Shown: one piece after another, positions 1-64,000 of the stretch
How the letters are laid out: every line of letters starts with the position of its first letter
How positions within the stretch are numbered: position 1 is the stretch's first letter
Assembly: GCA_965223425.1 (NCBI GenBank)
Contig: OZ245003.1
Location: 1,696,001-1,760,000 of the forward strand
DNA from: Nitrosopumilus sp.
Lineage (GTDB): Archaea; Thermoproteota; Nitrososphaeria; Nitrososphaerales; Nitrosopumilaceae
DNA: 64,000 bases
Direction: 5' to 3'
Notes under the pieces: generated by a model
What the model was told of the DNA's origin: nothing
The model's input: the letters and a program-made list of their open reading frames with translations, nothing else
Databases searched by the model: none
Translations under genes and position numbers: made by a program

Positions 1-48
1 GTCATGCTGATGTGCTCCCAATGAGCGAAACTGCCATTATGGCAGTCC

Positions 49-714
49 ATGGCAAAACAAATTCTCAAACAGATTGCAAAAGCAATCGCAATAACCGTGA
101 TTGTAGTGATTACGGCATCCATTGTGTGGACATTTGTTGTTCCGATGCTGCCACTGAGCCAAGTGTCAGATATTGTAGAAGAGAATGTGAAAGAGCCGTT
201 AGAGAAACTTGTTTCACAAACACCGCTTGCACCAGATGAGCAAGTCACAAATGGAACGCCAAAGAACAATGACGCCCCATCGTCATACGATGACATTGAC
301 GACCCGCCATCGGACATAGTTACCTCATATGATCCACCAGACATGGATTTTCTGAACAGTGGCACTGTAACCAAAGTCATTGACGGCGACACGATTGATA
401 TCGACAACATGCGATTCAGACTTGCTCTGATAGACACTCCTGAGAGAGGCGAGGCCGGATACAATGAGGCAAGGATGTTCCTGTTGAAGAACTGTCCCGT
501 ACAGTCGTTGGCACTGTATGATATCGACGACAAACAGAAGACGGACAAGTACGGACGATACATAGGAAAGGTATGGTGTTATGGATATCCACCTGTCGTT
601 CCTGAAAATTCCATGAACAGCAAACTTGTAAACGAGGGACATGCAGTGGTTGTCTCAACGTTTTGCAGGTCAAGCGAATATGGAAATGAGCAGTGGTTAG
701 ACCCACACTGCTAG
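49..714 (+). CDS. Membrane-anchored thermonuclease (SNase-like) family protein
   Basis: N-terminal TM helix; motifs VIDGDTI, RLALIDTPE, DKYGRYIG, LVNEGHA. Confidence 0.85.
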   Translation: MAKQILKQIAKAIAITVIVVITASIVWTFVVPMLPLSQVSDIVEENVKEPLEKLVSQTPLAPDEQVTNGTPKNNDAPSSYDDIDDPPSDIVTSYDPPDMDFLNSGTVTKVIDGDTIDIDNMRFRLALIDTPERGEAGYNEARMFLLKNCPVQSLALYDIDDKQKTDKYGRYIGKVWCYGYPPVVPENSMNSKLVNEGHAVVVSTFCRSSEYGNEQWLDPHC

Positions 715-791
715 TATTGTTCTCTTTCACATACCATCCCCCCCCTTTTTTTCTAATCAAATTTTTTGTACGGACATCTGATTATTTTTTC

Positions 792-867
792 GTGACCTGG
801 CATGTCATCCCAAATCTTGCACCAGTATGTTCAAACATACCTGACAGGCAGGCAAGTGTGGGGATGA
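792..867 (+). ncRNA. Structured intergenic motif, type A, copy 1
   Basis: GTGACCTGGCATGTCATCCC...GGGATGA; outer stem TCATCCC/GGGATGA, CTTGC/GCAAG, inner hairpin TATGT-TCAA-ACATA; preceded by T-tract. Confidence 0.65.
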
Positions 868-868
868 T

Positions 869-954
869 GGTGAGTTTACCTAGCAAGGTAAGGTGTCCGA
901 CTGATAATCGGAATGTCTGTCAGGACAGCGTGGGTTCGAATCCCACACTCACCG
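869..954 (+). tRNA. Class II (long variable arm) tRNA with GAU anticodon and G73 discriminator
   Basis: Acceptor GGTGAGT/ACTCACC-G; D-stem ACC/GGT; anticodon arm TCCGA-CTGATAA-TCGGA; variable arm TGTCT-GTCA-GGACA; T-arm GTGGG-TTCGAAT-CCCAC; no encoded CCA. Confidence 0.85.
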
Positions 955-1009
955 TAATACTCCTGCATATTAAAACATTCAGGAGAGAAATTCAAAAAAG
1001 TGAACAAAA

Positions 1010-1393
1010 ATGGGAATGTATGATGAGGTCGTAGCGGCCATAACATGTCCCTGCTGCAAGAGAAGGTATCTGGATTATGGAATCCAAACAAAGAACTTTC
1101 GGTGCGTACTCTCCAAAATATTTGAAAATGACGACACGAGGAATATTGTGGAGGAAAGGAAATCGTTTGGAAACATAAGGAACGAGACGTTCAAATGTTT
1201 TACATTCTGTGTAATGTGTTCTGCGGGAATCAATATGACAGGAGTCATATCAGAATATGTGTTTCGTGGAGTCAAGGCGGACTCGTTTAATGAGAATATA
1301 AAAAGGTCCGGAACAGATGGAATTGCAATTGATCCCTCCATCATGACAGAAAATGGAAACCATGCAGCAGAAAACGGACTGCTAAAACCCTGA
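1010..1393 (+). CDS. Cys-rich hypothetical protein (MGMYD...CPCC...QTK), copy 1
   Basis: 127 aa ORF, near-identical second copy at 2146-2529. Confidence 0.75.
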   Translation: MGMYDEVVAAITCPCCKRRYLDYGIQTKNFRCVLSKIFENDDTRNIVEERKSFGNIRNETFKCFTFCVMCSAGINMTGVISEYVFRGVKADSFNENIKRSGTDGIAIDPSIMTENGNHAAENGLLKP

Positions 1394-1403
1394 TTATTTT
1401 TTC

Positions 1404-1479
1404 GTGACCTGGCATGTCATCCCAAATCTTGCACCAGTATGTTCAAACATACCTGACAGGCAGGCAAGTGTGGGGATGA
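1404..1479 (+). ncRNA. Structured intergenic motif, type A, copy 2 (followed by a deleted cassette: tRNA 5' 20 nt joined to the 3' end of the 127-aa ORF)
   Basis: Identical to 792-867; 1481-1500 is the tRNA start, then the sequence jumps to CCGGAACAGATGG of the ORF end. Confidence 0.65.
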
Positions 1480-1596
1480 TGGTGAGTTTACCTAGCAAGG
1501 CCGGAACAGATGGAATTGCAATTGATCCCTCCATCATGACAGAAAATGGAAACCATGCAGCAGAAAACGGACTGCTAAAACCCTGATTATTTTTTC

Positions 1597-1672
1597 GTGA
1601 CCTGGCATGTCATCCCAAATCTTGCACCAGTATGTTCAAACATACCTGACAGGCAGGCAAGTGTGGGGATGA
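1597..1672 (+). ncRNA. Structured intergenic motif, type A, copy 3
   Basis: Identical to 792-867. Confidence 0.65.
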
Positions 1673-1673
1673 T

Positions 1674-1828
1674 GGTGAGTTTACCTAGCAAGGTGTCGCC
1701 CCGATGAGACGATTGCTTCTGAATTAACATCGCTGGTTCAAATCCCGCACTAACCTCCATTAGTTGTTTCGTTCAGTGTGCGAGCGTCTTAGAAGTGGAC
1801 ATCGTGGGTTCAAATCCCACACTCACCG
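1674..1828 (+). ncRNA. Expanded tRNA-like RNA (GAU loop, shortened D-arm, ~85-nt variable region containing a second T-arm-like motif), copy 1
   Basis: Same acceptor and T-arm as 869-954; internal GCTGG-TTCAAAT-CCCGC-ACTAACC; identical copy at 3384-3538. Confidence 0.6.
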
Positions 1829-1922
1829 TTACAACCCTCAATATTAGACCATTAATGAGGTAAATTCAAAAGTGAAAACCATGCAGCAGAAAACGGACTG
1901 CTAAAACCCTGATTATTTTTTC

Positions 1923-1998
1923 GTGACCTGGCATGTCATCCCAAATCTTGCACCAGTATGTTCAAACATACCTGACAGGCAGGCAAGTGTGGGGATGA
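1923..1998 (+). ncRNA. Structured intergenic motif, type A, copy 4
   Basis: Identical to 792-867. Confidence 0.65.
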
Positions 1999-2002
1999 TA
2001 AT

Positions 2003-2090
2003 GGTGAGTTTATCTAGTAAGGTAAGATGTCGCCCTGATGAGGCGATTGCTTCTGACGGAGCATCGTGGGTTCAAATCCCACACTCACCG
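2003..2090 (+). tRNA. Second class II tRNA with GAU anticodon and G73 discriminator
   Basis: Acceptor GGTGAGT/ACTCACC-G; D-stem ATC/GAT; anticodon arm TCGCC-CTGATGA-GGCGA; variable arm TGCTTC-TGAC-GGAGCA; T-arm GTGGG-TTCAAAT-CCCAC. Confidence 0.85.
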
Positions 2091-2145
2091 TAATACTCCT
2101 GCATATTAAAACATTCAGGAGAGAAATTCAAAAAAGTGAACAAAA

Positions 2146-2529
2146 ATGGGAATGTATGATGAGGTCGTAGCGACCATAACATGTCCCTGCTGCAAGAGAA
2201 GGTATCTGGATTATGGAATCCAAACAAAGAACTTTCGGTGCGTACTCTCCAAAATATTTGAAAATGACGACACGAGGAATATTGTGGAGGAGAGGAAATC
2301 GTTTGGAAACATAAGGAACGAGACGTTCAAATGTTTTACATTCTGTGTAATGTGTTCTGCGGGAATCAATATGACAGGAGTCATATCAGAATATGTGTTT
2401 CGTGGAGTCAAGGCGGACTCGTTTAATGAGAATATAAAAAGGCCCGGAACAGATGGAATTGCAATTGATCCCTCCATCATGACAGAAAATGGAAACCATG
2501 CAGCAGAAAACGGACTGCTAAAACCCTGA
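2146..2529 (+). CDS. Cys-rich hypothetical protein, copy 2
   Basis: 2 aa differences from 1010-1393. Confidence 0.75.
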   Translation: MGMYDEVVATITCPCCKRRYLDYGIQTKNFRCVLSKIFENDDTRNIVEERKSFGNIRNETFKCFTFCVMCSAGINMTGVISEYVFRGVKADSFNENIKRPGTDGIAIDPSIMTENGNHAAENGLLKP

Positions 2530-2539
2530 TTATTTTTTT

Positions 2540-2608
2540 GTGACCTGGCAATCCTTCCAAACCCGCATCAGATGAGCAATCATCCTGACAGGCAGACGGG
2601 TGTGGGAA
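2540..2608 (+). ncRNA. Structured intergenic motif, type B, copy 1
   Basis: GTGACCTGGCAATCC-TTCCAAACCCG...ATGA-GCAA-TCAT...TGACAGGCAGA-CGGGTGTGGGAA. Confidence 0.65.
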
Positions 2609-2645
2609 TGGCGCGGTGTTTGAGACATCAAAGGTAAAACATACA

Positions 2646-2975
2646 ATGAATGCAAAAGGAGCCATAACACATCTGGTAAAAAGGCCGATGGGAGTCGTCT
2701 TTACAGGAATGCTGATTTTTGGGCTGTTCCTGATGATTGGAGGTGACTCGGGCGTACCGGAAATACTGAGAATATGGCCAGTCTACGGAGTGTTTATTAT
2801 TCCTGCCATAGTAGGAATAACTATGCTGCTACTTACTGCTGATGAGGTATCCAAGATACACGGACGTTTTGACTCAGTAGAGTCAAAGCTGGACAAGCTG
2901 GACAATATAGAGTCAAAGCTGGACAGCATAGAGTCAATTCTGAAAGAGATAGCGGGATATCTAAAACCAAAGTAG
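2646..2975 (+). CDS. Small 2-TM membrane protein with C-terminal coiled coil, copy 1
   Basis: Two hydrophobic helices then heptad repeats (SKLDKLDNIESKLDSIE); paralog at 6259-6609. Confidence 0.75.
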   Translation: MNAKGAITHLVKRPMGVVFTGMLIFGLFLMIGGDSGVPEILRIWPVYGVFIIPAIVGITMLLLTADEVSKIHGRFDSVESKLDKLDNIESKLDSIESILKEIAGYLKPK

Positions 2976-3007
2976 CACACGGCAGTTCTCACACATTCAT
3001 TTTTTAT

Positions 3008-3077
3008 CTGACCTGGCAATCCTTCCAAACCCCGTATCAGATGAGCAATCATCCTGACAGGCAGACGGGTGTGGGAA
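3008..3077 (+). ncRNA. Structured intergenic motif, type B, copy 2
   Basis: Near-identical to 2540-2608. Confidence 0.65.
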
Positions 3078-3111
3078 AGGCATCAGACATTTGCGATGTC
3101 CTAGATCAAAA

Positions 3112-3276
3112 ATGAAAAACTATGAAGAAAATTTTGAAGAATGGTGTGCAGAATATGAAAACACAATGCACAGCAATGGTTCTGAAATTATGACCCGTAC
3201 GGACGGCGACATCGGAATCAAATACGTTGTCAGGAAAGACACCGACGGATGTGGCGCATACCTCATCTGGGAGTAA
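3112..3276 (+). CDS. Small acidic hypothetical protein
   Basis: 54-aa ORF filling the cassette between two motifs. Confidence 0.5.
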   Translation: MKNYEENFEEWCAEYENTMHSNGSEIMTRTDGDIGIKYVVRKDTDGCGAYLIWE

Positions 3277-3306
3277 TTACAACCTGAAAACACCAACTAT
3301 TTTTTC

Positions 3307-3382
3307 GTGACCTGGCATGTCATCCCAAATCTTGCACCAGTATGTTCAAACATACCTGACAGGCAGGCAAGTGTGGGGATGA
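3307..3382 (+). ncRNA. Structured intergenic motif, type A, copy 5
   Basis: Identical to 792-867. Confidence 0.65.
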
Positions 3383-3383
3383 T

Positions 3384-3538
3384 GGTGAGTTTACCTAGCA
3401 AGGTGTCGCCCCGATGAGACGATTGCTTCTGAATTAACATCGCTGGTTCAAATCCCGCACTAACCTCCATTAGTTGTTTCGTTCAGTGTGCGAGCGTCTT
3501 AGAAGTGGACATCGTGGGTTCAAATCCCACACTCACCG
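3384..3538 (+). ncRNA. Expanded tRNA-like RNA, copy 2
   Basis: Identical to 1674-1828. Confidence 0.6.
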
Positions 3539-3594
3539 TAATACTCCTGCATATTAAAACATTCAGGAGAAAAATTCAAAAAAAGTGATACAAA

Positions 3595-3726
3595 ATGTTC
3601 GAAGAGGCAAAGTACAAACTCAAAAGAAGCGTCTACAAAAAGACAATTTGTAGAAACTGCAAAAGGGAACGATGGGAAGGGCACCCCGAACTCAACGAAT
3701 GTGATTGCTGTCAGATAGGTCTCTGA
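3595..3726 (+). CDS. 43-aa putative Zn-finger microprotein (not in ORF track)
   Basis: MFEEAKYKLKRSVYKKTICRNCKRERWEGHPELNECDCCQIGL; same upstream leader as the 127-aa ORFs. Confidence 0.55.
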   Translation: MFEEAKYKLKRSVYKKTICRNCKRERWEGHPELNECDCCQIGL

Positions 3727-3771
3727 TTTTTCTGCAATGCCTTGTTGAAAGGTTCCAAAACCATATTTTTT

Positions 3772-3840
3772 GTGACCTGGCAATCCTTCCAAACCCGTAT
3801 CTGATGAGCAATCATCCTGACAGGCAGACGGGTGTGGGAA
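3772..3840 (+). ncRNA. Structured intergenic motif, type B, copy 3
   Basis: Near-identical to 2540-2608. Confidence 0.65.
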
Positions 3841-3974
3841 AGGCAAAAATGCTTGCGGCATTTATGAAAAAATATGCAAGAAAAAGACACAACAATCAAA
3901 ATAAGAACCGGTCTGATTCGACGACAGCAAGTCATCTTTGTTGCAATGATGGCAGTCGGGCATTCCTGATTACC

Positions 3975-4304
3975 ATGAGCCAGCTAGTGGACCAAAGACT
4001 CCTAAGCGAGGGCATAGCCTTTTTTACCATTGGATTCGTAGGAATACTAATGTCCTGGACTACAATGGATATCGGAGCTGGCATCAAGGAGGCAATACAT
4101 GAGGTCGGCCAGCAAAATCAAAGGGCAATTGCCGAAAGCAATCAAAGATTTGACAAGACTCTAAACCGCATTGCCGAATCCCAAAAAGATATTGCCGAAT
4201 CCCAAAAAGATATTGCCAAGGTGTTAGACAATGTCACAAAATCTCAGGAACGCATGCACAAATCCCAAGACGACATCAAAGACACGATAAAAAACAAAGA
4301 CTAG
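3975..4304 (+). CDS. TM plus coiled-coil protein
   Basis: One TM helix followed by IAESQKD heptads. Confidence 0.7.
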   Translation: MSQLVDQRLLSEGIAFFTIGFVGILMSWTTMDIGAGIKEAIHEVGQQNQRAIAESNQRFDKTLNRIAESQKDIAESQKDIAKVLDNVTKSQERMHKSQDDIKDTIKNKD

Positions 4305-4331
4305 GTTCTTCAAACATCCAAACATTTTTTC

Positions 4332-4407
4332 GTGACTGGGTCATACAGTCCAAACCCGTTTTACCTTTGGCGCAAGCCGCAGGCCGACCCAGCGGACGGG
4401 TGTGGGA
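4332..4407 (+). ncRNA. Structured intergenic motif, divergent type C
   Basis: CTGGGTC/GACCCAG pairing, TCCA-A-ACCCG/CGGGT-G-TGGG stem, TGGC-GCAA-GCCG hairpin. Confidence 0.65.
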
Positions 4408-4808
4408 TATAATGAATTCTCATATGAGAATAAGCGTCCAGATGAAAGACGATACTTTCATAGCAATATAACGTCTGTTCTGGCACGTAACATCTGCCAG
4501 AAATACGACCAAACGACAAAGGTTTGGGAGTGATCCTGGTTGCTATAAAAACGATAGCAACATTCACAGAAATGCGACCAAACGACAAAAGCATGCAATG
4601 CCGACAGCACATGGCATCCTTTCCCAGTACGACACGGTATGTCAAATAACAGGCAGACTATGGATTATTGCGCTTGATGATAATCCACCATCCAGATATT
4701 TTTTAGCATAGCCGAGGCTATGGGCGGATGACGACATCAGCTGGGGATATGATGCCAGGCGCTTCAGACATCGTGCATGTGTTTTGTGAAAAAAAGGAGT
4801 GAAACCAA

Positions 4809-6119
4809 ATGGTTTTAAAAAATACAATCAATACAAGTACAAGTATTAAAAATGTACAAAATCAGTCAGTAGGCAAGAAAGGCAGGATCTCAAACAGGGA
4901 TCTCATAAGCATCAGCAGAAATCTGAGTGATCTTGCAAACGGATACATCACGTACAAAACGTACAGGGACGGACGTACCGGCTTCTTCCGTAACAGCACA
5001 ATGATAGCCGTCCTGGAAGAAGGAATGGTAACAACACTGTTTGGCGGTGAGCCAAGGCAGGCAAGCGTGGCATCATTGCTGGATGGCGCATCCCGCAACG
5101 AAGGCATCAAAAAAGAAATTGCACAATGTGCAAGATTTGCCGCAGACTACACCCCCGCAGACGAGGTGGATTCTGAGAAGGACAAGGCCCAGATGCACAG
5201 GGCAGACTCCAGAAGGCCGACAATCAAGGACCGACTCGTGCTGTACTTTGCCGGAATGTCAGATGCCAGCATCCCATGCATGGTGCACGGCAAGGACAAA
5301 TTCAAGATTCTTGTGCCACACAAAGGTACGACAAGAGTTTTTGAAATCAACCGGTCAGAATTCGGCGGAATATCAAAACTGGTAAGAATGGTGCTCAGAA
5401 GGAACCACCAAAAACGCAAATTCACGGCACCTACAGACGAGGTCAAGTTTGCAATAAGTGACGCCGCACGCCTCCCAACGAGAAGAAGCGCCACGTCACA
5501 TGTCACACAGGGCCGCGTGGAACTCTCCGTGATCAGCCCCAGAGAAGAGGTGATAGAGAAAACAACAACGGTACTGGCATCTCTGATAAAATGCGAGGGG
5601 TTTGAAAGAATCCTATCTGAGGAGACAGAGTCATACCAGGCAGAGGAAGTCATCTATGAAAGATTCGGACCAGAAAAACTGCCAACCATCCCGGTGTGGT
5701 TTCCTACCGATGTCACTGCCAACGCAAAAATGGCACACGGAATGGAACGCATCCACGGAACGGAACCTGTAAGAAAGGTATCAAAACACACCACCCGCAA
5801 ATTCTATGGCGCCAAAGAGTCTGAGCTTGAGGATATTGAAGCAAGCAAGAGACACACATATGAGCAAATCCACGCTGCAATGAAATACATAAGGGAGAAC
5901 GGATACTGTACTTGCAATGAGAAGTGCATGTGTGCCGATTTGCCATACGAGGAGAACACCCTGAACATCGCAGAGGTGGCAGACATCTGCTCAGGCATGA
6001 AGGTCGAAGATCTGAGTCTTCTCATGCAGACAATGAAAAGCTGCAATGTCTTGGGGCCAGAGTATTCAGTTGTCTGCTCTGCTGCCGCACGGCTCAGATC
6101 ACAGAACAGTGCGAAATAG
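4809..6119 (+). CDS. Hypothetical protein (436 aa, C-terminal Cys cluster)
   Basis: Long ORF preceded by GGAGTG; no family recognised. Confidence 0.75.
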   Translation: MVLKNTINTSTSIKNVQNQSVGKKGRISNRDLISISRNLSDLANGYITYKTYRDGRTGFFRNSTMIAVLEEGMVTTLFGGEPRQASVASLLDGASRNEGIKKEIAQCARFAADYTPADEVDSEKDKAQMHRADSRRPTIKDRLVLYFAGMSDASIPCMVHGKDKFKILVPHKGTTRVFEINRSEFGGISKLVRMVLRRNHQKRKFTAPTDEVKFAISDAARLPTRRSATSHVTQGRVELSVISPREEVIEKTTTVLASLIKCEGFERILSEETESYQAEEVIYERFGPEKLPTIPVWFPTDVTANAKMAHGMERIHGTEPVRKVSKHTTRKFYGAKESELEDIEASKRHTYEQIHAAMKYIRENGYCTCNEKCMCADLPYEENTLNIAEVADICSGMKVEDLSLLMQTMKSCNVLGPEYSVVCSAAARLRSQNSAK

Positions 6120-6151
6120 CACACGGCAGTTCTCACACATTCATTTTTTAT

Positions 6152-6221
6152 CTGACCTGGCAATCCTTCCAAACCCCGTATCAGATGAGCAATCATCCTG
6201 ACAGGCAGACGGGTGTGGGAA
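6152..6221 (+). ncRNA. Structured intergenic motif, type B, copy 4
   Basis: Identical to 3008-3077. Confidence 0.65.
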
Positions 6222-6258
6222 AGGCGCGGTGTTTGAGACATCAAAGGTAAAACATACA

Positions 6259-6609
6259 ATGAATGCAAAGGGAGCCATAACACATCTGGTAAAAAGGCCG
6301 ATGGGAGTCGTCTTTACAGGAATGCTGATTTTTGGGCTGTTCCTGATGATTGGAGGTGACTCGGGCGTACCGGAAATACTGAGAATATGGCCAGTCTACG
6401 GAGTGTTTATTATTCCTGCCATAGTAGGAATAACTATGCTGCTACTTACTGCTGATGAGGTATCCAAGATACACGGACGTTTTGACTCAGTAGAGTCCAG
6501 TTTGGGTAGAATAGAGTCAAAGTTGGGTGGAATAGATACAAAGCTGGACAAGCTGGACAGCATAGAGTCAATCCTGAAAGAGATAGCGGGATATCTAAAA
6601 CCAAAGTAG
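6259..6609 (+). CDS. Small 2-TM coiled-coil membrane protein, copy 2
   Basis: Identical to 2646-2975 except in the heptad region. Confidence 0.75.
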   Translation: MNAKGAITHLVKRPMGVVFTGMLIFGLFLMIGGDSGVPEILRIWPVYGVFIIPAIVGITMLLLTADEVSKIHGRFDSVESSLGRIESKLGGIDTKLDKLDSIESILKEIAGYLKPK

Positions 6610-6641
6610 CACACGGCAGTTCTCACACATTCATTTTTTAT

Positions 6642-6711
6642 CTGACCTGGCAATCCTTCCAAACCCCGTATCAGATGAGCAATCATCCTGACAGGCAGAC
6701 GGGTGTGGGAA
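6642..6711 (+). ncRNA. Structured intergenic motif, type B, copy 5
   Basis: Identical to 3008-3077. Confidence 0.65.
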
Positions 6712-6939
6712 AGGCGCGGTGTTTGAGACACCAGTTTTTTACTCAGAAAAATTTCACAAATAGCAAGAGTGCACAGTGCACACAATTTTGTCATGCAAGT
6801 GATGATCAAATACATTCATCTGAATGAAAAACATCTACGGAATTTTTTCCGTCAAAAACAAAAAACACCGTCTGGGACATGTTCCCGGAAAAAAACCAAA
6901 GAATGTTCTTTGGAATAATCAACAAAGGAGGTTGATAAA

Positions 6940-7365
6940 ATGAGCAAACAAGAAATAGAAAAACAAGAAAATACAAAGCATGAGAAAGTATCAGACTTTG
7001 AGGAAACTGGGCCAGACGAAGTATGTAAATTCTGTATGGAGAGACATCGGATGGGAGTATCAGACTTTGAGGAAAGCTGGGCCAGAGTGGACAAATTCAA
7101 AGAAAAGTTCGAAAGGGTGTTTCTTATAAAAATCTTTAAAGGCACACCAATAAGACCCGAAGAGGGCGCAGAGAGAGTTAATTTCGGGTATGATGTTGCA
7201 GTGGCATGTGCCAATGATGCAAAAATAAAAGAGATCGACAGACTGATTCTCGAAATGAGATTCCTAATTGAGAACTCTGAATTGCCAGGACATTTTCAAA
7301 GAGGGGTACGCAATGCACTTGATGAGTGCATAGACAGTCTGCCAAAAGTGCAGAGTTGTTTCTAA
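6940..7365 (+). CDS. Hypothetical protein
   Basis: ORF directly after SD-hairpin motif. Confidence 0.7.
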   Translation: MSKQEIEKQENTKHEKVSDFEETGPDEVCKFCMERHRMGVSDFEESWARVDKFKEKFERVFLIKIFKGTPIRPEEGAERVNFGYDVAVACANDAKIKEIDRLILEMRFLIENSELPGHFQRGVRNALDECIDSLPKVQSCF

Positions 7366-7686
7366 TGAAAAACATGCAAAATACATTCCGTAATAACATG
7401 TTTCTGTCTGTGCCACTTGCAGTGGGATTCACGACTCTCGGCCTTGGATACATCCCGCCACACTCAGAGATGCTCATCAACATTGGTTCGGCCTTTATTA
7501 TTGTGTCTGGTATAGAATCAACACGGCAAATGATTTCAGATGCAATGAAGGTAAGACGTGATAGGAAAAGATGAGCAAGAGACAGTCTCAAATGAAATGG
7601 AACCTATCCAAAAACAAAACCACTCAGAGATGATGAGTGTCACAAATAGCACAATCACCACGCCGGATAAGAATCTAGCATGGTAG
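7365..7686 (+). pseudogene. Frameshifted paralog of the TM/coiled-coil protein at 31450-31824
   Basis: Shared LG(Y/F)(I/F)PPHSEM motif; KQNHSEMM segment continues in another frame after the stop at 7574. Confidence 0.5.
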
Positions 7687-7797
7687 CGCGCACCATCTAC
7701 TTTGACCAAAAGTTTGGGCGAAGTTGCGCCTGAATCAAATGACTGCTGGGAAACTTCCCGGACAATATTATACCAATCAACAAAGGAGGTTGATAAA

Positions 7798-8247
7798 ATG
7801 AGCAAACAAGAAATAGAAAAAGAGACAATAAGAAAGGTGCTCCACTACAGGTCACAAATGGAAGATGACGCAGACATGTGTTTGGGCACCAGCGACTCTT
7901 ACATGGAAAGCCTCGTAGACGACATCTTAGAGGCAATTCCCACAAACAACTACGAGCTTACCAGGCCCAGGCACTGTCCTGACTGCAAAAAGATTGTAAA
8001 GACCTACTGGGAACTGCTTTTCTGTGACAAAAATCCCAAAGGTGAAAATACTGTTGCAATGGGGGAAAGGCACGGAAACGTAAAGGACGGCACAATTAGA
8101 TGCGAGGACGGCTATTGCAATCCGCAGGAGTCGATCTGTGAGCCCTCAGAAATAAATCAGGTGTACGTTGATACCCACTCTGTCAACCAGAGATGTATGG
8201 AGTGCGACCAGTTCCTTGTTGTCAATTGGCGGATTGCCCCGCAATAA
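7798..8247 (+). CDS. Cys-rich hypothetical protein
   Basis: Starts after SD-hairpin motif; shares MSKQEIEK N-terminus with 6940; CxxC pairs. Confidence 0.7.
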   Translation: MSKQEIEKETIRKVLHYRSQMEDDADMCLGTSDSYMESLVDDILEAIPTNNYELTRPRHCPDCKKIVKTYWELLFCDKNPKGENTVAMGERHGNVKDGTIRCEDGYCNPQESICEPSEINQVYVDTHSVNQRCMECDQFLVVNWRIAPQ

Positions 8248-8266
8248 CGTATTCTGTCAACCGGAG

Positions 8267-8554
8267 ATGCAAGGAGTGCAACCGGTTCCTTTGAGTTCCA
8301 AAGAGAGAAATTCCATACCAGAAGACCTTCCTGAATTTCCGGAATTCACAGACATGCCGGAACCCGCCCCACTGCTCACCAAGAGCTGGGAGGACTTTTG
8401 GGAGTATGCAAGGGAGATAACGCAGAAAAAATGGAAGAGAGACCCTTCCAGAGAGGAGATCATAGGAATCTTTGAGTCGTGCAATGATATGGACTGTGAA
8501 AACGGCACCTACTGGAGTACGGTAAGCGAGGCAGTTCGCAGGTACTATGAGTAA
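8267..8554 (+). CDS. Hypothetical protein
   Basis: ORF in operon-like run; start uncertain. Confidence 0.5.
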   Translation: MQGVQPVPLSSKERNSIPEDLPEFPEFTDMPEPAPLLTKSWEDFWEYAREITQKKWKRDPSREEIIGIFESCNDMDCENGTYWSTVSEAVRRYYE

Positions 8555-8772
8555 GAACATGCCGGGTACGGATTCCTCGATTAATGCGCAGTCCATGACA
8601 CGCAGGCAGGAGGACGGACAATGAAGAATACGGCAAAAATCAAAAAGGAAATTCATGTTCTGCTTGATTTGATTGACAGCCTGGAGGATCCGTCATTGAC
8701 CAACATGAGACGGCACTATCTTATGTCACTTGCAATAAGACAGCATTCCAGGATGGGGAGGCTGATGAAAAA

Positions 8773-9243
8773 ATGAGTCCAAAAACCGCACCGGAAAACA
8801 ATGCCGGAAAATATACGTCAGCAATGAGCACTGCGTCTAAAATTGGCGCTTTGTACCGGCACCGCACATCATCAGAGTCTTCCAAGAACGATCCGTCCGC
8901 AAGGAGGTACGTGCTGAAAGTGTTCTCTAAAAAAGACATCCGGACGGCGCTGAGGACGGCAGAAATCCTAACAGACGGGGAGCTCATGTGGAGTATCGTG
9001 GAGAGCGGGACTGACGCAAATAATGGCAGTCCGAACATACCGTGGAGTGATGTCAAAAACATGACGGAACGGAAGCATGAGGATGTCAAGGACTTTGAGG
9101 AACTGGACATTGAAGAAAAAATCAAAATACTGGAGAAGGGAGCAAAGATACTGTTCTCAAAAAAAGAGATAGATCGCACATTTGAGATAATTGCGAGAAT
9201 TGCGGATCTGAAAATTTCAGGCCCAGTCAACAAAGGAGGTTGA
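8773..9243 (+). CDS. Hypothetical protein
   Basis: 156-aa ORF preceded by GGGGAGG. Confidence 0.65.
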   Translation: MSPKTAPENNAGKYTSAMSTASKIGALYRHRTSSESSKNDPSARRYVLKVFSKKDIRTALRTAEILTDGELMWSIVESGTDANNGSPNIPWSDVKNMTERKHEDVKDFEELDIEEKIKILEKGAKILFSKKEIDRTFEIIARIADLKISGPVNKGG

Positions 9244-9248
9244 TAACT

Positions 9249-10037
9249 ATGGGAGAAGAAACACACACGCGACTTTCCGGCTCTGGGGAGTCCGGAACAA
9301 CAAGCATTCCAAAATACAATACAAGAACAGAAACCGTCATCCATGAGATGCTGGTGGAAAACACCGGCCGTATCCTGTGCGATTCCGGCGATGCCTATGG
9401 AAGATCATATCAGAAAAACCGGAAGGTGGGCGACTTTAGAAGGATACCCGACGTATTCCCGTCGCAGTATGCAGAAGGCGAGTTTGAAATGTGCAGGAGC
9501 CTGTTTGCATTTCTCAGCGACCAGCTGCACTATGACGAATCCATGAATGCGGAGTTTGAGAAATTCGACAGGAAGACCGACCCTGAAAACAAAATGGCAT
9601 GGCTTGAACTCGCAGAGGCGTTTGCAGAAAAAATGCAGGATGATGACGATATTGGAACAGTCAACACATACAACGAAGAGACATCCGCGCTTTCTGAAAT
9701 CATCCAGTACTGCACGTTCAGGAACGACGATGGAGAATACGTCATCCTTCAGATACACGGAGGCTGTGACGCACGCTACGGCTACACAAAACCGAGGGTC
9801 TTCTCAATCAATGAGATGGGCGGCCATGACGTCTTTGCCAGCAACATGAGAAGCATTGACGGCAGCTGTGAGTGTTGCGAATCCCGCACGTTTGACGGCG
9901 GACTGGAATGGGAAACGACGGCCAATGACGGCCAACATGTCGATGAGTCATTTCCAAGCGCATGGAATGCCGTCCTTTCACGCGACGGAAACTTTGTGGA
10001 ATGTGCCAGATGCCACAGCAGGGTTTCATTTTACTGA
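9249..10037 (+). CDS. Phage/plasmid-type conserved hypothetical protein
   Basis: Motifs ENTG..DSG.AYGR, NTYN, QIHGGCDARYGYT; starts after SD-hairpin motif. Confidence 0.75.
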   Translation: MGEETHTRLSGSGESGTTSIPKYNTRTETVIHEMLVENTGRILCDSGDAYGRSYQKNRKVGDFRRIPDVFPSQYAEGEFEMCRSLFAFLSDQLHYDESMNAEFEKFDRKTDPENKMAWLELAEAFAEKMQDDDDIGTVNTYNEETSALSEIIQYCTFRNDDGEYVILQIHGGCDARYGYTKPRVFSINEMGGHDVFASNMRSIDGSCECCESRTFDGGLEWETTANDGQHVDESFPSAWNAVLSRDGNFVECARCHSRVSFY

Positions 10038-10205
10038 CTGTGATGAAATTCAAAGAGGCAGTCGGCAAACTCCGTGATCAGTTGCGCAAGGCACTGTACA
10101 TGTCAGAGCAAATAGAGAAAAATGACTTTCCCGAACATGACACAATAGGTGTTACGGGAAAAAGGCACAAAGTCCGTGCCAGAATTCACAAAAAGAGGTG
10201 ATACT

Positions 10206-10628
10206 ATGGGACAAAAAACATATCCAAGACTTCCGGGCTATGACAAGCTCAGGAAGATAAGCAACAAAATACACTCTGTCCGCAAGGACGGGGAATACGA
10301 GCAGATAAGCCGGGCATATGACGAGATATTCTTTGATGAGAGTCCGAGCAGTACAAACCTTATCTCTGCTGCCGAACTGCTCCCATACTTCAAGAGTGAA
10401 AGGTATGCATACGGCAGCTTTCACATCCAGGCAGATAGGCTACAAGCACTTGCAATAAAGATGCAAAATTTCATCTGGAACAACCAGACTGACGTGCCAA
10501 AACTGAGAGAAGGCCTGAATGTGGCAGTCAAGGAGATAGACGATATGATAGAATACATCAAGGGCGAGTACCGCAAAAAGACAGGCAAGATCCGCAACAA
10601 CTGCAAGACATGCCCTGCAATGCCATAG
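10206..10628 (+). CDS. Hypothetical protein
   Basis: GAGGTG SD upstream of ATG 10206. Confidence 0.65.
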   Translation: MGQKTYPRLPGYDKLRKISNKIHSVRKDGEYEQISRAYDEIFFDESPSSTNLISAAELLPYFKSERYAYGSFHIQADRLQALAIKMQNFIWNNQTDVPKLREGLNVAVKEIDDMIEYIKGEYRKKTGKIRNNCKTCPAMP

Positions 10629-10657
10629 AAAACTATTCCATTGGTGGTGAACAATTC

Positions 10658-11056
10658 ATGAATAACGTAGAATATGAAGTAAATGCGGAATACAGACTAG
10701 ATGAGTTCAGGAAGGCCTTTGAAAAATTTGTAAAAAACCCAAAGGTGTGCGGTACGGTGGATGAATTTCACGGATATGAAGAGTCGTTTTGTGGGCTCTG
10801 GGTGTCCGGCGAGGAAGGCAATGAAATGGGCGACGGAAAGCCTGCGTTTTGCTACGGCGCGCCAGACAGGTGGAGCACCATTTGTTTGAAAGGGAATGAA
10901 ATGGGCGACGGAAAGCCCGCGCTTTCCCACTCTGTGGACTTTCTTTACGAGTTTGGCATACACAAGGACATGCGTTCCTGGCTTGAGAAGCAGGGGTTCT
11001 ATGCACAATGGTTCGACGGCGGCACTGTAATGATATACGGCAGGGACGCACTGTGA
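10658..11056 (+). CDS. Hypothetical protein, paralog of 28587-29057
   Basis: Shared TVDEF, VSGE.GN, PAF.Y, W.D.GTV motifs. Confidence 0.7.
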   Translation: MNNVEYEVNAEYRLDEFRKAFEKFVKNPKVCGTVDEFHGYEESFCGLWVSGEEGNEMGDGKPAFCYGAPDRWSTICLKGNEMGDGKPALSHSVDFLYEFGIHKDMRSWLEKQGFYAQWFDGGTVMIYGRDAL

Positions 11057-11090
11057 TGGCAATCGTACCTTTCAGGGAGCGGTGTAAACA

Positions 11091-11366
11091 TTGACGTGTC
11101 CTGCCTGTAAACAGAACATGCTCAAGGCGGACACGTGCCTCTTCAAATACGAGGAGCTGAACGGCAAGTTATACGAAAGAACATGCGAGCCTGATAACGA
11201 AAGATGCGGCGACTGCGGCATACTGAAGAAAAGCGGCAGCGCACATCACCCGGGCTGTGACAAGGAATACTGTCCTGTATGCAGAATGCAGGCAATGGGA
11301 TGCGACTGCAAGAACGGTCCCATGTATGTGGAAAGACCGGACGGCGTGGAGGTTGTAAACCAATGA
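11091..11366 (+). CDS. Cys/His-rich metal-binding protein
   Basis: RCGDCG...HHPGCD..YCPVC..Q...CDC. Confidence 0.7.
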   Translation: MTCPACKQNMLKADTCLFKYEELNGKLYERTCEPDNERCGDCGILKKSGSAHHPGCDKEYCPVCRMQAMGCDCKNGPMYVERPDGVEVVNQ

Positions 11367-11710
11367 GCGGCCACGATGCGCCACCGGTAAAAAACTACTG
11401 CAGTGATTATGACACCATGTTTGTGGCAGAAGGTGTGGAGTGGATGGTGCGCACCAATGAGACGGAGCTTGGAGGATACATCCAGGTTGACCGTGTCCGC
11501 AATGATGTGGACGGCAGAAAATACACCTGCGAGGACGGGTTTTTCTGCTCCGGTGAGGAGGCCTACAACATTGCAAAAGATGCCGGACACGATGAGTATG
11601 ACTCCTGGGACGAAAAAAGGATATTTGACTGTCTTGATAGTTCCGGTGTTCTTGAGGGTTGTTGCGACCTTCCATTACTCATGTGGGCACAATGCAGCCT
11701 CACAGCCTGA
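11363..11710 (+). CDS. Hypothetical acidic protein
   Basis: ATGA overlap with previous gene, GGAGG upstream. Confidence 0.6.
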   Translation: MSGHDAPPVKNYCSDYDTMFVAEGVEWMVRTNETELGGYIQVDRVRNDVDGRKYTCEDGFFCSGEEAYNIAKDAGHDEYDSWDEKRIFDCLDSSGVLEGCCDLPLLMWAQCSLTA

Positions 11711-12143
11711 AAGTTCGGAGGTTCCTGGCAGCTGATTACTGCCTGCGTTATTGCGGCATGAATCATCTCATGTAAGAAAGGTGGAAAAAATATGACAGTT
11801 CCAAAACAGATCAAGGAACCAAAGTCATTTTCCAAAACATGGATAAAAAACCCGAGAGCGCAGATGCGCAAACTTGTATCACAAATTGAGGAGGTGCATA
11901 TATGATGTTCATGACAGACAGGATTGCAAGGGGACTGCATGAAAGATTCAATGAGCAGATATGTATTCTGAAGGAAATTTCATCGACTCAGAAGGAGATT
12001 TCATCAACTCTCAAAAGCATAGATGGAAAAATCAAATAGCATCAATAACCAAAACCGCAGCATCGGCTGCCATGGAAATAGCTTATTTCCAGAACGCGAC
12101 ACAACCTGTTGCGACAACAAAGTCAACAAAGGAGGTTGATAGT

Positions 12144-12401
12144 ATGAGCCAGACAGAAGAAAATATTTGCGACCCAGAAAACTGCACCGACGGAGAAACA
12201 CATGAATTTGATTCAAAACTCTCCGTGGCAGTCTACAACAAAGAACCAGAAAACAAAAACCAGATAGAATTTTCCGATGACTATTCGGAAATAAACACGA
12301 TAGGACAGGTACTTGAAAAAAGATACACGTGTCTTAAATGTGGAAGGAAGATTCATGAGAGATTCAGATACGAGTCGTCGCGCTTTGCAGACGATGACTA
12401 G
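12144..12401 (+). CDS. Small acidic Zn-ribbon-like protein
   Basis: Starts after SD-hairpin motif; CLKC. Confidence 0.65.
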   Translation: MSQTEENICDPENCTDGETHEFDSKLSVAVYNKEPENKNQIEFSDDYSEINTIGQVLEKRYTCLKCGRKIHERFRYESSRFADDD

Positions 12402-12452
12402 AACAGCTTATTCCGATTTGGAATGAATTCAAAAACCAAGGGAGGTAACAAA

Positions 12453-13292
12453 ATGGCGCAAGAACAAATACAGAAGGAACGGACGACAATAATTGTAATG
12501 AATGGCGGCCAGGTCAAGTCATTTAGGAAAGCAGTACAGCTGATTAATAATCAGGTTGGCGGCGAACTGACTTTCAGAATAAGGGACGGATTTATCCATT
12601 TACAAAAAATGGATCCCGGCCATGTCTGCATGGTCGACTTTAGGTTCCGTCCATCACACATTCATGAAAGTCACAAGCAGTTTGGAATACATTCAAACGA
12701 CCTGTACCAGATAACCAGACACCTGAGGAATGATTCCGAGGTGGAAATGGCAATCAAAGATAAAACCATGACCATCTTTGTATATGACGGAAGCTTCGGT
12801 ATGGATGAGGCGGTGGAAATAGCCATCAAAGATGAAACCATGACCATCCCCGCATTTGATAAAGTGTCAAAAAGACACGTACTAAAAGTCAGTGAGGGCG
12901 ACATATGTGACTGCTTCCTGCCGTGTGTAAAGTACACACACCGGATAAACATGGCAAAAGAGCATGTCGGGGAGATAACATCAAAGCTGAAACAGTTTGA
13001 TTTTATGAAAATCAGAATTGAAGACCAGAACGTCACGTACGCGGCAAAAAACAGCATCAGGGATGTAAAATTGGAACTGTGTCACGAGATCGGGGAGTGT
13101 AATGGAATTATGGATTCAGAGTATGACATGAAATTCCTGCCACAGGCATTTAAAATTTGCACGCAGATCAGCGAGTGTGAGTTGTACATTGCCAGTGAAA
13201 GTCCGCTCAAACTTGCAGTCAAAAACGATGATCTGAGCATCGATTATTACCTGGCCCCACGGATTAAAGATTCGGGCAGTGCAACGGAATAA
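12453..13292 (+). CDS. Divergent PCNA (DNA sliding clamp)-like protein
   Basis: MDPGHVCMVD near N-terminus, SPLKL and C-terminal YYLAPRI are PCNA signatures; PCNA-like length. Confidence 0.75.
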   Translation: MAQEQIQKERTTIIVMNGGQVKSFRKAVQLINNQVGGELTFRIRDGFIHLQKMDPGHVCMVDFRFRPSHIHESHKQFGIHSNDLYQITRHLRNDSEVEMAIKDKTMTIFVYDGSFGMDEAVEIAIKDETMTIPAFDKVSKRHVLKVSEGDICDCFLPCVKYTHRINMAKEHVGEITSKLKQFDFMKIRIEDQNVTYAAKNSIRDVKLELCHEIGECNGIMDSEYDMKFLPQAFKICTQISECELYIASESPLKLAVKNDDLSIDYYLAPRIKDSGSATE

Positions 13293-13294
13293 AA

Positions 13295-15583
13295 ATGGAC
13301 AAACAAAAAATCTACAAGCCGACACTAATCTCTGAGAACGCACTGGATATTCCGAATCCCGGATATGCCGGCAAGATGCCCGATGGCACGCAGGACGGCT
13401 TTATCTCAACCAAGATAGAGGAGGACGTAACAATCCAGAGGATATCCCACGATCTGTACAAGCATGCGTCATCGGGATTCCGCGAACTGTTTGTCAATGA
13501 GGCAAGATTCTGCAGACATGCGCGCGACTGCCATGACGCAGACCCGGTCATAAACGTGAAAATAGGCAAGAACCGCGAGCTGATAATCGAGGGCCGTGAC
13601 TCCATGGGGATGTCATGGGAGACATTCAGCAACGTGTATACGGTACTTGGCAGGTCCACCAACTTTGACGGCCAGACGCCGGGACAGTTCGGCTTTGGCC
13701 GGGCGGCATACACATGTCTCTCCGAAATCATGATAATGGAGGTCCACTCGCGCGAGACCGGCGAAAAGTTTGCCGTGATGGGCAAAAACGGAGTGGGGTG
13801 GCAGACCGGACTTCCGACACCGGAAGACATGGACTTTTTCGGATGCAGAATAACCATGACATTGTACGATGACGTAGATATCAGGTCAATCATCAGAATG
13901 ATGAAAAACTGCTGCAAACTGAGCGGCGTCCGGGCCACGCTGGACACAAGGGACGCACTGGACATCATCGATTTTGGCTACGGGGATGACCAAAGTGCAT
14001 ACCGCGCATACGAACCAGGAACTCTTGAAGGCATGTATAACAAGTTGATTGATACTGAACGCTGCGATCACGTGCTAGACATCTCTGCCGAAGAAGGCGG
14101 AATAGAGATGATGATCGGATACCAAGTGCAAACATGGTCAGAGGAGAGGGGTCCTAAGCGTAGAATGATACACACGTATACTGAAAATAACGAATGCTAT
14201 CTTGCAGGCGTTCCAATTGGGGAGCTGAAAATCGACAGTAATGTGCATTCTCTGCTGGGTTCTGCAAATACAATTCTGGTCAACATCAAAGACGAGCGCA
14301 CGTACAGTCCCACCCCCGACAGGGAGAGGCTAAAGGACGATGCGGAGAAAAGGATATGCGACATAGTGGAGAACAGGATATGGTGCGAGATTAGGGACCG
14401 CTTTTCCGGCATCAAAACAGTCGATGACTATGTCAATCATCCCAACAGGGAATTCATTGACGGGGTTTTCAACAGCAGAGACGACCATTGGTCATTTATG
14501 ACTGAAAACCACATGGAACTGGGAAGGGCCATGGCAGTCACCCTAGTTGATGAAAACAAACGGCACATAAATCTTGAATACATCGCACCCGGCCGGAAGG
14601 AGCTGCTGATCACGGACAAAATGAGCAGGTCAAAGGTATCTGCTGCCAAAGAGTTCAGTCAGGCAGTGAAGGTGGTCAGGCCCCTTGATTATGAAAACAC
14701 CCATTCACTCTTTGAGAACCTGGGGGTGCGCACCCTTGATGACTATATCGCCAGCAACGGCATAACTGTCAAAATGATTGAGAGTGACGATGTACCGGAG
14801 CCGTTTGTAATCCATGAGACACATTATGGTTACTGGAATTCAGAAAACCATAATGTATTGTTCAAAAAATCAACCAGAAACACGACTGACTGCGACATGC
14901 CGGACAACGTCATCATAGCAAAGAAAAACTTTGGAATGCTGTGTGATTTGCTGAGAACAGTTGAAACAGAATACCGTGTAACAAAGTACAAAAAAACGGC
15001 AAAGGGCGGACTGCGTGAGGAAGAGTTCTTTGAGCGTGTGAGAAAATCGGCATATGCCACAAATGACGGGCCAATGGGCATAGATGACATATCCGAGACG
15101 GATAAAAAAATCGTCATGGTACCATACGAGCGTGAATCGCTTGCAAAATACATGCAGTCCGACAAGATTCTATACGTTGTCGGCAGCGATGACAAGCTCT
15201 TTGAGATGTCTGCGCATCTAAAGATGCACAAGAGGGAATTCCACATATCAGACACGAAATATAGATTCAGGGATTATAATAAAGAGATCATGTTTCCTGA
15301 GGAATATTTCAAACTGATAAAAGGGTATATTGCTCATGTCGATTCTTTCTCAGACCAGATCAAGATATGCTCGGCATACATACATGGATACCGCGCGATC
15401 AAAAACGAGGACGCAAGAAAGATGTTTCTGGGATTCGTGCTAGGTACAAAACACAACCATGACATCCGATACCCCGATGTATCACAAATGCTGGAAAGGG
15501 CGTTTCACATCGATGAGTCGCTGGAAAAGAAAACAAAGGAAAATGGACAAACAAAAAATCTACAAGCCGACACTAATCTCTGA
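13295..15583 (+). CDS. GHKL (Hsp90/HATPase-like) N-terminal domain protein, rIIA-like, copy 1
   Basis: DLY...FRELFVNE, RDSMGM, LGRST, GQFGFG motifs; TPDRERL; 762 aa. Confidence 0.7.
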   Translation: MDKQKIYKPTLISENALDIPNPGYAGKMPDGTQDGFISTKIEEDVTIQRISHDLYKHASSGFRELFVNEARFCRHARDCHDADPVINVKIGKNRELIIEGRDSMGMSWETFSNVYTVLGRSTNFDGQTPGQFGFGRAAYTCLSEIMIMEVHSRETGEKFAVMGKNGVGWQTGLPTPEDMDFFGCRITMTLYDDVDIRSIIRMMKNCCKLSGVRATLDTRDALDIIDFGYGDDQSAYRAYEPGTLEGMYNKLIDTERCDHVLDISAEEGGIEMMIGYQVQTWSEERGPKRRMIHTYTENNECYLAGVPIGELKIDSNVHSLLGSANTILVNIKDERTYSPTPDRERLKDDAEKRICDIVENRIWCEIRDRFSGIKTVDDYVNHPNREFIDGVFNSRDDHWSFMTENHMELGRAMAVTLVDENKRHINLEYIAPGRKELLITDKMSRSKVSAAKEFSQAVKVVRPLDYENTHSLFENLGVRTLDDYIASNGITVKMIESDDVPEPFVIHETHYGYWNSENHNVLFKKSTRNTTDCDMPDNVIIAKKNFGMLCDLLRTVETEYRVTKYKKTAKGGLREEEFFERVRKSAYATNDGPMGIDDISETDKKIVMVPYERESLAKYMQSDKILYVVGSDDKLFEMSAHLKMHKREFHISDTKYRFRDYNKEIMFPEEYFKLIKGYIAHVDSFSDQIKICSAYIHGYRAIKNEDARKMFLGFVLGTKHNHDIRYPDVSQMLERAFHIDESLEKKTKENGQTKNLQADTNL

Positions 15584-17819
15584 GAACGCACTGGATATTC
15601 CGAATCCCGGATATGCCGGCAAGATGCCCGATGGCACGCAGGACGGCTTTATCTCAACCAAGATAGAGGAGGACGTAACAATCCAGAGGATATCCCACGA
15701 TCTGTACAAGCATGCGTCATCGGGATTCCGCGAACTGTTTGTCAATGAGGCAAGATTCTGCAGACATGCGCGCGACTGCCATGACGCAGACCCGGTCATA
15801 AACGTGAAAATAGGCAAGAACCGCGAGCTGATAATCGAGGGCCGTGACTCCATGGGGATGTCATGGGAGACATTCAGCAACGTGTATACGGTACTTGGCA
15901 GGTCCACCAACTTTGACGGCCAGACGCCGGGACAGTTCGGCTTTGGCCGGGCGGCATACACATGTCTCTCCGAAATCATGATAATGGAGGTCCACTCGCG
16001 CGAGACCGGCGAAAAGTTTGCCGTGATGGGCAAAAACGGAGTGGGGTGGCAGACCGGACTTCCGACACCGGAAGACATGGACTTTTTCGGATGCAGAATA
16101 ACCATGACATTGTACGATGACGTAGATATCAGGTCAATCATCAGAATGATGAAAAACTGCTGCAAACTGAGCGGCGTCCGGGCCACGCTGGACATAAGGG
16201 ACGCACTGGACATCACCGGTTTCAGCATCCATGAGCACGAAAGAAAGTACCTCACATACAAACCGGGAACTCTTGAAGGCATGTATTACGCGTCGACTTA
16301 CTGTGACGACGGCGAGCACCTGCTAAACATCTCTGCCGAAGAAGGCGGAATAGAGATGATGATCGGATACAAAACGAAAGAACGGTCAGAAGGAAGAGGC
16401 CCTAAACGCAGAAGTGTGTCCTCGTATATTGAAAATAACGAATGCTATCTTGCAGGCGTTCCAATTGACGAGCTGAAAATCGACAGTAATGTGCATTCTC
16501 TGCTGGGTTCTGCAAATACAATTCTGGTCAACATCAAAGACGAGCGCACGTACAGTCCCACCCCCGACAGGGAGAGGCTAAAGGACGATGCGGAGAAAAG
16601 GATATGCGACATAGTGGAGAACGCGATAGGGTGCGAGATTAGGGACCGCTTTTCCGGCATCAAAACAGTCAATGACTATGTCAACCATCCCGACAGGAAA
16701 TTCATTGACGGGATTTGCAACAACGAACTCAACTTTCGGTCAATTCTGACTGAGAACCTCATGGAACTGGGAAGGGTCCTGGCAGTCACCCTAGTTGATG
16801 AAAACAAACGGCACATAAATCTTGAAGACATCGCACCCGGCCGGAAGGAGCTGCTGATCACGGACAAAATGAGCAGGTCAAAGATATCTGCCGCCAAAGA
16901 GTTCAGTCCGGCAGTGAAGGTGGTCAGGCCCCTTGATTATGAAAACACCCGTTCACTCTTTGAGAACCTGGGGGTGCGCACCCTTGATGACTATATCGCC
17001 AGCAACGGCATAACTGTCAAAATGATTGAGAGTGACGATGCCGTGCGGCCGTTTGTAATCCATGAGACGTCCCACAGCGACGCGGACATTGGATGCGGCA
17101 GTGAGCAGTTCAGAAAAACAACCACAAACACGACTGACTGCGACATGCCGGACAACGTCATCATAGCAAATAAAAACTTTGGAATGCTGTGTGATTTGCT
17201 GCGGACATTCGACACCAAATACCGCGTAACAAAGTATAGAAAAACGGCAAAGGGCGGACTGCGTGAGGAAGAGTTCCTTGAGCGTGTGAGAAAATCGACA
17301 TATGCCACAAATGACGGGCCAATGGGCATAGATGACATATCCGAGACGGATAAAAAAATCGTCATGGTACCGTACGACAGGGAATCGCTTGCAAAATACA
17401 TTCCATCCGAGGAGATACTGTACGTTGTAGGCACCTACGACAAGCTCTTTGAGGTGTCGGCCCATCTGAATGTGAATGGGAGGAAATTTCACGTGTCAAT
17501 CATAAGATGCGGCTATGGCCTTAGGAGTGAGTCAACCATGTTCCCTGAGAAACACATCAAACTGATGGAGGAATGTCTGGTTTACGACACGGAATGGCGC
17601 GACCAGATCAAGATATGTTTGGCGTACATAGACGGCCACCACACGATCAAAAACGACAACATAAAAAAGATGTTTCTGGGATTCGTGTCAGGTTCAAAAC
17701 ACAACTACAACATACGATACCCCGATGTATCACAAATGCTGGAAAGGGCGCTTTGCATCGACGAAGAACTGCAGAACCAAACAAAGGAAAATGGCACACA
17801 CGTCACTGGCAATACTTGA
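15543..17819 (+). CDS. GHKL domain rIIA-like protein, tandem copy 2
   Basis: First ~215 aa identical to copy 1, then alternating identical and divergent blocks. Confidence 0.7.
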   Translation: MDKQKIYKPTLISENALDIPNPGYAGKMPDGTQDGFISTKIEEDVTIQRISHDLYKHASSGFRELFVNEARFCRHARDCHDADPVINVKIGKNRELIIEGRDSMGMSWETFSNVYTVLGRSTNFDGQTPGQFGFGRAAYTCLSEIMIMEVHSRETGEKFAVMGKNGVGWQTGLPTPEDMDFFGCRITMTLYDDVDIRSIIRMMKNCCKLSGVRATLDIRDALDITGFSIHEHERKYLTYKPGTLEGMYYASTYCDDGEHLLNISAEEGGIEMMIGYKTKERSEGRGPKRRSVSSYIENNECYLAGVPIDELKIDSNVHSLLGSANTILVNIKDERTYSPTPDRERLKDDAEKRICDIVENAIGCEIRDRFSGIKTVNDYVNHPDRKFIDGICNNELNFRSILTENLMELGRVLAVTLVDENKRHINLEDIAPGRKELLITDKMSRSKISAAKEFSPAVKVVRPLDYENTRSLFENLGVRTLDDYIASNGITVKMIESDDAVRPFVIHETSHSDADIGCGSEQFRKTTTNTTDCDMPDNVIIANKNFGMLCDLLRTFDTKYRVTKYRKTAKGGLREEEFLERVRKSTYATNDGPMGIDDISETDKKIVMVPYDRESLAKYIPSEEILYVVGTYDKLFEVSAHLNVNGRKFHVSIIRCGYGLRSESTMFPEKHIKLMEECLVYDTEWRDQIKICLAYIDGHHTIKNDNIKKMFLGFVSGSKHNYNIRYPDVSQMLERALCIDEELQNQTKENGTHVTGNT

Positions 17820-18570
17820 AGAGCGCCATAATCTGCTGATCATCCAGACCGGCAGCGGGAAGGTGGCAACAGTTCCAAGGTCGGAGTATATAGTCCTCAA
17901 GTTCAAGCACTACAACGGCAACAGGATATTTTACGACTTTGGCAAGGCAGTAGGAGAAGAAGAATGCAGTACTGCAAGAATAGCGGAGACATACGATGAC
18001 GGCATCTTTAACTGCTGGTACAAAAAACAGCACGTTCAGATATCTGACACAAAGTCCATAGCTCATGCAATCATGACAAAAAACAGGGACGAGTATGTCG
18101 ACATATTTGCGCGCTGGTACGGAATCCGGCAGCAGAAAGAGACAATTGACATGATTATCCGAAACTACACGGATCGTGTCAGCAATGTCAGCTCTGATAT
18201 GTATGTGATAGACGGCGTGTTTGCAGTTGGCTCAAGTGCTGCAGATTATTATTCAAAAAATCCAGCTGATATGTATGTGATAGACGGCGTGTTTGCAGTT
18301 GACAGTCACGGTGTCTCACATTACATGGAGGACAACAGGTGGAATTCCCTGTGTCTTGTTGCAAATTCGATCAGGGAGCCAAAAAATATCGAACTGCCGG
18401 GCATCGGACTTGTCGCGTTAAACGAGATAACGCAGACAATACTTGCAAAAATACTGTTTCTGCTGTACCCGAAAGAGGACACCGTGTTTTTGAACCAGAT
18501 CCCGCAGCACCTGAAGGATCATGTCAGAAAGACAATGGAGCAGAACAAAAAAACAGAGACTACTGCATGA
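17791..18570 (+). CDS. Hypothetical protein coupled to the GHKL genes
   Basis: Overlaps copy 2 stop; internal DMYVIDGVFAV duplication. Confidence 0.7.
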   Translation: MAHTSLAILEERHNLLIIQTGSGKVATVPRSEYIVLKFKHYNGNRIFYDFGKAVGEEECSTARIAETYDDGIFNCWYKKQHVQISDTKSIAHAIMTKNRDEYVDIFARWYGIRQQKETIDMIIRNYTDRVSNVSSDMYVIDGVFAVGSSAADYYSKNPADMYVIDGVFAVDSHGVSHYMEDNRWNSLCLVANSIREPKNIELPGIGLVALNEITQTILAKILFLLYPKEDTVFLNQIPQHLKDHVRKTMEQNKKTETTA

Positions 18571-18749
18571 GAGATGCAGTGTATAAGGCCAATACTGGCA
18601 CGGCCATCACATTCACGGCAGAAGCGCGTGATGGGGCCGTTGCCATGACGACAGGGATGTCGAATTTAGAAACCAACAAAGGAGGTTGATTGCATGGATA
18701 TGGAAAATGAATATCAAGAAAGACCCGAATGGGACTGGATACAGAGAAA

Positions 18750-19190
18750 ATGAGCAACGTAAACGTCAGGACATCACCGCCCTACGACCGGGCATGTGAG
18801 ATTCTGCAAAAGACAAACGACGGAGAAGAACTGTCAGGCAGTCATCTGAGGCTGGTAGAGATGATGGTCAATGGCAATGACATTACAGAGAAGATGGAGG
18901 TGGAGTTTGAAAAACTCTACGAGAACGTCAGAACTGGATATGTCAAGCCATGGCTGTTTGGAATACGGCACATGACTGCTGACCACGAGGGATACATCTA
19001 CTGGCGCGGCAGACAGGTGGAGCACTACTCCCATGATAGCTATAAGGGGATGCGCCAATCCGCAAAGGACCTGGAAAGAAGGGCCCTTATTCTGGAATCA
19101 AGGGGAATCAAGGTGACTTTTGGATCCCTTTTCATGGAATGGAACAACAAGTCCGGGCCATGTTCCAAACTGACGTGCCATAAGAAATGA
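18750..19190 (+). CDS. Hypothetical protein
   Basis: Coupled by ATGA to a 19-aa ORF (18694-18753) that follows an SD-hairpin motif; DHEGYIYWRG..VEHY. Confidence 0.65.
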   Translation: MSNVNVRTSPPYDRACEILQKTNDGEELSGSHLRLVEMMVNGNDITEKMEVEFEKLYENVRTGYVKPWLFGIRHMTADHEGYIYWRGRQVEHYSHDSYKGMRQSAKDLERRALILESRGIKVTFGSLFMEWNNKSGPCSKLTCHKK

Positions 19191-19381
19191 CAAAGTGCAA
19201 AAAATGCAGTGAAGAGTTCAGCTGTGACAACCCACAGATGATCGAGGGCGTAGTCACCGAAAACATGTGTCTGTGTGCCGAATGTGGGACAGACATACTG
19301 AACAGGCAGTACGACATGGGACTGAGCGATACGTCAATGCAAATACTGTGTGATCCGCGTGAAATACTCGGTGATTTATAG
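19187..19381 (+). CDS. Small Zn-finger protein
   Basis: CKKC...CAEC; ATGA overlap. Confidence 0.6.
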   Translation: MTKCKKCSEEFSCDNPQMIEGVVTENMCLCAECGTDILNRQYDMGLSDTSMQILCDPREILGDL

Positions 19382-19500
19382 ATGACAAGCATGATCAGAC
19401 CGCTCAAACAGTCACCGGCAGAAAACACAAATCAGGAAGACGGCACCGTCTTCAACGCGGAAACAATTCCGCAAACAGATCAACAAAGGAGGTTGATAAA

Positions 19501-19767
19501 ATGAGACAGCAAACCAAACTAGAAAAACCAAAAACAAAAACACAGGATCCGGCAAACATCCCGGAAACTGCAAGAAAAATAGCGGCAATAGACCTTCTCG
19601 ACAGGCCGGACAAAGTACACATACAAAGGACGGCAGCTGCAATCGCAGTCAAATACGGAGATCAGGTATACATGGTGACATTACACCACATGGTACCGGA
19701 GACGGCACAGGTGCTGAGAACCAGTGACAATTCAATTGTCGGATTCTCGGCAGTTGCAGGCGGATAA
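19501..19767 (+). CDS. Hypothetical protein, copy 1 (target of the mini-CRISPR spacer)
   Basis: Paralog at 27768-28034; follows SD-hairpin motif. Confidence 0.7.
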   Translation: MRQQTKLEKPKTKTQDPANIPETARKIAAIDLLDRPDKVHIQRTAAAIAVKYGDQVYMVTLHHMVPETAQVLRTSDNSIVGFSAVAGG

Positions 19768-19779
19768 ACCATCCACAAC

Positions 19780-20394
19780 ATGAAAGACAGTAACATACCC
19801 AAACTGGGGGAGACAGACGGCACGTCATTTGATGAGAAGATAATCCATCAGATGTGGTTTGAGCCGCAATCACATTTCTGGTGGCTCATAGCAGAGTACG
19901 ACCCGGAAGACGATATCGCGTTTGGATTCGCAAATCTCGACTCGGATATGAACGCCGAATGGGGACACATCCCCATTTCAGAGATAAGGGGAATTGGGGC
20001 AGTACAAGACGACAAATGGAAGCCGGTAAAGTTTCCGGAAGGAAAACAGATGGCAAAAAACCGCGCATCGGCCGCCTTTTCAAATTCGCAGAAAACCGGA
20101 AGTGGGTCGGATCTGGACGGCACAGAAAATGAAATACGCCGCCTGTTTTTTAGAATCATAGAACTGCAGAAGGAAAAAAGCATTTGCAAAGAATACCATG
20201 ACAGCACATCAGATGAGGAAGTGCTTGGAATTGCCATCAGCAACTATGTGGAATGGGACGGAGAGAGAATCTTCCAGATCGCAAAATCGGCATTTGAGGA
20301 CAGCAACTTTCGCCAGTTTAACTCCGAGTTTGAGGATTTGTGGAATGCAAATGTAGATGATGTACAAGCACACATCAAGAAGCGTGACAGTTAA
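19780..20394 (+). CDS. DUF2958-like protein
   Basis: WWLIAEYDPEDDIAFGFANL...AEWG. Confidence 0.65.
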   Translation: MKDSNIPKLGETDGTSFDEKIIHQMWFEPQSHFWWLIAEYDPEDDIAFGFANLDSDMNAEWGHIPISEIRGIGAVQDDKWKPVKFPEGKQMAKNRASAAFSNSQKTGSGSDLDGTENEIRRLFFRIIELQKEKSICKEYHDSTSDEEVLGIAISNYVEWDGERIFQIAKSAFEDSNFRQFNSEFEDLWNANVDDVQAHIKKRDS

Positions 20395-20440
20395 CTCCGA
20401 GTTTGAGGATTTGCGGAATGCAAGGGGCCACTGCTGAGGC

Positions 20441-20629
20441 ATGAGGGACTTTCACATAAACAAAAAGCTGGGATGCCTTCGCATCCGGATGGCCTACAGG
20501 CGCCACGGTGCGGCATTTGAGAAGCTCTTCAACTTCTCATTGCACATTGGCAAAAACGAGCTGTTCGTATCAAGGCACTCAAAATCCCGACTGCCGAGAA
20601 TAAAATGGAACGAGTTTCAGAAAAAATGA
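20441..20629 (+). CDS. Small basic hypothetical protein
   Basis: 62-aa ORF in operon-like run. Confidence 0.45.
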   Translation: MRDFHINKKLGCLRIRMAYRRHGAAFEKLFNFSLHIGKNELFVSRHSKSRLPRIKWNEFQKK

Positions 20630-20720
20630 CTCGGCAACCGACGGCATGGAATGACTCCATGCTGCAACAAATCAACAAAGGAGGTAGACATATCAGCGCA
20701 GAAAGGGGGGCGGCTAACTA

Positions 20721-20990
20721 ATGAAACAAAATCTTCAAACATACAAACAAGAGAAAACACTCCCTGAAATTTATGTCTGCATTATCTGTGGCAACGAGAA
20801 GATATGCTACGCCAAATCTAGTGACAAACGGGAGTTGCCAGTTCATCTAAAAACCCATTGTGAAAAATGTCAGGAAGTTACACAATTTGATTATCGACAC
20901 TGGATCGATAATACGCTTTTCTTGCTGACCGCAGAGGATGAGAAAAATAAAGGATCTGGCGAAACTCAAAATCCCGACTGCCGAGAATAA
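20721..20990 (+). CDS. Zn-ribbon-like protein flanked by ~108-bp direct repeats
   Basis: CIIC...CEKC; AT-richer than neighbours. Confidence 0.6.
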   Translation: MKQNLQTYKQEKTLPEIYVCIICGNEKICYAKSSDKRELPVHLKTHCEKCQEVTQFDYRHWIDNTLFLLTAEDEKNKGSGETQNPDCRE

Positions 20991-21079
20991 AATGGAACGA
21001 GTTTCAGAAAAAATGACTCGGCAGCCAACGGCATGGAATGACTCCATGCTGCAACAAATCAACAAAGGAGGTTGATAAT

Positions 21080-21634
21080 ATGGAAGAAAAAGCAATAGAA
21101 ACAAGAATACACGAAGACAAAATACTTGAGATATACCAGGACGAGTTCCCGGAATCGCCAAGAGAATGTGACAACCTGGGAATCATGATATGCGGACACC
21201 AAAATTATGATCTTGGCGACGAGCAATATGACAAAGACACCTTCGATGGGAAGGTCTCGGCGGCAACAGAAAAACTCAACTTGCACCTGATGGACCACAG
21301 CGGGCTTTGGATGAGCACGGGACCATTTGCGATGGATCCGCAGGGATGGGATTCCGGAATAGTCGGCGTCATATACACCACCGAACAGAAAATCACAGAG
21401 ATGTTTGGGAATCGTAAAAGGCCATCAAAAGAAAAGATAGCCGGCATGCTGGAAGAAGAGGTGAAAATATACAACCAGTATCTGCAGGGAGATATATACT
21501 GCTATACGATCTCTGAAGTCAAGACATGCTCGCTTGGAGAAGAACACAAAGAAATCATCGACTCGTGCAGTGGGTTCTACAACGTTGATGACATCATAAG
21601 CGATGTCGGAGCAGAGAACTGGGAGTGCAAATAA
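21080..21634 (+). CDS. Phage/plasmid-type conserved hypothetical protein
   Basis: ESPRE.DNLG, DHSGL, WDSG.VG, YNQYLQGDIY, DSCSGFY motifs. Confidence 0.75.
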   Translation: MEEKAIETRIHEDKILEIYQDEFPESPRECDNLGIMICGHQNYDLGDEQYDKDTFDGKVSAATEKLNLHLMDHSGLWMSTGPFAMDPQGWDSGIVGVIYTTEQKITEMFGNRKRPSKEKIAGMLEEEVKIYNQYLQGDIYCYTISEVKTCSLGEEHKEIIDSCSGFYNVDDIISDVGAENWECK

Positions 21635-22201
21635 ATGCCTAACTGGTGCTATATCACACTGGAAATTACAGGCCCGGAAAAGGAGATAGACTCCATAATG
21701 AGGTCAGGGCTCGACTTTGAGAAGATACTTCCGACTCCAAAAAAACTGATAGCCCACAACTCTGCTCTCAAGGAACTGTTCCTGAGACTTGTGGCAAAAA
21801 TTAGAGGCGACAAATGGTACATGGAGGTTGCCCACCTGACTGAATCCCAAATGGCGGCAAACCTGGCAGAATACGGTCACGAGTACTGGTACTCTTGGAG
21901 GATGGAGAACTGGGGGGTAAAATGGAACCCGAAAGACGGACACAATGACATCAAAAGGGTCTCCCCAGTAAAAATCGAGGCTGCTTTAATAACTTCATGG
22001 GGTGTTCCACTCAAAATCCTACAGCACATCAGCAGGTCCCACCCCAACACAGAAATACACATCACAGACTGCGAGGAGGAATCAGGCGAGTTTGTCGGCT
22101 CATTAAAGATCCTAAACGGTGAGGTAGTCGAGGACACAGTACACAAGCCTACAGAATGCGAGCTGAGAGAACGTAACATGCTGTGCGAGGAAGGGGACTG
22201 A
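21635..22201 (+). CDS. YubB/DUF1281-like ferredoxin-fold protein
   Basis: MPNWC N-terminus, DFEKILP.P, WYSWRMENWGVKWN. Confidence 0.75.
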   Translation: MPNWCYITLEITGPEKEIDSIMRSGLDFEKILPTPKKLIAHNSALKELFLRLVAKIRGDKWYMEVAHLTESQMAANLAEYGHEYWYSWRMENWGVKWNPKDGHNDIKRVSPVKIEAALITSWGVPLKILQHISRSHPNTEIHITDCEEESGEFVGSLKILNGEVVEDTVHKPTECELRERNMLCEEGD

Positions 22202-22446
22202 TGTCCGAATTCACGCAGAAAAAGGCAAGAAATCTCATAGACACTGGAAGCATAGCCCGAATAGATGACTTTACGTTTCAGGCCAAGGCATCGACTACGG
22301 GAAAATCATACATCATAAGGAACGGGGCATGCGAGTGTCCGGGATACAGGTACCGGGACGACTGCTCCCACGTGCAGGCTGTACAGATTATGATGCGCAT
22401 AGATGAACTGGGCCTCTTGGAAAAAATAAAAAGAAAAAATGCGTAA
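22201..22446 (+). CDS. SWIM zinc-finger protein
   Basis: CECP......CSH. Confidence 0.75.
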   Translation: MSEFTQKKARNLIDTGSIARIDDFTFQAKASTTGKSYIIRNGACECPGYRYRDDCSHVQAVQIMMRIDELGLLEKIKRKNA

Positions 22447-22533
22447 AACACAGAGTATCAATTGTTTTGGTACACAAATACAAGCCGGAATTGTCTGGCT
22501 TTAAAAACAAAATCAACAAAGGAGGTTGATAAC

Positions 22534-22941
22534 ATGAAGAAATATTATGTGGAATGGCGCGACGACGACCAACAGGAAAACGATGTGGTGGAAGCTACAA
22601 CCGCCGACGAAGCAATGAAAAAAGTAACAGACGAAATGGACAAAAGAAAAGAGGACTGGACTATCAGAGAAACCGTGACAATTTTCGCGGATGAAGAAAA
22701 AACCAAGCAGTTGTTAACCAAAGAATACAACCGTGATCCTGACGAGCCAGCCTGCACAGATCCGGCGGGCCATGATTGGGAAGAATCCCAAGGCAGAACC
22801 GGTGTACCCAATTACGACACCATTGTAAGCTGGTGTGAGAAATGCAAACTCAATAAAAAGATAATTGGTGAGGAGATCCCCGACGGCTCAGCAGGCGACA
22901 TTTTTTATTCGTACGCAGAGGAGGAGGGTGAAAACCAATGA
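22534..22941 (+). CDS. Hypothetical protein
   Basis: Follows SD-hairpin motif; EPAC...HDW...CEKC. Confidence 0.7.
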   Translation: MKKYYVEWRDDDQQENDVVEATTADEAMKKVTDEMDKRKEDWTIRETVTIFADEEKTKQLLTKEYNRDPDEPACTDPAGHDWEESQGRTGVPNYDTIVSWCEKCKLNKKIIGEEIPDGSAGDIFYSYAEEEGENQ

Positions 22942-23393
22942 AATATTTTTCAGACGTAGGGCCAGCAATAGCCGAAATCAAAACACGGCTCCAAAAGGAA
23001 TCACATGCTGACATGGAATATTCCATAATGTATTATCCATTCGCAAAAGAAAAAAAACAATACTGTGTAAGTTTGGATTCAACATCATGCTCCGTTCCAC
23101 AAAACGAATATCTTAGCTTGGAAAGTCAGTATGATGATCCCACTCTAAATCATAGAGATTATGGGAAAACTGTATTCACCATAAATGCCGATACAATCAA
23201 AGCAAGATTGGCCTTCGATACAATCAAAGCAAGATTGGCCTTTGTTGGACAAATTACAATGACCGAATTCATGGAAGGGGAAATAGATTCCTGGTTTGAC
23301 GATTCCGTTACTGATGAAATAGATGAGAAAATTGCAGACGTAATGGCCGAAGTCGAACGCCTCAACAGCAGTATCAAAGAGGAGGATAACTAA
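22938..23393 (+). CDS. Hypothetical acidic protein, paralog of 23699-24247
   Basis: Shared EIK.R..ESH, YYPFA, NEY, QY.DP. Confidence 0.7.
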   Translation: MKYFSDVGPAIAEIKTRLQKESHADMEYSIMYYPFAKEKKQYCVSLDSTSCSVPQNEYLSLESQYDDPTLNHRDYGKTVFTINADTIKARLAFDTIKARLAFVGQITMTEFMEGEIDSWFDDSVTDEIDEKIADVMAEVERLNSSIKEEDN

Positions 23394-23698
23394 TGTCCAA
23401 AAAACACATCTACATTACACCACGGCAAGAACACTGGGGCGACGACGTAACATCTGTAACGATGATTGCAGACGAAAAATGTACCAAGTGCCGCGGCGAT
23501 ATGGAAATGGAAGTGGATCCAGAGACAGGTCACGGCTCCGGTGGAGTTGTTGAAGCATGACTGTCACAGATCCGAACTGTAAAAAGACAAAAATCACAAA
23601 ATAAAAATGCGTAAAACACAGTGTCAATATTTTTGGCGCGCAAATAAAAAAGCCGGAATTTTCTGGCTTGGAAAATCAACAAAGGAGGTTGAGAACTA

Positions 23699-24247
23699 AT
23701 GTCAACAGAAAAACAAAAAGAAGAACAACACAAATTTGATGATTTTGACGATGCACTTTCTGAAATAAAATCCAGAATGTGTACAGAATCACATCAGGAG
23801 ATGCAGTATGAGATAACATACTATCCGTTTGCAGAAAAGAAGGAAAAGTACCGCGTCGACTTGGTTCCAAAATCAGGAGGAACGCCGGCAAACGAATATT
23901 TCGGACTTTGGAAGCAGTATGAAGATCCCATGATGGACCATACTGACTATGCACGAGTGGTATATCACACTGGTGCGGACATGTCTGAAACTCAAAACAA
24001 CCATGAGGCGTGTAAAATCTGCATGGAGAGTCATCACAGAGAAATTGATGATGAGGGAATCTCATACATCGATCACAAATACGACGATGATCACGACTTT
24101 GAGGGATCTGGAAAATTCCAGTCATATCTAGAAGATGAGGTTGACGGCTGGTTTGATGATGCTTCTGCCAAAGTCGACGAAGAAGTAGAATCAGTCGATG
24201 AAGAAGTCGAGAAATTTCAGAAACAAATCAACGGGGAAGACAACTAA
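23699..24247 (+). CDS. Hypothetical acidic protein, paralog of 22938-23393
   Basis: Follows SD-hairpin motif. Confidence 0.7.
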   Translation: MSTEKQKEEQHKFDDFDDALSEIKSRMCTESHQEMQYEITYYPFAEKKEKYRVDLVPKSGGTPANEYFGLWKQYEDPMMDHTDYARVVYHTGADMSETQNNHEACKICMESHHREIDDEGISYIDHKYDDDHDFEGSGKFQSYLEDEVDGWFDDASAKVDEEVESVDEEVEKFQKQINGEDN

Positions 24248-24441
24248 TGTCCGCAGAAAGCCAGGCCGACAGAACATATTATGACATCGTAGCAAGGTGC
24301 ACTAACTGCAAGGAGTACGAAATTTTCACACACGATGCCCCACTTGAGGTCGGCAGCAGTCTGGATATGTACCCATGCAGCTATTGCGGCGGAAATACAG
24401 ACGATATAATCGTAACAGAATGTGCGGCGGCTAACTTATGA
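24247..24441 (+). CDS. Small Zn-ribbon protein
   Basis: CTNC...CSYC. Confidence 0.6.
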   Translation: MSAESQADRTYYDIVARCTNCKEYEIFTHDAPLEVGSSLDMYPCSYCGGNTDDIIVTECAAANL

Positions 24442-24707
24442 CCGACAAGAAAAAAATTGACAAAGCCCTGACCATTTTGGAAAAAGAGTTGGATGGTGAG
24501 GAGATAGGTGCAATAATACAGCGAACAGATTGCGGAACAGGTGAAAACCTGATCGACAAAATGAATTTTGAAGAATCCGACTCTGTTTTCAAAATCGCAC
24601 ACACACTACTTACAGAGTATAAACAAAACAAAGAAGAGTTAGACGCACATTTCAAAATGACTCGGGCAGAAATATCAGAGAATTTGGATGGGGAAGATGA
24701 AAAATGA
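24438..24707 (+). CDS. Hypothetical protein
   Basis: ATGA overlap. Confidence 0.6.
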   Translation: MTDKKKIDKALTILEKELDGEEIGAIIQRTDCGTGENLIDKMNFEESDSVFKIAHTLLTEYKQNKEELDAHFKMTRAEISENLDGEDEK

Positions 24708-24911
24708 GTCGGCTCCGCAAAGTCTGCAAGAGTATAAAAGATGTCCATGAAGACTGTGATTACGGATATATCTTCGGCCACCGCCGCTGCCACGAAGATG
24801 CCGACTCCGACATGGAGGATGCCGCAAATTGGGCAGAGCAGGTAATGGAGGCATACGACTAATGCCGGCAGAAAGCCAGATCAGATGCGCAACGCGCCCA
24901 CATACTGAGAA

Positions 24912-25196
24912 ATGACCTGGACACGGAAGATAATCGGCGACGGCATTCCCGGTGTGATAACACCAGCTGAGATACGCAATGCCATTGGAAACTATGAGAT
25001 GGCGTTTTTCAGAAAAAATGGAAAATGGCGTCTCGGACCGAATGTCCTCTCATCATACAACGGCACTGAGGACTGCGGCATAGATCTGCTCCATGACACA
25101 GACGAATGTGATTTTTCAGAGGACTATACTGTCACTGATTATATCACCAGTGTCCTTGATGCACACGAAGATGCAGAAAGTGAACGGCTCCGTTGA
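24912..25196 (+). CDS. Hypothetical protein
   Basis: 94-aa ORF. Confidence 0.55.
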   Translation: MTWTRKIIGDGIPGVITPAEIRNAIGNYEMAFFRKNGKWRLGPNVLSSYNGTEDCGIDLLHDTDECDFSEDYTVTDYITSVLDAHEDAESERLR

Positions 25197-25360
25197 ATGG
25201 AGCAGTGTCCACTTGACTACATCTACAATGACTTTGTGGCAGAGTCAAAGAAATGGAACGGCTCCGTTTAATGGAGCAGTGTCCACTTGACTACATCTAC
25301 AATGACTTTGTGGCAGAGTCAAAGAAATGGAACGGCTCCGTTTAATGGAGCAGTGTCCAC
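25182..25360 (+). repeat. 74-bp tandem repeat x2.4 (31-nt palindromic unit three times, 43-nt unit twice)
   Basis: GAACGGCTCCGTT(G/T)AATGGAGCAGTGTCCAC at 25182, 25256, 25330. Confidence 0.85.
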
Positions 25361-25396
25361 CTTTCTGAAAACAGATCAACAAAGGAGGTTGATAAC

Positions 25397-25735
25397 ATGA
25401 AAAATGAAAAAACAATATTGGAACGGACCGGGTCGAAAATGAATAAAGGCGATAAGCAGTACCACCTTTTTTCAGACCCCGGACACGGATGGCTCCGTGT
25501 CAAAAAATCAGAGATAGACTCGCTGGGAATAGCAGAGAAGATCTCAAAGTACAGCCACACAAGCAAGAGATGGAAGACAAAGTACGTGTTTCTTGAGGAG
25601 GACGACGACATGGAAGTGTTCATCGCGGCAAAGAAAAAACAGAATCCCGGCTGGGAGCTTGATGCCGTAGAACACACACTGCCGGAGAGGGAATCGATAA
25701 TCCGGAGCTTTGAGACATATGACCCAAAATTCTGA
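25397..25735 (+). CDS. Phage/plasmid-type conserved hypothetical protein
   Basis: SDPGHGWL.V, ISKYS, FLEEDDD motifs. Confidence 0.75.
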   Translation: MKNEKTILERTGSKMNKGDKQYHLFSDPGHGWLRVKKSEIDSLGIAEKISKYSHTSKRWKTKYVFLEEDDDMEVFIAAKKKQNPGWELDAVEHTLPERESIIRSFETYDPKF

Positions 25736-26561
25736 AAAGGCAACAATGCTTTTGCACAAAATTGCAGAACAATTCTCACAAAAGGAATTCCCAAGAGCGT
25801 GCGCAAAGACGTTCATAACCGTGCCGGACGGGAACATTCCGTCCTCATCATGGTCCCTTGGCAACAAGATACTCATGATGATGTCAGGAACGGCAGACGC
25901 AAGGGGATACAGGCAGTGGGAAAAGGTAGGCCGACACGTCAAGAAGGGCTCAAAGGCAATATACATACTTGTCCCAATGACCAAAAAAATCGAGGACAAA
26001 AAAACGGGCGAGGAGAGGGTCGCAATGATAGGGTTCAGAGGCGCGCCCGTATTCTGCTATGAGGATACCGAAGGCCAGCGTCTCAAAACATACGAGCCCC
26101 GGGTACTTCCGCCACTGTTTGATCTTGCAAAAAAGAACGGCATTGACGTGAGATACGCAAACTCAAAGAATGGGGAATACGGCTCCATCCAACTCCATAC
26201 CAAAAAAATAACGCTCAGTACAGAGTCTCATGACACGTTTCTGCACGAGCTGATGCACTGGTACGACGGCAAAAAATACAAGCTAAAGCCAAAGCAGGAT
26301 GCCGAACAGGAGATAGTGGCACAGCTTGGCGCATGCGTTCTGGCAGAGATGTACGGGTATGACGCACGGGAGTACACGTGGAACTATGTCTCCTCATACG
26401 CAGAAACCAAGTCGCCGCAGGAGATTGGACAGAGGTGCTTCAGAGTCCTTGGCCGCGTGCAGCAGGCAGTCAACGCAATACTGTATGATGCAGACGAATG
26501 GGTGAAGGAAGCGGAAAATCCGCGTTTAAAAGAAAACCGTCCAATAGAGGTTGAAAACTGA
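25719..26561 (+). CDS. ArdC-like antirestriction protein (ssDNA-binding N-domain plus zincin HExxH)
   Basis: WSLGNKIL, RGYRQWEKVGRHVKKGSKAI, FLHELMH, EIVAQLGA. Confidence 0.75.
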   Translation: MTQNSEKATMLLHKIAEQFSQKEFPRACAKTFITVPDGNIPSSSWSLGNKILMMMSGTADARGYRQWEKVGRHVKKGSKAIYILVPMTKKIEDKKTGEERVAMIGFRGAPVFCYEDTEGQRLKTYEPRVLPPLFDLAKKNGIDVRYANSKNGEYGSIQLHTKKITLSTESHDTFLHELMHWYDGKKYKLKPKQDAEQEIVAQLGACVLAEMYGYDAREYTWNYVSSYAETKSPQEIGQRCFRVLGRVQQAVNAILYDADEWVKEAENPRLKENRPIEVEN

Positions 26562-26935
26562 TGTCGCAAGACGGCTTTGAAACCATAAAAAAGATGAAGC
26601 TGAACCACCTGCCAAACGAGGCGGAACTGGTAATGCAGAGGCAGCGAAACTCGTACATACCAAAGGACAAGTTCCAGTTCGGGATACCGACCACGTTTGT
26701 CTCACCTGAGAACGGCGAGACTGTATGGAACTCCGGGCCATCAATCCAGCTCGAGCAGATACCGGAACTCATTGAGATGCTAAGGGATGTATACGAGAGA
26801 TATTCCGGAGACAAAGATCCCAAGGCGGCAAGGACATGTACGGTTAAGGATGTGTTCAGCTCGGTGAAAAACAAACTGGATAAAATCAATCCCAAGGCGG
26901 CAAGGACATGTACGTTTGCAGATGTTGCAGAATAG
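26561..26935 (+). CDS. Hypothetical protein
   Basis: Coupled to ArdC-like gene; internal PKAARTCT duplication. Confidence 0.6.
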   Translation: MSQDGFETIKKMKLNHLPNEAELVMQRQRNSYIPKDKFQFGIPTTFVSPENGETVWNSGPSIQLEQIPELIEMLRDVYERYSGDKDPKAARTCTVKDVFSSVKNKLDKINPKAARTCTFADVAE

Positions 26936-27172
26936 AAGCAATGATGCAAATCACTGCAGGCAACGATGTTACAGTATGGCGCGCTCGATAATTACAGATG
27001 CCATGACAAAACACCCCGCCAAGATAATACATGACGCGTGGAAAATCCTGGGAATCGCCCAGGATTCCATCCGCCTAAGAAGGCACAAAAGGGCACTCAA
27101 GAAGATAAGGCGGGAACTCGTGGGAATTCTTGACTCCTAACATTTTTTAGGATGCAGGGCGAGCAAAAGAAC

Positions 27173-27319
27173 ATGTCAAAGGCAAAACAGGTCACAGATG
27201 AGAACGATCTCCGGGCAAACGAAGAATACGCAATAGAGCAGTACGAATCAGGCGCAGACCGACCAAAGTCATTTAAAACTCCTGAAGAGTTAATAGCTGA
27301 TCTTCACGAACATAAATGA
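27173..27319 (+). CDS. Putative short antitoxin (not in ORF track)
   Basis: 48 aa ending KSFKTPEELIADL, like RelB/DinJ C-termini; ATGA overlap with toxin. Confidence 0.55.
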   Translation: MSKAKQVTDENDLRANEEYAIEQYESGADRPKSFKTPEELIADLHEHK

Positions 27320-27591
27320 TTTTGTGGCATACGGAAATAACCAAACTCTTTGTGGTCAGTTACAAAAAACTTTCTTCGCGACTGCAAAAGCAAACAGATG
27401 AGGCCATACTTGCCATTGCAAAATCAGAATTCCCTGCCGATTTAGGAGTTCCAAAAAAAGGAAAGTATGGGGGATACTTTGCCTATGAGCTTGGACGGTC
27501 ATACCGATTAATCTACAAGGTTGTCAATCCACAAAAAATCATTTTGTTGGTTGTTGTAGGTGATCACAAGTCAGTATACGGCAATGACTGA
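27316..27591 (+). CDS. RelE/ParE-superfamily toxin
   Basis: T..F..SYKKL, KKGKYGGY, SYRLIY, VGDHKSVY. Confidence 0.75.
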   Translation: MILWHTEITKLFVVSYKKLSSRLQKQTDEAILAIAKSEFPADLGVPKKGKYGGYFAYELGRSYRLIYKVVNPQKIILLVVVGDHKSVYGND

Positions 27592-27767
27592 TGCAGTCTT
27601 TACTGACTGTATTATCCAAACCAGTCTTATCTTGAAACGGAAGAACCAACTGAGTGGACGGATATTGACAAAACATATGACAGTTCTGAAAAATATTTTT
27701 CAGAAAATACGGATGCAGACACTGTCTGCAAGCAACAAAAAAACAAATCAACATGGAGGTTGATAAA

Positions 27768-28034
27768 ATGAGACAGCAAACCAAACTAGAAAAACCAAAA
27801 ACAAAAACACAGGATCCGGCAAACATCCCGGAAACTGCAAGAAAAATAGCGGCAGTAGATCTTCTCAGCGGAGCAGAAAAAGTCCACATACAAAGGACGG
27901 CAGCTGCAATCGCAGTCAAATGTGAGGGACAGGTATACATGGTGACATTGCATCATATGGTGCCAGAAACTGCACAGGTGCTGAGAACCAGTGACAATTC
28001 AATTGTCGGATTCTCCGCAGTTGCAGGCGGATAA
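27768..28034 (+). CDS. Hypothetical protein, copy 2 of 19501-19767
   Basis: ~90% aa identity by eye. Confidence 0.7.
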   Translation: MRQQTKLEKPKTKTQDPANIPETARKIAAVDLLSGAEKVHIQRTAAAIAVKCEGQVYMVTLHHMVPETAQVLRTSDNSIVGFSAVAGG

Positions 28035-28049
28035 ACCATTCATAGCAGC

Positions 28050-28571
28050 ATGGAAAACAACGGAATACCCAAACTGGAAGAGACAGACTGCACACCTTAT
28101 GATGAGAAGACCATCCATCAAAGGTATACAAACAGGGACTCGTTTACCTGGCTTATGGCAGAGTATGACCCGGAGACTGAGACATACTTTGGATTTGCAA
28201 ACCTGAATTCAGATATTGATGCAGAATGGGGTTTGATACCAAAGTCGGATCTTGATGCATTCAGTGCGGTGTTGGATGCAGAATGGAGTCCTGCTCCGTT
28301 CTCAAAGGCGAAGATACTGAACCAGTCGATTCACTCTCCCCTGAGAAGGATGGAGATGACAGAGGACGGGAAGATAAAGATCATAAAGGAGAACGGGAAT
28401 GCCACGTACAACTACGGATTTGTTCCGCAGGGGTACTTTCAGGTCGGGTGCATGTTTATCAAGACTGACAGAAGGGCACTCAACTATGCAAAGAAGATGA
28501 ATCCGAACTTTGAGTATGCAATAGTTGAGCGGAAGGCCATGGCGGCATCTGCAAAAAGCAGTGCAAAATAG
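28050..28571 (+). CDS. DUF2958-like protein, paralog of 19780-20394 with a different C-terminus
   Basis: TWLMAEYDPETETYFGFANL...AEWG. Confidence 0.65.
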   Translation: MENNGIPKLEETDCTPYDEKTIHQRYTNRDSFTWLMAEYDPETETYFGFANLNSDIDAEWGLIPKSDLDAFSAVLDAEWSPAPFSKAKILNQSIHSPLRRMEMTEDGKIKIIKENGNATYNYGFVPQGYFQVGCMFIKTDRRALNYAKKMNPNFEYAIVERKAMAASAKSSAK

Positions 28572-28586
28572 TACCGGCGTGAGACA

Positions 28587-29057
28587 ATGAGTGAGAAAAC
28601 AGAAGAGTTCGAGTCCTCCATGGGCTTTTTGCAGGACTGTTATTCAGCAGAGGGCGCAGATAAGCGGAAGTTAGAAGAGTTCATGGCCGCCTTTCGCAAA
28701 AGGTTCGAGGACCCGCAAATAGGAAGTACCGTGGACGAATTTTATGACCGCGAGGAGAAATGGAAGGGAATAACTGTCTCCGGGGAGGGCGGCAACACGA
28801 TTGACGGTGCTCCTGCCTTTGACTATTACGCCCCACAAGGCATGGGCATATATGACGGAAACGTCTTATTTGCCGCCCGCAGATGGCTGCTTGAGCACAA
28901 ATTTGAGGTGGAGTGGCATGATCCGGGAACGGTCTTTCTGATCAGGATCACAAAAAATGACGCCACAAGACAGCTTGCAGACATGGGGAACAGGCAGAGA
29001 AAGGCGCGCGAGAACAGTTCCCCGGAACGCATCGCCGAAGAGATCGGCATGTTCTGA
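28587..29057 (+). CDS. Hypothetical protein, paralog of 10658-11056
   Basis: Shared motifs. Confidence 0.7.
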   Translation: MSEKTEEFESSMGFLQDCYSAEGADKRKLEEFMAAFRKRFEDPQIGSTVDEFYDREEKWKGITVSGEGGNTIDGAPAFDYYAPQGMGIYDGNVLFAARRWLLEHKFEVEWHDPGTVFLIRITKNDATRQLADMGNRQRKARENSSPERIAEEIGMF

Positions 29058-29093
29058 TCTCATGGAATGTAAAAAACAAAGGGATGAATTCAC

Positions 29094-29447
29094 ATGAGTA
29101 AAAAGAACAAAGTAATGGAACTGGAAAGAAGACTTTGGGAGATACACCAGAAAATTGAAGACCTCAACAAATTCAAGGACCGGCTTGAAGAGGAGATTGC
29201 AAAAGAGTTCTTTTCGGAATATACAGTAGAGAAGATACGACTGGACTGGAACAACGGGGGTTTTGATGAGCGTCTCACAATGATGGAAAAATGTCCGAGA
29301 TTTGAGAGAGCAATCAGGAACGTTGCGTATTCAGCAGGTCTAGAGTACGACGAATTGCGCAAAAAAATACTCGAGAATGAATGGATTCAGAACAGAAGCA
29401 TGGACATGGATGAAATATTCAGCCCATATTGCAGCCCAAAAAAATGA
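29094..29447 (+). CDS. Hypothetical protein
   Basis: 117-aa ORF, N-terminal coiled coil. Confidence 0.6.
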   Translation: MSKKNKVMELERRLWEIHQKIEDLNKFKDRLEEEIAKEFFSEYTVEKIRLDWNNGGFDERLTMMEKCPRFERAIRNVAYSAGLEYDELRKKILENEWIQNRSMDMDEIFSPYCSPKK

Positions 29448-29530
29448 CGGGTTGATAATCTGATGAAGAACAAATACGTGCGCGCACTGACGTGCGACAC
29501 AAACCAGTCAACAAAGGAGGTTGAGAACTA

Positions 29531-29821
29531 ATGTCAGAAAAAGTACAGCAGGAAAAATGTCCCATAAAGGAGAAGCTACTGGATAAAATAGCATTTGGTC
29601 CAAACACGGAATATGCAGATGAATGGTATGAGCTAAGTGACGCAACACAGGAAAAAATTGCAGAATCAGACGAGGCCATAAAGCCGTACATCACGAATCA
29701 GAAGGAAATCGACGCTCATGAAAAGGACATGCAGGAAAAGCTGTCAGCACACCTGAGAATGTGTCAGAATGAAACCTGCAAAAAATCACTCAGGGCGAGA
29801 ACGGAGGGGGGGATTCAGTAA
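29531..29821 (+). CDS. Hypothetical protein
   Basis: Follows SD-hairpin motif. Confidence 0.65.
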   Translation: MSEKVQQEKCPIKEKLLDKIAFGPNTEYADEWYELSDATQEKIAESDEAIKPYITNQKEIDAHEKDMQEKLSAHLRMCQNETCKKSLRARTEGGIQ

Positions 29822-29822
29822 C

Positions 29823-30128
29823 ATGTCTCACTTTCTGAGAAATATACTTGATGCAATCTGGAACATCAGGGGAAAGGTGGAAAACGATAATCCACACAAG
29901 AACACCAGAGAAAGTAAGATGAGTGCAAGACATATCATTTATGAAATACCTGATGATGTTCTAGATGATATAATAAAAAACGGCAATCATAGGCCGTTAG
30001 ATGAGAATGCAAAGGAAAAACTGGTAGAGAATTTGCGAGAGAATGCATACTTGGGCGAATGTTTCAGAGAAGAACTTGAGAGTGCAATAGACTCGGAACT
30101 TTTTATATGTGAGATGGACCATGAGTAG
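29823..30128 (+). CDS. Hypothetical protein
   Basis: ORF in operon-like run; start uncertain. Confidence 0.5.
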   Translation: MSHFLRNILDAIWNIRGKVENDNPHKNTRESKMSARHIIYEIPDDVLDDIIKNGNHRPLDENAKEKLVENLRENAYLGECFREELESAIDSELFICEMDHE

Positions 30129-30300
30129 GGTACAACAGCCGGGATTTTCCTGCCTTGAAAACAGAATCAGCAAAGGAGGTTGATAACATGGAAAAAGAAG
30201 CAATAGAAACAAGAATACACGAAGACAAAACAACGGCAGAATATTATGCAGAAATGCCGGAACTGCATCCTCACATGTGTAGTTGCGTGGAGTGCGACTG

Positions 30301-30528
30301 ATGAAATCAGAATCGGCACAACATGATAACTTTGTTGAAGGTGAAGATTGGAAAAATCCAAAAGGCGAGATTTGCCCTTCTTGCAAAACAAACAGGATGT
30401 ATACTGTAGAGTGCAGAAACAGTCTGTCCAGAAGGGACAACTCGACTTACATCTGTACTGACTGTGGTGACAAAGAAGCACTTGAAGATTTGGCACAAAC
30501 AGCACAGCACCCCGAGGTCGAAATCTAA
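30301..30528 (+). CDS. Small Zn-finger protein
   Basis: CPSC...NSLSRRDN...ICTDCG..EAL. Confidence 0.65.
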   Translation: MKSESAQHDNFVEGEDWKNPKGEICPSCKTNRMYTVECRNSLSRRDNSTYICTDCGDKEALEDLAQTAQHPEVEI

Positions 30529-30782
30529 TGGGATGGTGGAATCTAAAACCAAGAGAACAATTAGATCCCTATCACTGTTTACAACTTGGAGTAAAAGACG
30601 ATCTTGGTGAGGTGTATTGTGACATTGGAGACATTGTCGAGTTTGATGTCCAGGACGGTTATGAAATCTCAGAAGCGGATTCCGAACATGTCTCTGGATT
30701 AGTTCGACGGGGATTCACTTCAGGAGAAATCAACGATTGGGATTGGAAATCCGAGCAAGAGTTGGAGGTCACAAACCAATGA
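30528..30782 (+). CDS. Hypothetical acidic protein
   Basis: Coupled ORF; GFTSGEI. Confidence 0.6.
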   Translation: MGWWNLKPREQLDPYHCLQLGVKDDLGEVYCDIGDIVEFDVQDGYEISEADSEHVSGLVRRGFTSGEINDWDWKSEQELEVTNQ

Positions 30783-31000
30783 AGAACGCATATACTCTTC
30801 GAGATAGAGACGACCAAGAATTATATGGTGTATTCAAGTCAGATTTGGATTTTGATGCCATACAAAAGATAATAGGCAAAACAGATGATGAATTTGCAAA
30901 AGAGGGGAACACTCTTTCCAAATCAGGTATCTTTTTTGACTTTCTTGGAGAAGAAGATCAAAACTATGAACAAATCAACTTTGAAGTGGTGTATATCTGA
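30779..31000 (+). CDS. Hypothetical acidic protein
   Basis: ATGA overlap, GGAGG upstream. Confidence 0.6.
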   Translation: MKNAYTLRDRDDQELYGVFKSDLDFDAIQKIIGKTDDEFAKEGNTLSKSGIFFDFLGEEDQNYEQINFEVVYI

Positions 31001-31070
31001 TGGAACTTGTAGAGGAACCAACACTTGAACAAGTGACAAAAAACAGATCAACAGAGGAGGCTGATTATTC

Positions 31071-31406
31071 TTGAAGACTAAAATAAGAATACTCACATCA
31101 AACGGACCCGGTGCTTTTGAGGGCGATATCAACAACTTCTTAGATAGGAAGGGAATTGACGCGATTCAGTCGATAGACTATTTCAGAACACCCCACTCTG
31201 CGTTTGCAGTGGCGATCAGATATTGGGAGCCGGCGATTGGAAAAAAGAGGACGGCACGATCAGGCGGAATGACAGATTCGGAACCTGGTGGAAAAAAATG
31301 CACAAACTGCAACGGCAGGGGATTCAACATGGAAGATACCGGCAGCAGAACATATGATGAGATCCCATGTAGTGACTGTGACGGAACAGGCAAGGAACCC
31401 CTGTGA
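31071..31406 (+). CDS. Protein with DnaJ-type CxxCxGxG zinc finger
   Basis: CTNCNGRG...CSDCDGTG. Confidence 0.65.
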   Translation: MKTKIRILTSNGPGAFEGDINNFLDRKGIDAIQSIDYFRTPHSAFAVAIRYWEPAIGKKRTARSGGMTDSEPGGKKCTNCNGRGFNMEDTGSRTYDEIPCSDCDGTGKEPL

Positions 31407-31449
31407 GGCCCGCCAAAAGTACGGCAATACAAACATTCCATAAAATGGC

Positions 31450-31824
31450 ATGCAAGATACAATCAGGGACAACACGTTTCTGTTTGCGATAGTTGCATTG
31501 GGATTCGTAATTCTCGGCTTTGGTCACTTCCCCCCGCACTCTGAGATGCCAATCGCGCTGGGAGCTGCCTTTATTATTGCCGGTGGCGCAGGGATCTACA
31601 TGATGCTTGCGACAAGGCAGGTGGCAAAAAAGCTACATGAGAGGTTCAACGAGCTGAACGATACCATAAAACAGAACCATTCGGAGACAACTGAAATTCT
31701 CAAGGAAATGGCATCGTCGCAAAAGCAGAACCATTTGGAAACAACAAAAATTCTTAGGGAGGGCCATTCAGAGATGATGGGCGTCCTAAACAGCATAAAC
31801 GACACGCTGGAGAAAAAGCTATAA
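31450..31824 (+). CDS. 2-TM plus coiled-coil protein
   Basis: Two hydrophobic helices and KQNH.ETT.IL repeats. Confidence 0.7.
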   Translation: MQDTIRDNTFLFAIVALGFVILGFGHFPPHSEMPIALGAAFIIAGGAGIYMMLATRQVAKKLHERFNELNDTIKQNHSETTEILKEMASSQKQNHLETTKILREGHSEMMGVLNSINDTLEKKL

Positions 31825-32032
31825 CAAGATATAATGCGCATCGGTATTATTTGGTGCGCAACATGCAGCTTGGAAAAATTTCCAAGACCGCAGAAGACAA
31901 ATCAACAAAGGAGGTTGATAAAATGAGAAAACCAGAAACAATCAAAAGATACGGTGAAACCGGATCACGGAAAATCAACTCACAACAAAAACCCGCATTT
32001 TATGCAAACCGCGCAGGAGAGGTCAGAGCACA

Positions 32033-32521
32033 ATGACATGCATATCTGAATATAAAAAACAGCTTGAATTCTACAGTTCATCAAGCGGTAACCAATATGC
32101 CGATGTGGAAACGGCAATAGAGATGTTTGCCGAAGTGCGTCTGTCCCCAAGAGACCTGGCATATCAGGTAAAGGAGTTTGCAGATTCCACTGGAACAAAA
32201 CTGGAGGATGTGGATGCCTGCTATGTTGCATATGACCACATATTGCAGATGGCAAGAGACAAAATCATCAAAGTCCTGGACTTTGACATCGTAAATGACA
32301 TCACAGACGGAACGGAATTCTACACATGCGGAAGCGGCATGGACACCTCGTTTGACTACTCCCAGAAGGCAAAGGATCAGCTGGTGAAGGAGCTGATAAA
32401 TGAGGATGTGGAACTGTGCGAAGTCGGAAAAGTTCTGAGGGATGATTTTGTCAAAGTTTTTCTGGAATACGTGGATATTGATACCACAGACATCAGAATG
32501 CACAGGAGGCTAAAAAAATAA
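32033..32521 (+). CDS. Hypothetical acidic protein
   Basis: 162-aa ORF with GAGG upstream. Confidence 0.7.
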   Translation: MTCISEYKKQLEFYSSSSGNQYADVETAIEMFAEVRLSPRDLAYQVKEFADSTGTKLEDVDACYVAYDHILQMARDKIIKVLDFDIVNDITDGTEFYTCGSGMDTSFDYSQKAKDQLVKELINEDVELCEVGKVLRDDFVKVFLEYVDIDTTDIRMHRRLKK

Positions 32522-33270
32522 TGTCGGGAATCCACTTTGACTGGTCAAAGAACTGGAATGAAGAAACCGGGGAAGACATTATGGATACCGTGTGTCCAAA
32601 CAGCGAACACCACGAGAAATACGGCCGTGACTGGGAAACAGAATACGATTCCACAACTGATCTGAACGGAAACCCGTGCGAGCCATACAATGGATGCCCA
32701 TGCTGTGAGGATGATTCAGAAAGAATCGACGTAATGTGGAATGTAATCTGGCCGCTGGACTATTCAGGAATGGTAGATGACGGATATGACGAATCCAGCA
32801 AAAAAGAGAACCGCCTGAGAAGAATAAGGATACTGAACGAGACTCCGTGCGCATGCATTGAGAATGTCGAGACCGGCCAGTGGTTCATGTGTCTTAGAGG
32901 TGCGGGAATGGACTTTGGTCCTGAAATAGCATATGCGTTCCATCTGGCACAAAAATGGATCCCGGATTGGCTGCTAATGGAAATAGACATGGAGTACTGC
33001 AAGCAGCTATTATCCAAAAAGCAATTCAAGACACTGCAAAGAATTGCTGGACAGCAGATAGTACGTGGGCAGAAGGAGTTTGCACAAATGCGGTCAAAAT
33101 GGAGTGTGGGCGGCATAAAAAAGCGGCACACGGAGGAGTCCGGGTATTCGGATGGATACTATTCCCAAAGGACACCGGCTGAGAAGAGGATCCTGGACGG
33201 GATTAATTTACTGGGCCCCGTCGCCACGCCACCAAAACAAAAATCCATAGGGAGGAAAACGCGGAGATGA
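32521..33270 (+). CDS. Phage/plasmid-type conserved hypothetical protein
   Basis: MWN..WPL, L.GAGMD...EIAYAF. Confidence 0.7.
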   Translation: MSGIHFDWSKNWNEETGEDIMDTVCPNSEHHEKYGRDWETEYDSTTDLNGNPCEPYNGCPCCEDDSERIDVMWNVIWPLDYSGMVDDGYDESSKKENRLRRIRILNETPCACIENVETGQWFMCLRGAGMDFGPEIAYAFHLAQKWIPDWLLMEIDMEYCKQLLSKKQFKTLQRIAGQQIVRGQKEFAQMRSKWSVGGIKKRHTEESGYSDGYYSQRTPAEKRILDGINLLGPVATPPKQKSIGRKTRR

Positions 33271-33530
33271 AGGCGGCAAAGTTTGGGAACGGGGATGCGA
33301 TAGAGAGATACATACACTGTTCGATGTGCTTGGACACCGTCCCTACCGGACAGAGCCCGCAGGAATGGTCGCGCTATGAGGTGGGGTTAACAAAGTGGGG
33401 AATTCAGATATGGTGCGCACGCCACAAATGCAACATAATGCACATAAACTTTGAGGGAGAGAGGCACCCGGCAGACATGACGGCAACAGAGCCGAGCAGA
33501 AAAAGCCGTCAGATGAAGGAGGAGGAATAA
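33267..33530 (+). CDS. Small Cys/His protein
   Basis: HCSMC, SPQEW, VGLT.WGIQIWC.RH..N....FEG. Confidence 0.7.
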   Translation: MKAAKFGNGDAIERYIHCSMCLDTVPTGQSPQEWSRYEVGLTKWGIQIWCARHKCNIMHINFEGERHPADMTATEPSRKSRQMKEEE

Positions 33531-33925
33531 TGGTGGGAACAAACGCGCTGGCAAAGACATTTGAGGCACTGGACCGGCACGACTCACACATGAGAACATT
33601 TCGTCGTCTGTACTGCGAGTCAGGACAGACAGCAAGAAAGGCGTACATGTTTGTCAATTCCTCAACAAAAACAAGGATTGAAAAAATAATGAAAAAGTGT
33701 GAGAGCTGCAAGTACACAAAGCTGCAACCGAGAACAATAGTGCTGGTCTACGAGGCATTGGCCGCCAAAGGTGAGATAGAGGTTCTGGCAGAGTTGTGCA
33801 GGCAGATCAGTTCAAAGAAGGCATACAGGCTATGCAACAAAAGAACCCAGAGGACAATACAGACGCTGTCCCAAGATGTGAAGGGAAAATCACACAAAAC
33901 ACCAAAAAAACAAAAAAGGGAATAA
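33530..33925 (+). CDS. Basic hypothetical protein
   Basis: GGAGGAGG SD; last ORF before the ncRNA zone. Confidence 0.65.
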   Translation: MVGTNALAKTFEALDRHDSHMRTFRRLYCESGQTARKAYMFVNSSTKTRIEKIMKKCESCKYTKLQPRTIVLVYEALAAKGEIEVLAELCRQISSKKAYRLCNKRTQRTIQTLSQDVKGKSHKTPKKQKRE

Positions 33926-34137
33926 TCCCCCTGATGATTCTGTAGCAAATAAAATGAGCCTCCATACCGGGGTGTTGTTTGCTGCAGATGCTTGACTGTC
34001 GTTGTATGACGAGAGTCGGGTGGCCCAGTCCACACGGGCTTGGCCGAAACCATGAGAGTGTGCCGATGAACATCGGCATACTGATGATGGCAGCAATGTC
34101 ATCAGATGCACAGATATTGTGCAGTCATGGTCGGGGA
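33926..34137 (+). ncRNA. Hammerhead-core-containing multi-hairpin RNA, copy 1
   Basis: TCCCC-CTGATGA ... GGCC/GGCC-GAAA-CCATGA ... TCATGG-TC-GGGGA. Confidence 0.55.
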
Positions 34138-34232
34138 AAAAGAATCAGACTAACAGAATAAATCAACTACTTGCTCCCCATGATTCTGAGGCAAAGGAAA
34201 AGTTATCACCAAAAAAACAAAAAAGGGAATAA

Positions 34233-34444
34233 TCCCCCTGATGATTCTGTAGCAAATAAAATGAGCCTCCATACCGGGGTGTTGCTTGCTGCAGATGCTT
34301 GACTGTCGTTGTATGACGAGAGTCGGGTGGCCCAGTCCACACGGGCTTGGCCGAAACCATGAGAGTGTGCCGATGAACATCGGCATACTGATGATGGCAG
34401 CAATGTCATCAGATGCACAGATATTGTGCAGTCATGGTCGGGGA
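34233..34444 (+). ncRNA. Hammerhead-core-containing multi-hairpin RNA, copy 2 (307-bp period)
   Basis: One substitution relative to copy 1. Confidence 0.55.
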
Positions 34445-34634
34445 AATAATAATGATCACGTAATAATCAAATCGTCCTTACTTACCCTGATTCTGAGGCA
34501 AAGGAGAAACGGCCCCACAAACGTGGTGCCGGCAGGCCGTACAAGCTGCATGCCATTCAATGTTTTGTATTTGATAATATGTCAAATGCGCAAGCTGCAT
34601 CTGCTGATTGCAGACCCGCGCGTGTTTACGTGAA

Positions 34635-34791
34635 TCGTTCTCTCTTGGAGTGGGACATTAAATGAGGACGATCCTCAAATGGGATCGCCTCCCACACTGC
34701 AAGCGCAGGGTTAGGCATGTCGTTTTGGAGTGCTCTTTGCGTCAACCGGGCCTCAGCTCGGTTCTATCCTGCAATCCAAAAAAAAGAATGA
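34635..34791 (+). ncRNA. Further structured non-coding segment
   Basis: TCGTTCT/AGAATGA, TTGGA/TCCAA, GTGGGA/TCCCAC, CGATCC/GGATCG, AACCGGGC/GCTCGGTT stems. Confidence 0.4.
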
Positions 34792-34909
34792 GTTAAATGA
34801 AAGATCCGGACATTCGAATGTGAGTAAGCTTAAAAGGAATTGTGGATTGTAATGATGTTGCAGAAAATCACCCAAAAATCAATATTGTCTGACATTATAA
34901 ATTCAGATG

Positions 34910-35016
34910 ATCACAGTACAGGAAAAGACATGGACGTATTGACTTGGTTCTCAGCACCTGCGCCGTCTCCGGCACCATGTAATCACAGTACAGGAAAAGA
35001 CATGGACGTATTGACT
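34910..35016 (+). CRISPR. Mini CRISPR-like array: two identical 35-nt repeats and one 37-nt spacer; no cas genes in window
   Basis: Repeat ATCACAGTACAGGAAAAGACATGGACGTATTGACT at 34910 and 34982; spacer reverse complement matches 19687-19723 at 34/37. Confidence 0.65.
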
Positions 35017-35052
35017 CTTATTGCCAATAACATACGTCTGGCTTGCGTGAAA

Positions 35053-35089
35053 CCAAGTTCACCCAAGTTCACCCAAGTTCACCCAAGTT
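35053..35089. repeat. 10-bp tandem repeat CCAAGTTCAC x3.7
   Basis: Directly visible, upstream of the RM gene. Confidence 0.85.
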
Positions 35090-35122
35090 ATAATAAGATA
35101 AAATTCACGGGGTGTCCATAAA

Positions 35123-39279
<4,157 letters not shown>

Positions 39280-39280
<1 letters not shown>

Positions 39281-39909
39281 TGCAGGACAATATCACCGAC
39301 TTTGCCCTTGAAGAGTACAGGGAACACTACAAGAACGATAAAATAGAAAAAAACGACATCTTCTTCTACATCTACGGCATTTTACACCACGGCGGGTACA
39401 GGAAGAAATATGCAAACAACCTGACACGTGAGCTGCCACACATTCCCATGGCACCGGACTTTTTAGCATTTTCAAAAATTGGAAAAGAATTGGCAGATCT
39501 ACATTTATCATATGAGACATGCAAGAGATATGATTTGGGAAAACCAAAATCAGAATTTGGCAGATACGCAAAGATGTCGTTTGCAAAAAAGAAGGAAAAC
39601 GGCAGGCAGGTAACTGACACTACAACCCTGAGGATCAACGGGATAACCGTCTTTGAGAATATCCCTGATGTCAAGTACAGGGTAAACGGCAGGACGCCAT
39701 TGGAATGGGCCATAGACCGCTACAGGAGAACAGTAGACAAGGACAGCGGCATAGTAAATGACGCAACAGACATTGACGTCATACCGCTCATTGAAAGGCT
39801 CATACATGTAGGGGTGGAATCAGACAGGCTGGTATCCGGACTTCCAAAGGAGTTTGAGCCGAAAAACTGGGACCCGAAAAAAACAGGAATGGACAAGTTC
39901 ATTGGTTGA
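39280..39909 (+). CDS. Type ISP RM C-terminal domain encoded as a separate ORF
   Basis: DNITD, DIFFYIYGILH, LPHIP, GKELADLHLSYE, Y.VNGRTPLEW. Confidence 0.8.
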
Positions 39910-39922
39910 AATTTGACTGAGA

Positions 39923-40462
39923 TTGTCAAGTTGTGTGATCCATGCAGGTGCCCCCCAAAATGTGACGAAAGGCCCATCAAAATCTGATACACACCACAAG
40001 GTCACCACAGAATCAGACCACAGGAACAGTCGGCATCAGAAAAAAAGACGCACTGAATACAACCACGTCAGATATCAGGTGATGCCAAAGCTGCACATGA
40101 TACAAAAGACGAAAAAAGAGACCTACAGAACCACAAGGCACGAGTCGTACAGCATTGTGATACCGTATGAAATATCCAAGAGTTTTCACATAGCAGACGG
40201 TATGACTCTGCATGCAACGGTATCAGAGGACACGGGAACAGTGAGGTTGCACAGGAATCCAAAGGAAAACTCCATGCGAGTTTTACTGCGACACAAACTC
40301 ACAAAGACCTACAAGAAACAGAAATACCACTCCACGCGAGTCACGATACCGATCGAGATTGTCAAGAGGCTGAAACTGGCAAAGGGGGATCAGATCGACG
40401 TTACAGAGTCAAAAAACAGCCTTGTTCTAAGGAAGACAAAACTGCACCGAAATTTGCCATAG
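39923..40462 (+). CDS. Double AbrB/SpoVT-like DNA-binding protein (start probably downstream)
   Basis: SYSIVIPYEI and TRVTIPIEIVKRLKLAKGD. Confidence 0.65.
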   Translation: MSSCVIHAGAPQNVTKGPSKSDTHHKVTTESDHRNSRHQKKRRTEYNHVRYQVMPKLHMIQKTKKETYRTTRHESYSIVIPYEISKSFHIADGMTLHATVSEDTGTVRLHRNPKENSMRVLLRHKLTKTYKKQKYHSTRVTIPIEIVKRLKLAKGDQIDVTESKNSLVLRKTKLHRNLP

Positions 40463-40739
40463 TCCGCAAAAACCCGCTTTTTTTCTGATGCCGTCCAATT
40501 AACATTAACCGTTTCCATTTTTTCTTAAATTAAATTTTTCTGATACCGTGATTAGCCTGAAGGAACGACATGAAAATTAAAAAAATTAAACTCACGCCGT
40601 TAAATTGAACGTTCCCCCCCCCCTCACTAATTTTACAGTCAAATTTACACCGCTTAAAATTAATTATTCGCCCTGCCCTTCCGCCTGATCACTCTAGAGA
40701 ATTCCGCCCTGCCAGTCAAAATTAACTTATTTTTTCCAT

Positions 40740-41310
40740 TCCATTCTTCCGTTCCAAGAATCATTTCACTCCAAAGAACCATCCTCCGGGAACCGTTCCA
40801 AAAAGTCATTCCATAGAACCGTTCCATTCTGCTCCTCAAAAAATTAAAAAAATCACTTCAAAAAATCATTCCATCATTCCTCCAAAGAATCATACCATTA
40901 CTCCAAAAGTTATCCATTCCTCCAGGAACCATACCTCTAGAACCGTTCCATCATTCCTCCAAAGAACCGTTCCAAAAAGTCATTCCTCTAGAACCGTTCC
41001 ATCATTCCTCCAAAGAACCGTTCCATCGTTCCTCCAAAGAACCGTTCCATCATTCTATTCCAGGAATCACTCCAAAAATCATACCCTCAAAATTATCCGT
41101 TCAAGTGCGCCCCCCCCTGTTTTAATTTTAGCCGGAATAAATTTTAGTTTAATTTTGTTGAATTTTAATTTTAACTTTATCCTGCCGTTCCGTCATTCCA
41201 TTCCGTTTAATTTTAATCGAGGCTGTTCTGTAGAATCGTTCTGTAGAATCGTTCTGTAGAATCGTTCTGTAGAATCGTTCCATCATTCCTCCAAAGAATC
41301 GTTTTAGTTT
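40740..41310. repeat. Iteron-like repeat cluster in a G-poor non-coding region
   Basis: GAACCGTTCCA at 40790, 40816, 40940, 40964, 40991, 41015, 41039; GTTCTGTAGAATC x4 at 41225-41276. Confidence 0.8.
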
Positions 41311-41677
41311 ATTTTTTAAATTTTAATTTAACTTTATCCTGCTGCCGTGGAATTATTTCGTGGAATAGTTTCATAGAGCTGTTCCAAAAGGGGATTGGGG
41401 GGGATAGTAGAATGACTTTAAGATTTTTTAATTTTATTGGTGTTGATTGGGGATGTTAATTTTAATGCCATCCTTCCATCCGTCGGGGGAGGCTATGGCC
41501 AGAAAATAATGTGGAATGTGTGAGTGTGTGGGGGGCTATGGCAACATGTCACATTACGGTGAGGCAGTATGGCATCTTGTGACTTGGCTGCCAAATACAC
41601 ATCAGACATTTTGGCAGCTGTCTCCTCTCCGAATGATATCACTGAGAAAAATAAAAAAAAGATGGCAGAATATTCTG

Positions 41678-41959
41678 CTATCTTGCACTGCAGAGCAGTT
41701 TGGCCCTTTTCTGTGCATTTAGAACCTCGTTTTTCTTCCTTGTGGCTGACTTTTCGGCAAGACGTGTCTGTTTTTTGAGAGACTTTATCTTTGCCAGTGC
41801 CTTTGCATGATCACGCTTTCTCCTGGTGACTGTCATGTTGGCGTTGCGGCATGCCCTTCCTGCAGGTTTTCGTCTTTTGGAGGGACTGCGCTTTGGGGCC
41901 GCCTTGCTCTTGGCCACTTTTCTTTTGGATTTCTTTTGGGTCATTGATTTTTGCACCAT
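41678..41959 (-). CDS. Small extremely basic Lys/Arg-rich protein
   Basis: KKSKRKVAKSKAAPKRSPSKRRK...; 93 aa. Confidence 0.6.
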   Translation of the reverse strand: MVQKSMTQKKSKRKVAKSKAAPKRSPSKRRKPAGRACRNANMTVTRRKRDHAKALAKIKSLKKQTRLAEKSATRKKNEVLNAQKRAKLLCSAR

Positions 41960-42199
41960 TCTGTCGGATTAAAAATACCGTTAATTGAGATACTGCAAGT
42001 TTGAGATTAAATAATTTTACACAAAATGACTATTCGATCGTACCTAGCTTGAAAAAATTCTATTGGCTCAGCTGTTTTGTGAACCCACATCATGCCCATG
42101 ATTGAATGGTGGGAAATGTTCCGAGTTTGGAGCGTGCTTTACAGTGTTTTGTTGGAACAGTGGGTTGTCCGAGTTCCTTGTAAACCGCCCATATTTTGG

Positions 42200-42403
42200 T
42201 CAATAGCCAACACATGGCTTATTCTGATTCTTACATCCGAGATGTATTTCCATGTTGCGTGCGTTTGGCGGTAATTTTTTGTTGCACTTTATGCAGATTC
42301 CCTTACTCTTACGCCGTGCGGCCTCCTTGGTGCAGTCAGGACATATCTTTTTGGAAAGAACAACATTCTTCTTTTTTCCACAAGCCACACATTTAATGGA
42401 CAT
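42200..42403 (-). CDS. Small multi-CxxC zinc-finger protein
   Basis: CVAC, CPDC, CIKC. Confidence 0.6.
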   Translation of the reverse strand: MSIKCVACGKKKNVVLSKKICPDCTKEAARRKSKGICIKCNKKLPPNARNMEIHLGCKNQNKPCVGY

Positions 42404-42563
42404 GCAATATTGTATGAATTGTTATTTATTTAAATTATGTCACATGGTTCTGTGTAATCTTCGAGGGATGAAACATGGATCTTCTCCTGATTCACATCTA
42501 TGACTATACCACGATAATGTTACAGAACCCTGATAAGGAATGGCTCCAAAGTATTTCTAGAAG

Positions 42564-43433
42564 GTGTTAGTTGATTTGGAATGCAGTCACAACTATATAT
42601 TCACTCAAGGATGTTTTGAATGCACAAAGTGTGGTAAGTGCTCCTATGGCAGATCAAACAAGGGAAAACAATGGGGTGAAATTACAGCGGGAATAATTGT
42701 TGGTTTTGTTGTTGTGCTAGGAATTTTTGCCTATTCAAACGGAATACTTGAGATTAATCAAGAAAATCTAGAGCAGTCCTTACATAAAATATATGATTCT
42801 GTTCCTGTTGGTCTTTTAGATGATACAACAAATGCGATATCAGAAATCAAGATTCCAGAATCTGCTGAAAAAATAATTGATGACACTGCAGACACAATAT
42901 CCAAAATTGAAATCCCTGATGTGCCAGTCTCGCCACCCATAAGATTGGAATCCGGATTTGACAGTGCACTGATTGAAAAATATATTTTTGAACTTACAAA
43001 TGATGAACGACAACAAAGGGGATTTTCATCACTAACCAGGGTTTCTGCTATTGATTCTATTGCAAGAAATCATAGTTTGGATATGTCCAACAGAAATTAT
43101 TTCTCACATTATTCTCCTGAGGGAAATGACCCTACTGATAGAGGAAACATGGTAGGCTATACATGTAAAAAGGACTATGGCTCATATTATACCGAAGGAT
43201 TGGGAGAAAATATTTTTCTGAGCCCTACATATTCGTCTTACATGACTAAAGGCGCTACATTATCCTACAATTGGTTGGAAGATGAAGAAATAGTTGCAAA
43301 AGGACTCGTTGATGGTTGGATGGACAGTCCCGGACATCGAGAAAATATTCTAGATGGACAGTATGATAGAATTGGAGTAGGTGTTGTGATTAATTCTGAC
43401 GAGTATGTATATTCGACTCAAAACTTTTGTTGA
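42564..43433 (+). CDS. CAP/SCP domain membrane protein
   Basis: IFELTNDER, ARNHSLDM...YFSH, GENI, GWMDSPGHRENIL, TQNFC. Confidence 0.9.
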   Translation: MLVDLECSHNYIFTQGCFECTKCGKCSYGRSNKGKQWGEITAGIIVGFVVVLGIFAYSNGILEINQENLEQSLHKIYDSVPVGLLDDTTNAISEIKIPESAEKIIDDTADTISKIEIPDVPVSPPIRLESGFDSALIEKYIFELTNDERQQRGFSSLTRVSAIDSIARNHSLDMSNRNYFSHYSPEGNDPTDRGNMVGYTCKKDYGSYYTEGLGENIFLSPTYSSYMTKGATLSYNWLEDEEIVAKGLVDGWMDSPGHRENILDGQYDRIGVGVVINSDEYVYSTQNFC

Positions 43434-43439
43434 TGTAAA

Positions 43440-44072
43440 ATGTTGAGGCCATATCTTATTCAAATTCGATTAATGGGAGAACCGAAATATTTGGCCCGGC
43501 AGCTAATCTATGACTTATTTCACAAGTTTGGAGTCAGTGGACAGGTAAATAAAAGACCGGTTCCACATGTCACTCTGTTTGGTCCATTTGCATGCCGAAA
43601 TATTCGTAAAATAATTCATGATATCGGTGAGGTGGGTTCACAATATTCAGAATTGCCATATGATATTGATGGATTTGATTACTTTGAGTTGAAGAAAAAA
43701 TTTCTATTCATTACAACATCTACAAAGAAAAATGTCATTTATCTCAAAATTGTTCCTAGTGATGATCTAAAAGATTTTAGATATGATTTGGCAAAAAAAT
43801 TACTCAAATTCACTGATGCAGCAAAGGCATCACACAACTCTAAAAACAAATTCAGATTTCATGCAACTATTGCCATGAATGACATTCATTATAAATTTGA
43901 TAAGATTTGGGAGTATCTCAAAGGCTATGATATCAAAACTGAAGGAATGTGCTATAGAATTACTCTGCTAAAACGAGGCAAAATAATGTATGAATATGAG
44001 TTACAGACAAAGAGATTGCTTAATCGTAGGCAATCAATTGGTGGAAGAAGACCTGGAAGATTAAAAATTTGA
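43440..44072 (+). CDS. 2H phosphoesterase (2'-5' RNA ligase-like) family protein
   Basis: Two HxT motifs: PHVTL and FHATI. Confidence 0.8.
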   Translation: MLRPYLIQIRLMGEPKYLARQLIYDLFHKFGVSGQVNKRPVPHVTLFGPFACRNIRKIIHDIGEVGSQYSELPYDIDGFDYFELKKKFLFITTSTKKNVIYLKIVPSDDLKDFRYDLAKKLLKFTDAAKASHNSKNKFRFHATIAMNDIHYKFDKIWEYLKGYDIKTEGMCYRITLLKRGKIMYEYELQTKRLLNRRQSIGGRRPGRLKI

Positions 44073-44347
44073 TCATCCAAATTGTAATGTTGGTCTTAGA
44101 TGAGTTCTTTGAATTAATGAGGGGATCTTTGTGGAAATAGATAAAGTCACGCTGTCTGGTCGGTGCTCTCCGGGTTCGGTTTCTCCAGGGTTGATTTGTC
44201 ACATATTTGCATCTGTTTTTTGATTGCATCTGCCAGGGATTGCCTGCCATGCCTTGACAATTCATCCAGATACTTTTTGACTGCCAACATTACCGTTTTT
44301 CCTCATTTAGATTTGAAAATTAATATTGGCTGGAGGTCCTTTACTCA

Positions 44348-44971
44348 ATGATGACCCCTTCGTCTGATTTTGAAACTGATAAACAAAGATTAGCCGATTT
44401 ACTAGTGGAAACTAAAGCATTTCAATATTCACCAGAAAAACCATTTCAATTGGCATCTGGAGCAACCAGTCCATATTACTTTGATCTAAAATTACTAAAT
44501 GGACATCCAGAAGGAATCAATACAGTTGCCAAAGTATTCTATCATTTAATCAAACAATACCCTGATGTAGAAGCAGTTGGCGGTTTAGAATCCGGTTCAA
44601 TCTCGATTGCAACAGCAGTTTCACAATTAAGTTACTTTGAACATGAAAAAGATCCTTCAAATCCTTTAATCACATCATTCTTTGTGCGTAAGGCACCAAA
44701 GAAACATGGAACTCAAAAATTAATTGAAGGGAGAGTCAATTCCCCAGTAGTTATCATTGATGATGTAATCACTAGTGGAATGTCTGCAATAATTGCAGTA
44801 CGTGCAGTTGAAGAAATGGGATATGAGTGTAAATCTCTAATGTCTATAATTTTTAGAGGAACTAAAGAACATCGTCAAAATGTCGAAAAGGAAAGTACAT
44901 TACAGTATATCTTCCACAAAGATCAATTCATTGAAGAATTCAAAAAACAATTCAAAGAATTAACTGCATAA
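44348..44971 (+). CDS. pyrE: Orotate phosphoribosyltransferase-like protein
   Basis: FQLASGATSPYYFD, VRK.PK.HG, VIIDDVITSG. Confidence 0.8.
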   Translation: MMTPSSDFETDKQRLADLLVETKAFQYSPEKPFQLASGATSPYYFDLKLLNGHPEGINTVAKVFYHLIKQYPDVEAVGGLESGSISIATAVSQLSYFEHEKDPSNPLITSFFVRKAPKKHGTQKLIEGRVNSPVVIIDDVITSGMSAIIAVRAVEEMGYECKSLMSIIFRGTKEHRQNVEKESTLQYIFHKDQFIEEFKKQFKELTA

Positions 44972-45129
44972 TCGGTTCTGTTGCGTTAGTGGCTGTCAGC
45001 TAGAAATTTTATCCCTGTTGCGTGTCTAGTGTTTTTGAGGTATTTTGAATTATCGTCTTCCAGATTCTGCTGATCCGCTTCTGTATTCCACCATACGAAA
45101 TTGCTTCTCATGTGCAGGTTCAAACCGCC

Positions 45130-45168
45130 TACATGATCTCAGGCTTGGGACACATTTTGCTTAGCTGA
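45130..45168 (+). repeat. 39-bp direct repeat, second copy at 61716-61754
   Basis: TACATGATCTCAGGCTTGGGACACATTT(T/C)GCTTAGCTGA. Confidence 0.85.
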
Positions 45169-45359
45169 ACGCCAGGTGTTATCCAAATTGACTGATTTTG
45201 ATCAAATGAATAAACAAATTTTTACAGAGTTTGGATGATAAAATATGTGAAAAACATATGTACAAAATGCAATTTCATGAATTGAACATGGTGAAAAAAC
45301 GACATTAATTAAACGATTAATCAAAGACAATTAAATAAACTAGGAAACGGAGAAAAAAT

Positions 45360-45707
45360 ATGGCAATTTCCAAAGAGAACAAAGAATTCATTGACAGTTT
45401 AATTGAATATTACATTAGTGAATCAGAGTCATACAAGCAGATTGCAGAAAATTTTGTGGCAGAGGTGGAATCTGTTCCAGATACAGCATTTGGAATCATT
45501 ACAGGCTGTGTATATTCAGGTTTTTTGCAGGCATATCAAAATCAGCAACAGACTCCAAGTTTGGAAGATGTTCGAGAATTTAATGAAATAATAAAAGAAA
45601 ATGCCCCTAGGATCAAAAAATCAATAGTTGAGCCTGCCAATACACAAGAAACTCAAAAAGAGCCAGAAGACACATCTGACAAAGATCATCCTGAAGAAGA
45701 TCCATGA
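45360..45707 (+). CDS. Conserved hypothetical protein (Nitrosopumilus-type)
   Basis: DTAFGIITGCVYSGF; host-like composition. Confidence 0.75.
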   Translation: MAISKENKEFIDSLIEYYISESESYKQIAENFVAEVESVPDTAFGIITGCVYSGFLQAYQNQQQTPSLEDVREFNEIIKENAPRIKKSIVEPANTQETQKEPEDTSDKDHPEEDP

Positions 45708-46040
45708 TATTTTTGATGGAAGGATGCCCACTTGGAGCACCCCTCTGTTGGACGCTGGCATGCCATCGCAGATGTGGAATACGGGGCTGTTGACTTGCGA
45801 TATTAGAAAATAAGAATTTTCTACTAAAACACTTACGCAGAAATTATCACCAGAGCAATATCTGGTAAAACAGCAAATCAGTTACAGTTTAATGGCATTT
45901 ACAAGAGATGGCAAACATGAATGTGGATGGCAGTAAAATCATATTTGGTTTAGGAGTAGCTTCTGCTGTGGTGACTGCCATAGTTGCACTATATTTCTCG
46001 ATTCGTTAAAGATAAATCATCAAGAAAATATTAGAAACCA

Positions 46041-46361
46041 TTGTCAGCTGCAAATGAGTTTAAAGTTACACAAATGGTAGATAATGGCAAAATGATCCAA
46101 TTAACCCTAATTGAAAACGTTTCAACTGAGCCCATTTCACAAAAACAAATGATCATAGAAAATGTTGCAAAAAAACTGGATTCTGAAACCAAGGAACAGG
46201 TAATGCCGTTATTAGAGGCAATATTACAGGCCCAACCAACTGTAAATATCAAAACATATCAACAAACACAAATCACCATAGCAATGCCAAAATCAAGGTA
46301 TGACAGCATGGGGAAACCCCAAGTTGGAAATATAATTGCAGTAAATTTAAAAAAGTTCTAA
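46041..46361 (+). CDS. Hypothetical protein
   Basis: 106-aa ORF with host-like codon use. Confidence 0.65.
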
Positions 46362-48385
46362 AGATGCGAGTTTATCTCGTCCATGGTGCGTAATGGCAAT
46401 GAGCAAGAAAAATCCTTGCAGACAAAAACCGTAGTCTTATCTTCAAAAAGTTTTCCGGCAAAAAAAGGATATTCAGCCAACTTTTCTAGTTGATTAGAAC
46501 TTTGAATTGTAACCAAAAAAGAGTTGGGAGAATAGTTTGTTAGAAGAGATCTGCAAAGGCTGGAGTTTTCTGGATTGATTACAGTAATTTCTACAGGCTT
46601 TTGCAGGTAGATAGAAATGGTGTTAAGCAGATGGCCAAATCCAAATGGGTTTTCTGCTGCCATTTGTGCCTGAGATTCCATTATTTTTGTAGCAATTTCA
46701 AGGAAGCGTGACTCTTGGGACATGTGATACAATCGCAGCATGACAAAGGCAGAAACAGAGTTTCCAGAAGGCAAAGACAGGTCAAAGTTATTTTTTGGAC
46801 GAATGATTAGCTTTTCATGGTTGTCTGATGTCATAAAAAAACTAACGCTCTCCGAGTCCCAAAAGTGATCTACCAAGTGACGCCCAAGTCCTAATGCCAG
46901 TTTAAGATATTCAGGTTCAGGTTCAATCTCAAATACATCAAGTAGTGCATTTGCAAAATAAGAATAGTCCTCAAGGTATCCATCGATTTTTGCAACCCCA
47001 TTTTTGTAGGTTCGTAATAATCCCCCATTCACAGAGAGGTTCTTTTCGATAAAGTCAATGCAGTTTTTTGCAGCATCAAGATATCTCTGATCATTTGTTA
47101 CTCTGTAACCTTTTGCAAATGCTGTAATCATAAGAGAATTCCATGAAACTAAAATTTTATCATCTAATCCGGGAGAAATCCTCTCTGAGCGAATTTTTAA
47201 TAATTTTTCAGAGCATGTCTTTAAAATCTCTCGAACTTTGTCTTCTGAAATTCCAAAATTAAAAGCAACGGCAGAGATATTAAGATTATTACACAGGATG
47301 CTGTTTCCTTCCCAATTTCCCCCATCAGTGACATCATAGTAAAGACAAAACAGATCAGCGTCGCTGCCAAGAACTTCTTTGATTTCAGTTTTCTTCCAAA
47401 CATAGAATTTCCCTTCCACCCCCTCAGAATCTGCATCATATGCAGAATAGAATCCGCCTTCAGGGGACGTCATTTCACGTAAAACAAAATCAAGTGTTTT
47501 TTCTAACACATCAAGATAGAAAGGATCTTTTGTTATTTGATATGCCTCTACATAATTTACAGGAATTAGGGCATTATCATAAAGCATCTTTTCAAAATGA
47601 GGGACAAGCCATTTTGCATCAGTGGAATATCTGTGAAAGCCACCTCCAATTTGATCAAATATTCCGCCTTTTGCCATTTTATTGAGAGTTTTGAGCGCAA
47701 ACTCGTTGAATTTGGAAAGTCCTGAAAGTTGGGCATAGCGAAACAAAAAAGAGACATTTGCCGCATTGGGAAACTTGGGAGCAGAGCCAAATCCGCCAAA
47801 AGTTGAATCGCCTAGTTGAAACAGATTCATGGCAGCCTCGTCAAGAATCGTTCTTTCTAATTTTGACGGGGCCCTGACGGATTCTGCTTTTTGCAATGTG
47901 CTAAGAAAATTCCCAGCTGATTCTTCAACATCTTTTGGTTTTTCTTTCCATGCTTGTGATAATTGCCTGCAAATACTTCCAAAACCAGGACGTCCATAAG
48001 AATCCAGTACCGGAAAATATGTTCCAGCATAGAATGGTTTTTGATCTGGAGTAAGAAAGATACTCAAAGGCCAACCGCCCTGACCTGTTGCTGTTTGGCA
48101 GACTTTTTGATAAATATCATCAATATCAGGCCTTTCCTCCCTGTCAACTTTGATGTTCACGAAATTCTCATTCATGAATTTGGCAACCTCGTCGTTTTCA
48201 AACGACTCATGTGCCATCACATGGCACCAATGGCAGGAGCTATACCCAACACTTAGAAAAATTGGTTTATTTTCATCTTTAGCTTTTTTTAACGCCTCGC
48301 TATTCCAAGCATGCCATTGTACAGGATTATGTGCATGTTGAAGCAAGTATGGACTTGTTTCATTAATGAGATTGTTTTCTACCAC
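46358..48385 (-). CDS. Thioredoxin-domain YyaL/SPATA20 family protein
   Basis: [42 protein letters not shown]. Confidence 0.95.
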
Positions 48386-48428
48386 GATTAATCAAATTCC
48401 TTAGAATATTTGTACTTGATTGAGCAAA

Positions 48429-48662
48429 TCAACTCCAGATTCCCTTTCCTTCAGTTAATTCGTAAATTCTGACATTGATTTTTCCAAGCAACTTGACTTT
48501 TGATTTGTGAGCTTTTTTGTCATGACTGTAATCCTTTTTTTCGACTAACTCCTGCAATCTCTTTAACTGTTCTAGGGAGAGCTTTTTGAATTCATGTTTT
48601 GAGCTTGTGATAAGCTGCAGTAGTTTTACCCGTTCACGATCTTCGCCTGCAGTTTTATCCAT
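48429..48662 (-). CDS. Hypothetical protein
   Basis: 77-aa ORF. Confidence 0.65.
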   Translation of the reverse strand: MDKTAGEDRERVKLLQLITSSKHEFKKLSLEQLKRLQELVEKKDYSHDKKAHKSKVKLLGKINVRIYELTEGKGIWS

Positions 48663-48735
48663 GAAATCATATAGGAATGGCCCTTTATTTTTCTAGTGAA
48701 CAAATCTTAAAATTTCGTGGTTGGTTTTGGAAATT

Positions 48736-49770
48736 ATGGAAAAAATGCGAGCAATGGTGCTTTCTGAGTGTGCTGCCATTGAAACAAAGCCACTCAAACT
48801 CACCGAGGTAGACAGGCACAAAATTCAAAGACCAAATGAGATTTTGCTGAAAATTGAGGCATGTGGTGTTTGTCATTCACAGCTTCATGGGATAGAGGGG
48901 GATTGGAAAGACATAGGGATTCCGCCAACTCTTCCAACGATTCCAGGTCACGAAGTGGTTGGAAAAGTAGTCCAAATCGGAGACAGTGTTGCAAAATTCA
49001 AGGTTGGGGACAGGGCAGGAATAACGCCACTTTTAGAGGCATGCAAAGACTGTCAATACTGCAAAGAAGGAAAAGAGTATCTTTGTGAATCATCAGTAAT
49101 TCTAGGAGAGTCCTTCAAAGGCGGATACGCAGAATACGTTACGGTGACAGAAGATTTTGCAACCAAAGTTCCAGAAAGTATGAAACCCGAATATGCCGCA
49201 CCATTGTTTTGTGCTGGAATCACAGCATACAAGGCAGTCAAAGCTGCAGAACCAGAATCTCATAAAAAAATCGGAATTTTTGGAATTGGCGGTGTTGGCC
49301 ACATGGCAGTACAGTTTGCCAAAGTAGAAGGTTGCAAGGTGATTGCACTTTCTCGAAGTCAAAATCATCTTGATGTGGCAAAGAGGCTAGGTGCAGTGGA
49401 TGCAATGGCCTTTTCTCAAAACCAAGAGGAATTTTTGAACAAATTAAAAGAAAAACACGGACTCTTAGATGCAGCGGTTGTTTTTGCACCAGCAGACGTT
49501 GTAACTGATACTGCAATAAAATCAGTAAAAAAAGGCGGAATGGTTGTGATTGCAACAGTTGGAGAAAACCCAGCATTTATGGCATTTGAAGAAAAGACTA
49601 TCAGAGGCACGCTAATTGGTTCAACAAAAGATATGGAGCAAGTAATCAAGATATGTGGTGAAAAAAATATCGAGGTGATTTCTGAGACGTTTCCGTTAGA
49701 AAGTGCAAACGAAGTACTCAAAAAATTAAAAGATTCGGAAATTCAAGCCAGAGGGGTTTTGATTCCTTGA
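48736..49770 (+). CDS. Zinc-dependent alcohol dehydrogenase
   Basis: CGVCH, GHEVVG, C..C..C.......C, GIGGVG. Confidence 0.92.
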   Translation: MEKMRAMVLSECAAIETKPLKLTEVDRHKIQRPNEILLKIEACGVCHSQLHGIEGDWKDIGIPPTLPTIPGHEVVGKVVQIGDSVAKFKVGDRAGITPLLEACKDCQYCKEGKEYLCESSVILGESFKGGYAEYVTVTEDFATKVPESMKPEYAAPLFCAGITAYKAVKAAEPESHKKIGIFGIGGVGHMAVQFAKVEGCKVIALSRSQNHLDVAKRLGAVDAMAFSQNQEEFLNKLKEKHGLLDAAVVFAPADVVTDTAIKSVKKGGMVVIATVGENPAFMAFEEKTIRGTLIGSTKDMEQVIKICGEKNIEVISETFPLESANEVLKKLKDSEIQARGVLIP

Positions 49771-49807
49771 CTTTTGGCTTAAATATTAGGAAAATAGGTT
49801 TTGTGCT

Positions 49808-49960
49808 ATGAATTGCAAACGATGCCATCACACAGATGAGGCACACATCTCAAATGATAATAGTAATTCAATAATTAAGGCAGGAAAATGTCAAATTCCA
49901 ACCTGCACATGCCAGCAGTATTTAGATCCGATTCAAGAAATTGATGAAGAGTTATTGTAA
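49808..49960 (+). CDS. 50-aa Cys/His microprotein (not in ORF track)
   Basis: MNCKRCHH...H...CQIPTCTCQQY. Confidence 0.6.
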   Translation: MNCKRCHHTDEAHISNDNSNSIIKAGKCQIPTCTCQQYLDPIQEIDEELL

Positions 49961-49992
49961 CGATTCATATACCAAAATCTTTTCGGATAATT

Positions 49993-50226
49993 ATGGGCAA
50001 ACACAAGCCATCAGATGAAATGATAAAAGAACTAGACAACATATTATCAAAACTCAATGCTATGGAGATCGTTTCATCAGATGACTATCAAAAAAATTCA
50101 ATTAAAGTTATGAGGGCATTAGTAGAAGGACAAATACACTCAGTTAACGAATTCCAGCATTTGAAAAAAGCAATAGATTTGTTAACTTTGCAGTTATTTG
50201 ACGTTCAAAACAAAGTTAAGAGTTAA
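49993..50226 (+). CDS. Hypothetical protein
   Basis: 77-aa helical ORF. Confidence 0.65.
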   Translation: MGKHKPSDEMIKELDNILSKLNAMEIVSSDDYQKNSIKVMRALVEGQIHSVNEFQHLKKAIDLLTLQLFDVQNKVKS

Positions 50227-50716
50227 GCTTAGTGTCACTCATTCCACAACCAGTACAGCGAAAAAGAGTAGATTTTTCAAGAACTTTTTCGGGTTTCATC
50301 TCAGCCCCACAGCAAGGACACGGAAATTTTTCTGAATCCAAACTTGGTTCTTCTGTTTTTCGAACAGCATAATCAGGTTCTACTTTAGGGGCATCTGCAG
50401 TATTACATGGGGGCTTGTAATGGGTCAAAACTCTGTTAAGAATATTTTTTCTGGAACCGTTACTTGAGTCAAACATTGGCAATATTGCAAGATGCAAGGA
50501 TTTTTCAGGACCGGAGTGTTGAGCCCAGCATTTGAAGAGAGGGTGTTGAGCAAAAAAGGACTTGTCATTAGTCTTTTCACAATCACCGACATAGACAATA
50601 TTGAACCTGTCCTTGTCTCTGGCCATGATCAAATACACAAGTTTTTCCATGGGAGGTCCCCACTCATCAAGAGGGATAGGTCCGAGAAACTCGTATTGAA
50701 GAATCTGAATGCCCAT
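50216..50716 (-). CDS. GIY-YIG-like fold protein with C-terminal Zn ribbon
   Basis: VYLI...IVYVG...YKPPCN; CPCC...CTGC. Confidence 0.6.
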   Translation of the reverse strand: MGIQILQYEFLGPIPLDEWGPPMEKLVYLIMARDKDRFNIVYVGDCEKTNDKSFFAQHPLFKCWAQHSGPEKSLHLAILPMFDSSNGSRKNILNRVLTHYKPPCNTADAPKVEPDYAVRKTEEPSLDSEKFPCPCCGAEMKPEKVLEKSTLFRCTGCGMSDTKLNS

Positions 50717-50878
50717 GAGAGTATTTTTGAGCACTATCTTTTCTTTATTTCCCAAAAAATCATGCTAATATCGTATTTTGATCGCAAAATCCAAGTATAA
50801 AGCCATCCTCCCCTAGGTGATTTTGTACAAATCCAAACTTGAAAAGATTAAATTCAAGAGCTATGGATTTTTCGTTAA

Positions 50879-51127
50879 ATGAAAGAGCCCCACAATTATG
50901 CAAAAGTCGGGTATTCCATGATTGTAGTTTCTGCAAGTCTTGCAGCAATCGGACTATTGGCATTGGCAATTAGTGATGATGTGCTTTTTTCAGACAACAT
51001 ACAAAGAGAAAACACTGCTCATTTCAATGAATGCAAAGAAAACGATTTCAAAACAGATGGTTGTGAAAAATACTGGGATAGAATTAACAATAAAATCTCA
51101 GGAATTTATGTAGATCTTGACAAATAA
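50879..51127 (+). CDS. Small membrane protein
   Basis: One TM helix. Confidence 0.65.
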   Translation: MKEPHNYAKVGYSMIVVSASLAAIGLLALAISDDVLFSDNIQRENTAHFNECKENDFKTDGCEKYWDRINNKISGIYVDLDK

Positions 51128-51129
51128 TT

Positions 51130-51816
51130 TCAAAGTCCATTGGCAAAGTCTTCTATCATATTTTGATTTTTTGTTAGCCTATTCATGGCATAAAATGCCC
51201 CACCAACAATTCCTGCCTGATAAAAGGTATACAAGAAAACACCTGAGAATGTTGGATCTGATCTGGTAAAACTTAGAGCAAGCATGGTAAAGAATACAAA
51301 CGTTCCAACAAAGGTCACCATTCTGTTTAAAAATCCAAAATTCATTCCAACAATTCTTTTAGTTGCTGCTGCCATCAATGTAATACTGGTAATTATGAGA
51401 AAAGTTGCACCGCCATTTGCTGTAATGAAATTATTTAACCAAACCAAAAGCCCGTCTTCCAATAGTGGGGTAGCAGGCATTATACTGCCCCCATTTATGG
51501 CAAAATTTACGGAGCTGAACATGCCGCCAATTACAAAAAAGAATAAAAAGATTTTTACAATTTTTCTTTTAAACGCACTACGAATTTCTGTGGGTTTTAC
51601 TGCCCGTTCTGTAATTCTAACTCCATAAAGAAATCCCACCGCCATGGCAGGAATAAACATGATGTTGATTAGAATTGGAGACTCTTTATTGACAGCCTCA
51701 ATTTGAGGATGAAAGACCAGAAATACGATTAGCGCAAGGGTAGCTGCAGACCCAAATAGTATCAAGCCCAGATGTCGGTATCCAGCTGGCTCGTAGACAT
51801 TGCCCCAATTCTGCAT
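51130..51816 (-). CDS. Multi-pass membrane protein
   Basis: About six hydrophobic helices. Confidence 0.75.
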   Translation of the reverse strand: MQNWGNVYEPAGYRHLGLILFGSAATLALIVFLVFHPQIEAVNKESPILINIMFIPAMAVGFLYGVRITERAVKPTEIRSAFKRKIVKIFLFFFVIGGMFSSVNFAINGGSIMPATPLLEDGLLVWLNNFITANGGATFLIITSITLMAAATKRIVGMNFGFLNRMVTFVGTFVFFTMLALSFTRSDPTFSGVFLYTFYQAGIVGGAFYAMNRLTKNQNMIEDFANGL

Positions 51817-51919
51817 TTTATTGACTCTTGGGAAAATCATTAAAGACTAAATCAAAAAATCATTTGGTCAAATGGTATAGAGATTTTACCCTTTTTAGTA
51901 GAAATAAAGTAAACTGTTC

Positions 51920-52138
51920 ATGAGAAGAGGCACTCCGTTAATCATCATAGGCAGCATAATCATGGTTTTTGGCCTGGTCTTTCAGTTTCAGGGCCAGTCA
52001 GCAATAGGGCCCGAATCCTCCTTTATGTATGCCAATCCAGAATGGATTACACGCGGAATTCAAATTGCAATAGCGGGCATCATCGTAGCCACTGCAGGCA
52101 TAGCAATCAGTACAATTAGAAAAAATGTAACTGTATAG
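51920..52138 (+). CDS. Small 2-TM membrane protein
   Basis: FQGQ..IGPESSFMY.NPEW. Confidence 0.7.
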   Translation: MRRGTPLIIIGSIIMVFGLVFQFQGQSAIGPESSFMYANPEWITRGIQIAIAGIIVATAGIAISTIRKNVTV

Positions 52139-52171
52139 AGTTATGAAGCGGTTCTGAGATATTCTAGCATG

Positions 52172-53545
52172 TCAGTAGTTCCCAGATGTAGGTTTGTGCC
52201 CAGATGTAGGTTTGTGCCCAGATGCCGGTGCGTTACCGCATAACTGCAATGCAAAGATCCAGATTAGGCTACGGCGTGCAAGACGTCATGAAAGTCGAAT
52301 TACAAGACGATCTGATCGCACACCAGTACAATATAACATCAAACCGGTTTAAAATCCTGCGCTCGTCGTTTCAAAAGCTTGGCATGCCAATGTCTGAGAG
52401 GCACAACGCCGTATACGGATGCGGCGACATACTGGACGTGCCAATCAGGGCGTCTGAGAGAAACACGTTTGTAGAATCCCCCGTACGGCGCAGCAGGCTT
52501 CAAGACACGGGTGCACGTACGCCTGATGCAGGCCTGGTCATGTCTGCAGTCCGTGGCGTCGAACCGGCAGACGTGCAGGGCTGGTGTGCAAGGACGCTGG
52601 CACGCACGGTGCGGCACGCCCGCCATACAGGAATGCTGCAGGACATCGACGCCATTGCAATAGACGTTACGGACATACCATACTTGGAGAGCAGCTGCAG
52701 GAGCATACAGAAAAGTCGCGTCCAAAGGCAGGAACATCCACGTTTCTCTCGTATGTCGCAGTGCACGGAGTCGGCAGGGACTCCTCGCAGATTGTCCCAG
52801 AGTCGAAGCTGCTGCCGGCAAAGGAAAAACTGGCCGATTTTATAGCCAAAACACGCACGAAAATCCCCAGAGGGGGGGGAGCACACTCAAAGACCGTGTT
52901 CCTGTACGACCGCGCCTTTTACAGCGCTGACTGCATGACAGAGGCAGGAAGGGGCGGGTGCCGCTACATCATGCCTGTCATCATGAACTCCAAGATCAGG
53001 AGGATAGTCAAGATGTACAAGGACGGAAAGGCAAGCCAGGTATCGCAGCAGTCAATGACCAACAAAGACGGCGCAACTGTGACCTACAACCTTGTAATTG
53101 TCAAAAGAGACAGGAAGAAGAAGAAGAAAAAGGGGGAGGGGGAAGAGGAGGAAGAGGAGCAATACATTGCGTTTGCAACAAACATTCCCATCAGGAGCGC
53201 CAGAGCCATGACAGGCATCATACCGGAGCAGTACCGCAAGATGGGGCATCGAGACGGGGTTTCGCGTCATAAAGGAGATCATGGGCAGGACATGCAGCAA
53301 CTCCCTGTCTGTGAGGCTGCTGATGTTTTACATGCCGCTGCTGCTGTACAACCTGTGGAGGATTGCCAGGTTCTGCCTTGATGCGGGAAAGAGGCATGGA
53401 AGAGTGTCTTCTGCGGGAAAAAAACTCACCATGGCGTTGTTTATCGTGTACATTACAAGCAGAAACGAGTTGTTTGTCAATGATCGAGGCAAGTAGAACC
53501 GATGCCAGTTGCGGTTGCGGTAAATCTACATCTGGGAACTACTGA
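52172..53545 (+). mobile_element. ISH3-like insertion sequence with frameshifted transposase
   Basis: TIRs TCAGTAGTTCCCAGATGTAG / CTACATCTGGGAACTACTGA; CATG target duplication (52168-52171, 53546-53549); AIDVTDIPY, DRAFYS, IETGFR motifs spread over three frames. Confidence 0.85.
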
Positions 53546-53546
53546 C

Positions 53547-53996
53547 ATGAGTGAGCTTTCAAAGAAGGATCAAAAACAAGTCATACAAAATCTTGATTTT
53601 TCCTCATCTGATATTCGTGTTTGGTGTTTTCATGTTAATCGTCAACACATAGAAAATTACATATCAGATCATAAAAAATTAAAAAAATTTAGGTTTGAGA
53701 AAAAGAGAATACACAAAAACTTTGATCTCAATTGGTTTCGATTATTCAGAAATGAATTTGAAGTATTTGTGACATCACATGGAAAAGTTATTTCAGACAT
53801 TATAGTTCAGACTGATGCTGACATGCAACATACCATAACAAACTGGCGTATGGCAAATGAATACAAAGGAAGAGCTCATGAATTAGCTGATGCCGTAGTG
53901 TGGTGTAATCAAAAAAATATCAAAACCAAAAACTGTAAGGTAATGGATCTACGAGAAGATATCAAAAAAAGCATGAAGCGAGATTTGTTGGAATGA
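53547..53996 (+). CDS. Hypothetical protein, probably 5'-truncated by the IS
   Basis: ATG lies in the target duplication; AHELADAV. Confidence 0.5.
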   Translation: MSELSKKDQKQVIQNLDFSSSDIRVWCFHVNRQHIENYISDHKKLKKFRFEKKRIHKNFDLNWFRLFRNEFEVFVTSHGKVISDIIVQTDADMQHTITNWRMANEYKGRAHELADAVVWCNQKNIKTKNCKVMDLREDIKKSMKRDLLE

Positions 53997-54104
53997 TGAA
54001 ATTGTCAGAAACAATTGCCCCTAGTACCCTCGGTAGTCCCGTGGATCTAGAGGATAAGTATTCTGACAAACACACTACAGCATACCAATATAAAAAATCT
54101 CACC

Positions 54105-54608
54105 TCATTTTTGTGACTGATTTTTCACAGATTTGCTCTTCTTTGCGTTTATTCCATTTGGGATAAACCCCATAATTTTCTCCAGCATATTTTGTATCCG
54201 CCACCTAACGCTTGACGTGTTTTTCACTAGTGTAAAGACACTGCCTGCAATCAACGGAACAGTGACTAGTGCCATCAGGTAGGTATAGTCCTCCCTATAC
54301 ACTGCAACAATGTGTGAATCCCTGCTTGCAACAAAAGACACTACAGGCGAATCTGCATCAATTCCCTCCCAGTGATCAAACACGTCACGAATCAAAAACA
54401 AGACCCTGTCTTTGTCTGGTGCAGATATTTTGACTGTGTCGCCAATCTTATACACGCCAGAGCCCTGCCCGTCAACCACGTCAATCAGAATCTCCTCGTT
54501 GTACGATGCTGATATCCTTACATCCTGTGTTGGTGTAATGTGAAGATAATTCTCCTTGATCTCCTCACCGTTTACAGTCATCTTTTCAAATGTAGACTTT
54601 ATGCATAA
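54105..54608 (-). pseudogene. C-terminal remnant of a membrane-anchored surface protein
   Basis: GQGSGVYKIGDTVKISAP...FDHWEG then TM helix; 5' part replaced by IS debris. Confidence 0.55.
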
Positions 54609-54714
54609 TTGAATCATAAAAATTTTTCCGAAAGATTTAGATCCATTTTGATCGCCGCAACAGGTAATGGAATCTTCAGAACAGACGATACGCAGGCTGC
54701 AAAGGGAGCTCAAG

Positions 54715-54894
54715 CAAAAGGACACAGCAATCAGGCAAAAGGACACAGCAATCAGGCAAAAGGACACAGCAATCAGGCAAAAGGACACAGCAATCAGGCA
54801 AAAGGACACAGCAATCAGGCAAAAGGACACAGCAATCAGGCAGAACAACACAGCAATCAGGCAGAACAACACAGCAATCAGGCAGAACAACACA
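54715..54894 (+). repeat. 21-bp tandem repeat x8.6 encoding QKDTAIR/QNNTAIR heptads
   Basis: CAAAAGGACACAGCAATCAGG units; cut off by IS630 insertion. Confidence 0.9.
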
Positions 54895-54896
54895 TA

Positions 54897-56031
54897 GTAA
54901 GCACATAAAAAAACTGAATCATTTTGACAATTATTTTTGGCCAAAAGATCCAAGACCGGCCATATCGCACACACTGCATGTACAAACAAAAAAAGAGACA
55001 GGCTGCAGGGGGGCAAAATTTCTGCCAAACACCGGCGTTGCAGACCTCAAAAGGGCATACAAAAAAGAGACCGATCCCAGAAGGCGCGACAGGCTGCTTG
55101 CGTACATGCAGCGCAAGGACGGCGTGCCGCTAGACAGGATCGGAAGAATGCTGGGAAGGCCCAAGTCCACCATATCTGCATGGCTCAACCGCGCACAAGA
55201 CGAGGGAATACGCGCAAGGTTCGAGCGCAGCGGCAGGGGACGAAAGCGTTTGATAGACGGACTGCAGACAAGACAGCTTGCAGCAGACATGGATGCGGGG
55301 CCGGAGTCATGCGGCTTTGAGAGCAGCCTGTGGGATTCCAGCCTCGCAAGGCTGCACATCAAGCGAAAGTTCGGCGTGCAGTACAGCAAGGCAGGCGTGC
55401 TGCAGCTGGTCAGGGAGATGGGCTTTTCGTGGAGCAGGGCGCGTCCAAAAAACCCCAAGTCAGCCTCAAAAAGAAAGCAAAAAGAGTTTCAGGAGCGGGC
55501 AAAAAAACCCGTTGCAGAAAAGTCGGCGCAGGGATACACCGTACTGGCAAACGACGAGTCCTCGATTCAAAAGGCATCAAACAGGCCCGGCTACGGGTGG
55601 AGAAGGCGCGGCAGACATGCCACATCCCCATCTTTTTTGTCACGCAAGAGAAGATACATTTGGAGTCCTGTCAGCAAACGCATTTTACCTTATGTTCTAT
55701 GAAAAGCCAGACAGCGACGGCTTTTGCAGCTTTTTGGAACGGGTTCACAAAAGATTCGGCAGGGTGCTGCTGTCTGTGGACAATGCGTCATATCACAAAT
55801 CCAAAAAGGCAAGGGAGTTTCTGGAAAGATACAACGGCGAGACAGTTCTGGAATGCCTGCTGCCGTACACGCCGGAGCTTAATCCCATTGAGATGCAGTG
55901 GAGGGTGATAAAGCGGGTACTGTCTGCAAAGGTGTTTGGCACGCTAGATGAGATGGAGCAGTCAGTACGCAAGCTGTTTGCCAGAAAGGAGATCCTGCCT
56001 GTGAAAATGTTCAATTATTTAATATGCTAAC
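54897..56031 (+). mobile_element. IS630-family element with frameshifted transposase
   Basis: TA flanks; imperfect TIRs; ANDES, DNASYH, PYTPELNPIE..W motifs. Confidence 0.85.
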
Positions 56032-56032
56032 T

Positions 56033-56718
56033 ATGGCAGAGATTCTGCCTACTGCAGACAGGATGACCCGTCTGGTAAAAAAGGCCGAGACATCAGAGCA
56101 GCTAGAGCAGCTAATGCCGGACAGAACCATCATAATTGACGGCACCGAGGCGGTGCCAAGGCAGCGCCAGCAGTACAGGGATAAAAGAAAAGACGCGTAC
56201 TCTGGCAAAAAGAAGCGCTTTACTATTAACACCACCATAACAACAAACAAGGCAGGCCTGATACTTGCAGCAGGCAGGTTCTTTGAGGGCGGGACGCACG
56301 ACCTTGCCATGATAAGAGAGGATCCGACAGACTGGCAGGTGGTCTGAATCCATGTACAAAAAGGACACGCCCGAAAAGGACAGGATACGGGTGCTTGCAG
56401 ACAAGGGGTACCGGGGATGCCAATCACTACACGGGAATAGCACTTGAGATGCCGGAAAAAAAGAGGCCGCGGACGGAGCTGACGCAGCGGCAAAAGGACT
56501 CCAACAAAAGGATCAGCGCCAAGAGGGTAAAGGCGGGGGAGCACGCCATCGGAAGAATAAAGCAGCGTGCAAGGATGACAGACCCGTACGACGGCACGAT
56601 GGAAGAGTTTTGCGAGGAGCTGCTGTGTGTACAGGCCTTGCAAACTTTGGTTTGCTGTGGGATGCAAAGAAAAAGCGGCCGTCACTTGATTGTTGACGGT
56701 ACGATACAGGGTGCATGA
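56033..56718 (+). pseudogene. IS5-family (DDE_Tnp_4-like) transposase fragment
   Basis: IIDGTE, YSGKKK, G.THD, ADKGY, EHAIGRIK over several frames. Confidence 0.75.
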
Positions 56719-56996
56719 TGCATGGAATGGTGTGTGCGCACATGTGCGCTTGAATTCTCCCGGATCTGTTGAGTGATCGTATATTTTGTGCCAGACGGGT
56801 CATTTTTTGGACCTGTCTTTGTATCTTGATGGCTTGCGCTGTAGAAAAAAAATTTGGCTGGTCAATTATGCATAATGTCTCAGACACTAGTCATTATGGA
56901 GCAAAAAAGAACCTGCAAGGGAATATGCAAGCAATTCAAGGTGAAAAAACCCAAAATCTTAGTACATTTTTATTGTATTGGAATAGATTGGGTTCA

Positions 56997-57890
56997 ATGA
57001 TTGTAAAAACAAAAACAGTACCGATTTTGATACTCCCATTATTGATGGTGTTGGTAGTTGCCAACATGTCAGTGCAAGCGGAACCAGACAACTGGAAGGA
57101 TGACCTCACTTCGTATGAGGTATTCGTACTGTCCAACATGCCAAATCTACAGAACGCCACAGACGCTGACCAAGAGAGCTACGTCAAGGACTTCAGGGAA
57201 GAATTGGCAAAGCTTACTGGATATGAAGCTGTGTATATTGATAAGATAAACGAACTTGCCAAGGCTCATTACACCCTAGAGGATGCCATAAAGGCCAACT
57301 TGAGCCAAGACAAAATAGAAGAGTATGAATCACAGAAGGCTCTCAAGTTCTTTGAACTGGAGGATCTGGGGATAACTACCCAAGATAGGTTTGATGCCAA
57401 TCCCGAATACTGGATAAACAAGGCCATAAATGCCAAACAAGACATCGAGAACCAGGATACAAAAAGCGTGTCTGGTAACAACGACTCCGACGGAATATAT
57501 TATGTCCACCAATCCGATCTGGCCTTGAAGAGGACCGCTATACTAACGTGGCCTTGTTGGCCAGGTGTACCGTGTCCGATAGTAAACCATGGATGGAATG
57601 CCGGCACTTCTACATCTGAGATATGGTTCGTACCTACCAACGGACAGGTATCGTTCCGACACGCTGTGTGTTTGGATGACGATACTCATCACGATAGCGT
57701 AAGTTTCAATGTGCGTATAAAACAGGACATACATAGTATCATACAAATGGAACTGCATGCGGTTGACTCGACATTCGGACGTACATTGTATGGTGAGGGA
57801 CAATGCTATCAGTCCGTTGACAACGAGGACATAGACGCAGGAAGTAGGGCAGGAATGAGTACTGGAATAAGCAACATATCGCTAAACTGA
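56997..57890 (+). CDS. Secreted hypothetical protein
   Basis: Signal peptide-like N-terminus ending VQA. Confidence 0.7.
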   Translation: MIVKTKTVPILILPLLMVLVVANMSVQAEPDNWKDDLTSYEVFVLSNMPNLQNATDADQESYVKDFREELAKLTGYEAVYIDKINELAKAHYTLEDAIKANLSQDKIEEYESQKALKFFELEDLGITTQDRFDANPEYWINKAINAKQDIENQDTKSVSGNNDSDGIYYVHQSDLALKRTAILTWPCWPGVPCPIVNHGWNAGTSTSEIWFVPTNGQVSFRHAVCLDDDTHHDSVSFNVRIKQDIHSIIQMELHAVDSTFGRTLYGEGQCYQSVDNEDIDAGSRAGMSTGISNISLN

Positions 57891-57891
57891 T

Positions 57892-58134
57892 ATGTTTACC
57901 TTCCTTTTTTATTTAGGATTAGGATTGATTTTTCTTTCAGGTATGATGTTCAGCTTCACAGGTGTAGTATCAGCGAACATTTTGTCCGAGGTTATAATAG
58001 AGGCAACCGAGCCTGCACTTGCTATAAAGCCCCAGTTCGACGAAAATTCACATAATAACGCCATATTGCAGGCAGTATACGCAATGCCGGTATTGGTGAT
58101 TGGTACGATCTTGGTAATCCGGAACAGAAAGTAG
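57892..58134 (+). CDS. Small 2-TM membrane protein
   Basis: Two hydrophobic segments. Confidence 0.6.
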   Translation: MFTFLFYLGLGLIFLSGMMFSFTGVVSANILSEVIIEATEPALAIKPQFDENSHNNAILQAVYAMPVLVIGTILVIRNRK

Positions 58135-59594
58135 ACGGCACCCTGTAGATAATGCTTCAGATTAAATCACCGAAAATGCTCAAAAGTCCTGATGGGTTAA
58201 CAGAACCTAACAAACTATTCGTGTTTAATTAATGGTAAAAACACTCGTTCGCAAAGAAGGATTCTGTAACGTTATGGTGACCTGAAATATGGATCTTCTC
58301 TGGATTGAAAATCTATACGCTCAACGATCAATTAACACTTGACAACATCTTAAAAAAACTATTTTTTGGTGATCAATTAGGGATTGTCGCCAAATTCGAC
58401 CAAATAATAATTTTGTAATTTTTCACGCATATTGATCAGATAGGCGTGGGTTCCCAATGACTCACCATAAGAAACGTGATCAGTACTGAAAGTACCATCA
58501 CGATGCCCACACCCGAGAACTGGATTTTCTCACATCCCATATAGTTTCTTTGATTGTGGAGAATCAGTCCTGTACATTAGTTTGTTGTAACAATTCGGAT
58601 TTCTGGAGTGAATTTTGGGGTGCCGAAAGAGATAAAGATCACGGCTAGAACACACATGTGATGCCGGCGGAGTTTGATCCTACCCGCGTAGACTGGAACA
58701 ACCAAGACACAAACTATCTCTTTAAGCATTTCAAATCAGTGTTTGATCAGGAGAGAAGAGAGAGAAGGTCGTTGGAAGAAAAAGTCAAGCAGCAAGGCGA
58801 CACAGTCAAGCAGCAAGGCGACACAATCAAGCAGCAAAATGATACAATCAAGCAGCTGGAAGAAGAGAACAGGCAGCTAAGGACAGGATCCACAACCCAA
58901 AAGCCGGCCAGGAAGGCAAGAAGCTACAATGTGAGAAAATTCAAGGAATATCCGCGGCCAAAAAGCGACAAAAATACCGGGATGCGCGGCAGGAAACAAA
59001 AGACTGACATCCCAGTCACAGACCACAGGGACGCAGACATTTCATATTGTCCCGGATGCGGTCTCAGACTTGCAGACAGCAGTGGTACCTATTACGACCG
59101 CGACATAACAGACATACAGGACGGCAAGGCGCGCCGCATCAGATGGAACGTGGCGCGCCGCTACTGCAGGAACTGTAAAACGTCACACTCTGCACGCATA
59201 CCAGGCACCCTGTCCGGCTCTCAGTATGGAATCACGATAATCTCCCAGGTCGTGCTGATGCGCTGCATGGGAATACCGTTTGAAAAGATAACCGACCTAT
59301 TTGACATGATACACGGGATACAAATCCCGGGTTCAACGCTGGTCTCCATGTGCGAAAAGGCGGCATGCCAGATGAGGCCAGTCTACGACGGACTGCTTGC
59401 AGGGATGATTCACAGGGCCCGTGCCATATACGGGGACGAGACTGGATGGTTTCTCAGCGGACTGCATTACTGGGTATGGGTTCTAGTCTCCGCACACGGC
59501 GTGATATACCACATATCATCGACGCGCAGCAAGCAGGTGGCAGAGGCACTGGCAGGTGAGTTTGACGGAACTGTAGTATCAGACTCGTATCTTA

Positions 59595-60792
59595 GTGTGT
59601 TGCATAACTCAGCATGACCACATCCTGTTCGTCCCAGGATCCATGCACTTGCTCCCCTACATTGCTGCTGCCACCCACCGGTTGTACATGGCAACCCTCA
59701 TCCTTACCTCTCTTACCATGCTCTCCCATTTGCGTGAGAGCAGATGCTCTCCGAACATACGCTTGAATGCGGAGATGATTACCTCTATTCTCCACCTTTT
59801 GCCGTACCCTACAGTCGACTTCCAGTATCTTCTGTTCTCCTTTTTCTGTTCCGCCGTCCGTCCCTTGACGTGCATGTCTGCGCTGCCTCCCAGCTGCTCT
59901 TTCACGGCCCGGTTCCACGCCTTGCCGTCATCGCCCCTGCCGCTCTCAGTAAAGTCCGGTTTGAGGGGCACAAGCGGCTCGATGCCCTTCTTCCTGCACG
60001 CATTCATGTTTTTCTTGGAGGCGTACGCGCAGTCTGCAAGCAGGCTGGCACTTGGCACTTCTTCTTCCCTGCCGCCTGCCGAACCGGCAAGCGGAGAGAC
60101 TCCGTCTGCAAGCATGTTTGGCCTCTTTCTCGCATCGTCCTTCCCGGTCTTGGCAAACGGTTCGGCTGCTGCCTGATCCAGCAGATCCTGCAGTACCGGC
60201 GAGTCGCCGGTTCTGTCGTCTGTGACTACGGCAGCCAGTATCATGCCGGTGTCCGCATCTGCCAGCAGGTGCATCTTGATGTATCCCTTGCGCACCACCT
60301 TCCACTTGTCGCGTATCCATTCTCCGCGGTTCCACTGTCTGAGTCCGGTGGCATCGGCCACCAGGGTTACGTGCCGGGATGTATCGTGAACGTATATGGC
60401 GTTGCCGTGAATGTTAATGTCAAATTTCTCCATTCTTCTGCACAGCGTGGTATAGTGCGGCGAGTCGTGTCCCTCAAGCATCTTATCTGCCATCCCGGAC
60501 AGCTGCCTGAATGGAACGCCGAGGGCGGTTCTCAGTGCGGCTGCCATCATGATCATGGTGTCTGCATACTGGAACTGGGCCCCCTCCTTGCCGCAGTTGG
60601 CCTGCTTTACCTCGCAGCTCCAGTCAGGGTTGTACTGCACCACCAGCTCTGCACCCCGCCGGACGTACTTTGCATTGTCGGCCAACACTTGGAGCATGCT
60701 GTCATGATCTAAAGCTTTTTCGGTCAGAAACATGTGTGTTTGTTGGTCAGTTTAAACTGCGTGGTGGATTTTAGGCGTGTTATGCAACAAGC
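59595..60792 (-). mobile_element. IS5-family (IS903-group-like) element
   Basis: TIR core TGTTGCATAAC / GTTATGCAACA. Confidence 0.8.
59657..60733 (-). CDS. IS5-family transposase, apparently intact
   Basis: PHYTTLCRR, ADATGL, GEW...K, ADCAY, RWRIE...SAFKRMFG. Confidence 0.85.
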   Translation of the reverse strand: MFLTEKALDHDSMLQVLADNAKYVRRGAELVVQYNPDWSCEVKQANCGKEGAQFQYADTMIMMAAALRTALGVPFRQLSGMADKMLEGHDSPHYTTLCRRMEKFDINIHGNAIYVHDTSRHVTLVADATGLRQWNRGEWIRDKWKVVRKGYIKMHLLADADTGMILAAVVTDDRTGDSPVLQDLLDQAAAEPFAKTGKDDARKRPNMLADGVSPLAGSAGGREEEVPSASLLADCAYASKKNMNACRKKGIEPLVPLKPDFTESGRGDDGKAWNRAVKEQLGGSADMHVKGRTAEQKKENRRYWKSTVGYGKRWRIEVIISAFKRMFGEHLLSRKWESMVREVRMRVAMYNRWVAAAM

Positions 60793-60795
60793 TAA

Positions 60796-61196
60796 CGTCT
60801 GCCGGTTCGACGCCACGGACTGCAGACATGACCAGGTCTGCATCAGGCGTACGTGCACCCGTGTCTTGAAGCCTGTTGTGCCGTACGAGGGATTCTACAA
60901 ACGTGTTTCTCTCAGACGCCCTGATTGGCACGTCCAGTATGTCGCCGCATCCGTATACGGCGTTGTGCCTCTCAGACATTGGCATGCCAAGCTTTTGAAA
61001 CGACGAGCGCAGGATTTTAAACCGGTTTGATGTTATATTGTACTGGTGTGCGATCAGATCGTCGTGTAATTCGACTTTCATGACGTCTTGCACACCGTAA
61101 CCTAATCTGGATCTTTGCATTGCAATATGCGGTAACGCACCGGCATCTGGGCACAAGCATACATCTGGGCACAAATCTACATCTGGGAACTACTGA
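60796..61196 (-). mobile_element. Left-end fragment of a second ISH3-like copy
   Basis: Reverse complement of 52172-52575 with few changes. Confidence 0.85.
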
Positions 61197-61796
61197 CGTC
61201 ACACAAAGGCTGCAGGACAGGATAGACGCACTGGCACGGCAGTCATACGACGACGCGGACTGCCGGAGGTACGCAAAAAGGCTCAAAAGGGAGGGGGATC
61301 AGCTGCTGACGTTTCTGGAGCACGGCGTGGAATACCACAACAACAAAAGCGAGGGGGCCCTGAGGATGTTTGCCACCATGCGCAAGGTCAGCTACGGCAA
61401 CAGGTCCGAGAAGGGCATATACATCACAGAGACGCTGGCAAGCATATACGTCACATGCAGGATGCGCGGTGCAAACCCGTACAATTTTATCCTGGAATGC
61501 CTTGAGGGCGGCAGCAACAGAACCGACGGGATTCCCATGGCCTGTCCGGACAAAACTGCGGCAGTCAAAAAGTGTGTCTGTGCCTAAAACGCCGCAACAT
61601 CGACACATGGCGTGGGGCTGAGTGGCGTTTTTGCCGATTTTGAACTGTCACGGTATAACGGGGCGTGATTTGTCTGTCAAAATAAATCCCACACAACTCC
61701 ACAAATCTGAATAGTTACATGATCTCAGGCTTGGGACACATTTCGCTTAGCTGATATTGGTTAAATTCACTTCAAAACTCTACAGTTACGAAAAAA

Positions 61797-62027
61797 TTAA
61801 TTTGTCACACGAAGGGTGATAGTACTCCGAATTTTTTGCAGTTTTCTAATTTTTGAGGTAATTATTGCATTCATTTGGGACGGAGTGTCTGTAACAAATT
61901 CAGCAACAACGTCATAGCTGCCGTAAGTTATCAGACAGTTTTTGACTTCTGGAATGTCTTTCAGTTGGGAACAAAGTGAGTGCTCTTCCCCTATTTCACA
62001 GCTAATTAGCATGTATGCCTTGTCCAT
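61797..62027 (-). CDS. Lrp/AsnC ligand-binding domain protein
   Basis: KAYMLI, TYGSYDVVA, IRKLQKIRSTITL. Confidence 0.85.
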   Translation of the reverse strand: MDKAYMLISCEIGEEHSLCSQLKDIPEVKNCLITYGSYDVVAEFVTDTPSQMNAIITSKIRKLQKIRSTITLRVTN

Positions 62028-62092
62028 CCCATCATATCTTAGGGATACACCAACTTAAAGACATCTGAGGAATTATTTCAGCAAGGCAGATC

Positions 62093-63289
62093 TCAAAAGC
62101 CAGCAAGCATGGGATCGTTTGGCTTCATTATCTCTCTTAGCAAAATTGTTGCAAAAGAACCTCTAGATAATGAAAACTCTACAGTATCGTCATATGATGA
62201 ATATTCAGAGCAATGTAGTGCAGCTTGTCTAAAACCACCCCCACTGCTTACTTCCTGCATTTCTTTTATGAAAAAATCTTTTGGTGCAATCTCCTCTTGT
62301 TTCAATATTTTTGAGATTTGATAATCAAATCTTGTTTTTTTATAATAGGAATATCCAACAAAGGGCAATGCTAAACGTTGATCTGATCCTTTCACATATT
62401 TTCCAATTATCCCTTTAGAGTCAAAACAGATATCACTTGGTTGTGCTTCAAAAAGGGCCTCACCATCAGAGAAAGCCAAACTTAGCGACTGGTTAAAGAT
62501 AAAAGACTGGTATGCTTGGACGTAAAACCTTCTTAGCGATATGGGAACAGAGCGAATTGAATTAAGAGTGTTGCCATGTTCAATCATCCCTTTTAGGACG
62601 ATTCTTTCAATGTCCATTTGAGGAGGAACTTGATCAAAATATTTTTCATAATTTTCTTTATCAGCAAGTTTTTCACGGATTTCAGTATTTTCCTTAGAAT
62701 CATAAGCAGACGTAAATGACAGTATTAATTCAACTGCCTTTTGGAAGTCTCGCTGTAAAATTGCTTTCCCAATAAGATGGGTGACGGGCCTTTTTGAACC
62801 AAATCGCTGATAGCCATAAAAATTTAGAATTTTGTCACATTCAACAAAAGAAGATAGGCCATCAGTGCCTTCAGAGACTTTTATTTTGAAATGATTTGCA
62901 ACCATATCTTTTTTTGACAATGGCTTTTCTACAAAACCAATTTTTTCAATAGAATATCTGTCTGTTGAAAAATTTTCAATTGCTTTTCCCTTATTTCCAG
63001 AACAAACAAATTGCTCAGTTATTGCAGAGGCATCTTTTAACCCAAGGGCCTTTAAACGGGTTCCTTTCTTCCGAAAAACATCAGACAATGCATGGTTGGT
63101 GTCAATCTTTTTCTTTTTTAGTTTGTAAACAGCATAACCTTCTTGATCACTTATGGAATTTTGTGCTTTCTGGGAAATTACTTCTGATACCTGAAAATCT
63201 TCAGGCTCGGCTCGAATTCTTCCACCGATTCCGCCAAATTTTGTGCTGTAAACACTGATACCAATCTGGGAATCTAGGTTTGGGATCAC
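62093..63289 (-). CDS. truD: tRNA pseudouridine(13) synthase TruD
   Basis: PEDFQVSE, GLKD..AIT.Q, NFYGYQRFG, AYQSFIFN, FSLSRGSFATILLREIMK. Confidence 0.92.
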   Translation of the reverse strand: MIPNLDSQIGISVYSTKFGGIGGRIRAEPEDFQVSEVISQKAQNSISDQEGYAVYKLKKKKIDTNHALSDVFRKKGTRLKALGLKDASAITEQFVCSGNKGKAIENFSTDRYSIEKIGFVEKPLSKKDMVANHFKIKVSEGTDGLSSFVECDKILNFYGYQRFGSKRPVTHLIGKAILQRDFQKAVELILSFTSAYDSKENTEIREKLADKENYEKYFDQVPPQMDIERIVLKGMIEHGNTLNSIRSVPISLRRFYVQAYQSFIFNQSLSLAFSDGEALFEAQPSDICFDSKGIIGKYVKGSDQRLALPFVGYSYYKKTRFDYQISKILKQEEIAPKDFFIKEMQEVSSGGGFRQAALHCSEYSSYDDTVEFSLSRGSFATILLREIMKPNDPMLAGF

Positions 63290-64000
63290 TCTATTGTCAC
63301 TGTAATGAATTTACTAACTGCAATATCAGAAGACTGTGCCCCAAGCAGGATTTTGTACGTACCAGATATAGCATCTTCTGAGGCAGAAATTGTTGTGCTA
63401 ACCGGTATTGAAGAATCAGAATCTAATTGAAACTCCTGAAGAGTATCGTCTCCAAGTTCAACGTTAAGGAAATCATGGGTTGGAGACAAAATTAGTGAAA
63501 CGTTCATCAAGTCCTTTTGGGATTGAGAAGATGCAACAAAGTTGAAATGTTGCGAGCCTCCGGGACTAAGAGAGAGGGTATCAGATTCTAGCTGAATTTC
63601 TATTGGCAATGGCACCGAAGTGTCAACTACGCCAATATTGTTCTCGACCCATTCAGTAAACCAGATTTTGTCACCATCCACAGCAAAATCAAAGACCTGT
63701 GCCAAGCCACAGTCAGATAGCAGCACGCCAGTCCCAGGATCACAGTCGGCCCACAGTGGATTCTTTGAAGGAATTTGATATTCTACAAGAGACTGAGACT
63801 TTGGATCCATTACAGAGATGTTGTTTGCAGTTTGCGCATTAAAAACAATACGCCCTTGGTCATCTGTATCAATCCAATAAGGTCTAGATATCGGAGATGT
63901 TACAATTCCTGTTTGGTTGCCATACGTACTAACTAATGGTTCGGCAGTAACGTATCGAGTAAATTGCTCAGTCAAAGGATCAAAATTAAAAAAGAACGAG
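63286..64000 (-). CDS. Vgb-lyase-like beta-propeller protein (partial, runs off window)
   Basis: SRPYW, IWFTEWVENNIG; frame open to the window edge. Confidence 0.7.
   Translation of the reverse strand, partial: SFFFNFDPLTEQFTRYVTAEPLVSTYGNQTGIVTSPISRPYWIDTDDQGRIVFNAQTANNISVMDPKSQSLVEYQIPSKNPLWADCDPGTGVLLSDCGLAQVFDFAVDGDKIWFTEWVENNIGVVDTSVPLPIEIQLESDTLSLSPGGSQHFNFVASSQSQKDLMNVSLILSPTHDFLNVELGDDTLQEFQLDSDSSIPVSTTISASEDAISGTYKILLGAQSSDIAVSKFITVTIE

What the first reader, a model, noticed from the sequence alone, without database searches (positions are those of the whole stretch)
792..6711. Eleven copies of an unrecognised ~70-76 nt pseudoknotted motif punctuating a cassette array
Seen: copies at 792, 1404, 1597, 1923, 3307 (type A), 2540, 3008, 3772, 6152, 6642 (type B) and 4332 (type C), each right after a T-tract. 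The three types share one topology despite different sequence. A 5' segment after (G/C)TGA pairs into the loop of the main stem (CCTGGCA/TGACAGG in A and B; CTGGGTC/GACCCAG in C). The main stem has a constant CCA-A-A/T-G-TGG core with an A.G mismatch and covaries elsewhere (CTTGC/GCAAG vs CCCG/CGGG). An inner hairpin (TATGT/ACATA, ATGA/TCAT, TGGC/GCCG) has a GCAA or TCAA loop and a conserved bulged C, and a C-R-G linker follows. G.T wobbles favour the + strand. Every type A copy sits 1-4 nt before a tRNA-like gene. Inference: a new structured RNA (self-cleaving or processing element, stabiliser) or an ssDNA recognition hairpin. The strand order resembles HDV-like ribozymes but the HDV core details are absent.
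Basis: partly seen in the sequence, partly recalled or inferred. Interest (0 to 1): 0.85.

Follow-up and report, generated by a model that had tools for sequence, protein, structure and literature searches.

The report
New pseudoknotted RNA leader family
The eleven repeats are real copies of an undescribed, widely repeated folded RNA element that sits in front of small genes and tRNAs on mobile DNA of ammonia-oxidising archaea, next to hammerhead ribozymes, and it may be an RNA-cutting or RNA-processing signal.

Summary
Confirmed and extended. The genome holds 15 intact copies.

A covariance model found the motif in 24 further genomes of the same archaeal order. It found none in 131 genomes of other families of the phylum. 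No Rfam family matches it.

Across 140 hits the fold is supported by covariation. It comprises:
- a 7-bp pseudoknot helix P1;
- a long helix P2 with an invariant CAAA/UGUG core holding an A.G mismatch;
- an outer P2 extension;
- a variable hairpin P3, often with a GNRA loop.

The host is an ammonia oxidiser. The array lies in a putative integrative conjugative element.

A T-tract lies 0-3 nt upstream in 121 of 139 copies. The motif directly precedes tRNAs in three lineages, and elsewhere small ORFs or a C/D-box-like RNA. Hammerhead ribozymes that cut 1-2 nt before start codons share the same arrays.

Best reading: a new cis-acting structured RNA, most likely an RNA-processing module and possibly self-cleaving. 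Function is untested.

The parts
783..872 (+). Motif copy, type A (class I): T-tract 785-790, UGA 793-795, P1 5' strand 796-802. Followed by a tRNA.
   Evidence: 86.3 bits with model R1
1395..1484 (+). Motif copy, type A. Followed by a 21-nt tRNA 5' fragment and then a tandem duplication.
1588..1677 (+). Motif copy, type A. Followed by a sub-threshold tRNA-like sequence at 1674-1756.
1914..2003 (+). Motif copy, type A. Followed by the tRNA at 2002-2091.
2531..2616 (+). Motif copy, type B (class I). Anatomy: T-tract 2533-2539; UGA 2541-2543; P1 5' 2544-2550; P2 extension 5' 2553-2556; P2 core 2557-2561; P2 distal 2562-2565; P3 hairpin 2571-2584; C 2585; P1 3' 2586-2592; linker CAGA 2593-2596; P2 distal 3' 2597-2600; P2 core 3' 2601-2605; tail 2606-2611.
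2999..3085 (+). Motif copy, type B.
3298..3387 (+). Motif copy, type A. Followed by a sub-threshold tRNA-like sequence at 3384-3466.
3763..3848 (+). Motif copy, type B. An ATG at 3849 follows the tail.
4323..4416 (+). Motif copy, type C (class II). Followed about 400 nt later by the 436-aa ORF 4809-6119.
6143..6229 (+). Motif copy, type B.
6633..6719 (+). Motif copy, type B. Last of the array, with no adjacent ORF downstream.
868..955 (+). tRNA (anticodon GAU, long variable arm) directly 3' of a type A copy.
2002..2091 (+). tRNA (anticodon GAU) directly 3' of a type A copy.
1..47 (+). Hammerhead-like element. Its predicted cut lies 1 nt before the ATG of the SNase-like gene. The core reads CUGAUGU instead of CUGAUGA.
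49..714 (+). SNase-like gene that precedes the motif array. The same order is seen in at least four related genomes.

Best explanation
The repeats belong to a previously undescribed family of structured RNA of about 85 nt, read from the + strand.

The fold, shown by covariation:
- UGA, then a 7-nt strand that pairs (P1) with a segment inside the loop closed by a long helix;
- that helix consists of an outer extension, an invariant CAAA/UGUG core with an A.G mismatch, and a covarying distal part;
- a variable hairpin P3 sits in the loop;
- a nearly invariant C follows the P1 3' strand.

The element marks the 5' edge of each cassette (small ORF, tRNA or C/D-box-like RNA) in arrays on putative integrative conjugative elements of ammonia-oxidising archaea.

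Inferred mechanism: it acts in cis on the transcript as an RNA-processing module. It would separate each cassette RNA from what lies upstream of it, just after the U-tract, and so define the cassette's 5' end. The most likely means is self-cleavage near UGA|C, in a geometry like that of HDV-type ribozymes. It would work alongside the hammerheads and RNase P sites that cut the same transcripts.

What is shown: the family, its fold, its distribution and its contexts. What is inferred: that it is RNA rather than ssDNA, and that it cleaves. I put the claim 'a real, new structured RNA family' at about 0.85. The confidence given below is for the processing or self-cleaving mechanism.
For: Family and fold:
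- 15 intact copies in this genome.
- Genus: 11 of 150 other genomes with E at most 4.4e-4.
- Family: 11 of 150 other genomes, in four further genera.
- Order: two genomes of two other families.
- P1: 83.6% of cells paired against 64.4% in shuffles, 5 of 7 pairs changed on both sides, 0 of 500 shuffles as high, slid controls at most 32%.
- P2 and P3: 88.1% paired, 9 of 14 pairs changed on both sides. Repeated on other genera with 87.5% and 8 of 14.
- Outer helix: mean length 4.49 against 2.90 +/- 0.19 when tails are swapped.

RNA rather than DNA:
- 34 of 111 P3 loops are GNRA.
- CAUGU/AUGUG pairs only through G.U on the + strand.
- The motif has the orientation of the neighbouring ORFs in the maps made.

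Processing context:
- A script found 14 hammerhead candidates in the same elements, each cutting 1-2 nt before an ATG or GTG.
- One passes the Rfam threshold, 35.4 against 34 bits. Another scores 27.5 bits.
- The motif model ends 0-2 nt before a tRNA in 8 units of G310 and in G403 and G355. This window shows the same arrangement.
- In G169 the order is motif, C/D-box-like RNA, hammerhead, ORF.
- A run of at least 5 T ends 0-3 nt before UGA in 121 of 139 copies.
- The strand order P1-P2-P3-P1'-P2' and a conserved C right after P1' recall HDV-type ribozymes.
Against: - No cleavage or transcript-end data exist.
- No HDV-type or other ribozyme model matches.
- The first P1 nucleotide is C in 72 of 76 sequences, not G.
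- P3 loops are too short to form a P1.1.
- The nested fold is not thermodynamically unusual.
- In four G310 units a canonical ATATAAAG box lies 32 nt upstream of UGA. In two copies without a T-tract, a TATA-like box lies about 23-30 nt upstream. There the RNA may simply start at the motif, so 5' cleavage would serve little purpose.
- Where a hammerhead or RNase P site lies downstream, the motif is removed from the mature RNA anyway. A role as a 5' cap of the mRNA then fails in those cassettes.
- The T-tract with its A/C-rich flank scores as promoter-like with a host BRE/TATA matrix in 30 of 113 distinct upstream sequences.
Confidence: 0.35

Rival explanations
1. A non-catalytic structured leader or stand-alone small RNA. 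The fold binds a protein of the element or the host, or a small ligand. It either regulates the cassette RNA or is itself the product. Downstream RNase P or hammerhead cuts would release it with a defined 3' end.
For: - Conserved unpaired nucleotides (UGA, C, C-R-G-R, the A.G mismatch) could form a binding pocket.
- The motif is followed at 0-2 nt by tRNAs or tRNA-like sequences, some of them degenerate. In G169 a hammerhead follows further downstream. These would cut it free.
- High copy number in arrays fits a dosage role: 23 copies in G310 and 14 in G335.
- A canonical promoter is placed to start transcription at the motif in G310 units.
Against: - No partner is known.
- The fixed T-tract just upstream is not explained.
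- Class I copies that run straight into an ORF have no downstream cut site.
Confidence: 0.3
2. Mainly a cassette promoter. The A/C-rich stretch plus the T-tract would act as BRE/TATA, and transcription would start at the invariant CAAA about 20 nt downstream. The downstream part would be an ordinary leader.
For: - A matrix built from 46 host tRNA promoters peaks at -13 to -9 on the motif's upstream region, with 30 of 113 sequences at 5 bits or more.
- The spacing from the T-tract to CAAA is constant.
- The element precedes every kind of gene: ORF, tRNA and C/D-like RNA.
- The conjugative element encodes its own TBP-like protein.
Against: - P1 and the outer helix covary, and their 5' strands lie upstream of that predicted start. 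They must therefore be part of a folding strand.
- Other genes in the same array use canonical TATTAAAA boxes.
- The matrix is A/T-rich, so a conserved T-run scores well whatever its function.
Confidence: 0.12
3. A single-stranded DNA element of the conjugative element: a folded signal on the transferred strand for priming or early transcription, or a site at which cassettes recombine.
For: - The array lies in a putative conjugative element with TraG/VirD4-like and VirB4/HerA-like genes.
- Repeated folded promoters (Frpo) precede leading-region genes of bacterial plasmids (PMC11541004, passages read).
- Cassettes are duplicated and deleted between copies. A contig of run X6 joins the copy at 3008 to the copy at 3772, skipping 763 nt with 43 shared letters.
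- C.A cells at two positions would be G.T on the other strand.
Against: - GNRA loops are enriched.
- No promoter box lies within a helix, and the T-tract is unpaired.
- No integrase or recombinase was found among the 20 neighbouring proteins scanned.
- The observed junction is what plain homologous recombination between 85-nt repeats would give.
- The motif abuts mature RNA 5' ends.
Confidence: 0.1

Closest known systems
HDV-like ribozymes, including the minimal and tRNA-associated theta ribozymes of gut phages (PMC10879173, passages read)
   Same: - A pseudoknot with strand order P1-P2-P3-P1'-P2'.
- A 7-bp P1 at the 5' edge.
- A conserved C followed by purines between P1' and P2'.
- Size of about 60-90 nt.
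- Residence on mobile DNA and close association with tRNA genes.
   Different: - No P1.1, no L3 and no P4.
- The first P1 base is C, not G.
- A conserved UGA lies upstream.
- An invariant CAAA/UGUG core with an A.G mismatch.
- It lies 5' of tRNAs, whereas theta ribozymes lie at the tRNA 3' end.
- No Rfam HDV-type model matches.
- Cleavage is untested.
- The theta descriptor is in a supplementary figure that I could not see.
Type I hammerhead ribozymes (Rfam RF00163)
   Same: They occupy the same arrays, in intergenic positions on the same strand. They show that these transcripts are cut by ribozymes.
   Different: The motif lacks the CUGANGA ... GAAA core and the three-way junction.
PeSL mobile regulatory cassettes of T4-type phages
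   Same: A repeated promoter-or-terminator-plus-stem-loop unit flanks small ORFs in a hyperplastic region, and recombination between the repeats shuffles the ORFs.
   Different: Bacterial, a simple stem-loop, and no conserved pseudoknot core.
Frpo single-strand DNA promoters in plasmid leading regions (PMC11541004, passages read)
   Same: Repeated folded elements in front of co-oriented small genes on conjugative DNA.
   Different: Frpo carries the promoter boxes inside a long DNA stem on the transferred template strand. Here the T-tract is unpaired and the fold has RNA hallmarks.
Exoribonuclease-resistant RNAs (recalled from memory)
   Same: A compact pseudoknot in which the 5' end pairs into a closed loop, placed at the 5' edge of the RNA it precedes.
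   Different: No sequence or model similarity was tested. In several cassettes the motif is cut away from the mature RNA.

Membership tests
HDV-like / theta ribozymes | Nested pseudoknot with strand order P1-P2-P3-P1'-P2' | tested here: met
   Covariation supports P1 and P2 and P3.
HDV-like / theta ribozymes | P1.1 formed between loop L3 and the bases just 3' of P1 (feature recalled) | tested here: not met
   P3 loops are mostly 3-4 nt and 34 of 111 are GNRA. A C...G pair flanking P1' was looked for and is not consistent.
HDV-like / theta ribozymes | Catalytic C at the first position of J4/2 (PMC10879173) | tested here: inconclusive
   A C follows the P1 3' strand in nearly all parsed variants. 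There is no P4, and activity is unknown.
HDV-like / theta ribozymes | G at the first P1 position next to the cleavage site (recalled) | tested here: not met
   The first pair is C-G in 72 and U.G in 4 of 76 sequences.
HDV-like / theta ribozymes | Match to curated covariance models | tested here: not met
   No HDV-type hit at E up to 10 in 700-6900, nor at E up to 1 or 0.05 in related loci.
HDV-like / theta ribozymes | Self-scission | not testable with these tools
   Needs an in-vitro assay.
Theta ribozymes | Cleavage site within about 5 nt of a tRNA, at its 3' trailer | tested here: not met
   Here the tRNA follows the 3' end of the motif.
Integron attC sites | Single imperfect hairpin with conserved core sites at both ends and a nearby integron integrase (features recalled) | tested here: not met
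   The fold is a pseudoknot. No integrase was found among 20 proteins scanned with Pfam.
Frpo-type ssDNA promoters | Promoter boxes lie inside the folded stem of the transferred template strand | tested here: not met
   The T-tract is outside every helix. Which strand is transferred is unknown.
Any Rfam 15 family | Score at or near a family's gathering threshold | tested here: not met
   Only tRNA and hammerhead hits, none of them on the motif.

The most novel reading that the evidence does not exclude
The motif is a new class of self-cleaving ribozyme, the first to be centred on archaeal mobile elements. Together with hammerheads set 1-2 nt before start codons and tRNA-like RNase P sites, it would cut long transcripts of the conjugative element into separate leaderless mRNAs, tRNAs and small RNAs. 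A cassette bounded by a hammerhead at its 5' end and this motif at its 3' end would carry a 5'-OH and a 2',3'-cyclic phosphate. Those are the ends that the archaeal ligase RtcB joins, so circular cassette RNAs become possible.
Probability: 0.2. Interest if true: 0.92.

Novelty: new variant of a known kind. Interest (0 to 1): 0.8.

Why it matters
Structured RNA families with strong comparative support are rare in archaea, and very few self-cleaving ribozymes are known there.

This family has 140 detected copies in 25 genomes, a conserved core and a clear genomic logic. It marks cassette boundaries on conjugative elements of ammonia-oxidising archaea, beside hammerheads that appear to make leaderless mRNAs.

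If it cleaves, it is a new ribozyme class or a radically pared-down HDV-type fold. It would also show how a mobile element insulates shuffled cassettes at the RNA level. If it does not cleave, it is still a new regulatory or protein-binding RNA of an ecologically important group. Either outcome can be tested with a simple in-vitro transcription assay.

Tried and rejected
- Known RNA family: rejected.
- C/D-box sRNA, kink-turn, hammerhead core, frameshift signal, Shine-Dalgarno sequestration: considered while reading the sequence and dropped. The boxes or spacings are absent or not conserved. The 16S 3' end reads GATCACCTCCT and the motif tail is not consistently complementary to it.
- Fixed distance to a start codon: true only for one gene family. 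Over all copies the distance to the next ORF of at least 40 aa ranges from 2 to 377 nt.
- Pattern scans of IMG/VR: 14 and 30 loci returned, none with the fold.
- Strict pattern on JGI metagenomes: 0 hits.
- Strict pattern on 40 relatives: no true hit. The covariance model was needed.
- The 436-aa cassette protein in 200 genomes of the order: not found with this query.
- The 762-aa protein against phage records: no match.
- Expression: no RNA holder listed.
- Laying contigs of four DNA runs showed only breaks at the repeats and one repeat-to-repeat deletion.
- A P1.1-like pair between the base before P1' and the linker: not consistent.
- Strand choice from wobble pairs: ambiguous.
- Literature: three searches and the thaumarchaeal mobile-element paper (PMC6563490, passages read) gave no description of this motif. 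One search for natural hammerheads that make leaderless mRNAs in archaea listed only in-vitro uses (listing only).

Full report
**Observation.** A regular-expression scan finds the motif 11 times in the window. On 10 distinct sequences from this genome, 9 of 16 P1/P2 pairs change on both sides. No shuffle out of 500 reaches the observed covariation score, and sliding the partner strand drops pairing from 77.5% to 42% or less. The nested part of the fold is not unusually stable (z from -1.2 to 0 for six copies). The evidence is therefore comparative.

**The family is much larger than the window.**
- The genome is 2.64 Mb in two contigs. It holds 15 intact copies in three places, plus decayed ones.
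- Strict sequence patterns found nothing true in 40 relatives, in IMG/VR or in JGI metagenomes.
- A covariance model built from five local sequences (R1) was more sensitive. It found clear matches (E at most 4.4e-4) in 11 of 150 other genomes of the genus, with up to 23 copies per genome. Twelve further genomes had only weak hits with E between 0.1 and 1, which I treat as noise.
- A second model, built from 100 aligned hits (R2), found the motif in 11 of 150 other genomes of the family, in four further genera.
- It also found the motif in two genomes of two other families of the order. By eye both keep P1 and P2; the outer helix was seen only in the G118 copy.
- It found nothing in the 131 genomes of other families of the phylum that were sampled.
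- The host encodes archaeal AmoA, so these are ammonia-oxidising archaea.

**Structure.** I fetched the arrays and aligned 100 and 40 hits.
- *P1* (7 bp) joins the strand right after a nearly invariant UGA to a segment inside the main loop. The test used 76 distinct sequences; 2 truncated ones of 78 were left out. 83.6% of cells pair against 64.4% in shuffles, 5 of 7 pairs change on both sides, and slid controls give at most 32%. Class I reads CCUGRCA/UGACAGG with a tolerated central mismatch. Class II reads CUGAGYC/GACUCAG and variants such as CUGGGUC/GACCCAG, CCGAGUC/GACUCGG and CCAAGGC/GACUUGG.
- *P2* has a core CAAA/UGUG that never varies. Its A.G mismatch is present in 78 of 78 sequences. 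The distal 4-5 pairs covary freely.
- *P3* is a hairpin of 3-10 bp in which all four modelled pairs covary. Its loops are GNRA in 34 of 111 predicted cases.
The best helix averages 4.49 bp against 2.90 +/- 0.19 when tails are exchanged between families. It includes CACAU/AUGUG, CAUGU/AUGUG and CAUGU/AUAUG, which stay paired only on the + strand.
- P2 and P3 covariation was repeated on 39 distinct sequences from other genera and families: 87.5% paired, 8 of 14 pairs changed on both sides, 0 of 500 shuffles as high.
- Caveats: the sequences are related, the alignments from the model lean towards its structure, and the structure was first derived from some of these sequences.

**Not a known family.** Rfam 15 gives only tRNA at its thresholds. 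Nothing relevant appears at E up to 10 across 700-6900. The motif copies in related loci get no hit.

**Context.**
- The DNA around the array encodes TraG/VirD4-like and VirB4/HerA-like ATPases, an actin-like ParM, a TBP-like protein and restriction systems. This fits the putative integrative conjugative elements described for Thaumarchaeota (PMC6563490, passages read).
- In at least four related genomes, as here, an SNase-like gene is followed by the motif array.
- Of 139 parsed copies, 103 are class I and 36 are class II. A run of at least five T lies within 14 nt upstream of UGA in 123 of them, and its end is 0-3 nt from UGA in 121 of those 123.
- In the ORF maps made, the motif has the orientation of the ORFs around it.

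**What follows the motif varies.**
- In one gene family the ATG or GTG comes 3-5 nt after the tail.
- Class II copies usually follow that ORF and precede a 330-436-aa ORF by 100-400 nt.
- In G310, eight tandem units consist of the motif followed at 0-2 nt by a tRNA that passes the Rfam threshold (42-45 bits).
- In G403 and G355 a class II copy abuts a tRNA-Asp.
- In this window, type A abuts two intact tRNAs, two sub-threshold tRNA-like sequences and one fragment.
- In G169 the motif is followed by what reads as a C/D-box sRNA, then a hammerhead, then an ORF.

**Hammerheads in the same arrays.** A scan prompted by a sub-threshold Rfam hit (27.5 bits) found 14 type I hammerhead candidates in the fetched loci.
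- Thirteen have a complete core. One passes the Rfam threshold (35.4 against 34 bits).
- In every case the predicted cut lies 1-2 nt before an ATG or GTG.
- The window begins with one of them (1-47), just before the SNase-like gene. Its core reads CUGAUGU and Rfam gives only 16 bits.
- These elements thus appear to cut long transcripts with ribozymes, leaving mRNAs with almost no leader.

**RNA or DNA, and where does the RNA start?**
- GNRA loops, G.U-dependent helices and the constant orientation with genes favour an RNA of the + strand.
- Wobble counts alone are ambiguous, because C.A cells are common at P1 position 6 and at the first P2 pair.
- The T-tract with its A/C-rich flank resembles host promoters. 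A matrix learned from 46 host tRNA genes, where it sits at -37 to -33, peaks at -13 to -9 before UGA and reaches 5 bits in 30 of 113 distinct upstream sequences. That would put a start site at the invariant CAAA.
- Against this, the 5' strands of P1 and of the outer helix lie upstream of that point and covary with their partners. So the folding molecule must begin at or before UGA.
- In four G310 units a canonical ATATAAAG box lies 32 nt before UGA. Two copies in divergent gene contexts lack the T-tract but have a TATA-like box about 23-30 nt before UGA. Both observations place a start near the 5' edge of the motif.
- Other ORFs in this array use TATTAAAA boxes.
- I conclude that the whole motif is transcribed. 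The T-tract is either a weak terminator of the upstream unit or an element close to the start. Its exact role is open.

**Mechanism.** I commit, at about 0.35, to a cis-acting RNA-processing module that defines the 5' edge of each cassette RNA, most likely by self-cleavage near UGA|C. The reasons are:
- the strand order and the conserved C next to the first P1 pair recall HDV-type ribozymes;
- a core of conserved unpaired bases;
- many copies on mobile DNA;
- position at cassette boundaries after a U-tract;
- the company of hammerheads and tRNAs.

The first rival (0.3) is a non-catalytic leader or stand-alone small RNA that binds a protein or ligand and is set free by the downstream RNase P or hammerhead cut. 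A mainly promoter role (0.12) and a single-stranded DNA role in transfer or cassette recombination (0.1) are less likely, for the reasons given above. A contig of run X6 that joins two copies and skips 763 nt shows that the repeats do mediate cassette loss. Plain homologous recombination explains that.

**Comparison with known systems.** It works most like an HDV-type ribozyme or a ribozyme insulator, but it fails several defining features:
- no P1.1 or L3;
- C instead of G at the first P1 position;
- no model match;
- the opposite polarity towards tRNAs from theta ribozymes (PMC10879173, passages read).

The element is not an attC site or an Frpo promoter by the features tested.

**Novelty.** Three literature searches gave no description of this motif. 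I rate it a new variant of a known kind: a structured cis-acting RNA with an HDV-like pseudoknot topology. There is a real chance that it is a new ribozyme class.

Noticed in passing
window 1-47; related loci L110, L115, L119, L123, L142, L144, L148: Type I hammerhead ribozyme candidates whose predicted cut lies 1-2 nt before the start codon of the next ORF, so the product would be a nearly leaderless mRNA. A script found 14. One passes the Rfam threshold (L148 1796-1844, 35.4 bits). The copy in the window has a core variant, CUGAUGU, and scores only 16 bits. One literature search listed only in-vitro uses of this trick.
   Followed up: partly
L109 17883-19361 and L110 611-1388 (genome G310): Eight tandem units of about 225 nt. 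Each is one motif copy followed at 0-2 nt by a tRNA of about 102 nt that ARAGORN missed but Rfam scores at 42-45 bits.
   Followed up: partly
L148 about 1880-1950 and 620-690; G000 C1 about 1695870-1695985: Sequences that read as C/D-box sRNAs (GAUGAUGA ... CUGA ... AUGAUGA ... CUGA with a terminal stem). They lie between a motif copy and a hammerhead in G169, and just upstream of the window's hammerhead. Identified by eye only.
   Followed up: no
window 868-955, 1674-1828, 2002-2091, 3384-3538: The tRNAs carried by the element have a long variable arm and the anticodon GAU. Two further copies are composite or degenerate, each with a second T-arm and acceptor end after an insert.
   Followed up: no
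window 1308-1500 and 1501-1693; 1010-1393 and 2146-2529; 2646-2975 and 6249-6609: Tandem and dispersed duplications of whole cassettes, and a deletion derivative at 1870-1925. The array is being reshuffled.
   Followed up: partly
window 3957: All four laid DNA runs carry an extra G after 3957. The ORF that starts at 3849 may therefore be frameshifted in this assembly.
   Followed up: no
window 3039-3803: A contig of run X6 joins the motif copy at 3008 to the copy at 3772 and skips 763 nt, with 43 letters shared by both sides.
   Followed up: no
L086 (G000 C1 1676001-1696000) and window 35402-39909: Genes typical of a conjugative element and of defence: TraG/VirD4-like and VirB4/HerA-like ATPases, a TBP-like protein, a ParM-like actin, an MmeI-type enzyme and a type ISP restriction enzyme that is split into two ORFs.
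   Followed up: partly
G000 C1 802134-802218, 1427416-1427499, 1852595-1852682, 998209-998247: Decayed copies of the class II motif with a conserved upstream flank. One of them still shows two compensatory changes in P1.
   Followed up: partly
L142 2903-2985 and 5583-5665 (genome G349): In two copies a G+C-rich hairpin replaces the T-tract. One of them lies 38 nt after a hammerhead cut site.
   Followed up: no

What the first reader, a model, noticed from the sequence alone, without database searches (positions are those of the whole stretch)
869..2090. Serine-bodied tRNAs carrying an isoleucine (GAU) anticodon, supported by covariation
Seen: 869-954 and 2003-2090 both fold as complete 7/5 cloverleaves with acceptor GGTGAGT/ACTCACC, discriminator G, a 3-bp D-stem, a long variable arm and anticodon GAT. 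They differ by compensatory changes in three helices (D-stem ACC/GGT vs ATC/GAT; anticodon stem TCCGA/TCGGA vs TCGCC/GGCGA; variable arm TGTCT/GGACA vs TGCTTC/GGAGCA) yet keep GAT. Known: a long variable arm with G73 is the tRNA-Ser signature, SerRS does not read the anticodon, and ordinary tRNA-Ile has a short variable loop and A73. Inference: the element encodes missense tRNAs that could insert Ser at AUC/AUU codons (deliberate mistranslation, conceptually like allo-tRNAs but with a canonical fold), or decoys for anticodon nucleases or synthetases. A single GCU-to-GAU accident would not explain retention in two diverged bodies.
Basis: partly seen in the sequence, partly recalled or inferred. 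Interest (0 to 1): 0.9.

Follow-up and report, generated by a model that had tools for sequence, protein, structure and literature searches.

The report
Serine-type tRNAs reading isoleucine codons
Two intact tRNA genes on a conjugative element of an ammonia-oxidising archaeon have the body of a serine tRNA but an isoleucine anticodon, and they belong to a wider mobile family of mismatched tRNAs aimed almost only at codons for hydrophobic amino acids.

Summary
Window 869-954 and 2003-2090 are complete 7/5 cloverleaf tRNAs (Rfam 59.6 and 56.1 bits). Both have G73, a long variable arm and anticodon GAU. They differ at 22 columns, 12 of which form 6 fully compensatory pairs.

They are not a one-off:
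- The same body occurs in 8 of 151 genomes of the genus, with GAU (5), GAA (2), UAU (1) and CAG (1).
- Across 24 genomes I collected 64 anticodon-mismatched class II tRNAs. 59 have G73 and 61 have A35, giving Ile, Phe, Leu or Met anticodons.
- All score higher on a lineage tRNA-Ser model than on a tRNA-Leu model.
- Their acceptor and T-arm half is that of genuine bacterial and phage tRNA-Ser (70 of 75).

In the window they sit in a repeat-rich cassette array of an integrative conjugative element. In relatives they sit in a module of an AbrB/MazE-like gene, the tRNA and a DDE transposase.

The best reading is mobile, seryl-identity missense tRNAs. They would be an archaeal, canonical-fold counterpart of bacterial allo-tRNAs and nematode nev-tRNAs. 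Transcription, charging and decoding are inferred, not shown. I found no description of this in the literature searched.

The parts
869..954 (+). Intact class II tRNA. Acceptor GGTGAGT/ACTCACC, G73, anticodon loop CTGATAA (GAU, A37), G30:C40 present.
   Evidence: 59.6 bits; Ser model 68.9; Leu model 47.6.
2003..2090 (+). Second intact class II tRNA with the same acceptor and T arm. Anticodon loop CTGATGA (GAU, G37), C30:G40.
   Evidence: 56.1 bits; 61.2; 43.4.
1674..1756 (+). Degraded copy of the 2003-2090 type. D arm shortened, loop CCGATGA (C33), mismatches in the acceptor, anticodon and T stems, T at the discriminator position.
   Evidence: 80% identity to tRNA2; 24.8 bits, below gathering score.
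3384..3466 (+). Identical second degraded copy, part of the 295-nt repeat 1577-1871 / 3287-3581.
   Evidence: (D9).
1797..1828 (+). Orphan 3' fragment of the tRNA (T arm plus 3' acceptor strand). A second copy lies at 3507-3538.
   Evidence: 29 of 29 identical to the tRNA2 3' end; 94% over 32 nt to tRNA1.
1481..1500 (+). Orphan 5' fragment (the first 20 nt of the tRNA) at the junction of a perfect 193-nt tandem duplication (1308-1500 / 1501-1693).
   Evidence: (D1).
778..868 (+). Repeated leader element (variant V1) abutting the tRNA 5' end. The same element precedes 2003-2090 (1909-2002), both degraded copies (1583-1673, 3298-3383) and the orphan 5' fragment (1390-1480). Variant V2 precedes protein cassettes at 2534-2612, 3003-3081, 3766-3844, 6147-6225 and 6637-6715.
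   Evidence: D1, D11; 12 copies in the genome, 10 of them in the window. No Rfam match.
1010..1393 (+). 127-aa ORF with Cys motifs, 55 nt downstream of the tRNA on the same strand. A 98% identical copy at 2146-2529 follows the second tRNA.
   Evidence: no Pfam; homologues in only 2 of 400 other family genomes; no PADLOC.

Best explanation
These are two functional-looking genes for class II tRNAs of seryl identity type (long variable arm, G73, tRNA-Ser-like acceptor and T arm) that carry the isoleucine anticodon GAU. They belong to a patchily distributed, mobile population of anticodon-mismatched tRNAs in Nitrosopumilaceae. In this genome they are cargo of an integrative conjugative element. 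Each is placed behind a repeated leader that also heads the neighbouring protein cassettes. The most likely mechanism is as follows. The leader-tRNA precursor is transcribed and cut out by RNase P and RNase Z, and CCA is added. SerRS does not read the anticodon, so it charges the tRNA with serine. The tRNA then competes with the host's ordinary tRNA-Ile for AUC/AUU codons and puts Ser in place of Ile. The family's anticodons are almost all NAN (Ile, Phe, Leu, Met). This argues that codon reading, or an A35-reading partner, is what selection sees. Serine at hydrophobic positions is the most damaging kind of substitution. I therefore read these as conditionally used, toxic-if-abundant missense tRNAs serving the mobile element in conflict or stress, rather than as housekeeping decoders. 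Shown: gene integrity, covariation, seryl-type features, distribution, anticodon spectrum, mobile context. Inferred: transcription, processing, serylation, decoding, biological role.
For: 1. The tRNAs are real and under structural selection.
2. Seryl-type features are present. Both have G73 and a long variable arm, and 869-954 has G30:C40. [quoted passage not shown] It names G73, then G30-C40, as strong elements for bacterial and archaeal SerRS, and says A73-to-G73 switches Leu to Ser identity.
3. The lineage Ser model beats the Leu model by 21.3 and 17.8 bits. A canonical tRNA-Leu control goes the other way (Leu 110.7, Ser 65.6).
4. The 26-nt T-arm plus acceptor pattern has 79 matches in 57 metagenome and 21 viral loci. 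ARAGORN called 75 tRNAs at these matches, and 70 are tRNA-Ser: GCU 50, GGA 14, UGA 6.
5. The same body carries GAU in 5 of 9 loci, and GAA, UAU or CAG in the others.
6. Of 64 mismatched class II sequences from 24 genomes, 61 have A35 and 59 have G73. Of the 38 fully intact ones, 37 have A35. In a census of every hit of 80 nt or more in four genomes, 16 of 19 have A35.
7. Bodies that clearly derive from the genus's own tRNA-Ser(UGA) or (GCU) carry UAA, UAU, GAU or CAU, with compensatory stem changes. So A35 arose repeatedly.
8. The same genome holds 72-73-nt tRNAs with G3:U70 (the alanine mark). Three have A73 and one has G73. They carry GAG, CAG, GAA and AAG anticodons. AlaRS is the other anticodon-blind synthetase.
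9. In yeast, tRNA-Ser with GAA or GAU anticodons is lethal when it accumulates, through Ser insertion at Phe or Ile codons (PMC6125640, passages). Allo-tRNAs with Leu anticodons insert Ser and kill E. coli (PMC5389517, passages).
10. Relatives have their own TATA-like promoters and T-run terminators. An intron-like insertion is conserved across genera.
11. The context is mobile. TraG/VirD4- and VirB4-like genes, ParM-like, MmeI and Type ISP restriction-modification genes and an ArdC-like gene surround the array. In relatives, an AbrB/MazE-like gene and a DDE transposase flank the tRNA.
Against: - There is no expression or charging evidence of any kind.
- The two window genes lack a TATA-like box at -30, unlike their relatives. 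They depend on the leader, whose promoter activity is unknown.
- On the Ser model they score only 61-69 bits. A canonical tRNA-Leu reaches the same level there (65.6), so they are 'nearer Ser than Leu', not typical tRNA-Ser.
- 2003-2090 has C30:G40 instead of G30:C40, and G37 where ANN-reading tRNAs normally have A37.
- The element's own genes use ATT+ATC at 3.8% of codons, against 5.2% in the host. The element would therefore damage itself.
- One genome tolerates at least 9 such genes, each with its own promoter. That is hard to square with strong toxicity.
- Two degraded copies and fragments lie beside the intact genes.
- My collection is not unbiased. One search pattern contained the GAA loop, and 1679 weaker matches were never examined.
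Confidence: 0.5

Rival explanations
1. These are non-translational tRNA-like modules. The cloverleaf would serve the mobile element as a processing signal (RNase P/Z cuts that free the leader and the downstream mRNA), as a stable 5' cap or promoter donor, or as a decoy or sponge for anticodon nucleases or for the A35-reading synthetases (IleRS, LeuRS, MetRS, PheRS).
For: In the window the tRNA lies between a shared leader and a co-oriented ORF. In the transposase modules of this same genome, the slot that holds the tRNA in relatives holds a sequence that looks like a C/D-box sRNA, another stable, excised RNA. Several members have C33 instead of U33. Many copies per genome are tolerated. All synthetases for U-middle codons use A35, so a sponge would also explain the A35 bias (general knowledge; PMC9976931 notes the shared A35 of tRNA-Leu).
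Against: A mere processing signal needs no particular anticodon, yet 61 of 64 keep A35, and 36 of 38 intact ones keep U33. The whole set of tRNA tertiary marks, G73 and a 5-bp T stem are conserved. A conserved insertion pairs with the anticodon in the way of an archaeal intron, which points to maturation as a true tRNA (my reading). In relatives the tRNA has its own promoter and terminator rather than being part of an mRNA.
Confidence: 0.25
2. These are ordinary decoders on an odd chassis. IleRS recognises the GAU anticodon strongly enough to charge them with isoleucine. They would then simply add decoding capacity for abundant AUY (and, in relatives, UUY, UUA, AUA) codons of AT-rich genes.
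For: IleRS, PheRS and MetRS read the anticodon (general knowledge). The anticodons found match very common codons of this AT-rich host (ATT 3.3%, TTT 2.9%, ATA 2.2%). There is no codon avoidance in the element. Multi-copy arrays are tolerated.
Against: They have G73 where the host tRNA-Ile has A73. 2003-2090 has G37. They have a long variable arm. One and the same body carries Ile, Phe and Leu anticodons, so no single cognate synthetase fits the body. Extra tRNAs for other abundant AT-rich codons (Lys, Asn) did not turn up among the class II hits. The G3:U70 set shows the same anticodon bias.
Confidence: 0.15
3. These are charged with leucine, like nematode nev-tRNAs. They would be class II tRNAs derived from tRNA-Leu, all of whose anticodons have A35, and would have drifted to neighbouring anticodons.
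For: A35 is common to all Leu anticodons (PMC9976931). CAG, UAG and UAA occur in the family. Nev-tRNAs with an Ile UAU anticodon are leucylated (PMC3333845 and PMC4300185, abstracts only).
Against: 59 of 64 have G73, not A73. The Leu model scores are lower for every one of them. Archaeal LeuRS needs A73 and specific variable-arm bases (PMC9976931). Several bodies are plainly derived from tRNA-Ser.
Confidence: 0.05
4. These are decaying duplicates of a tRNA-Ser(GCU) gene with a chance C35-to-A mutation and have no function.
For: Two degraded copies and orphan halves lie in the same array. The distribution is patchy (8 of 151 genomes).
Against: There are six compensatory pairs and no one-sided stem change between the two genes. 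Pairing is 98.1% across 8 relatives from 7 genomes. A35 recurs in independent bodies.
Confidence: 0.05

Closest known systems
Allo-tRNAs of Acidobacteria and other bacteria (Mukai et al. 2017, PMC5389517; passages read)
   Same: Both have a long variable arm and G73 or U73 (seryl identity) combined with non-serine anticodons. In both, UAU (Ile) and Leu anticodons are prominent. Both are found near toxin-antitoxin genes and transposon genes, with active and degraded copies side by side. Allo-tRNAs with Leu anticodons insert Ser and kill E. coli.
   Different: Allo-tRNAs have an 8/4 or 9/3 acceptor/T arrangement, are bacterial, and cover 35 anticodons including GCG and GUC. The tRNAs here have the canonical 7/5 fold, are archaeal, and are almost restricted to A35 anticodons.
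Nematode nev-tRNAs (Hamashima et al. 2012, PMC3333845; 2015, PMC4300185; abstracts only; review PMC4033280, passages)
   Same: Both are class II tRNAs with a canonical fold and anticodons of class I amino acids, including Ile UAU. In both, many gene copies are present.
   Different: Nev-tRNAs are leucine-type and are charged with Leu in vitro. They are chromosomal in nematodes. The tRNAs here have G73, lean to Ser, and ride on mobile elements.
Engineered and human tRNA-Ser anticodon variants (yeast tS-I(GAU) and tS-F(GAA), PMC6125640, passages; human tRNA-Ser-AGA G35A, abstracts of PMC9956149 and PMC12993449 in the listing)
   Same: It is the same kind of change: a serine tRNA with position 35 turned to A, giving Ile or Phe anticodons. 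In those cases Ser is inserted at Ile or Phe codons, and this is lethal in yeast when the tRNA accumulates.
   Different: Those are single mutations of housekeeping genes or laboratory constructs. Here the genes form diversified lineages maintained by compensatory evolution and spread by mobile elements.
tRNA-ProX / ProRSx of Streptomyces (review PMC11415595, passages)
   Same: Both are natural tRNA families with the body of one identity and anticodons of others. Both show an unusual position 33. The role in the native host is unknown in both.
   Different: That family comes with a dedicated synthetase and has a proline identity. I saw no synthetase gene beside the tRNAs here.

Membership tests
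tRNA (Rfam RF00005), canonical 7/5 cloverleaf | Score above the curated gathering score | tested here: met
   59.6 and 56.1 bits against 29.
tRNA (Rfam RF00005), canonical 7/5 cloverleaf | Four helices plus variable arm supported by covariation; 7-bp acceptor and 5-bp T stem | tested here: met
   26 pairs, 98.1% paired, 8 with double-sided change, 0 of 500 shuffles reach it. 6 compensatory pairs between the two genes.
tRNA-Ser (seryl identity) | Long variable arm (class II) | tested here: met
   17- and 19-nt variable regions with 5-6 bp stems.
tRNA-Ser (seryl identity) | Discriminator G73 | tested here: met
   G follows ACTCACC in both genes. 59 of 64 in the wider set have G73.
tRNA-Ser (seryl identity) | G30:C40 (named as a weaker element for bacterial and archaeal SerRS in PMC9976931) | tested here: inconclusive
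   Present in 869-954 and in the 10 canonical tRNA-Ser sequences of four other genomes of the genus that were aligned. 2003-2090 has C30:G40.
tRNA-Ser (seryl identity) | Closer to the lineage's tRNA-Ser than to its tRNA-Leu by covariance model | tested here: met
   68.9 against 47.6, and 61.2 against 43.4 bits. However, the absolute Ser score is no higher than that of a canonical tRNA-Leu on the Ser model (65.6).
tRNA-Ser (seryl identity) | A serine anticodon (NGA or GCU) | tested here: not met
   GAU in both genes.
tRNA-Ser (seryl identity) | Aminoacylation by SerRS | not testable with these tools
No RNA run was listed.
tRNA-Ile | Anticodon GAU | tested here: met
tRNA-Ile | Class I body (short variable loop) and A73, as in the host's own tRNA-Ile | tested here: not met
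   The host tRNA-Ile(GAU) is 75-77 nt with A73. The two genes are 86 and 88 nt with G73.
tRNA-Ile | A37 next to U36 (site of t6A; recalled as an IleRS element) | tested here: inconclusive
   A37 in 869-954, G37 in 2003-2090.
Allo-tRNA (Mukai et al. 2017) | 8/4 or 9/3 acceptor/T-stem arrangement | tested here: not met
   7/5 with all pairs standard. A possible eighth pair U-1:G73 is also drawn by ARAGORN for ordinary tRNA-Ser.
Allo-tRNA (Mukai et al. 2017) | Seryl identity marks with non-serine anticodons | tested here: met
nev-tRNA (nematodes) | Leucine-type class II body charged with Leu | tested here: not met
   G73, and lower Leu-model scores. Charging itself was not tested.

The most novel reading that the evidence does not exclude
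The tRNA itself is the effector of a mobile-element conflict system. It would be an RNA 'toxin' that works by proteome-wide replacement of hydrophobic residues with serine. Its G3:U70 cousins would do the same with alanine. It would be kept silent by an AbrB/MazE-like repressor or by the shared leader, and released on infection, transfer or stress, as in abortive infection or inter-element warfare. Nitrosopumilaceae mobile elements would then have recruited both anticodon-blind synthetases to turn tRNAs into weapons aimed at the U-middle column of the genetic code.
Probability: 0.2. Interest if true: 0.9.

Novelty: new variant of a known kind. Interest (0 to 1): 0.8.

Why it matters
Natural tRNAs whose body and anticodon disagree are rare. 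So far they are described in bacteria (allo-tRNAs, tRNA-ProX) and eukaryotes (nev-tRNAs, human variants). In the reviews and papers I could search, none is listed for archaea.

Here there is a whole diversified population with four notable properties:
- The fold is canonical, so standard tools label the genes 'tRNA-Ile' or 'tRNA-Phe', and annotation hides them.
- They are carried by conjugative and transposable elements.
- They are almost confined to anticodons for hydrophobic amino acids.
- A second set bearing the alanine mark shows the same bias.

If these tRNAs are charged as their bodies predict, mobile elements of globally abundant ammonia oxidisers carry switches for deliberate mistranslation. 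The anticodon bias would then be a rare natural readout of which substitutions selection wants, or can bear. If they are not charged, they are a new class of tRNA-shaped regulatory or decoy RNAs. Either way, genome annotation and codon-capacity estimates for these archaea need correcting.

Tried and rejected
- No RNA holder was listed for window 700-3300. I therefore make no statement on expression.
- The contigs laid are fragmented in this repeat region. They cannot confirm the order of the array or the 193-nt tandem duplication.
- The 5'-half pattern found nothing in viral contigs or metagenome contigs, and one record in genome contigs.
- The 127-aa ORF after each tRNA has no Pfam or PADLOC match. 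Its two homologues in other genomes have no tRNA beside them, so it is not a fixed partner of the tRNA.
- The other cassette proteins gave only weak or no PADLOC matches.
- The 54-aa neighbour protein has no Pfam hit even at E <= 1. Its fold match to MazE/VapB/AbrB is weak (E 0.2-1, model pLDDT 67).
- I found no terminal inverted repeats bounding the small-gene/tRNA/transposase unit, so its ends are undefined.
- The leader matches no Rfam family, and its single-sequence folds are not better than shuffles (z -1.0 and +0.1). The covariation I see by eye between its two variants was not formally counted, because the MAFFT alignment is out of register.
- I considered and dropped an integron-attC reading of the leader (no R/L box pattern, by eye only), a split or permuted tRNA, and an 8-bp acceptor.
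- I considered A-to-I editing at position 35 and dropped it. No such activity is known to me (recalled), and it would not restore Ser anticodons in the GAU, UAU or CAG types.
- Supplements are closed. Table S2 of PMC6125640 (toxicity per anticodon), the allo-tRNA supplementary figures and Table S2 of PMC6563490 (tRNA genes used as integration sites) could bear on the anticodon argument and on whether such tRNAs were already listed.
Full report
**1. What is at the coordinates**

ARAGORN finds exactly two tRNAs in the window, at 868-955 and 2002-2091, both called tRNA-Ile(gat). Rfam's tRNA model gives 59.6 and 56.1 bits (gathering score 29), full length, at 869-954 and 2003-2090.

Both have these features:
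- acceptor GGTGAGT/ACTCACC followed by G;
- U8, A14 and G18G19;
- a T arm GTGGG-TTCRAAT-CCCAC;
- a 5-bp anticodon stem with a 7-nt loop (CTGATAA and CTGATGA);
- a variable arm with a 5-6 bp stem.

The two genes differ in 22 of 89 aligned columns. Twelve of those differences are in stems and make six pairs changed on both sides: one in the D stem, three in the anticodon stem and two in the variable arm. No stem position is changed on one side only.

The genome has its own ordinary tRNA-Ile(GAU), with a short variable loop and A73. It also has four ordinary tRNA-Ser genes.

**2. Local anatomy**

Window 700-6700 is an array of short cassettes. Each cassette is headed by a 75-110-nt repeat, which I call the leader. 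It comes in two variants and has 12 copies in the genome, 10 of them here.

- The leader abuts the 5' end of both tRNAs.
- A 127-aa ORF with Cys motifs follows each tRNA on the same strand (1010-1393 and 2146-2529).
- The array also holds two identical degraded tRNA copies (1674-1756 and 3384-3466). They score 24.8 bits, have loop CCGATGA, and have mismatches in three stems.
- It holds orphan 3' pieces (1797-1828, 3507-3538) and an orphan 5' piece (1481-1500) at the joint of a perfect 193-nt tandem duplication.
- Unlike their relatives, the two intact genes have no TATA-like box about 30 nt upstream. The nearest T-rich stretch is at the start of the leader.

The surroundings are those of an integrative conjugative element:
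- In the 20 kb upstream of the window: TraG/VirD4-like and VirB4/HerA-like ATPases, a TBP homologue, an MmeI-type enzyme and a ParM-like gene.
- Inside the window: an ArdC-like protein, DUF2958 and a Type ISP restriction enzyme.
- G+C is 43-49% up to about 40 kb, then falls to 36-39%.

**3. Relatives**

The only genome contigs record with the 5'-half pattern is titled 'MAG: Nitrosopumilus sp.'. All genome search matches to that pattern lie in the window's own genus: 8 of 151 genomes, 9 loci. So the host is probably a Nitrosopumilus in the GTDB sense.

The nine loci share the acceptor and D arm but carry different anticodons:
- GAU in 5;
- GAA in 2, one of them with a 14-nt insertion in the anticodon loop and A73;
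- UAU in 1;
- CAG in 1, whose acceptor has two compensatory pair changes.

Eight of the sequences align without trouble. The cloverleaf holds in 98.1% of 208 cells, with 8 of 26 pairs changed on both sides. 0 of 500 shuffles reach these values, and slid controls give 33-47% pairing.

I built a covariance model from that alignment and ran it over the genus. It showed the ordinary tRNA-Ser(GCU) at about 64-68 bits in essentially every genome, plus extra hits.

I fetched three sets and read them with ARAGORN and by alignment to the model:
- the high-scoring or odd-length hits;
- every hit of 80 nt or more in four complete genomes;
- the hits of a second pattern.

The result is 64 class II sequences with non-Ser anticodons and, with five exceptions, G73 rather than the A73 of canonical tRNA-Leu, from 24 genomes.
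- The discriminator is G in 59.
- Position 35 is A in 61. The anticodons are GAA 28, GAU 14, UAU 7, CAG 6, UAA 4, UAG 1 and CAU 1.
- The three exceptions are UGU (with a broken acceptor), UCU and AUC.
- 38 have perfect acceptor, anticodon and T stems, G73 and a 7-nt loop. Of these, 37 have A35, 36 have U33, and position 37 is G in 16 and A in 22.

Caveats on this collection:
- The second pattern contained the GAA loop, so it inflates GAA.
- The model was built mostly from GAU sequences.
- 1679 weaker matches were not looked at.

The least biased figure is the four-genome census: 19 mismatched genes, 16 with A35.

Several body lineages are involved:
- the one in the window;
- a GTCAGGG... lineage with GAA or GAU, found in 13 of 151 genomes, three copies in this genome outside the window;
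- a GGCAGGA... lineage with CAG;
- an array of at least 9 genes in about 40 kb of one genome, each with a conserved TATA-like promoter and T-run terminator;
- bodies that are plainly the genus's own tRNA-Ser(UGA) or (GCU) but carry UAA, UAU, GAU or CAU, with compensated stem changes.

Other genera of the family have them too, with GAU, GAA, and a 101-nt form with the same insertion. The tally includes two genomes flagged unpublished. Nothing I say rests on them.

**4. Identity**

I built covariance models from 10 canonical tRNA-Ser and 10 canonical tRNA-Leu sequences of four or five genomes of the genus.

| tRNA | Ser model (bits) | Leu model (bits) |
|---|---|---|
| Window 869-954 | 68.9 | 47.6 |
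| Window 2003-2090 | 61.2 | 43.4 |
| Canonical tRNA-Leu control | 65.6 | 110.7 |

Every mismatched tRNA in the set scores higher on Ser than on Leu. They are therefore nearer Ser than Leu. But they are not typical tRNA-Ser, because their Ser score is about what a tRNA-Leu gets on that model.

Independent support comes from the 26-nt T-arm plus 3' acceptor plus G73 pattern. It has 79 matches in 57 metagenome and 21 viral loci. ARAGORN called 75 tRNAs on the matching strand. 70 are bona fide bacterial or phage tRNA-Ser (GCU 50, GGA 14, UGA 6). The rest are UAU 3, GAA 1 and GUA 1. So a few bacterial or phage 7/5 Ser-type tRNAs with A35 exist as well.

According to the identity review PMC9976931 (passages read):
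- serine identity rests on the variable arm and not on the anticodon;
- G73, then G30:C40, are strong elements for bacterial and archaeal SerRS;
- A73-to-G73 converts Leu to Ser identity;
- archaeal LeuRS needs A73 and specific variable-arm bases.

869-954 has G30:C40. 2003-2090 does not.

**5. Context in relatives**

I pooled 126 ORFs within 1.5 kb of 29 such tRNAs. The commonest Pfam families among them are transposases: rve 6, DDE_Tnp_IS240 6, IS66 4 and Mutator 4.

A recurrent unit consists of three parts:
- a divergent gene for a 54-aa protein, conserved in 9 of 10 loci checked;
- the tRNA;
- a co-oriented DDE transposase of about 365 aa.

Two copies within one genome share 84% identity over 1508 nt, covering all three parts. 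In another genome two copies share 77% over 1280 nt.

The small protein has no Pfam match. Its AlphaFold model (pLDDT 67) is most like MazE, VapB and AbrB, with E 0.2-1, probability 0.91 and TM 0.57. This is a hint, not a finding.

In the window's own genome the same small-gene and transposase pairs occur. There, however, the slot between them holds a sequence with C, D', C' and D box-like motifs and a terminal stem instead of a tRNA. The box motifs are recalled, not tested with a model.

**6. How it most likely works**

The structure is kept by compensatory change, and tRNA tertiary marks are intact. Relatives have promoters and terminators. One widespread form carries an insertion whose TCAG can pair with the CTGA of the anticodon loop, as archaeal introns do (my reading). 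These look like genes for tRNAs that mature.

The body predicts charging by SerRS. The anticodon predicts reading of AUC/AUU. The near-restriction to A35 in bodies of independent origin says that the anticodon is under selection. That points to the ribosome, or to an A35-reading protein.

The same genome also has four 72-73-nt tRNAs with G3:U70 (three with A73, one with G73) and GAG, CAG, GAA and AAG anticodons, again all A35. Three of the four have a mismatch at the base of the anticodon stem. Serine and alanine are the two identities that synthetases assign without reading the anticodon.

Experiments in other systems show what such tRNAs do:
- Yeast tRNA-Ser with GAU or GAA is lethal when it accumulates, because Ser goes in at Ile or Phe codons (PMC6125640).
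- Allo-tRNAs with Leu anticodons insert Ser and kill E. coli (PMC5389517).

I therefore favour mobile, conditionally expressed missense tRNAs (0.5).

Against strong, constitutive action:
- the element's own genes use AUY normally;
- one genome carries at least 9 promoter-bearing copies;
- degraded copies are common.

The main rival (0.25) is a tRNA-shaped RNA with no decoding role: processing punctuation, or a decoy or sponge. Weaker rivals are cognate Ile charging (0.15), Leu charging (0.05) and plain decay (0.05).

**7. Comparison and novelty**

The closest known things are:
- allo-tRNAs, which share the identity logic, anticodon flavour and neighbourhood, but have 8/4 or 9/3 folds and are bacterial;
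- nev-tRNAs, which share the canonical fold and class II body, but are Leu-type and nematode-specific.

The tRNAs here fail the defining fold of allo-tRNAs and the Leu identity of nev-tRNAs, so I file them under neither.

Literature searches turned up no description of mismatched class II tRNAs in archaea. Nor did passages in two reviews (PMC4033280, which lists nev-tRNAs for eukaryotes only; PMC11415595) or the thaumarchaeal mobile-element survey (PMC6563490, where tRNA genes appear only as integration targets in the passages found). Subscription papers and supplements were not visible.

**8. Verdict**

The finding is real, and it extends well beyond the two genes. It is best called a new variant of a known kind. 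Interest is high (0.8): annotation tools hide the phenomenon, it is linked to mobile elements, and the anticodon bias is striking. What holds it back is that nothing about expression or charging could be tested here.

Noticed in passing
window 778-868, 1390-1480, 1583-1673, 1909-2002, 3298-3383 (variant 1); 2534-2612, 3003-3081, 3766-3844, 6147-6225, 6637-6715 (variant 2): A 75-110-nt leader repeat heads every cassette of the array, tRNAs and ORFs alike. Two more copies lie elsewhere in the genome. By eye the two variants keep three nested helices through changed bases, around invariant TGACCTGGCA and CCTGACAGGCAG. There is no Rfam match, and single-sequence folds are no better than shuffles.
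   Followed up: partly
own genome outside the window: C1 1117191-1117282 (-), 1573167-1573253 (+), about 1598695-1598774 (-): A second lineage of class II, G73 tRNAs with a phenylalanine GAA anticodon. It occurs in 13 of 151 genomes of the genus, and some members carry GAU.
   Followed up: partly
own genome outside the window: C1 129092-129164 (+), 769460-769531 (-), 1454122-1454193 (-), 1629480-1629551 (-); also L108 643-714 (-): 72-73-nt tRNAs whose acceptor stem starts GGGC with G3:U70, like tRNA-Ala. The four in the own genome (three with A73, one with G73) carry GAG, CAG, GAA and AAG anticodons, all with A35; the copy in L108 carries GAA. Three of the four in the own genome have a mismatch at the base of the anticodon stem.
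   Followed up: partly
own genome C1 about 793940-794195, 648184-648467, 917150-917350, 1832470-1832700; relatives L067, L078, L103, L106, L107: An IS-like unit: a divergent 54-aa AbrB/MazE-like gene, a small RNA slot, and a DDE (IS240/rve-type, SWIM finger) transposase. The slot holds a mismatched tRNA in relatives. In this genome it holds a C/D-box-sRNA-like sequence. No terminal inverted repeats were found.
   Followed up: partly
L100 and L101 (one genome of the genus, 40 kb); same contig at about 114-118 kb: An array of at least 9 mismatched class II tRNAs (GAA 6, GAU 2, CAG 1), each with the same TATA-like promoter and terminator module. A further tandem run of about nine 102-nt model hits 70 kb away was not examined.
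   Followed up: partly
L064 1427-1527 (-), L256 1501-1601, L258 1501-1601 (-), L259 1419-1521: A 101-103-nt form of the family with an insertion of about 14 nt after position 37, conserved across at least three genera. Its TCAG can pair with the CTGA of the anticodon loop, as in archaeal tRNA introns. One copy has A73.
   Followed up: no
L178, L199, L219 (metagenome), L243 (viral contig): Bacterial-type 7/5 tRNAs with the tRNA-Ser acceptor/T-arm signature and encoded CCA, but UAU (3) or GAA (1) anticodons. They turned up among 75 tRNAs that are otherwise nearly all tRNA-Ser.
   Followed up: no
window 6917-31965 (nine sites): The repeat AATCAACAAAGGAGGTTGATAA, a Shine-Dalgarno-like GGAGG inside a TCAAC/GTTGA hairpin, sits directly before the ATG of nine genes of the element (D3 and D14).
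   Followed up: no
window 35402-39280 and 39157-39909: A 1292-aa Type ISP restriction-modification enzyme is followed by an overlapping 250-aa ORF that matches the rest of the same C-terminal specificity domain. This may be a frameshift or a split gene.
   Followed up: no
L052 5509-6018 (14-15 kb upstream of the window): The conjugative element encodes its own TATA-binding-protein homologue (Pfam TBP, E 4.9e-10). This could matter for how its cassettes, including the tRNAs, are transcribed.
   Followed up: no
window 54668-54919; 25175-25396: Nine tandem 21-nt units lie inside an ORF-dense stretch, and three tandem 74-nt units lie upstream of a gene start (D2 and D17).
   Followed up: no

Follow-up and report, generated by a model that had tools for sequence, protein, structure and literature searches.

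A 64,000-nt stretch of a Nitrosopumilus genome (contig OZ245003.1; hereafter the window) carries, on its plus strand, two tandem copies of an RNA that is a member of a real, conserved structured family, and that is probably a self-cleaving hammerhead ribozyme of a new architecture, in which the strand of the catalytic core is split by a folded module. We place the probability of this reading at roughly 60%, judging from the sequence and its relatives. The fold is a five-way junction, comprising a 5-bp closing stem (stem I), two inserted hairpins (P2 and P3), stem II (P4) and a branched stem III (P5) with three more hairpins. The components, in window coordinates, are as follows.

33926-34137, plus strand: RNA copy 1, a 212-nt five-way junction with a hammerhead core
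34233-34444, plus strand: RNA copy 2, 212 nt
33926-33930 with 34133-34137: stem I of copy 1, UCCCC with GGGGA, 5 bp
33931-33937: CUGAUGA of copy 1
33939-33988: inserted hairpin P2 of copy 1
33990-34021: inserted hairpin P3 of copy 1
34022-34045: stem II (P4) of copy 1, GGCC...GGCC, abutting GAAA
34046-34049: GAAA of copy 1
34050-34055 with 34125-34130: stem III (P5) of copy 1, CCAUGA with UCAUGG, enclosing three hairpins (34049-34055 with 34125-34131 when the A15.1-U16.1 pair is included)
34130-34132 and 34437-34439: GUC triplets of copies 1 and 2
34132: C17 of copy 1, with the predicted cut at 34132/34133
34238-34244, 34353-34356 and 34439: CUGAUGA, GAAA and C17 of copy 2, with the predicted cut at 34439/34440

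The two near-identical units are offset by 307 nt, and Tandem Repeats Finder detected 2.0 copies of this period, with 94% matches, over 33900-34505. Their sole difference across the 212 nt is a T at 33978 in copy 1 and a C at 34285 in copy 2, the latter introducing a C.A mismatch into P2; the minimum free energies (MFEs) are -105.0 and -101.5 kcal/mol respectively, and the corresponding scores with covariance model R1 are 258.9 and 257.1 bits. When a 251-nt piece was folded, the plus strand reached -106.4 kcal/mol, compared with a mean of -67.5 kcal/mol for shuffled sequences (z = -8.9, with none of 200 shuffles as good), whereas the minus strand gave z = -2.1. As the MFE structure of copy 1 also holds approximately 12 G.U pairs, the fold is that of a plus strand RNA, and these pairs and the strand asymmetry together rule out a hairpin acting at the DNA level. 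A coding explanation was also rejected, as the repeat holds only short open reading frames (ORFs), distributed over both strands, and the substitutions within its helices are compensatory. Contigs derived from the reads of two samples, from two studies, span the junction from copy 1 through the spacer to copy 2, including a 127-nt contig at 34110-34236, and contig depth over the repeated unit is approximately twice that of the flanks. The duplication thus cannot be an assembly error confined to this record, although one of the two samples may be the source of the window's own assembly.

Members of the family occupy 10 places in nine other genomes, scoring 36-90 bits with R1 (E values of 1e-9 to 3e-26), and range in length from 147 to 222 nt, the shortest lying at L033:1901-2047. 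The first relatives were reached through the 131-aa gene that precedes the RNA, for which two clusters of homologs provided a protein alignment; the first Nitrosopumilus locus found encodes a 203-nt RNA, scoring 68 bits with R1, directly after its homolog of this gene. Comparing the protein alignment with 400 genomes of the family identified seven further carriers, of which six belong to the genus and the seventh to a different one, and scanning all 150 other genomes of the genus with the core pattern added two carriers and two chance matches. The pattern that brought in genomes G264 and G450 itself required CCCCUGANGA and CGAAAC, and the set free of this bias consists of the window and seven genomes. 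The two window copies and the 10 other places constitute the 12-row alignment A7, which was fitted to the model's structure and is composed of closely related sequences, drawn from one genus and a single second genus; distant members in which stem I has diverged may be missed by R1. The RNA is single-copy at all 10 of the other places, as judged from the fetched loci, such that the tandem arrangement is found only in the window's genome, which has these two copies alone. One relative, G274, carries two nearly identical modules of gene plus RNA approximately 179 kb apart (C1:255447-255571 and 434247-434371), so that the element itself is duplicated there.

Searches further afield delimited this distribution. 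BLAST of the RNA against a phage collection returned no match, and against 300 genomes of the family it returned short matches only, two of which, in G291 and G177, were the 5' ends of true homologs. Pattern scans of viral contigs gave no matches, and these contigs held no relative of the 131-aa protein; for a neighbouring 249-aa protein, none was found in either the viral contigs or the 400 family genomes. A class-wide protein search of 400 genomes added no carrier, its two partial matches lying in 403-aa ORFs with no RNA nearby, and loci L038, L039 and L085 contained no RNA. All six pattern matches in metagenomes were chance occurrences in coding-like sequences.

Each row of the alignment, folded independently, has the same five-way junction as its MFE structure (12 of 12). 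In alignment A7, 94.1% of the cells at paired positions are paired, compared with 77.6% in shuffles, and 49 of the 78 pairs have changed on both sides, compared with 4-12 in slid controls. These double changes affect 11 of 14 pairs in P2, 4 of 8 in P3, 4 of 9 in stem II and 4 of 7 in the outer part of stem III, and none of the five pairs in stem I, which is invariant save for one C-to-U change that yields a U.G pair. The interior of P5 varies from nothing to three hairpins across rows, as is allowed for the loop of a hammerhead stem III. Between A9 and G10.1, every row contains an insert of 83-93 nt that forms two covarying hairpins, laid out as one nucleotide, P2, one nucleotide, P3 and zero or one nucleotide, with a conserved AAAUGA/UGUU internal loop within the module.

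The unpaired core is preserved throughout this drift. C3, U4, G5, A6, G8, A9, C11.1, G12, A13, A14, the A15.1-U16.1 pair and the C15.2-G16.2 pair are identical in all 12 rows, as is the string C-GAAA-C, and the pairs at A7 columns 155/182, 186/352 and 187/351 (G10.1-C11.1, A15.1-U16.1 and C15.2-G16.2) are invariant. Variation is confined to two positions, both of which are free in the CUGANGA and NUH consensus: at N7, 11 rows have U and one has A (CUGAAGA in G177), and at position 17 four rows have C, six U, two A and none G (giving GUC, GUU and GUA respectively). The first-pass annotation had described hammerhead elements in type I order, and each was confirmed against the sequence; it had also proposed a homolog search and covariation analysis as the check on an expanded hammerhead variant, and the 10 other places bear this out, since CUGANGA, GAAA and GUH have been conserved rather than lost, while stems II and III and both inserted hairpins covary.

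This core is the basis of the hammerhead reading, because approximately 20 bits of it lie on the correct strands of the junction, and are conserved in a hammerhead-specific manner amid drifting helices, which is hardly attributable to chance. The competing proposal, that this is an unrelated structured RNA, such as a five-way junction binding a ligand or protein, in which the hammerhead letters arose by coincidence, would account for the failure of every hammerhead covariance model to match, for the junction being five-way rather than three-way, and for the further CUGAUGA that lies within a plain hairpin of copy 1 (34081-34087). Indeed, the Rfam hammerhead models (RF00163, RF00008, RF02276 and their clan) matched neither the window region nor five homolog loci, even at E <= 10, and whole-genome scans with hammerhead models returned nothing above the cut-off. 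However, coincidence would have to have placed the core letters on the correct strands, in the correct order and with the correct closing pairs, and then restricted their variation among homologs to N7 and H17, and we therefore judge it improbable. The version of this proposal in which the RNA is an archaeal C/D box sRNA or k-turn fails, as there is no D box CUGA beside the 3' strand of stem I, and the partner of CUGAUGA is instead GAAA, at a different junction. The Rfam C/D models produced only chance-level matches on the window, all outside the RNA. Elsewhere in the genome, two 22.7-bit matches to a hammerhead model were discarded, as they lack CUGANGA.

We nevertheless do not class the RNA as a plain member of the hammerheads, because one defining feature, an uninterrupted Block C, fails. 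The A9 phosphate and the G10.1 base form a known metal site of the hammerhead, and both are retained here. Were the strands to leave as in the crossover of a four-way junction, A9 could still stack on G10.1, making the insertion sterically conceivable. A contact between stems I and II was sought, as either a tertiary interaction or a consistent loop-loop complementarity with L2, and none was found in the alignment; the P2-P3 module may replace this missing contact, or act as a control domain. In Eckert et al. 2023, Block C, the run of CUGANGA directly into stem II, is treated as uninterruptible, with no more than 1-2 nt between them (PMC10085705), and Perreault et al. 2011 report that core insertions of even 1-2 nt can sharply lower hammerhead activity (PMC3088659).

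These precedents feed the proposal that the RNA derives from a hammerhead but does not cut, the insertion having killed catalysis and the fold now serving, for example, as a stable mRNA 3' end or a protein-binding platform. The insertion occupies a spot with no known precedent in active hammerheads (PMC10085705), and small core insertions already impair activity in the examples of Perreault et al. (PMC3088659); furthermore, stem I is invariant and the flanking AGGGAA and GGGGAAA are conserved, which suggests constraints beyond pairing, and a single 131-aa gene closely accompanies the RNA. Yet a dead ribozyme would be unlikely to keep all 11 of its unpaired catalytic letters in every one of the 12 rows as each helix changes around them, or to avoid only G at position 17, and we consider loss of cleavage unlikely. 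If the RNA does not cleave, it would still be a well-supported new structured RNA family, either derived from the hammerhead junction or converging upon it.

The surroundings of stem I include the following sequences.

33877-33922, plus strand: conserved leader, comprising a UGUGA/UCACA hairpin (33877-33894), an A-rich tract and AGGGAA (33917-33922)
33918-33929: competitor hairpin GGGA-AUAA-UCCC, pairing GGGA (33918-33921) with UCCC (33926-33929)
34138-34232, plus strand: spacer, with a box of approximately 26 nt (34178-34203), after which the A-rich leader and AGGGAA recur

That an upstream hairpin competes with stem I had been suggested by the first-pass annotation, and the competitor is indeed present, its AGGGAA standing 5' of stem I in all 12 rows. 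In the MFE structure of the 251-nt piece it forms, and stem I shifts to a register that pairs C3-U4-G5. The two registers are isoenergetic, with that of the hammerhead costing copy 1 only 0.2 kcal/mol (-104.8 versus -105.0 kcal/mol), which, like the lack of covariation in stem I, counts against the main reading. The (A/U)GUGA...UCAC(U/A) hairpin and the run of A are present in most homologs. The possibility that the RNA has its own promoter was not adopted, as the TATA-like TTTATAAA, which some homologs carry 21-28 nt 5' of stem I, is missing from others and from the window.

The box of approximately 26 nt recurs after copy 2 at 34487-34509, such that one lies approximately 45 nt 3' of each copy. 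By eye, it resembles the 5' end of the RNA, with eight identical bases in a row and scattered matches, but it can alternatively be likened to a downstream short ORF or a C/D-like motif. A related C-box-like motif, (A)UGAUGAUU, lies 24-49 nt 3' of the RNA in G359, G264 and G014, with a partial AUGAUU in G274, and is missing from this position in 5 of the 10 members (G353, G322, G177, G450 and G291). In G014 (L037:2056-2113), the motif is a weak match to a C/D-box sRNA (sR35, 24.3 bits, E value of 0.02); elsewhere it opens a short ORF beginning M(M)IL, and L031 and L060 carry it at the equivalent place. The short-repeat boxes near each copy suggest that the duplication arose via unequal exchange.

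The genome is archaeal, with an SSU that scores 1460 bits under the archaeal model and 1090 bits under the bacterial one, and the RNA is embedded in an integrated element, within a run of approximately 40 kb of plus strand genes that mostly match no family, exceptions being an ArdC-like anti-restriction protein and a DUF2958 domain. Three genes define its surroundings.

33530-33925, plus strand: 131-aa gene preceding the RNA, without a Pfam or PHROG match
35402-39909, plus strand: Type ISP restriction-modification gene (Pfam Type_ISP_C, ResIII, ISP_coupler and N6_Mtase), cargo in the variable region
39923-40462, plus strand: AbrB/MazE-like gene (Pfam MazE_antitoxin), marking the end of the variable region in most of the related elements

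Homologs of the 131-aa protein, with approximately 45-53% identity, are encoded directly 5' of the RNA in all nine of the fetched loci compared in other genomes, G264 being omitted from this comparison because its contig spans only 2.5 kb. The AlphaFold model of the protein is all-helical, with a pLDDT of 81, and its fold had no match in the PDB at E <= 0.001. All nine loci share the upstream genes of the element, the 131-aa gene and the RNA, which are then followed by a variable stretch of 0.7-6 kb; the content of this slot differs by locus, with the Type ISP restriction-modification gene in the window and a purD-like gene in G359. Homologs of the AbrB/MazE-like gene were located 0.7-2.9 kb 3' of the RNA in G177, G291, G450, G274 (in two places) and G359. 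As this gene is present in only 3 of 18 relatives of the same genus, it belongs to the element and not the host.

We infer both cleavage and a role for it. The RNA would be co-transcribed with the plus strand genes of the element and then fold, with the weak upstream GGGA/UCCC hairpin yielding to stem I. P2-P3, inserted after A9 and ahead of the opening pair of stem II, converts the three-way junction of a hammerhead to a five-way one. Self-cleavage after position 17 would give the upstream mRNA a 2',3'-cyclic phosphate terminus, with the folded ribozyme retained at its 3' end, and would release the A-rich downstream RNA, carrying the cargo, with a 5'-OH. The cut would thereby part the conserved core operon from the cargo, whose region is variable. 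In bacteria, hammerheads are concentrated in prophages, where they flank blocks of genes (Perreault et al., PMC3088659), and the position of this RNA at the border of gene blocks matches that habit.

It was also proposed at first that the tandem copies could release a 307-nt monomer in the manner of retrozymes. Were both copies to cut, they would yield a 307-nt RNA (34133-34439), which the host's RtcB ligase, identified in the genome with a score of 589 bits, could circularise. Extended to the family, this becomes the proposal that it exists to free a unit-length RNA from between a pair of ribozymes, to be circularised and perhaps copied, akin to retrozymes or viroids. In keeping with it, this genome has two cut sites 307 nt apart and a host RtcB, and a purine repeat flanks each unit, with AGGGAA upstream and GGGGAA downstream. 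Nevertheless, monomer release did not hold up as a general property, as the RNA is single-copy at the 10 other places and has only these two copies in its own genome. The element is itself full of other tandem duplications, so that of the RNA looks incidental, and there is no cut site 5' of AGGGAA; we regard a retrozyme-like purpose as highly improbable. On the preferred reading, in which a single self-cleaving hammerhead variant lies at the border of core and cargo, the tandem would be a local duplication in this genome.

The element has further features of its own. At its left edge, two tRNA-like genes (868-955 and 2002-2091), typed by ARAGORN as tRNA-Ile(GAU) and scoring 56-60 bits with the Rfam tRNA model, sit among 193-nt repeats containing tRNA fragments (696-3403); at 88-90 nt, and with a long extra arm, they are unusual for tRNA-Ile. 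Between 6917 and 31965, 12 sites carry a near-identical hairpin enclosing a Shine-Dalgarno sequence (TCAAC-AAAGGAG-GTTGA), with an ATG 5-7 nt further on; it precedes at least 12 genes of the element and looks like a shared translation-control signal. A 2248-bp tandem duplication (13292-17800) has produced two paralogs of approximately 770 aa without family matches (13295-15583 and 15459-17819), and a 74-nt unit is repeated three times in tandem just 5' of the ArdC-like gene (25175-25396), where it could constitute a structured RNA or iterons. Between the RNA and the restriction-modification gene lie a 34-nt direct repeat, tcacagtacaggaaaagacatggacgtattgact (34911-35016), and 3.7 copies of CCAAGTTCAC (35053-35089). 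The Type ISP gene is split into overlapping frames (35402-39280 and 39157-39909), each matching part of Type_ISP_C, which could reflect a frameshift or a phase-variable gene. Further along, at 54668-54919, an ORF-rich region contains at least nine copies of a 21-nt repeat (approximately TCAGGCAAAAGGACACAGCAA), which perhaps encode a repeat protein.

The most ambitious form of the self-cleaving reading would make this RNA an active five-way-junction ribozyme, and the first hammerhead known in nature to have its catalytic strand divided by a two-helix domain. P2-P3 would then act either as the tertiary brace missing from the short stem I or as an allosteric switch, responding to a ligand or protein, that sets when the core transcript is severed from the defence or cargo genes; we would give this fuller proposal even odds. 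Our literature searches returned nothing on hammerheads in Nitrosopumilus, none relevant for Thaumarchaeota, and nothing relevant on a five-way junction, large insertion or new variant of the hammerhead, while the alignments in the supplements of PMC3088659 and PMC10085705 might hold a related variant.

The potential significance follows from what is conventionally assumed, as hammerhead searches, Rfam models and permutation theory all take CUGANGA to run straight into stem II. If the RNA is active, an insert of approximately 90 nt at this site would widen the definition of the class, as Block C would be interruptible between A9 and G10.1; searches based on descriptors would be missing a whole layer of ribozymes; and nature would have supplied a scaffold for placing sensor domains in the core instead of the stem loops. 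It would also add a ribozyme family to the ammonia-oxidising archaea, in which we found none reported, and the RNA has a testable role where the core genes of an archaeal mobile element meet its cargo.

Known systems offer both parallels and contrasts. The discontinuous mammalian hammerheads HH9 and HH10 accommodate large non-core sequence in a working hammerhead, within a stem loop rather than the core, and the glmS ribozyme-riboswitch joins a self-cleaving RNA to a sensing domain. Both are analogies for a possible role of P2-P3, although the insert here is in the core, and its function as a sensor is hypothetical. The closest likeness is to the type I hammerhead (RF00163, Hammerhead_1), with which the RNA shares the order of elements (stem I, CUGANGA, stem II, GAAA, stem III, H17 and stem I), the invariant letters, the A15.1-U16.1 and C15.2-G16.2 pairs, an open stem I and the avoidance of G17. 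Whereas that ribozyme is a three-way junction of approximately 45-60 nt, this RNA is a five-way junction of 147-222 nt, with a module of 83-93 nt and an invariant stem I of just 5 bp, and the Rfam models do not match it.

Comparison with the retrozymes and other circular RNAs generated by hammerheads (PMC5680766) applies to this genome only, where two direct repeats contain the core and a unit with ligatable ends is possible. Other members of the family lack the repeat, and the setting differs, being an integrated DNA element in an archaeal host. The core-insertion hammerheads of Perreault et al. 2011 (PMC3088659) are likewise natural, often found in prophages or other mobile DNA, and tolerant of extra core nucleotides, but these insertions are of 1-2 nt (A6a, U13a and G2a-C2b) and often reduce activity, whereas here a two-helix domain is inserted at another position. 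Finally, the SGC and CSG permutations of Eckert et al. 2023 (PMC10085705) provide a precedent for recognising the core in an unpublished form, with covariation as the first evidence. Yet those permutations reorder three intact blocks, whereas the RNA described here retains the classic C-G-S order and splits Block C itself, an arrangement assumed there to be impossible.

Follow-up and report, generated by a model that had tools for sequence, protein, structure and literature searches.

The window analysed here, the whole stretch of 64,000 nucleotides, corresponds to C1:1696001-1760000 of an archaeal genome that comprises 2.64 Mb plus a second contig of 123 kb and is 99.99% complete. The names carried by homologues of one of its chromosomal helicases indicate an ammonia-oxidising archaeon of the Nitrosopumilaceae kind. 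The G+C content of C1 is 0.41, and the first 40 kb of the window lie at about 0.42-0.49, with nearly all long frames on the + strand. This island encodes members of the ArdC-N, DUF2958 and MazE families and a Type ISP restriction-modification gene, while TraG/VirB4-like and VirD4-like genes are located upstream of it. Two tRNA-Ile genes and att-like repeats are found between the island and the region of an orphan CRISPR array (array 2, described below). Among the 30 island frames scanned, no capsid or terminase family was detected. An earlier reading made from the letters of the DNA alone (the sequence-only reading) had invoked the mini-arrays of archaeal viruses, but by its ArdC-N and DUF2958 proteins, its Type ISP enzyme and the TraG/VirB4- and VirD4-like genes upstream, the element is plasmid- or ICE-like and not viral.

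The feature of interest is an A-B-A unit on the + strand, in which a 35-nt segment, ATCACAGTACAGGAAAAGACATGGACGTATTGACT, occurs at 34910-34944 (copy 1) and again at 34982-35016 (copy 2). The self-comparison of the window shows the two copies to be 100% identical, as the sequence-only reading had recognized, and they enclose an insert of 37 nt at 34945-34981 whose letters are unique on the + strand. The duplication measures 35 nt, or 36 nt if the shared next base is counted, and the canonical repeats of the host arrays are 36 nt long. No third copy of the repeat exists in the window or elsewhere in the genome when up to three mismatches are allowed. The unit is intergenic, lying between ORF 33530-33925 and the Type ISP restriction-modification gene immediately 3′ of it (35150-39280, + strand; domains Mrr_cat_2, ResIII, ISP_coupler, N6_Mtase and Type_ISP_C). 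The 70 nt preceding copy 1 (34840-34909, + strand) form the AT-rich, leader-like stretch already remarked upon from the sequence, with a G+C content of ~30% as counted by eye, compared with about 0.46-0.48 in the island. A TATA-like box, TTATAAAT, can be read by eye at 34895-34902, so that the unit is placed between this box and the Type ISP gene; the stretch might act as a promoter. The unique sequence that follows copy 2 (35017-35055, + strand) is the original downstream flank. It had been proposed as a possible second spacer, but no third repeat lies downstream of copy 2 (the best ungapped match is 19/35, with a null 95th percentile of 20), and there is therefore no second spacer.

An assembly artefact can be discounted as the source of the unit. 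A 97-nt contig spans 34915-35011 in runs X1, X3 and X2, with 0 differences and at a depth similar to that of the flanks, and no contig in these three runs skips the 72 nt. Runs X1 and X3 represent one sample and X2 comes from another study, and the assembly itself may have been built from one of them. This check of reads and contigs covered the 34910 unit, one of the 28 units described below.

The insert is related to an 88-aa gene that is present in three copies in the genome, two of them in the window and one at C1:1427 kb. As the sequence-only reading had stated, and as recomputed here, the insert, taken as its reverse complement, agrees with 19687-19723 (- strand match, inside the 88-aa ORF 19501-19767) at 34/37 and 27954-27990 (- strand match, inside the paralogous ORF 27753-28034) at 31/37. 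The former match was given by 0/100 shuffles of the window. The third copy, at C1:1427101-1427137, also reaches 31/37. Both internal mismatches to 19687-19723 are synonymous in ORF 19501-19767 (GTA/GTG, Val; GCA/GCG, Ala), again as had been noticed from the sequence, and the third mismatch, at the last base of the insert, would turn CAC (His) into TAC (Tyr). No Pfam family was assigned to the 88-codon ORF. Because the insert is mismatched to all three resident copies, and differs internally from the closest of them by synonymous changes, it derives from a fourth, diverged copy of the gene, in agreement with the earlier proposal that the spacer was taken from a related element. At its leader-side end, the insert begins with 16 bases that are identical to all three resident copies, each of which has the 5′ flank CAC in the sense of the insert. 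An exact search with the 29-nt core of the insert returned 0 hits in genome, metagenome and viral contig collections, a type of search that near matches escape; the perfect source that the sequence-only reading had suggested looking for was thus not among them.

The genome carries two CRISPR arrays. Array 1 consists of 74 repeats of 36 nt (R1) and 73 spacers of 34-38 nt, with its leader on the right in + coordinates and a leader-repeat junction at which ...GGACT is followed by GTCT. It adjoins intact Cas4, Cas2 and Cas1 genes, all open frames (82.7, 46 and 208.6 bits, respectively), and the type I-B effectors Cas7, Cas5, Cas3 and Cas6. This Cas1 is the only intact one in the genome and lies 367 kb from the unit; no cas genes are found on the island with the unit. 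A partial second Cas1-like frame is present at C1:1379849-1380046. Array 2 comprises 7 repeats of a different 36-nt sequence (R2) that contains a 7-bp hairpin, with spacers of 35-38 nt and no cas genes, and is situated 13.5 kb upstream of the window beside the TraG/VirB4-like and VirD4-like genes. Only 1/79 of the canonical spacers matches the genome itself, and the flank of that self-match is TAT. R1 is unstructured (0.0 kcal/mol), and both repeats match Rfam CRISPR-DR families (R1, DR7; R2, DR16). The antisense targeting of type III that had been suggested for a crRNA from the unit finds no counterpart here, since no type III effector gene was found in this almost complete genome: there was no match to Cmr2, and Csm1 was represented by a 22-bit fragment with a stop. 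Amongst 400 other genomes of the class, R2-type repeats occur in 13, all of the same family. In 10/13 of these genomes they form arrays of 38-164 copies and in 3/13 there are 1-5 copies only, and the 7-bp hairpin is kept across all 13 through covarying paired changes. The presence of R2-type arrays in close relatives implies that these relatives have an R2-type integrase.

The repeat of the unit belongs to neither host array. Its best match to the array-1 repeat is 14/36, and copy 1, extended by the next downstream base, shares 22/36 positions with the repeat of orphan array 2. Comparison with arrays elsewhere, which the sequence-only reading had recommended, produced 0 hits at up to three mismatches in the 400 other genomes of the class and 0 hits in an exact search of public genome and viral contig collections, and none of the CRISPR-DR families of Rfam matched the repeat at E up to 1. 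The 7-bp hairpin is not kept (-3.2 vs -9.7 kcal/mol), and the homologous stem positions, read by hand, form 2/7 Watson-Crick pairs.

The likeness to array 2 nevertheless extends beyond the repeat. When the reconstructed empty site is set against the array-2 repeat preceded by the final 14 nt of its leader, 30/50 positions agree (register-corrected p 2e-5). As assembled, with the insert after copy 1, the site reaches 29/50; in an exhaustive scan of 5.27 million places in the genome, no more than 6 outside the arrays score at least 29/50. The leader part by itself, that is, the last 14 nt of 34840-34909 compared with the end of the array-2 leader, contributes 8/14 (p 0.015), but once the comparison is carried past 20 nt into the leader, the likeness fades (11/30, p 0.13), and a gapped local alignment of 236 nt was not significant against shuffles (p 0.10). 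The shared patches are the junction, a GAAAAG block in the middle of the repeat, and ATTGA in its 3′ part, where arrays 2 and 1 have the handles ATTGAAGC and ATTGAAAC, respectively. In 3/4 R2-type arrays the leader ends in CAGG, and the corresponding bases at the unit are GATG.

The unit is one of 28 A-B-A units in the genome, each with a different duplicated sequence. The duplications are 33-39 nt long, the inserts 34-40 nt and the periods 71-77 nt, which is the geometry of the host type I-B array (36-nt repeat, 34-38-nt spacers). These units were picked by eye from the 139 rows of a genome scan, after dropping the rows of the two arrays and those of low-complexity or tandem repeats. An independent automatic filter found 24 unique repeat pairs at a spacing of 70-74, and 0-7 in every other 5-nt bin between 30 and 400. 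The two copies are identical in 18/28 units and diverged in the remaining 10. In 16/28 units the insert copies another place of the same genome; 15 of these 16 matches are ungapped, with at least 29 of 35-40 positions identical, and one is gapped, whereas shuffled controls reach 22-26. The insert match of unit 532092 was set aside, being a paralogue of the whole unit. The flanks of the inserts and those of their sources do not match each other, and no shared PAM motif was apparent in the flanks of 14 source sites. Mismatches between inserts and sources are concentrated at the insert ends, affecting 14/45 positions in the first three bases vs 21/466 in the middle. The array-1 junction CT/GT is present in at least 3/4 bases at one end of 12/28 units, where 2.9 were expected (binomial p 1e-5). 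Apart from this motif, the duplicated segments of the other 27 units show no overall likeness to R1 or R2 (mean 15.0 vs random 15.0); sister unit 722645 reaches 25/50 to R2. Periods divisible by three are found in 13/28 units overall and in 6/7 of those in open frames of at least 250 codons.

Empty, uninterrupted sites are known for 10/28 units, in paralogues or homologues. The 25 aa added by unit 2401614 to a PLD-SNF2 helicase are absent from 13/13 aligned homologues, and for eight units in multi-copy DNA, 1-35 paralogous copies run across the uninterrupted site. At the DNA level, 40 genomes of the genus yielded no informative empty sites for units 2401614 and 849893, the relatives being too diverged.

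Six of the 28 units fall within 24 kb of the island, where simple arithmetic gives an expectation of ~0.26. All five companions of the 34910 unit are on the + strand. The first (10815..10925) has a 36-nt duplication (33/36), a 39-nt insert and a period of 75, and is in frame in ORF 10610-11056. Part of ORF 18729-19190, an island gene that neighbours the 88-codon gene, recurs in its insert as a diverged copy (27/39, core 22/23). The second (12740..12848; 37-nt duplication, 34/37; 35-nt insert; period 72) is in frame in ORF 12423-13292, for which no homologue was found except itself. The third (18194..18301; 36-nt duplication, 36/36; 36-nt insert; period 72) is in frame in ORF 17725-18570, in whose homologues the motif is single in 26/26 aligned sequences, 25 of which have no insert there. 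The fourth (20318..20423; 33-nt duplication, 32/33; 40-nt insert; period 73) lies at the end of ORF 19780-20394 (DUF2958), and its insert matches C1:1650118-1650152 at 34/35. The paralogous C-termini of ORFs 19780-20394 and 28050-28571 were considered as its empty site and rejected, as they are unalignable there. The site of the fifth (26817..26925; 37-nt duplication, 33/37; 35-nt insert; period 72) is uninterrupted in a paralogous element located at C1:1428 kb. The copies have diverged in 4/6 island units, and the events therefore accumulated over time. For the 34910 unit itself, DNA 34500-35500 had no match outside its own genome among 40 relatives, and a search of 400 genomes of the class with the protein of the neighbouring ORF 32521-33270 gave a single 19-bit hit and no real match.

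Considered jointly, the sizes and sources of the inserts, the duplications, the junction motif and the presence of intact adaptation genes speak for an origin of the units by stray Cas1-Cas2 integration. The features of the 34910 unit that match off-target integration are a spacer-length insert (37 nt), a repeat-length duplication, a leader-repeat-like target and, in the same genome, intact adaptation genes. We consider it reasonably probable that a single off-target integration by Cas1-Cas2, at a pseudo-repeat, left the 34910 unit as its footprint, a natural "neo-CRISPR". A 37-nt prespacer would have been cut from the copy of the 88-aa gene in a related mobile element and carried by the Cas1-Cas2 integrase, which would then have attacked a non-CRISPR site of the integrated conjugative-plasmid-like island, one that by chance resembled the leader end and repeat of an R2-type array. 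Two staggered attacks one repeat length apart, followed by gap repair, would double the 35-36-nt target around the insert. We infer Cas1-Cas2 to be the agent. With the only Cas1 of the genome beside array 1, whose repeat agrees with the site at 14/36, the likeness to R2 calls for either a former host or cross-recognition; an earlier host equipped with R2-type machinery is a possible setting for the event, one in which the island would have encountered an R2-type integrase. The resulting unit would probably make no working crRNA, and any function of this one-spacer "neo-CRISPR" is putative. The sequence-only reading had named, as the outcome that would contradict its own proposal, an insertion with a long target duplication. 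The 27 further units with arbitrary "repeats", many of them inside genes, show a genome that gathers stray insertions of spacers and indicate that this alternative was close to the mark, with Cas1-Cas2 now added as the agent.

Several observations count against a mere scar. No empty site was found for the 34910 unit itself, either in 40 relatives or in 400 genomes. It differs from the other 27 units in being intergenic, in following an AT-rich stretch with a TATA-like box, in its repeat- and leader-like sequence and in its position on an island near a stand-alone array, all of which would be expected of a real mini-array. An insert taken from the gene of a related element, with synonymous differences, is likewise the pattern of inter-element conflict. 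These points bear on the proposal of the sequence-only reading that the unit is a Cas-less mini-CRISPR, of which the CRISPR geometry, the mark of Cas1-Cas2 integration and the intergenic position on a mobile island stand, but not the possession of a repeat from any cas-linked array. As a working array of the island, the unit would be transcribed from the TATA-like box, processed by the host type I-B system and used to exclude elements with a matching variant of the 88-aa gene. Its two identical repeats behind TTATAAAT, the 30/50 agreement of repeat and leader end with array 2, the ATTGA at the handle position of arrays 2 and 1, and an insert unlike all three resident copies, with synonymous internal differences from the closest, are in keeping with this. 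Thaumarchaeal ICEs are described as carrying stand-alone arrays (PMC6563490), and virus-borne mini-arrays as targeting close relatives (PMC6858448). However, the mini-arrays described in PMC8616872 and PMC6858448 have repeats identical or nearly so to a cas-linked repeat of the host, whereas the unit reaches 14/36 and 22/36; its repeat occurs nowhere else in the genome, in the 400 genomes of the class or in the two public collections and, unlike the repeats of both host arrays, hits no CRISPR-DR family of Rfam at E up to 1. The conserved hairpin is also lost, although R1 is itself unstructured, so that a missing hairpin leaves processing by the host Cas6 possible. Since all the resident copies of the gene share the initial 16 bases of the insert and the flank CAC, a working type I crRNA would moreover risk cutting the host chromosome. 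The 27 sister units with arbitrary repeats offer a simpler origin, and we regard a working mini-array as rather unlikely. A related idea, which we hold to be quite unlikely, is that the unit is a new CRISPR locus at birth in nature, a one-spacer array made by off-target integration at a repeat-like site of the conjugative island, already transcribed from the TATA-like box and used with the type I-B system against rival islands. If this were true, mobile elements would gain new arrays with new repeats in this way, and the 27 sister scars would be failed tries.

The integration machinery would be the maker of the unit not only in off-target integration but also in a working mini-array and in the decay of an older array. 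In the last case, a solitary old repeat and leader of R2 type would later have received one ordinary spacer, and the likeness to array 2 would reflect ancestry and not site choice. The likeness does cross the junction into the leader (8/14 plus 22/36), array 2 precedes the window by 13.5 kb, in adjoining DNA that carries conjugation genes, and stand-alone repeats are described in archaeal viruses and conjugative plasmids (PMC6858448). Such a remnant is quite unlikely in our view, since the likeness fades past 20 nt of leader, the 236-nt gapped alignment does no better than p 0.10 against shuffles, and the leader end typical of R2-type arrays, CAGG, is GATG at the unit. Its ~39% repeat divergence is also without compensatory stem changes, unlike the natural R2 variants. 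An origin that does not involve Cas1-Cas2 at all, whether by assembly artefact, template switching during replication or another integrase such as a casposase, could draw on the partial second Cas1-like frame and on the unexplained excess of mismatches at the insert ends (14/45 vs 21/466). It is nonetheless very improbable: the unit is spanned by contigs from runs of two studies, the sizes keep closely to the repeat and spacer lengths of the arrays, and the junction motif is that of the array-1 leader-repeat junction. Artefacts would show neither the diverged copies seen in 10/28 units nor the in-frame periods of 6/7 units in frames of at least 250 codons. Target duplications of casposons are 14-15 bp long, which counts against a casposase origin.

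The established cases of off-target spacer integration come from E. coli over-producing Cas1-Cas2 and from work in vitro (10.1101/148544; PMC6698737), and the resulting "neo-CRISPR" loci are attributed to Nivala, Shipman and Church (2018) in 10.1101/148544, PMC6698737, PMC7054753 and PMC11788318. The evidence from nature, concerning two other species, is called "circumstantial" in 10.1101/148544, and no description of a natural genome with many such events was found in the literature searched. The 28 dated footprints with known sources, 10 of them with empty sites, offer natural data on the straying of a type I-B integrase and bear on where it strays, what straying costs and how new arrays originate. 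Some events add 24-25 residues in frame, for example to the PLD-SNF2 helicase, and CRISPR adaptation would here reshape genes in the manner of a mutagen. In annotation, a one-spacer "mini-array" whose repeat is unique needs to be checked against a scar explanation before it is read as a weapon of a mobile element.

The unit shares with virus- and plasmid-borne mini-arrays, as presented by Medvedeva et al. (2019; PMC6858448) and in PMC8616872, the single spacer between two repeats, the intergenic position, the lack of cas genes nearby, a leader-like stretch and a spacer related to a gene of the carrier's relatives. In contrast to those described there, its repeat is not cas-linked, its carrier is plasmid- or ICE-like, and the resident gene copies keep a 16-nt perfect match to the spacer. 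The thaumarchaeal ICEs of Krupovic et al. (2019; PMC6563490) belong to the same host group, as judged by the names on homologues, and array 2, beside its TraG/VirB4- and VirD4-like genes, resembles their setting. The arrays of these ICEs, as reported, have repeats identical to the cas-linked array of the host and dozens of spacers, whereas the unit combines a single spacer with a unique repeat. The patchy identity at the junction, GAAAAG and ATTGA is more reminiscent of the off-target sites of Pyrococcus furiosus Cas1-Cas2 in vitro, which are described as sharing the leader-repeat junction and scattered repeat positions (PMC6698737), with the difference that the latter were obtained on plasmid DNA and the present site is a genomic footprint. 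Like the "neo-CRISPR" loci as they are described, the unit combines a spacer-length insert, a repeat-length duplication, a non-CRISPR site, the presence of Cas1-Cas2 and the possibility of seeding an array. That study, by its description, concerned the type I-E system of E. coli with over-produced Cas1-Cas2, whereas the present case concerns an archaeal genome from nature that encodes a type I-B system. Also unlike in that study, there are here 28 fixed events of different ages, several of them in frame in proteins, with a hot spot on a mobile island and with one site that is strongly repeat- and leader-like.

Among the 15 inserts with a source across contig OZ245003.1 (C1), that is, a genomic place that the insert matches, mismatches were concentrated where the insert adjoins copy 1, the first of the two copies of the duplicated segment. 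The first three bases there differed from the source at 14/45 positions, compared with 21/466 in the middle of the inserts and 5/45 at the end away from copy 1; examples include the units at C1:168273, C1:1123482, C1:1174183 and C1:1341215. In the five units that could be oriented through the junction motif (CT|GT, as at the leader–repeat junction of array 1, the host type I-B array), 7/15 were mismatched on the leader side of the insert. This excess beside copy 1 could reflect imprecise processing at the PAM side, or it could have arisen by selection against self-targeting. A self-match also occurs among the canonical spacers: spacer 71 of array 1 (C1:1362329–1362362) is a perfect 34/34 match to the host chromosome at C1:198216–198249, where the flank is TAT. 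Either self-targeting is tolerated in this instance, or the flank is non-permissive.

The unit at window positions 34910–35016 lies directly between two sets of tandem repeats: a 307-nt tandem duplication upstream (33900–34508; 93% identity over 302 nt) and four copies of a 10-nt repeat downstream (35053–35092). The Type ISP restriction-modification gene that follows (35117–39909) looks damaged. Its homology begins at approximately 35150, yet the earliest in-frame start is at 35402, an ATG at 35117 being in a different frame, and its C-terminal specificity domain is divided between 35402–39280 and 39157–39909.

Elsewhere in the plasmid/ICE-like island, comparison of the window with itself revealed a recurrent 40–70-nt motif that precedes many genes or coincides with their beginnings (6917–6978, 7772–7830, 19473–19539, 21053–21122, 22504–22542, 25366–25417, 30137–30230 and 31893–31942), including the 88-codon gene matched by the insert of this unit; it may represent a common promoter, leader or N-terminus. 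Two neighbouring genes of 2.26 kb each (13292–17794; ~760–790 codons) share 89% identity, and neither was assigned to a Pfam family.

Two tRNA-Ile genes (868–955 and 2002–2091) are found amid several direct repeats of 100–700 nt (778–3595), a region that looks like the product of repeated integration at one tRNA gene. A 404-nt inverted repeat (52171–52574 and 60795–61197; 97% identity) encloses a segment with a G+C content of 0.46–0.52, which may be a further mobile element. On the same contig, C1:1686843–1686898 resembles a C/D-box sRNA (Rfam sR1; 31.2 bits, E = 0.00018), with a score under the Rfam gathering scores. Remnants of a related element are located at C1:1427–1431 kb, which has four stretches in common with the island (3555–4980, 19479–19775, 26902–27187 and 27680–28044) at 91–97% identity.
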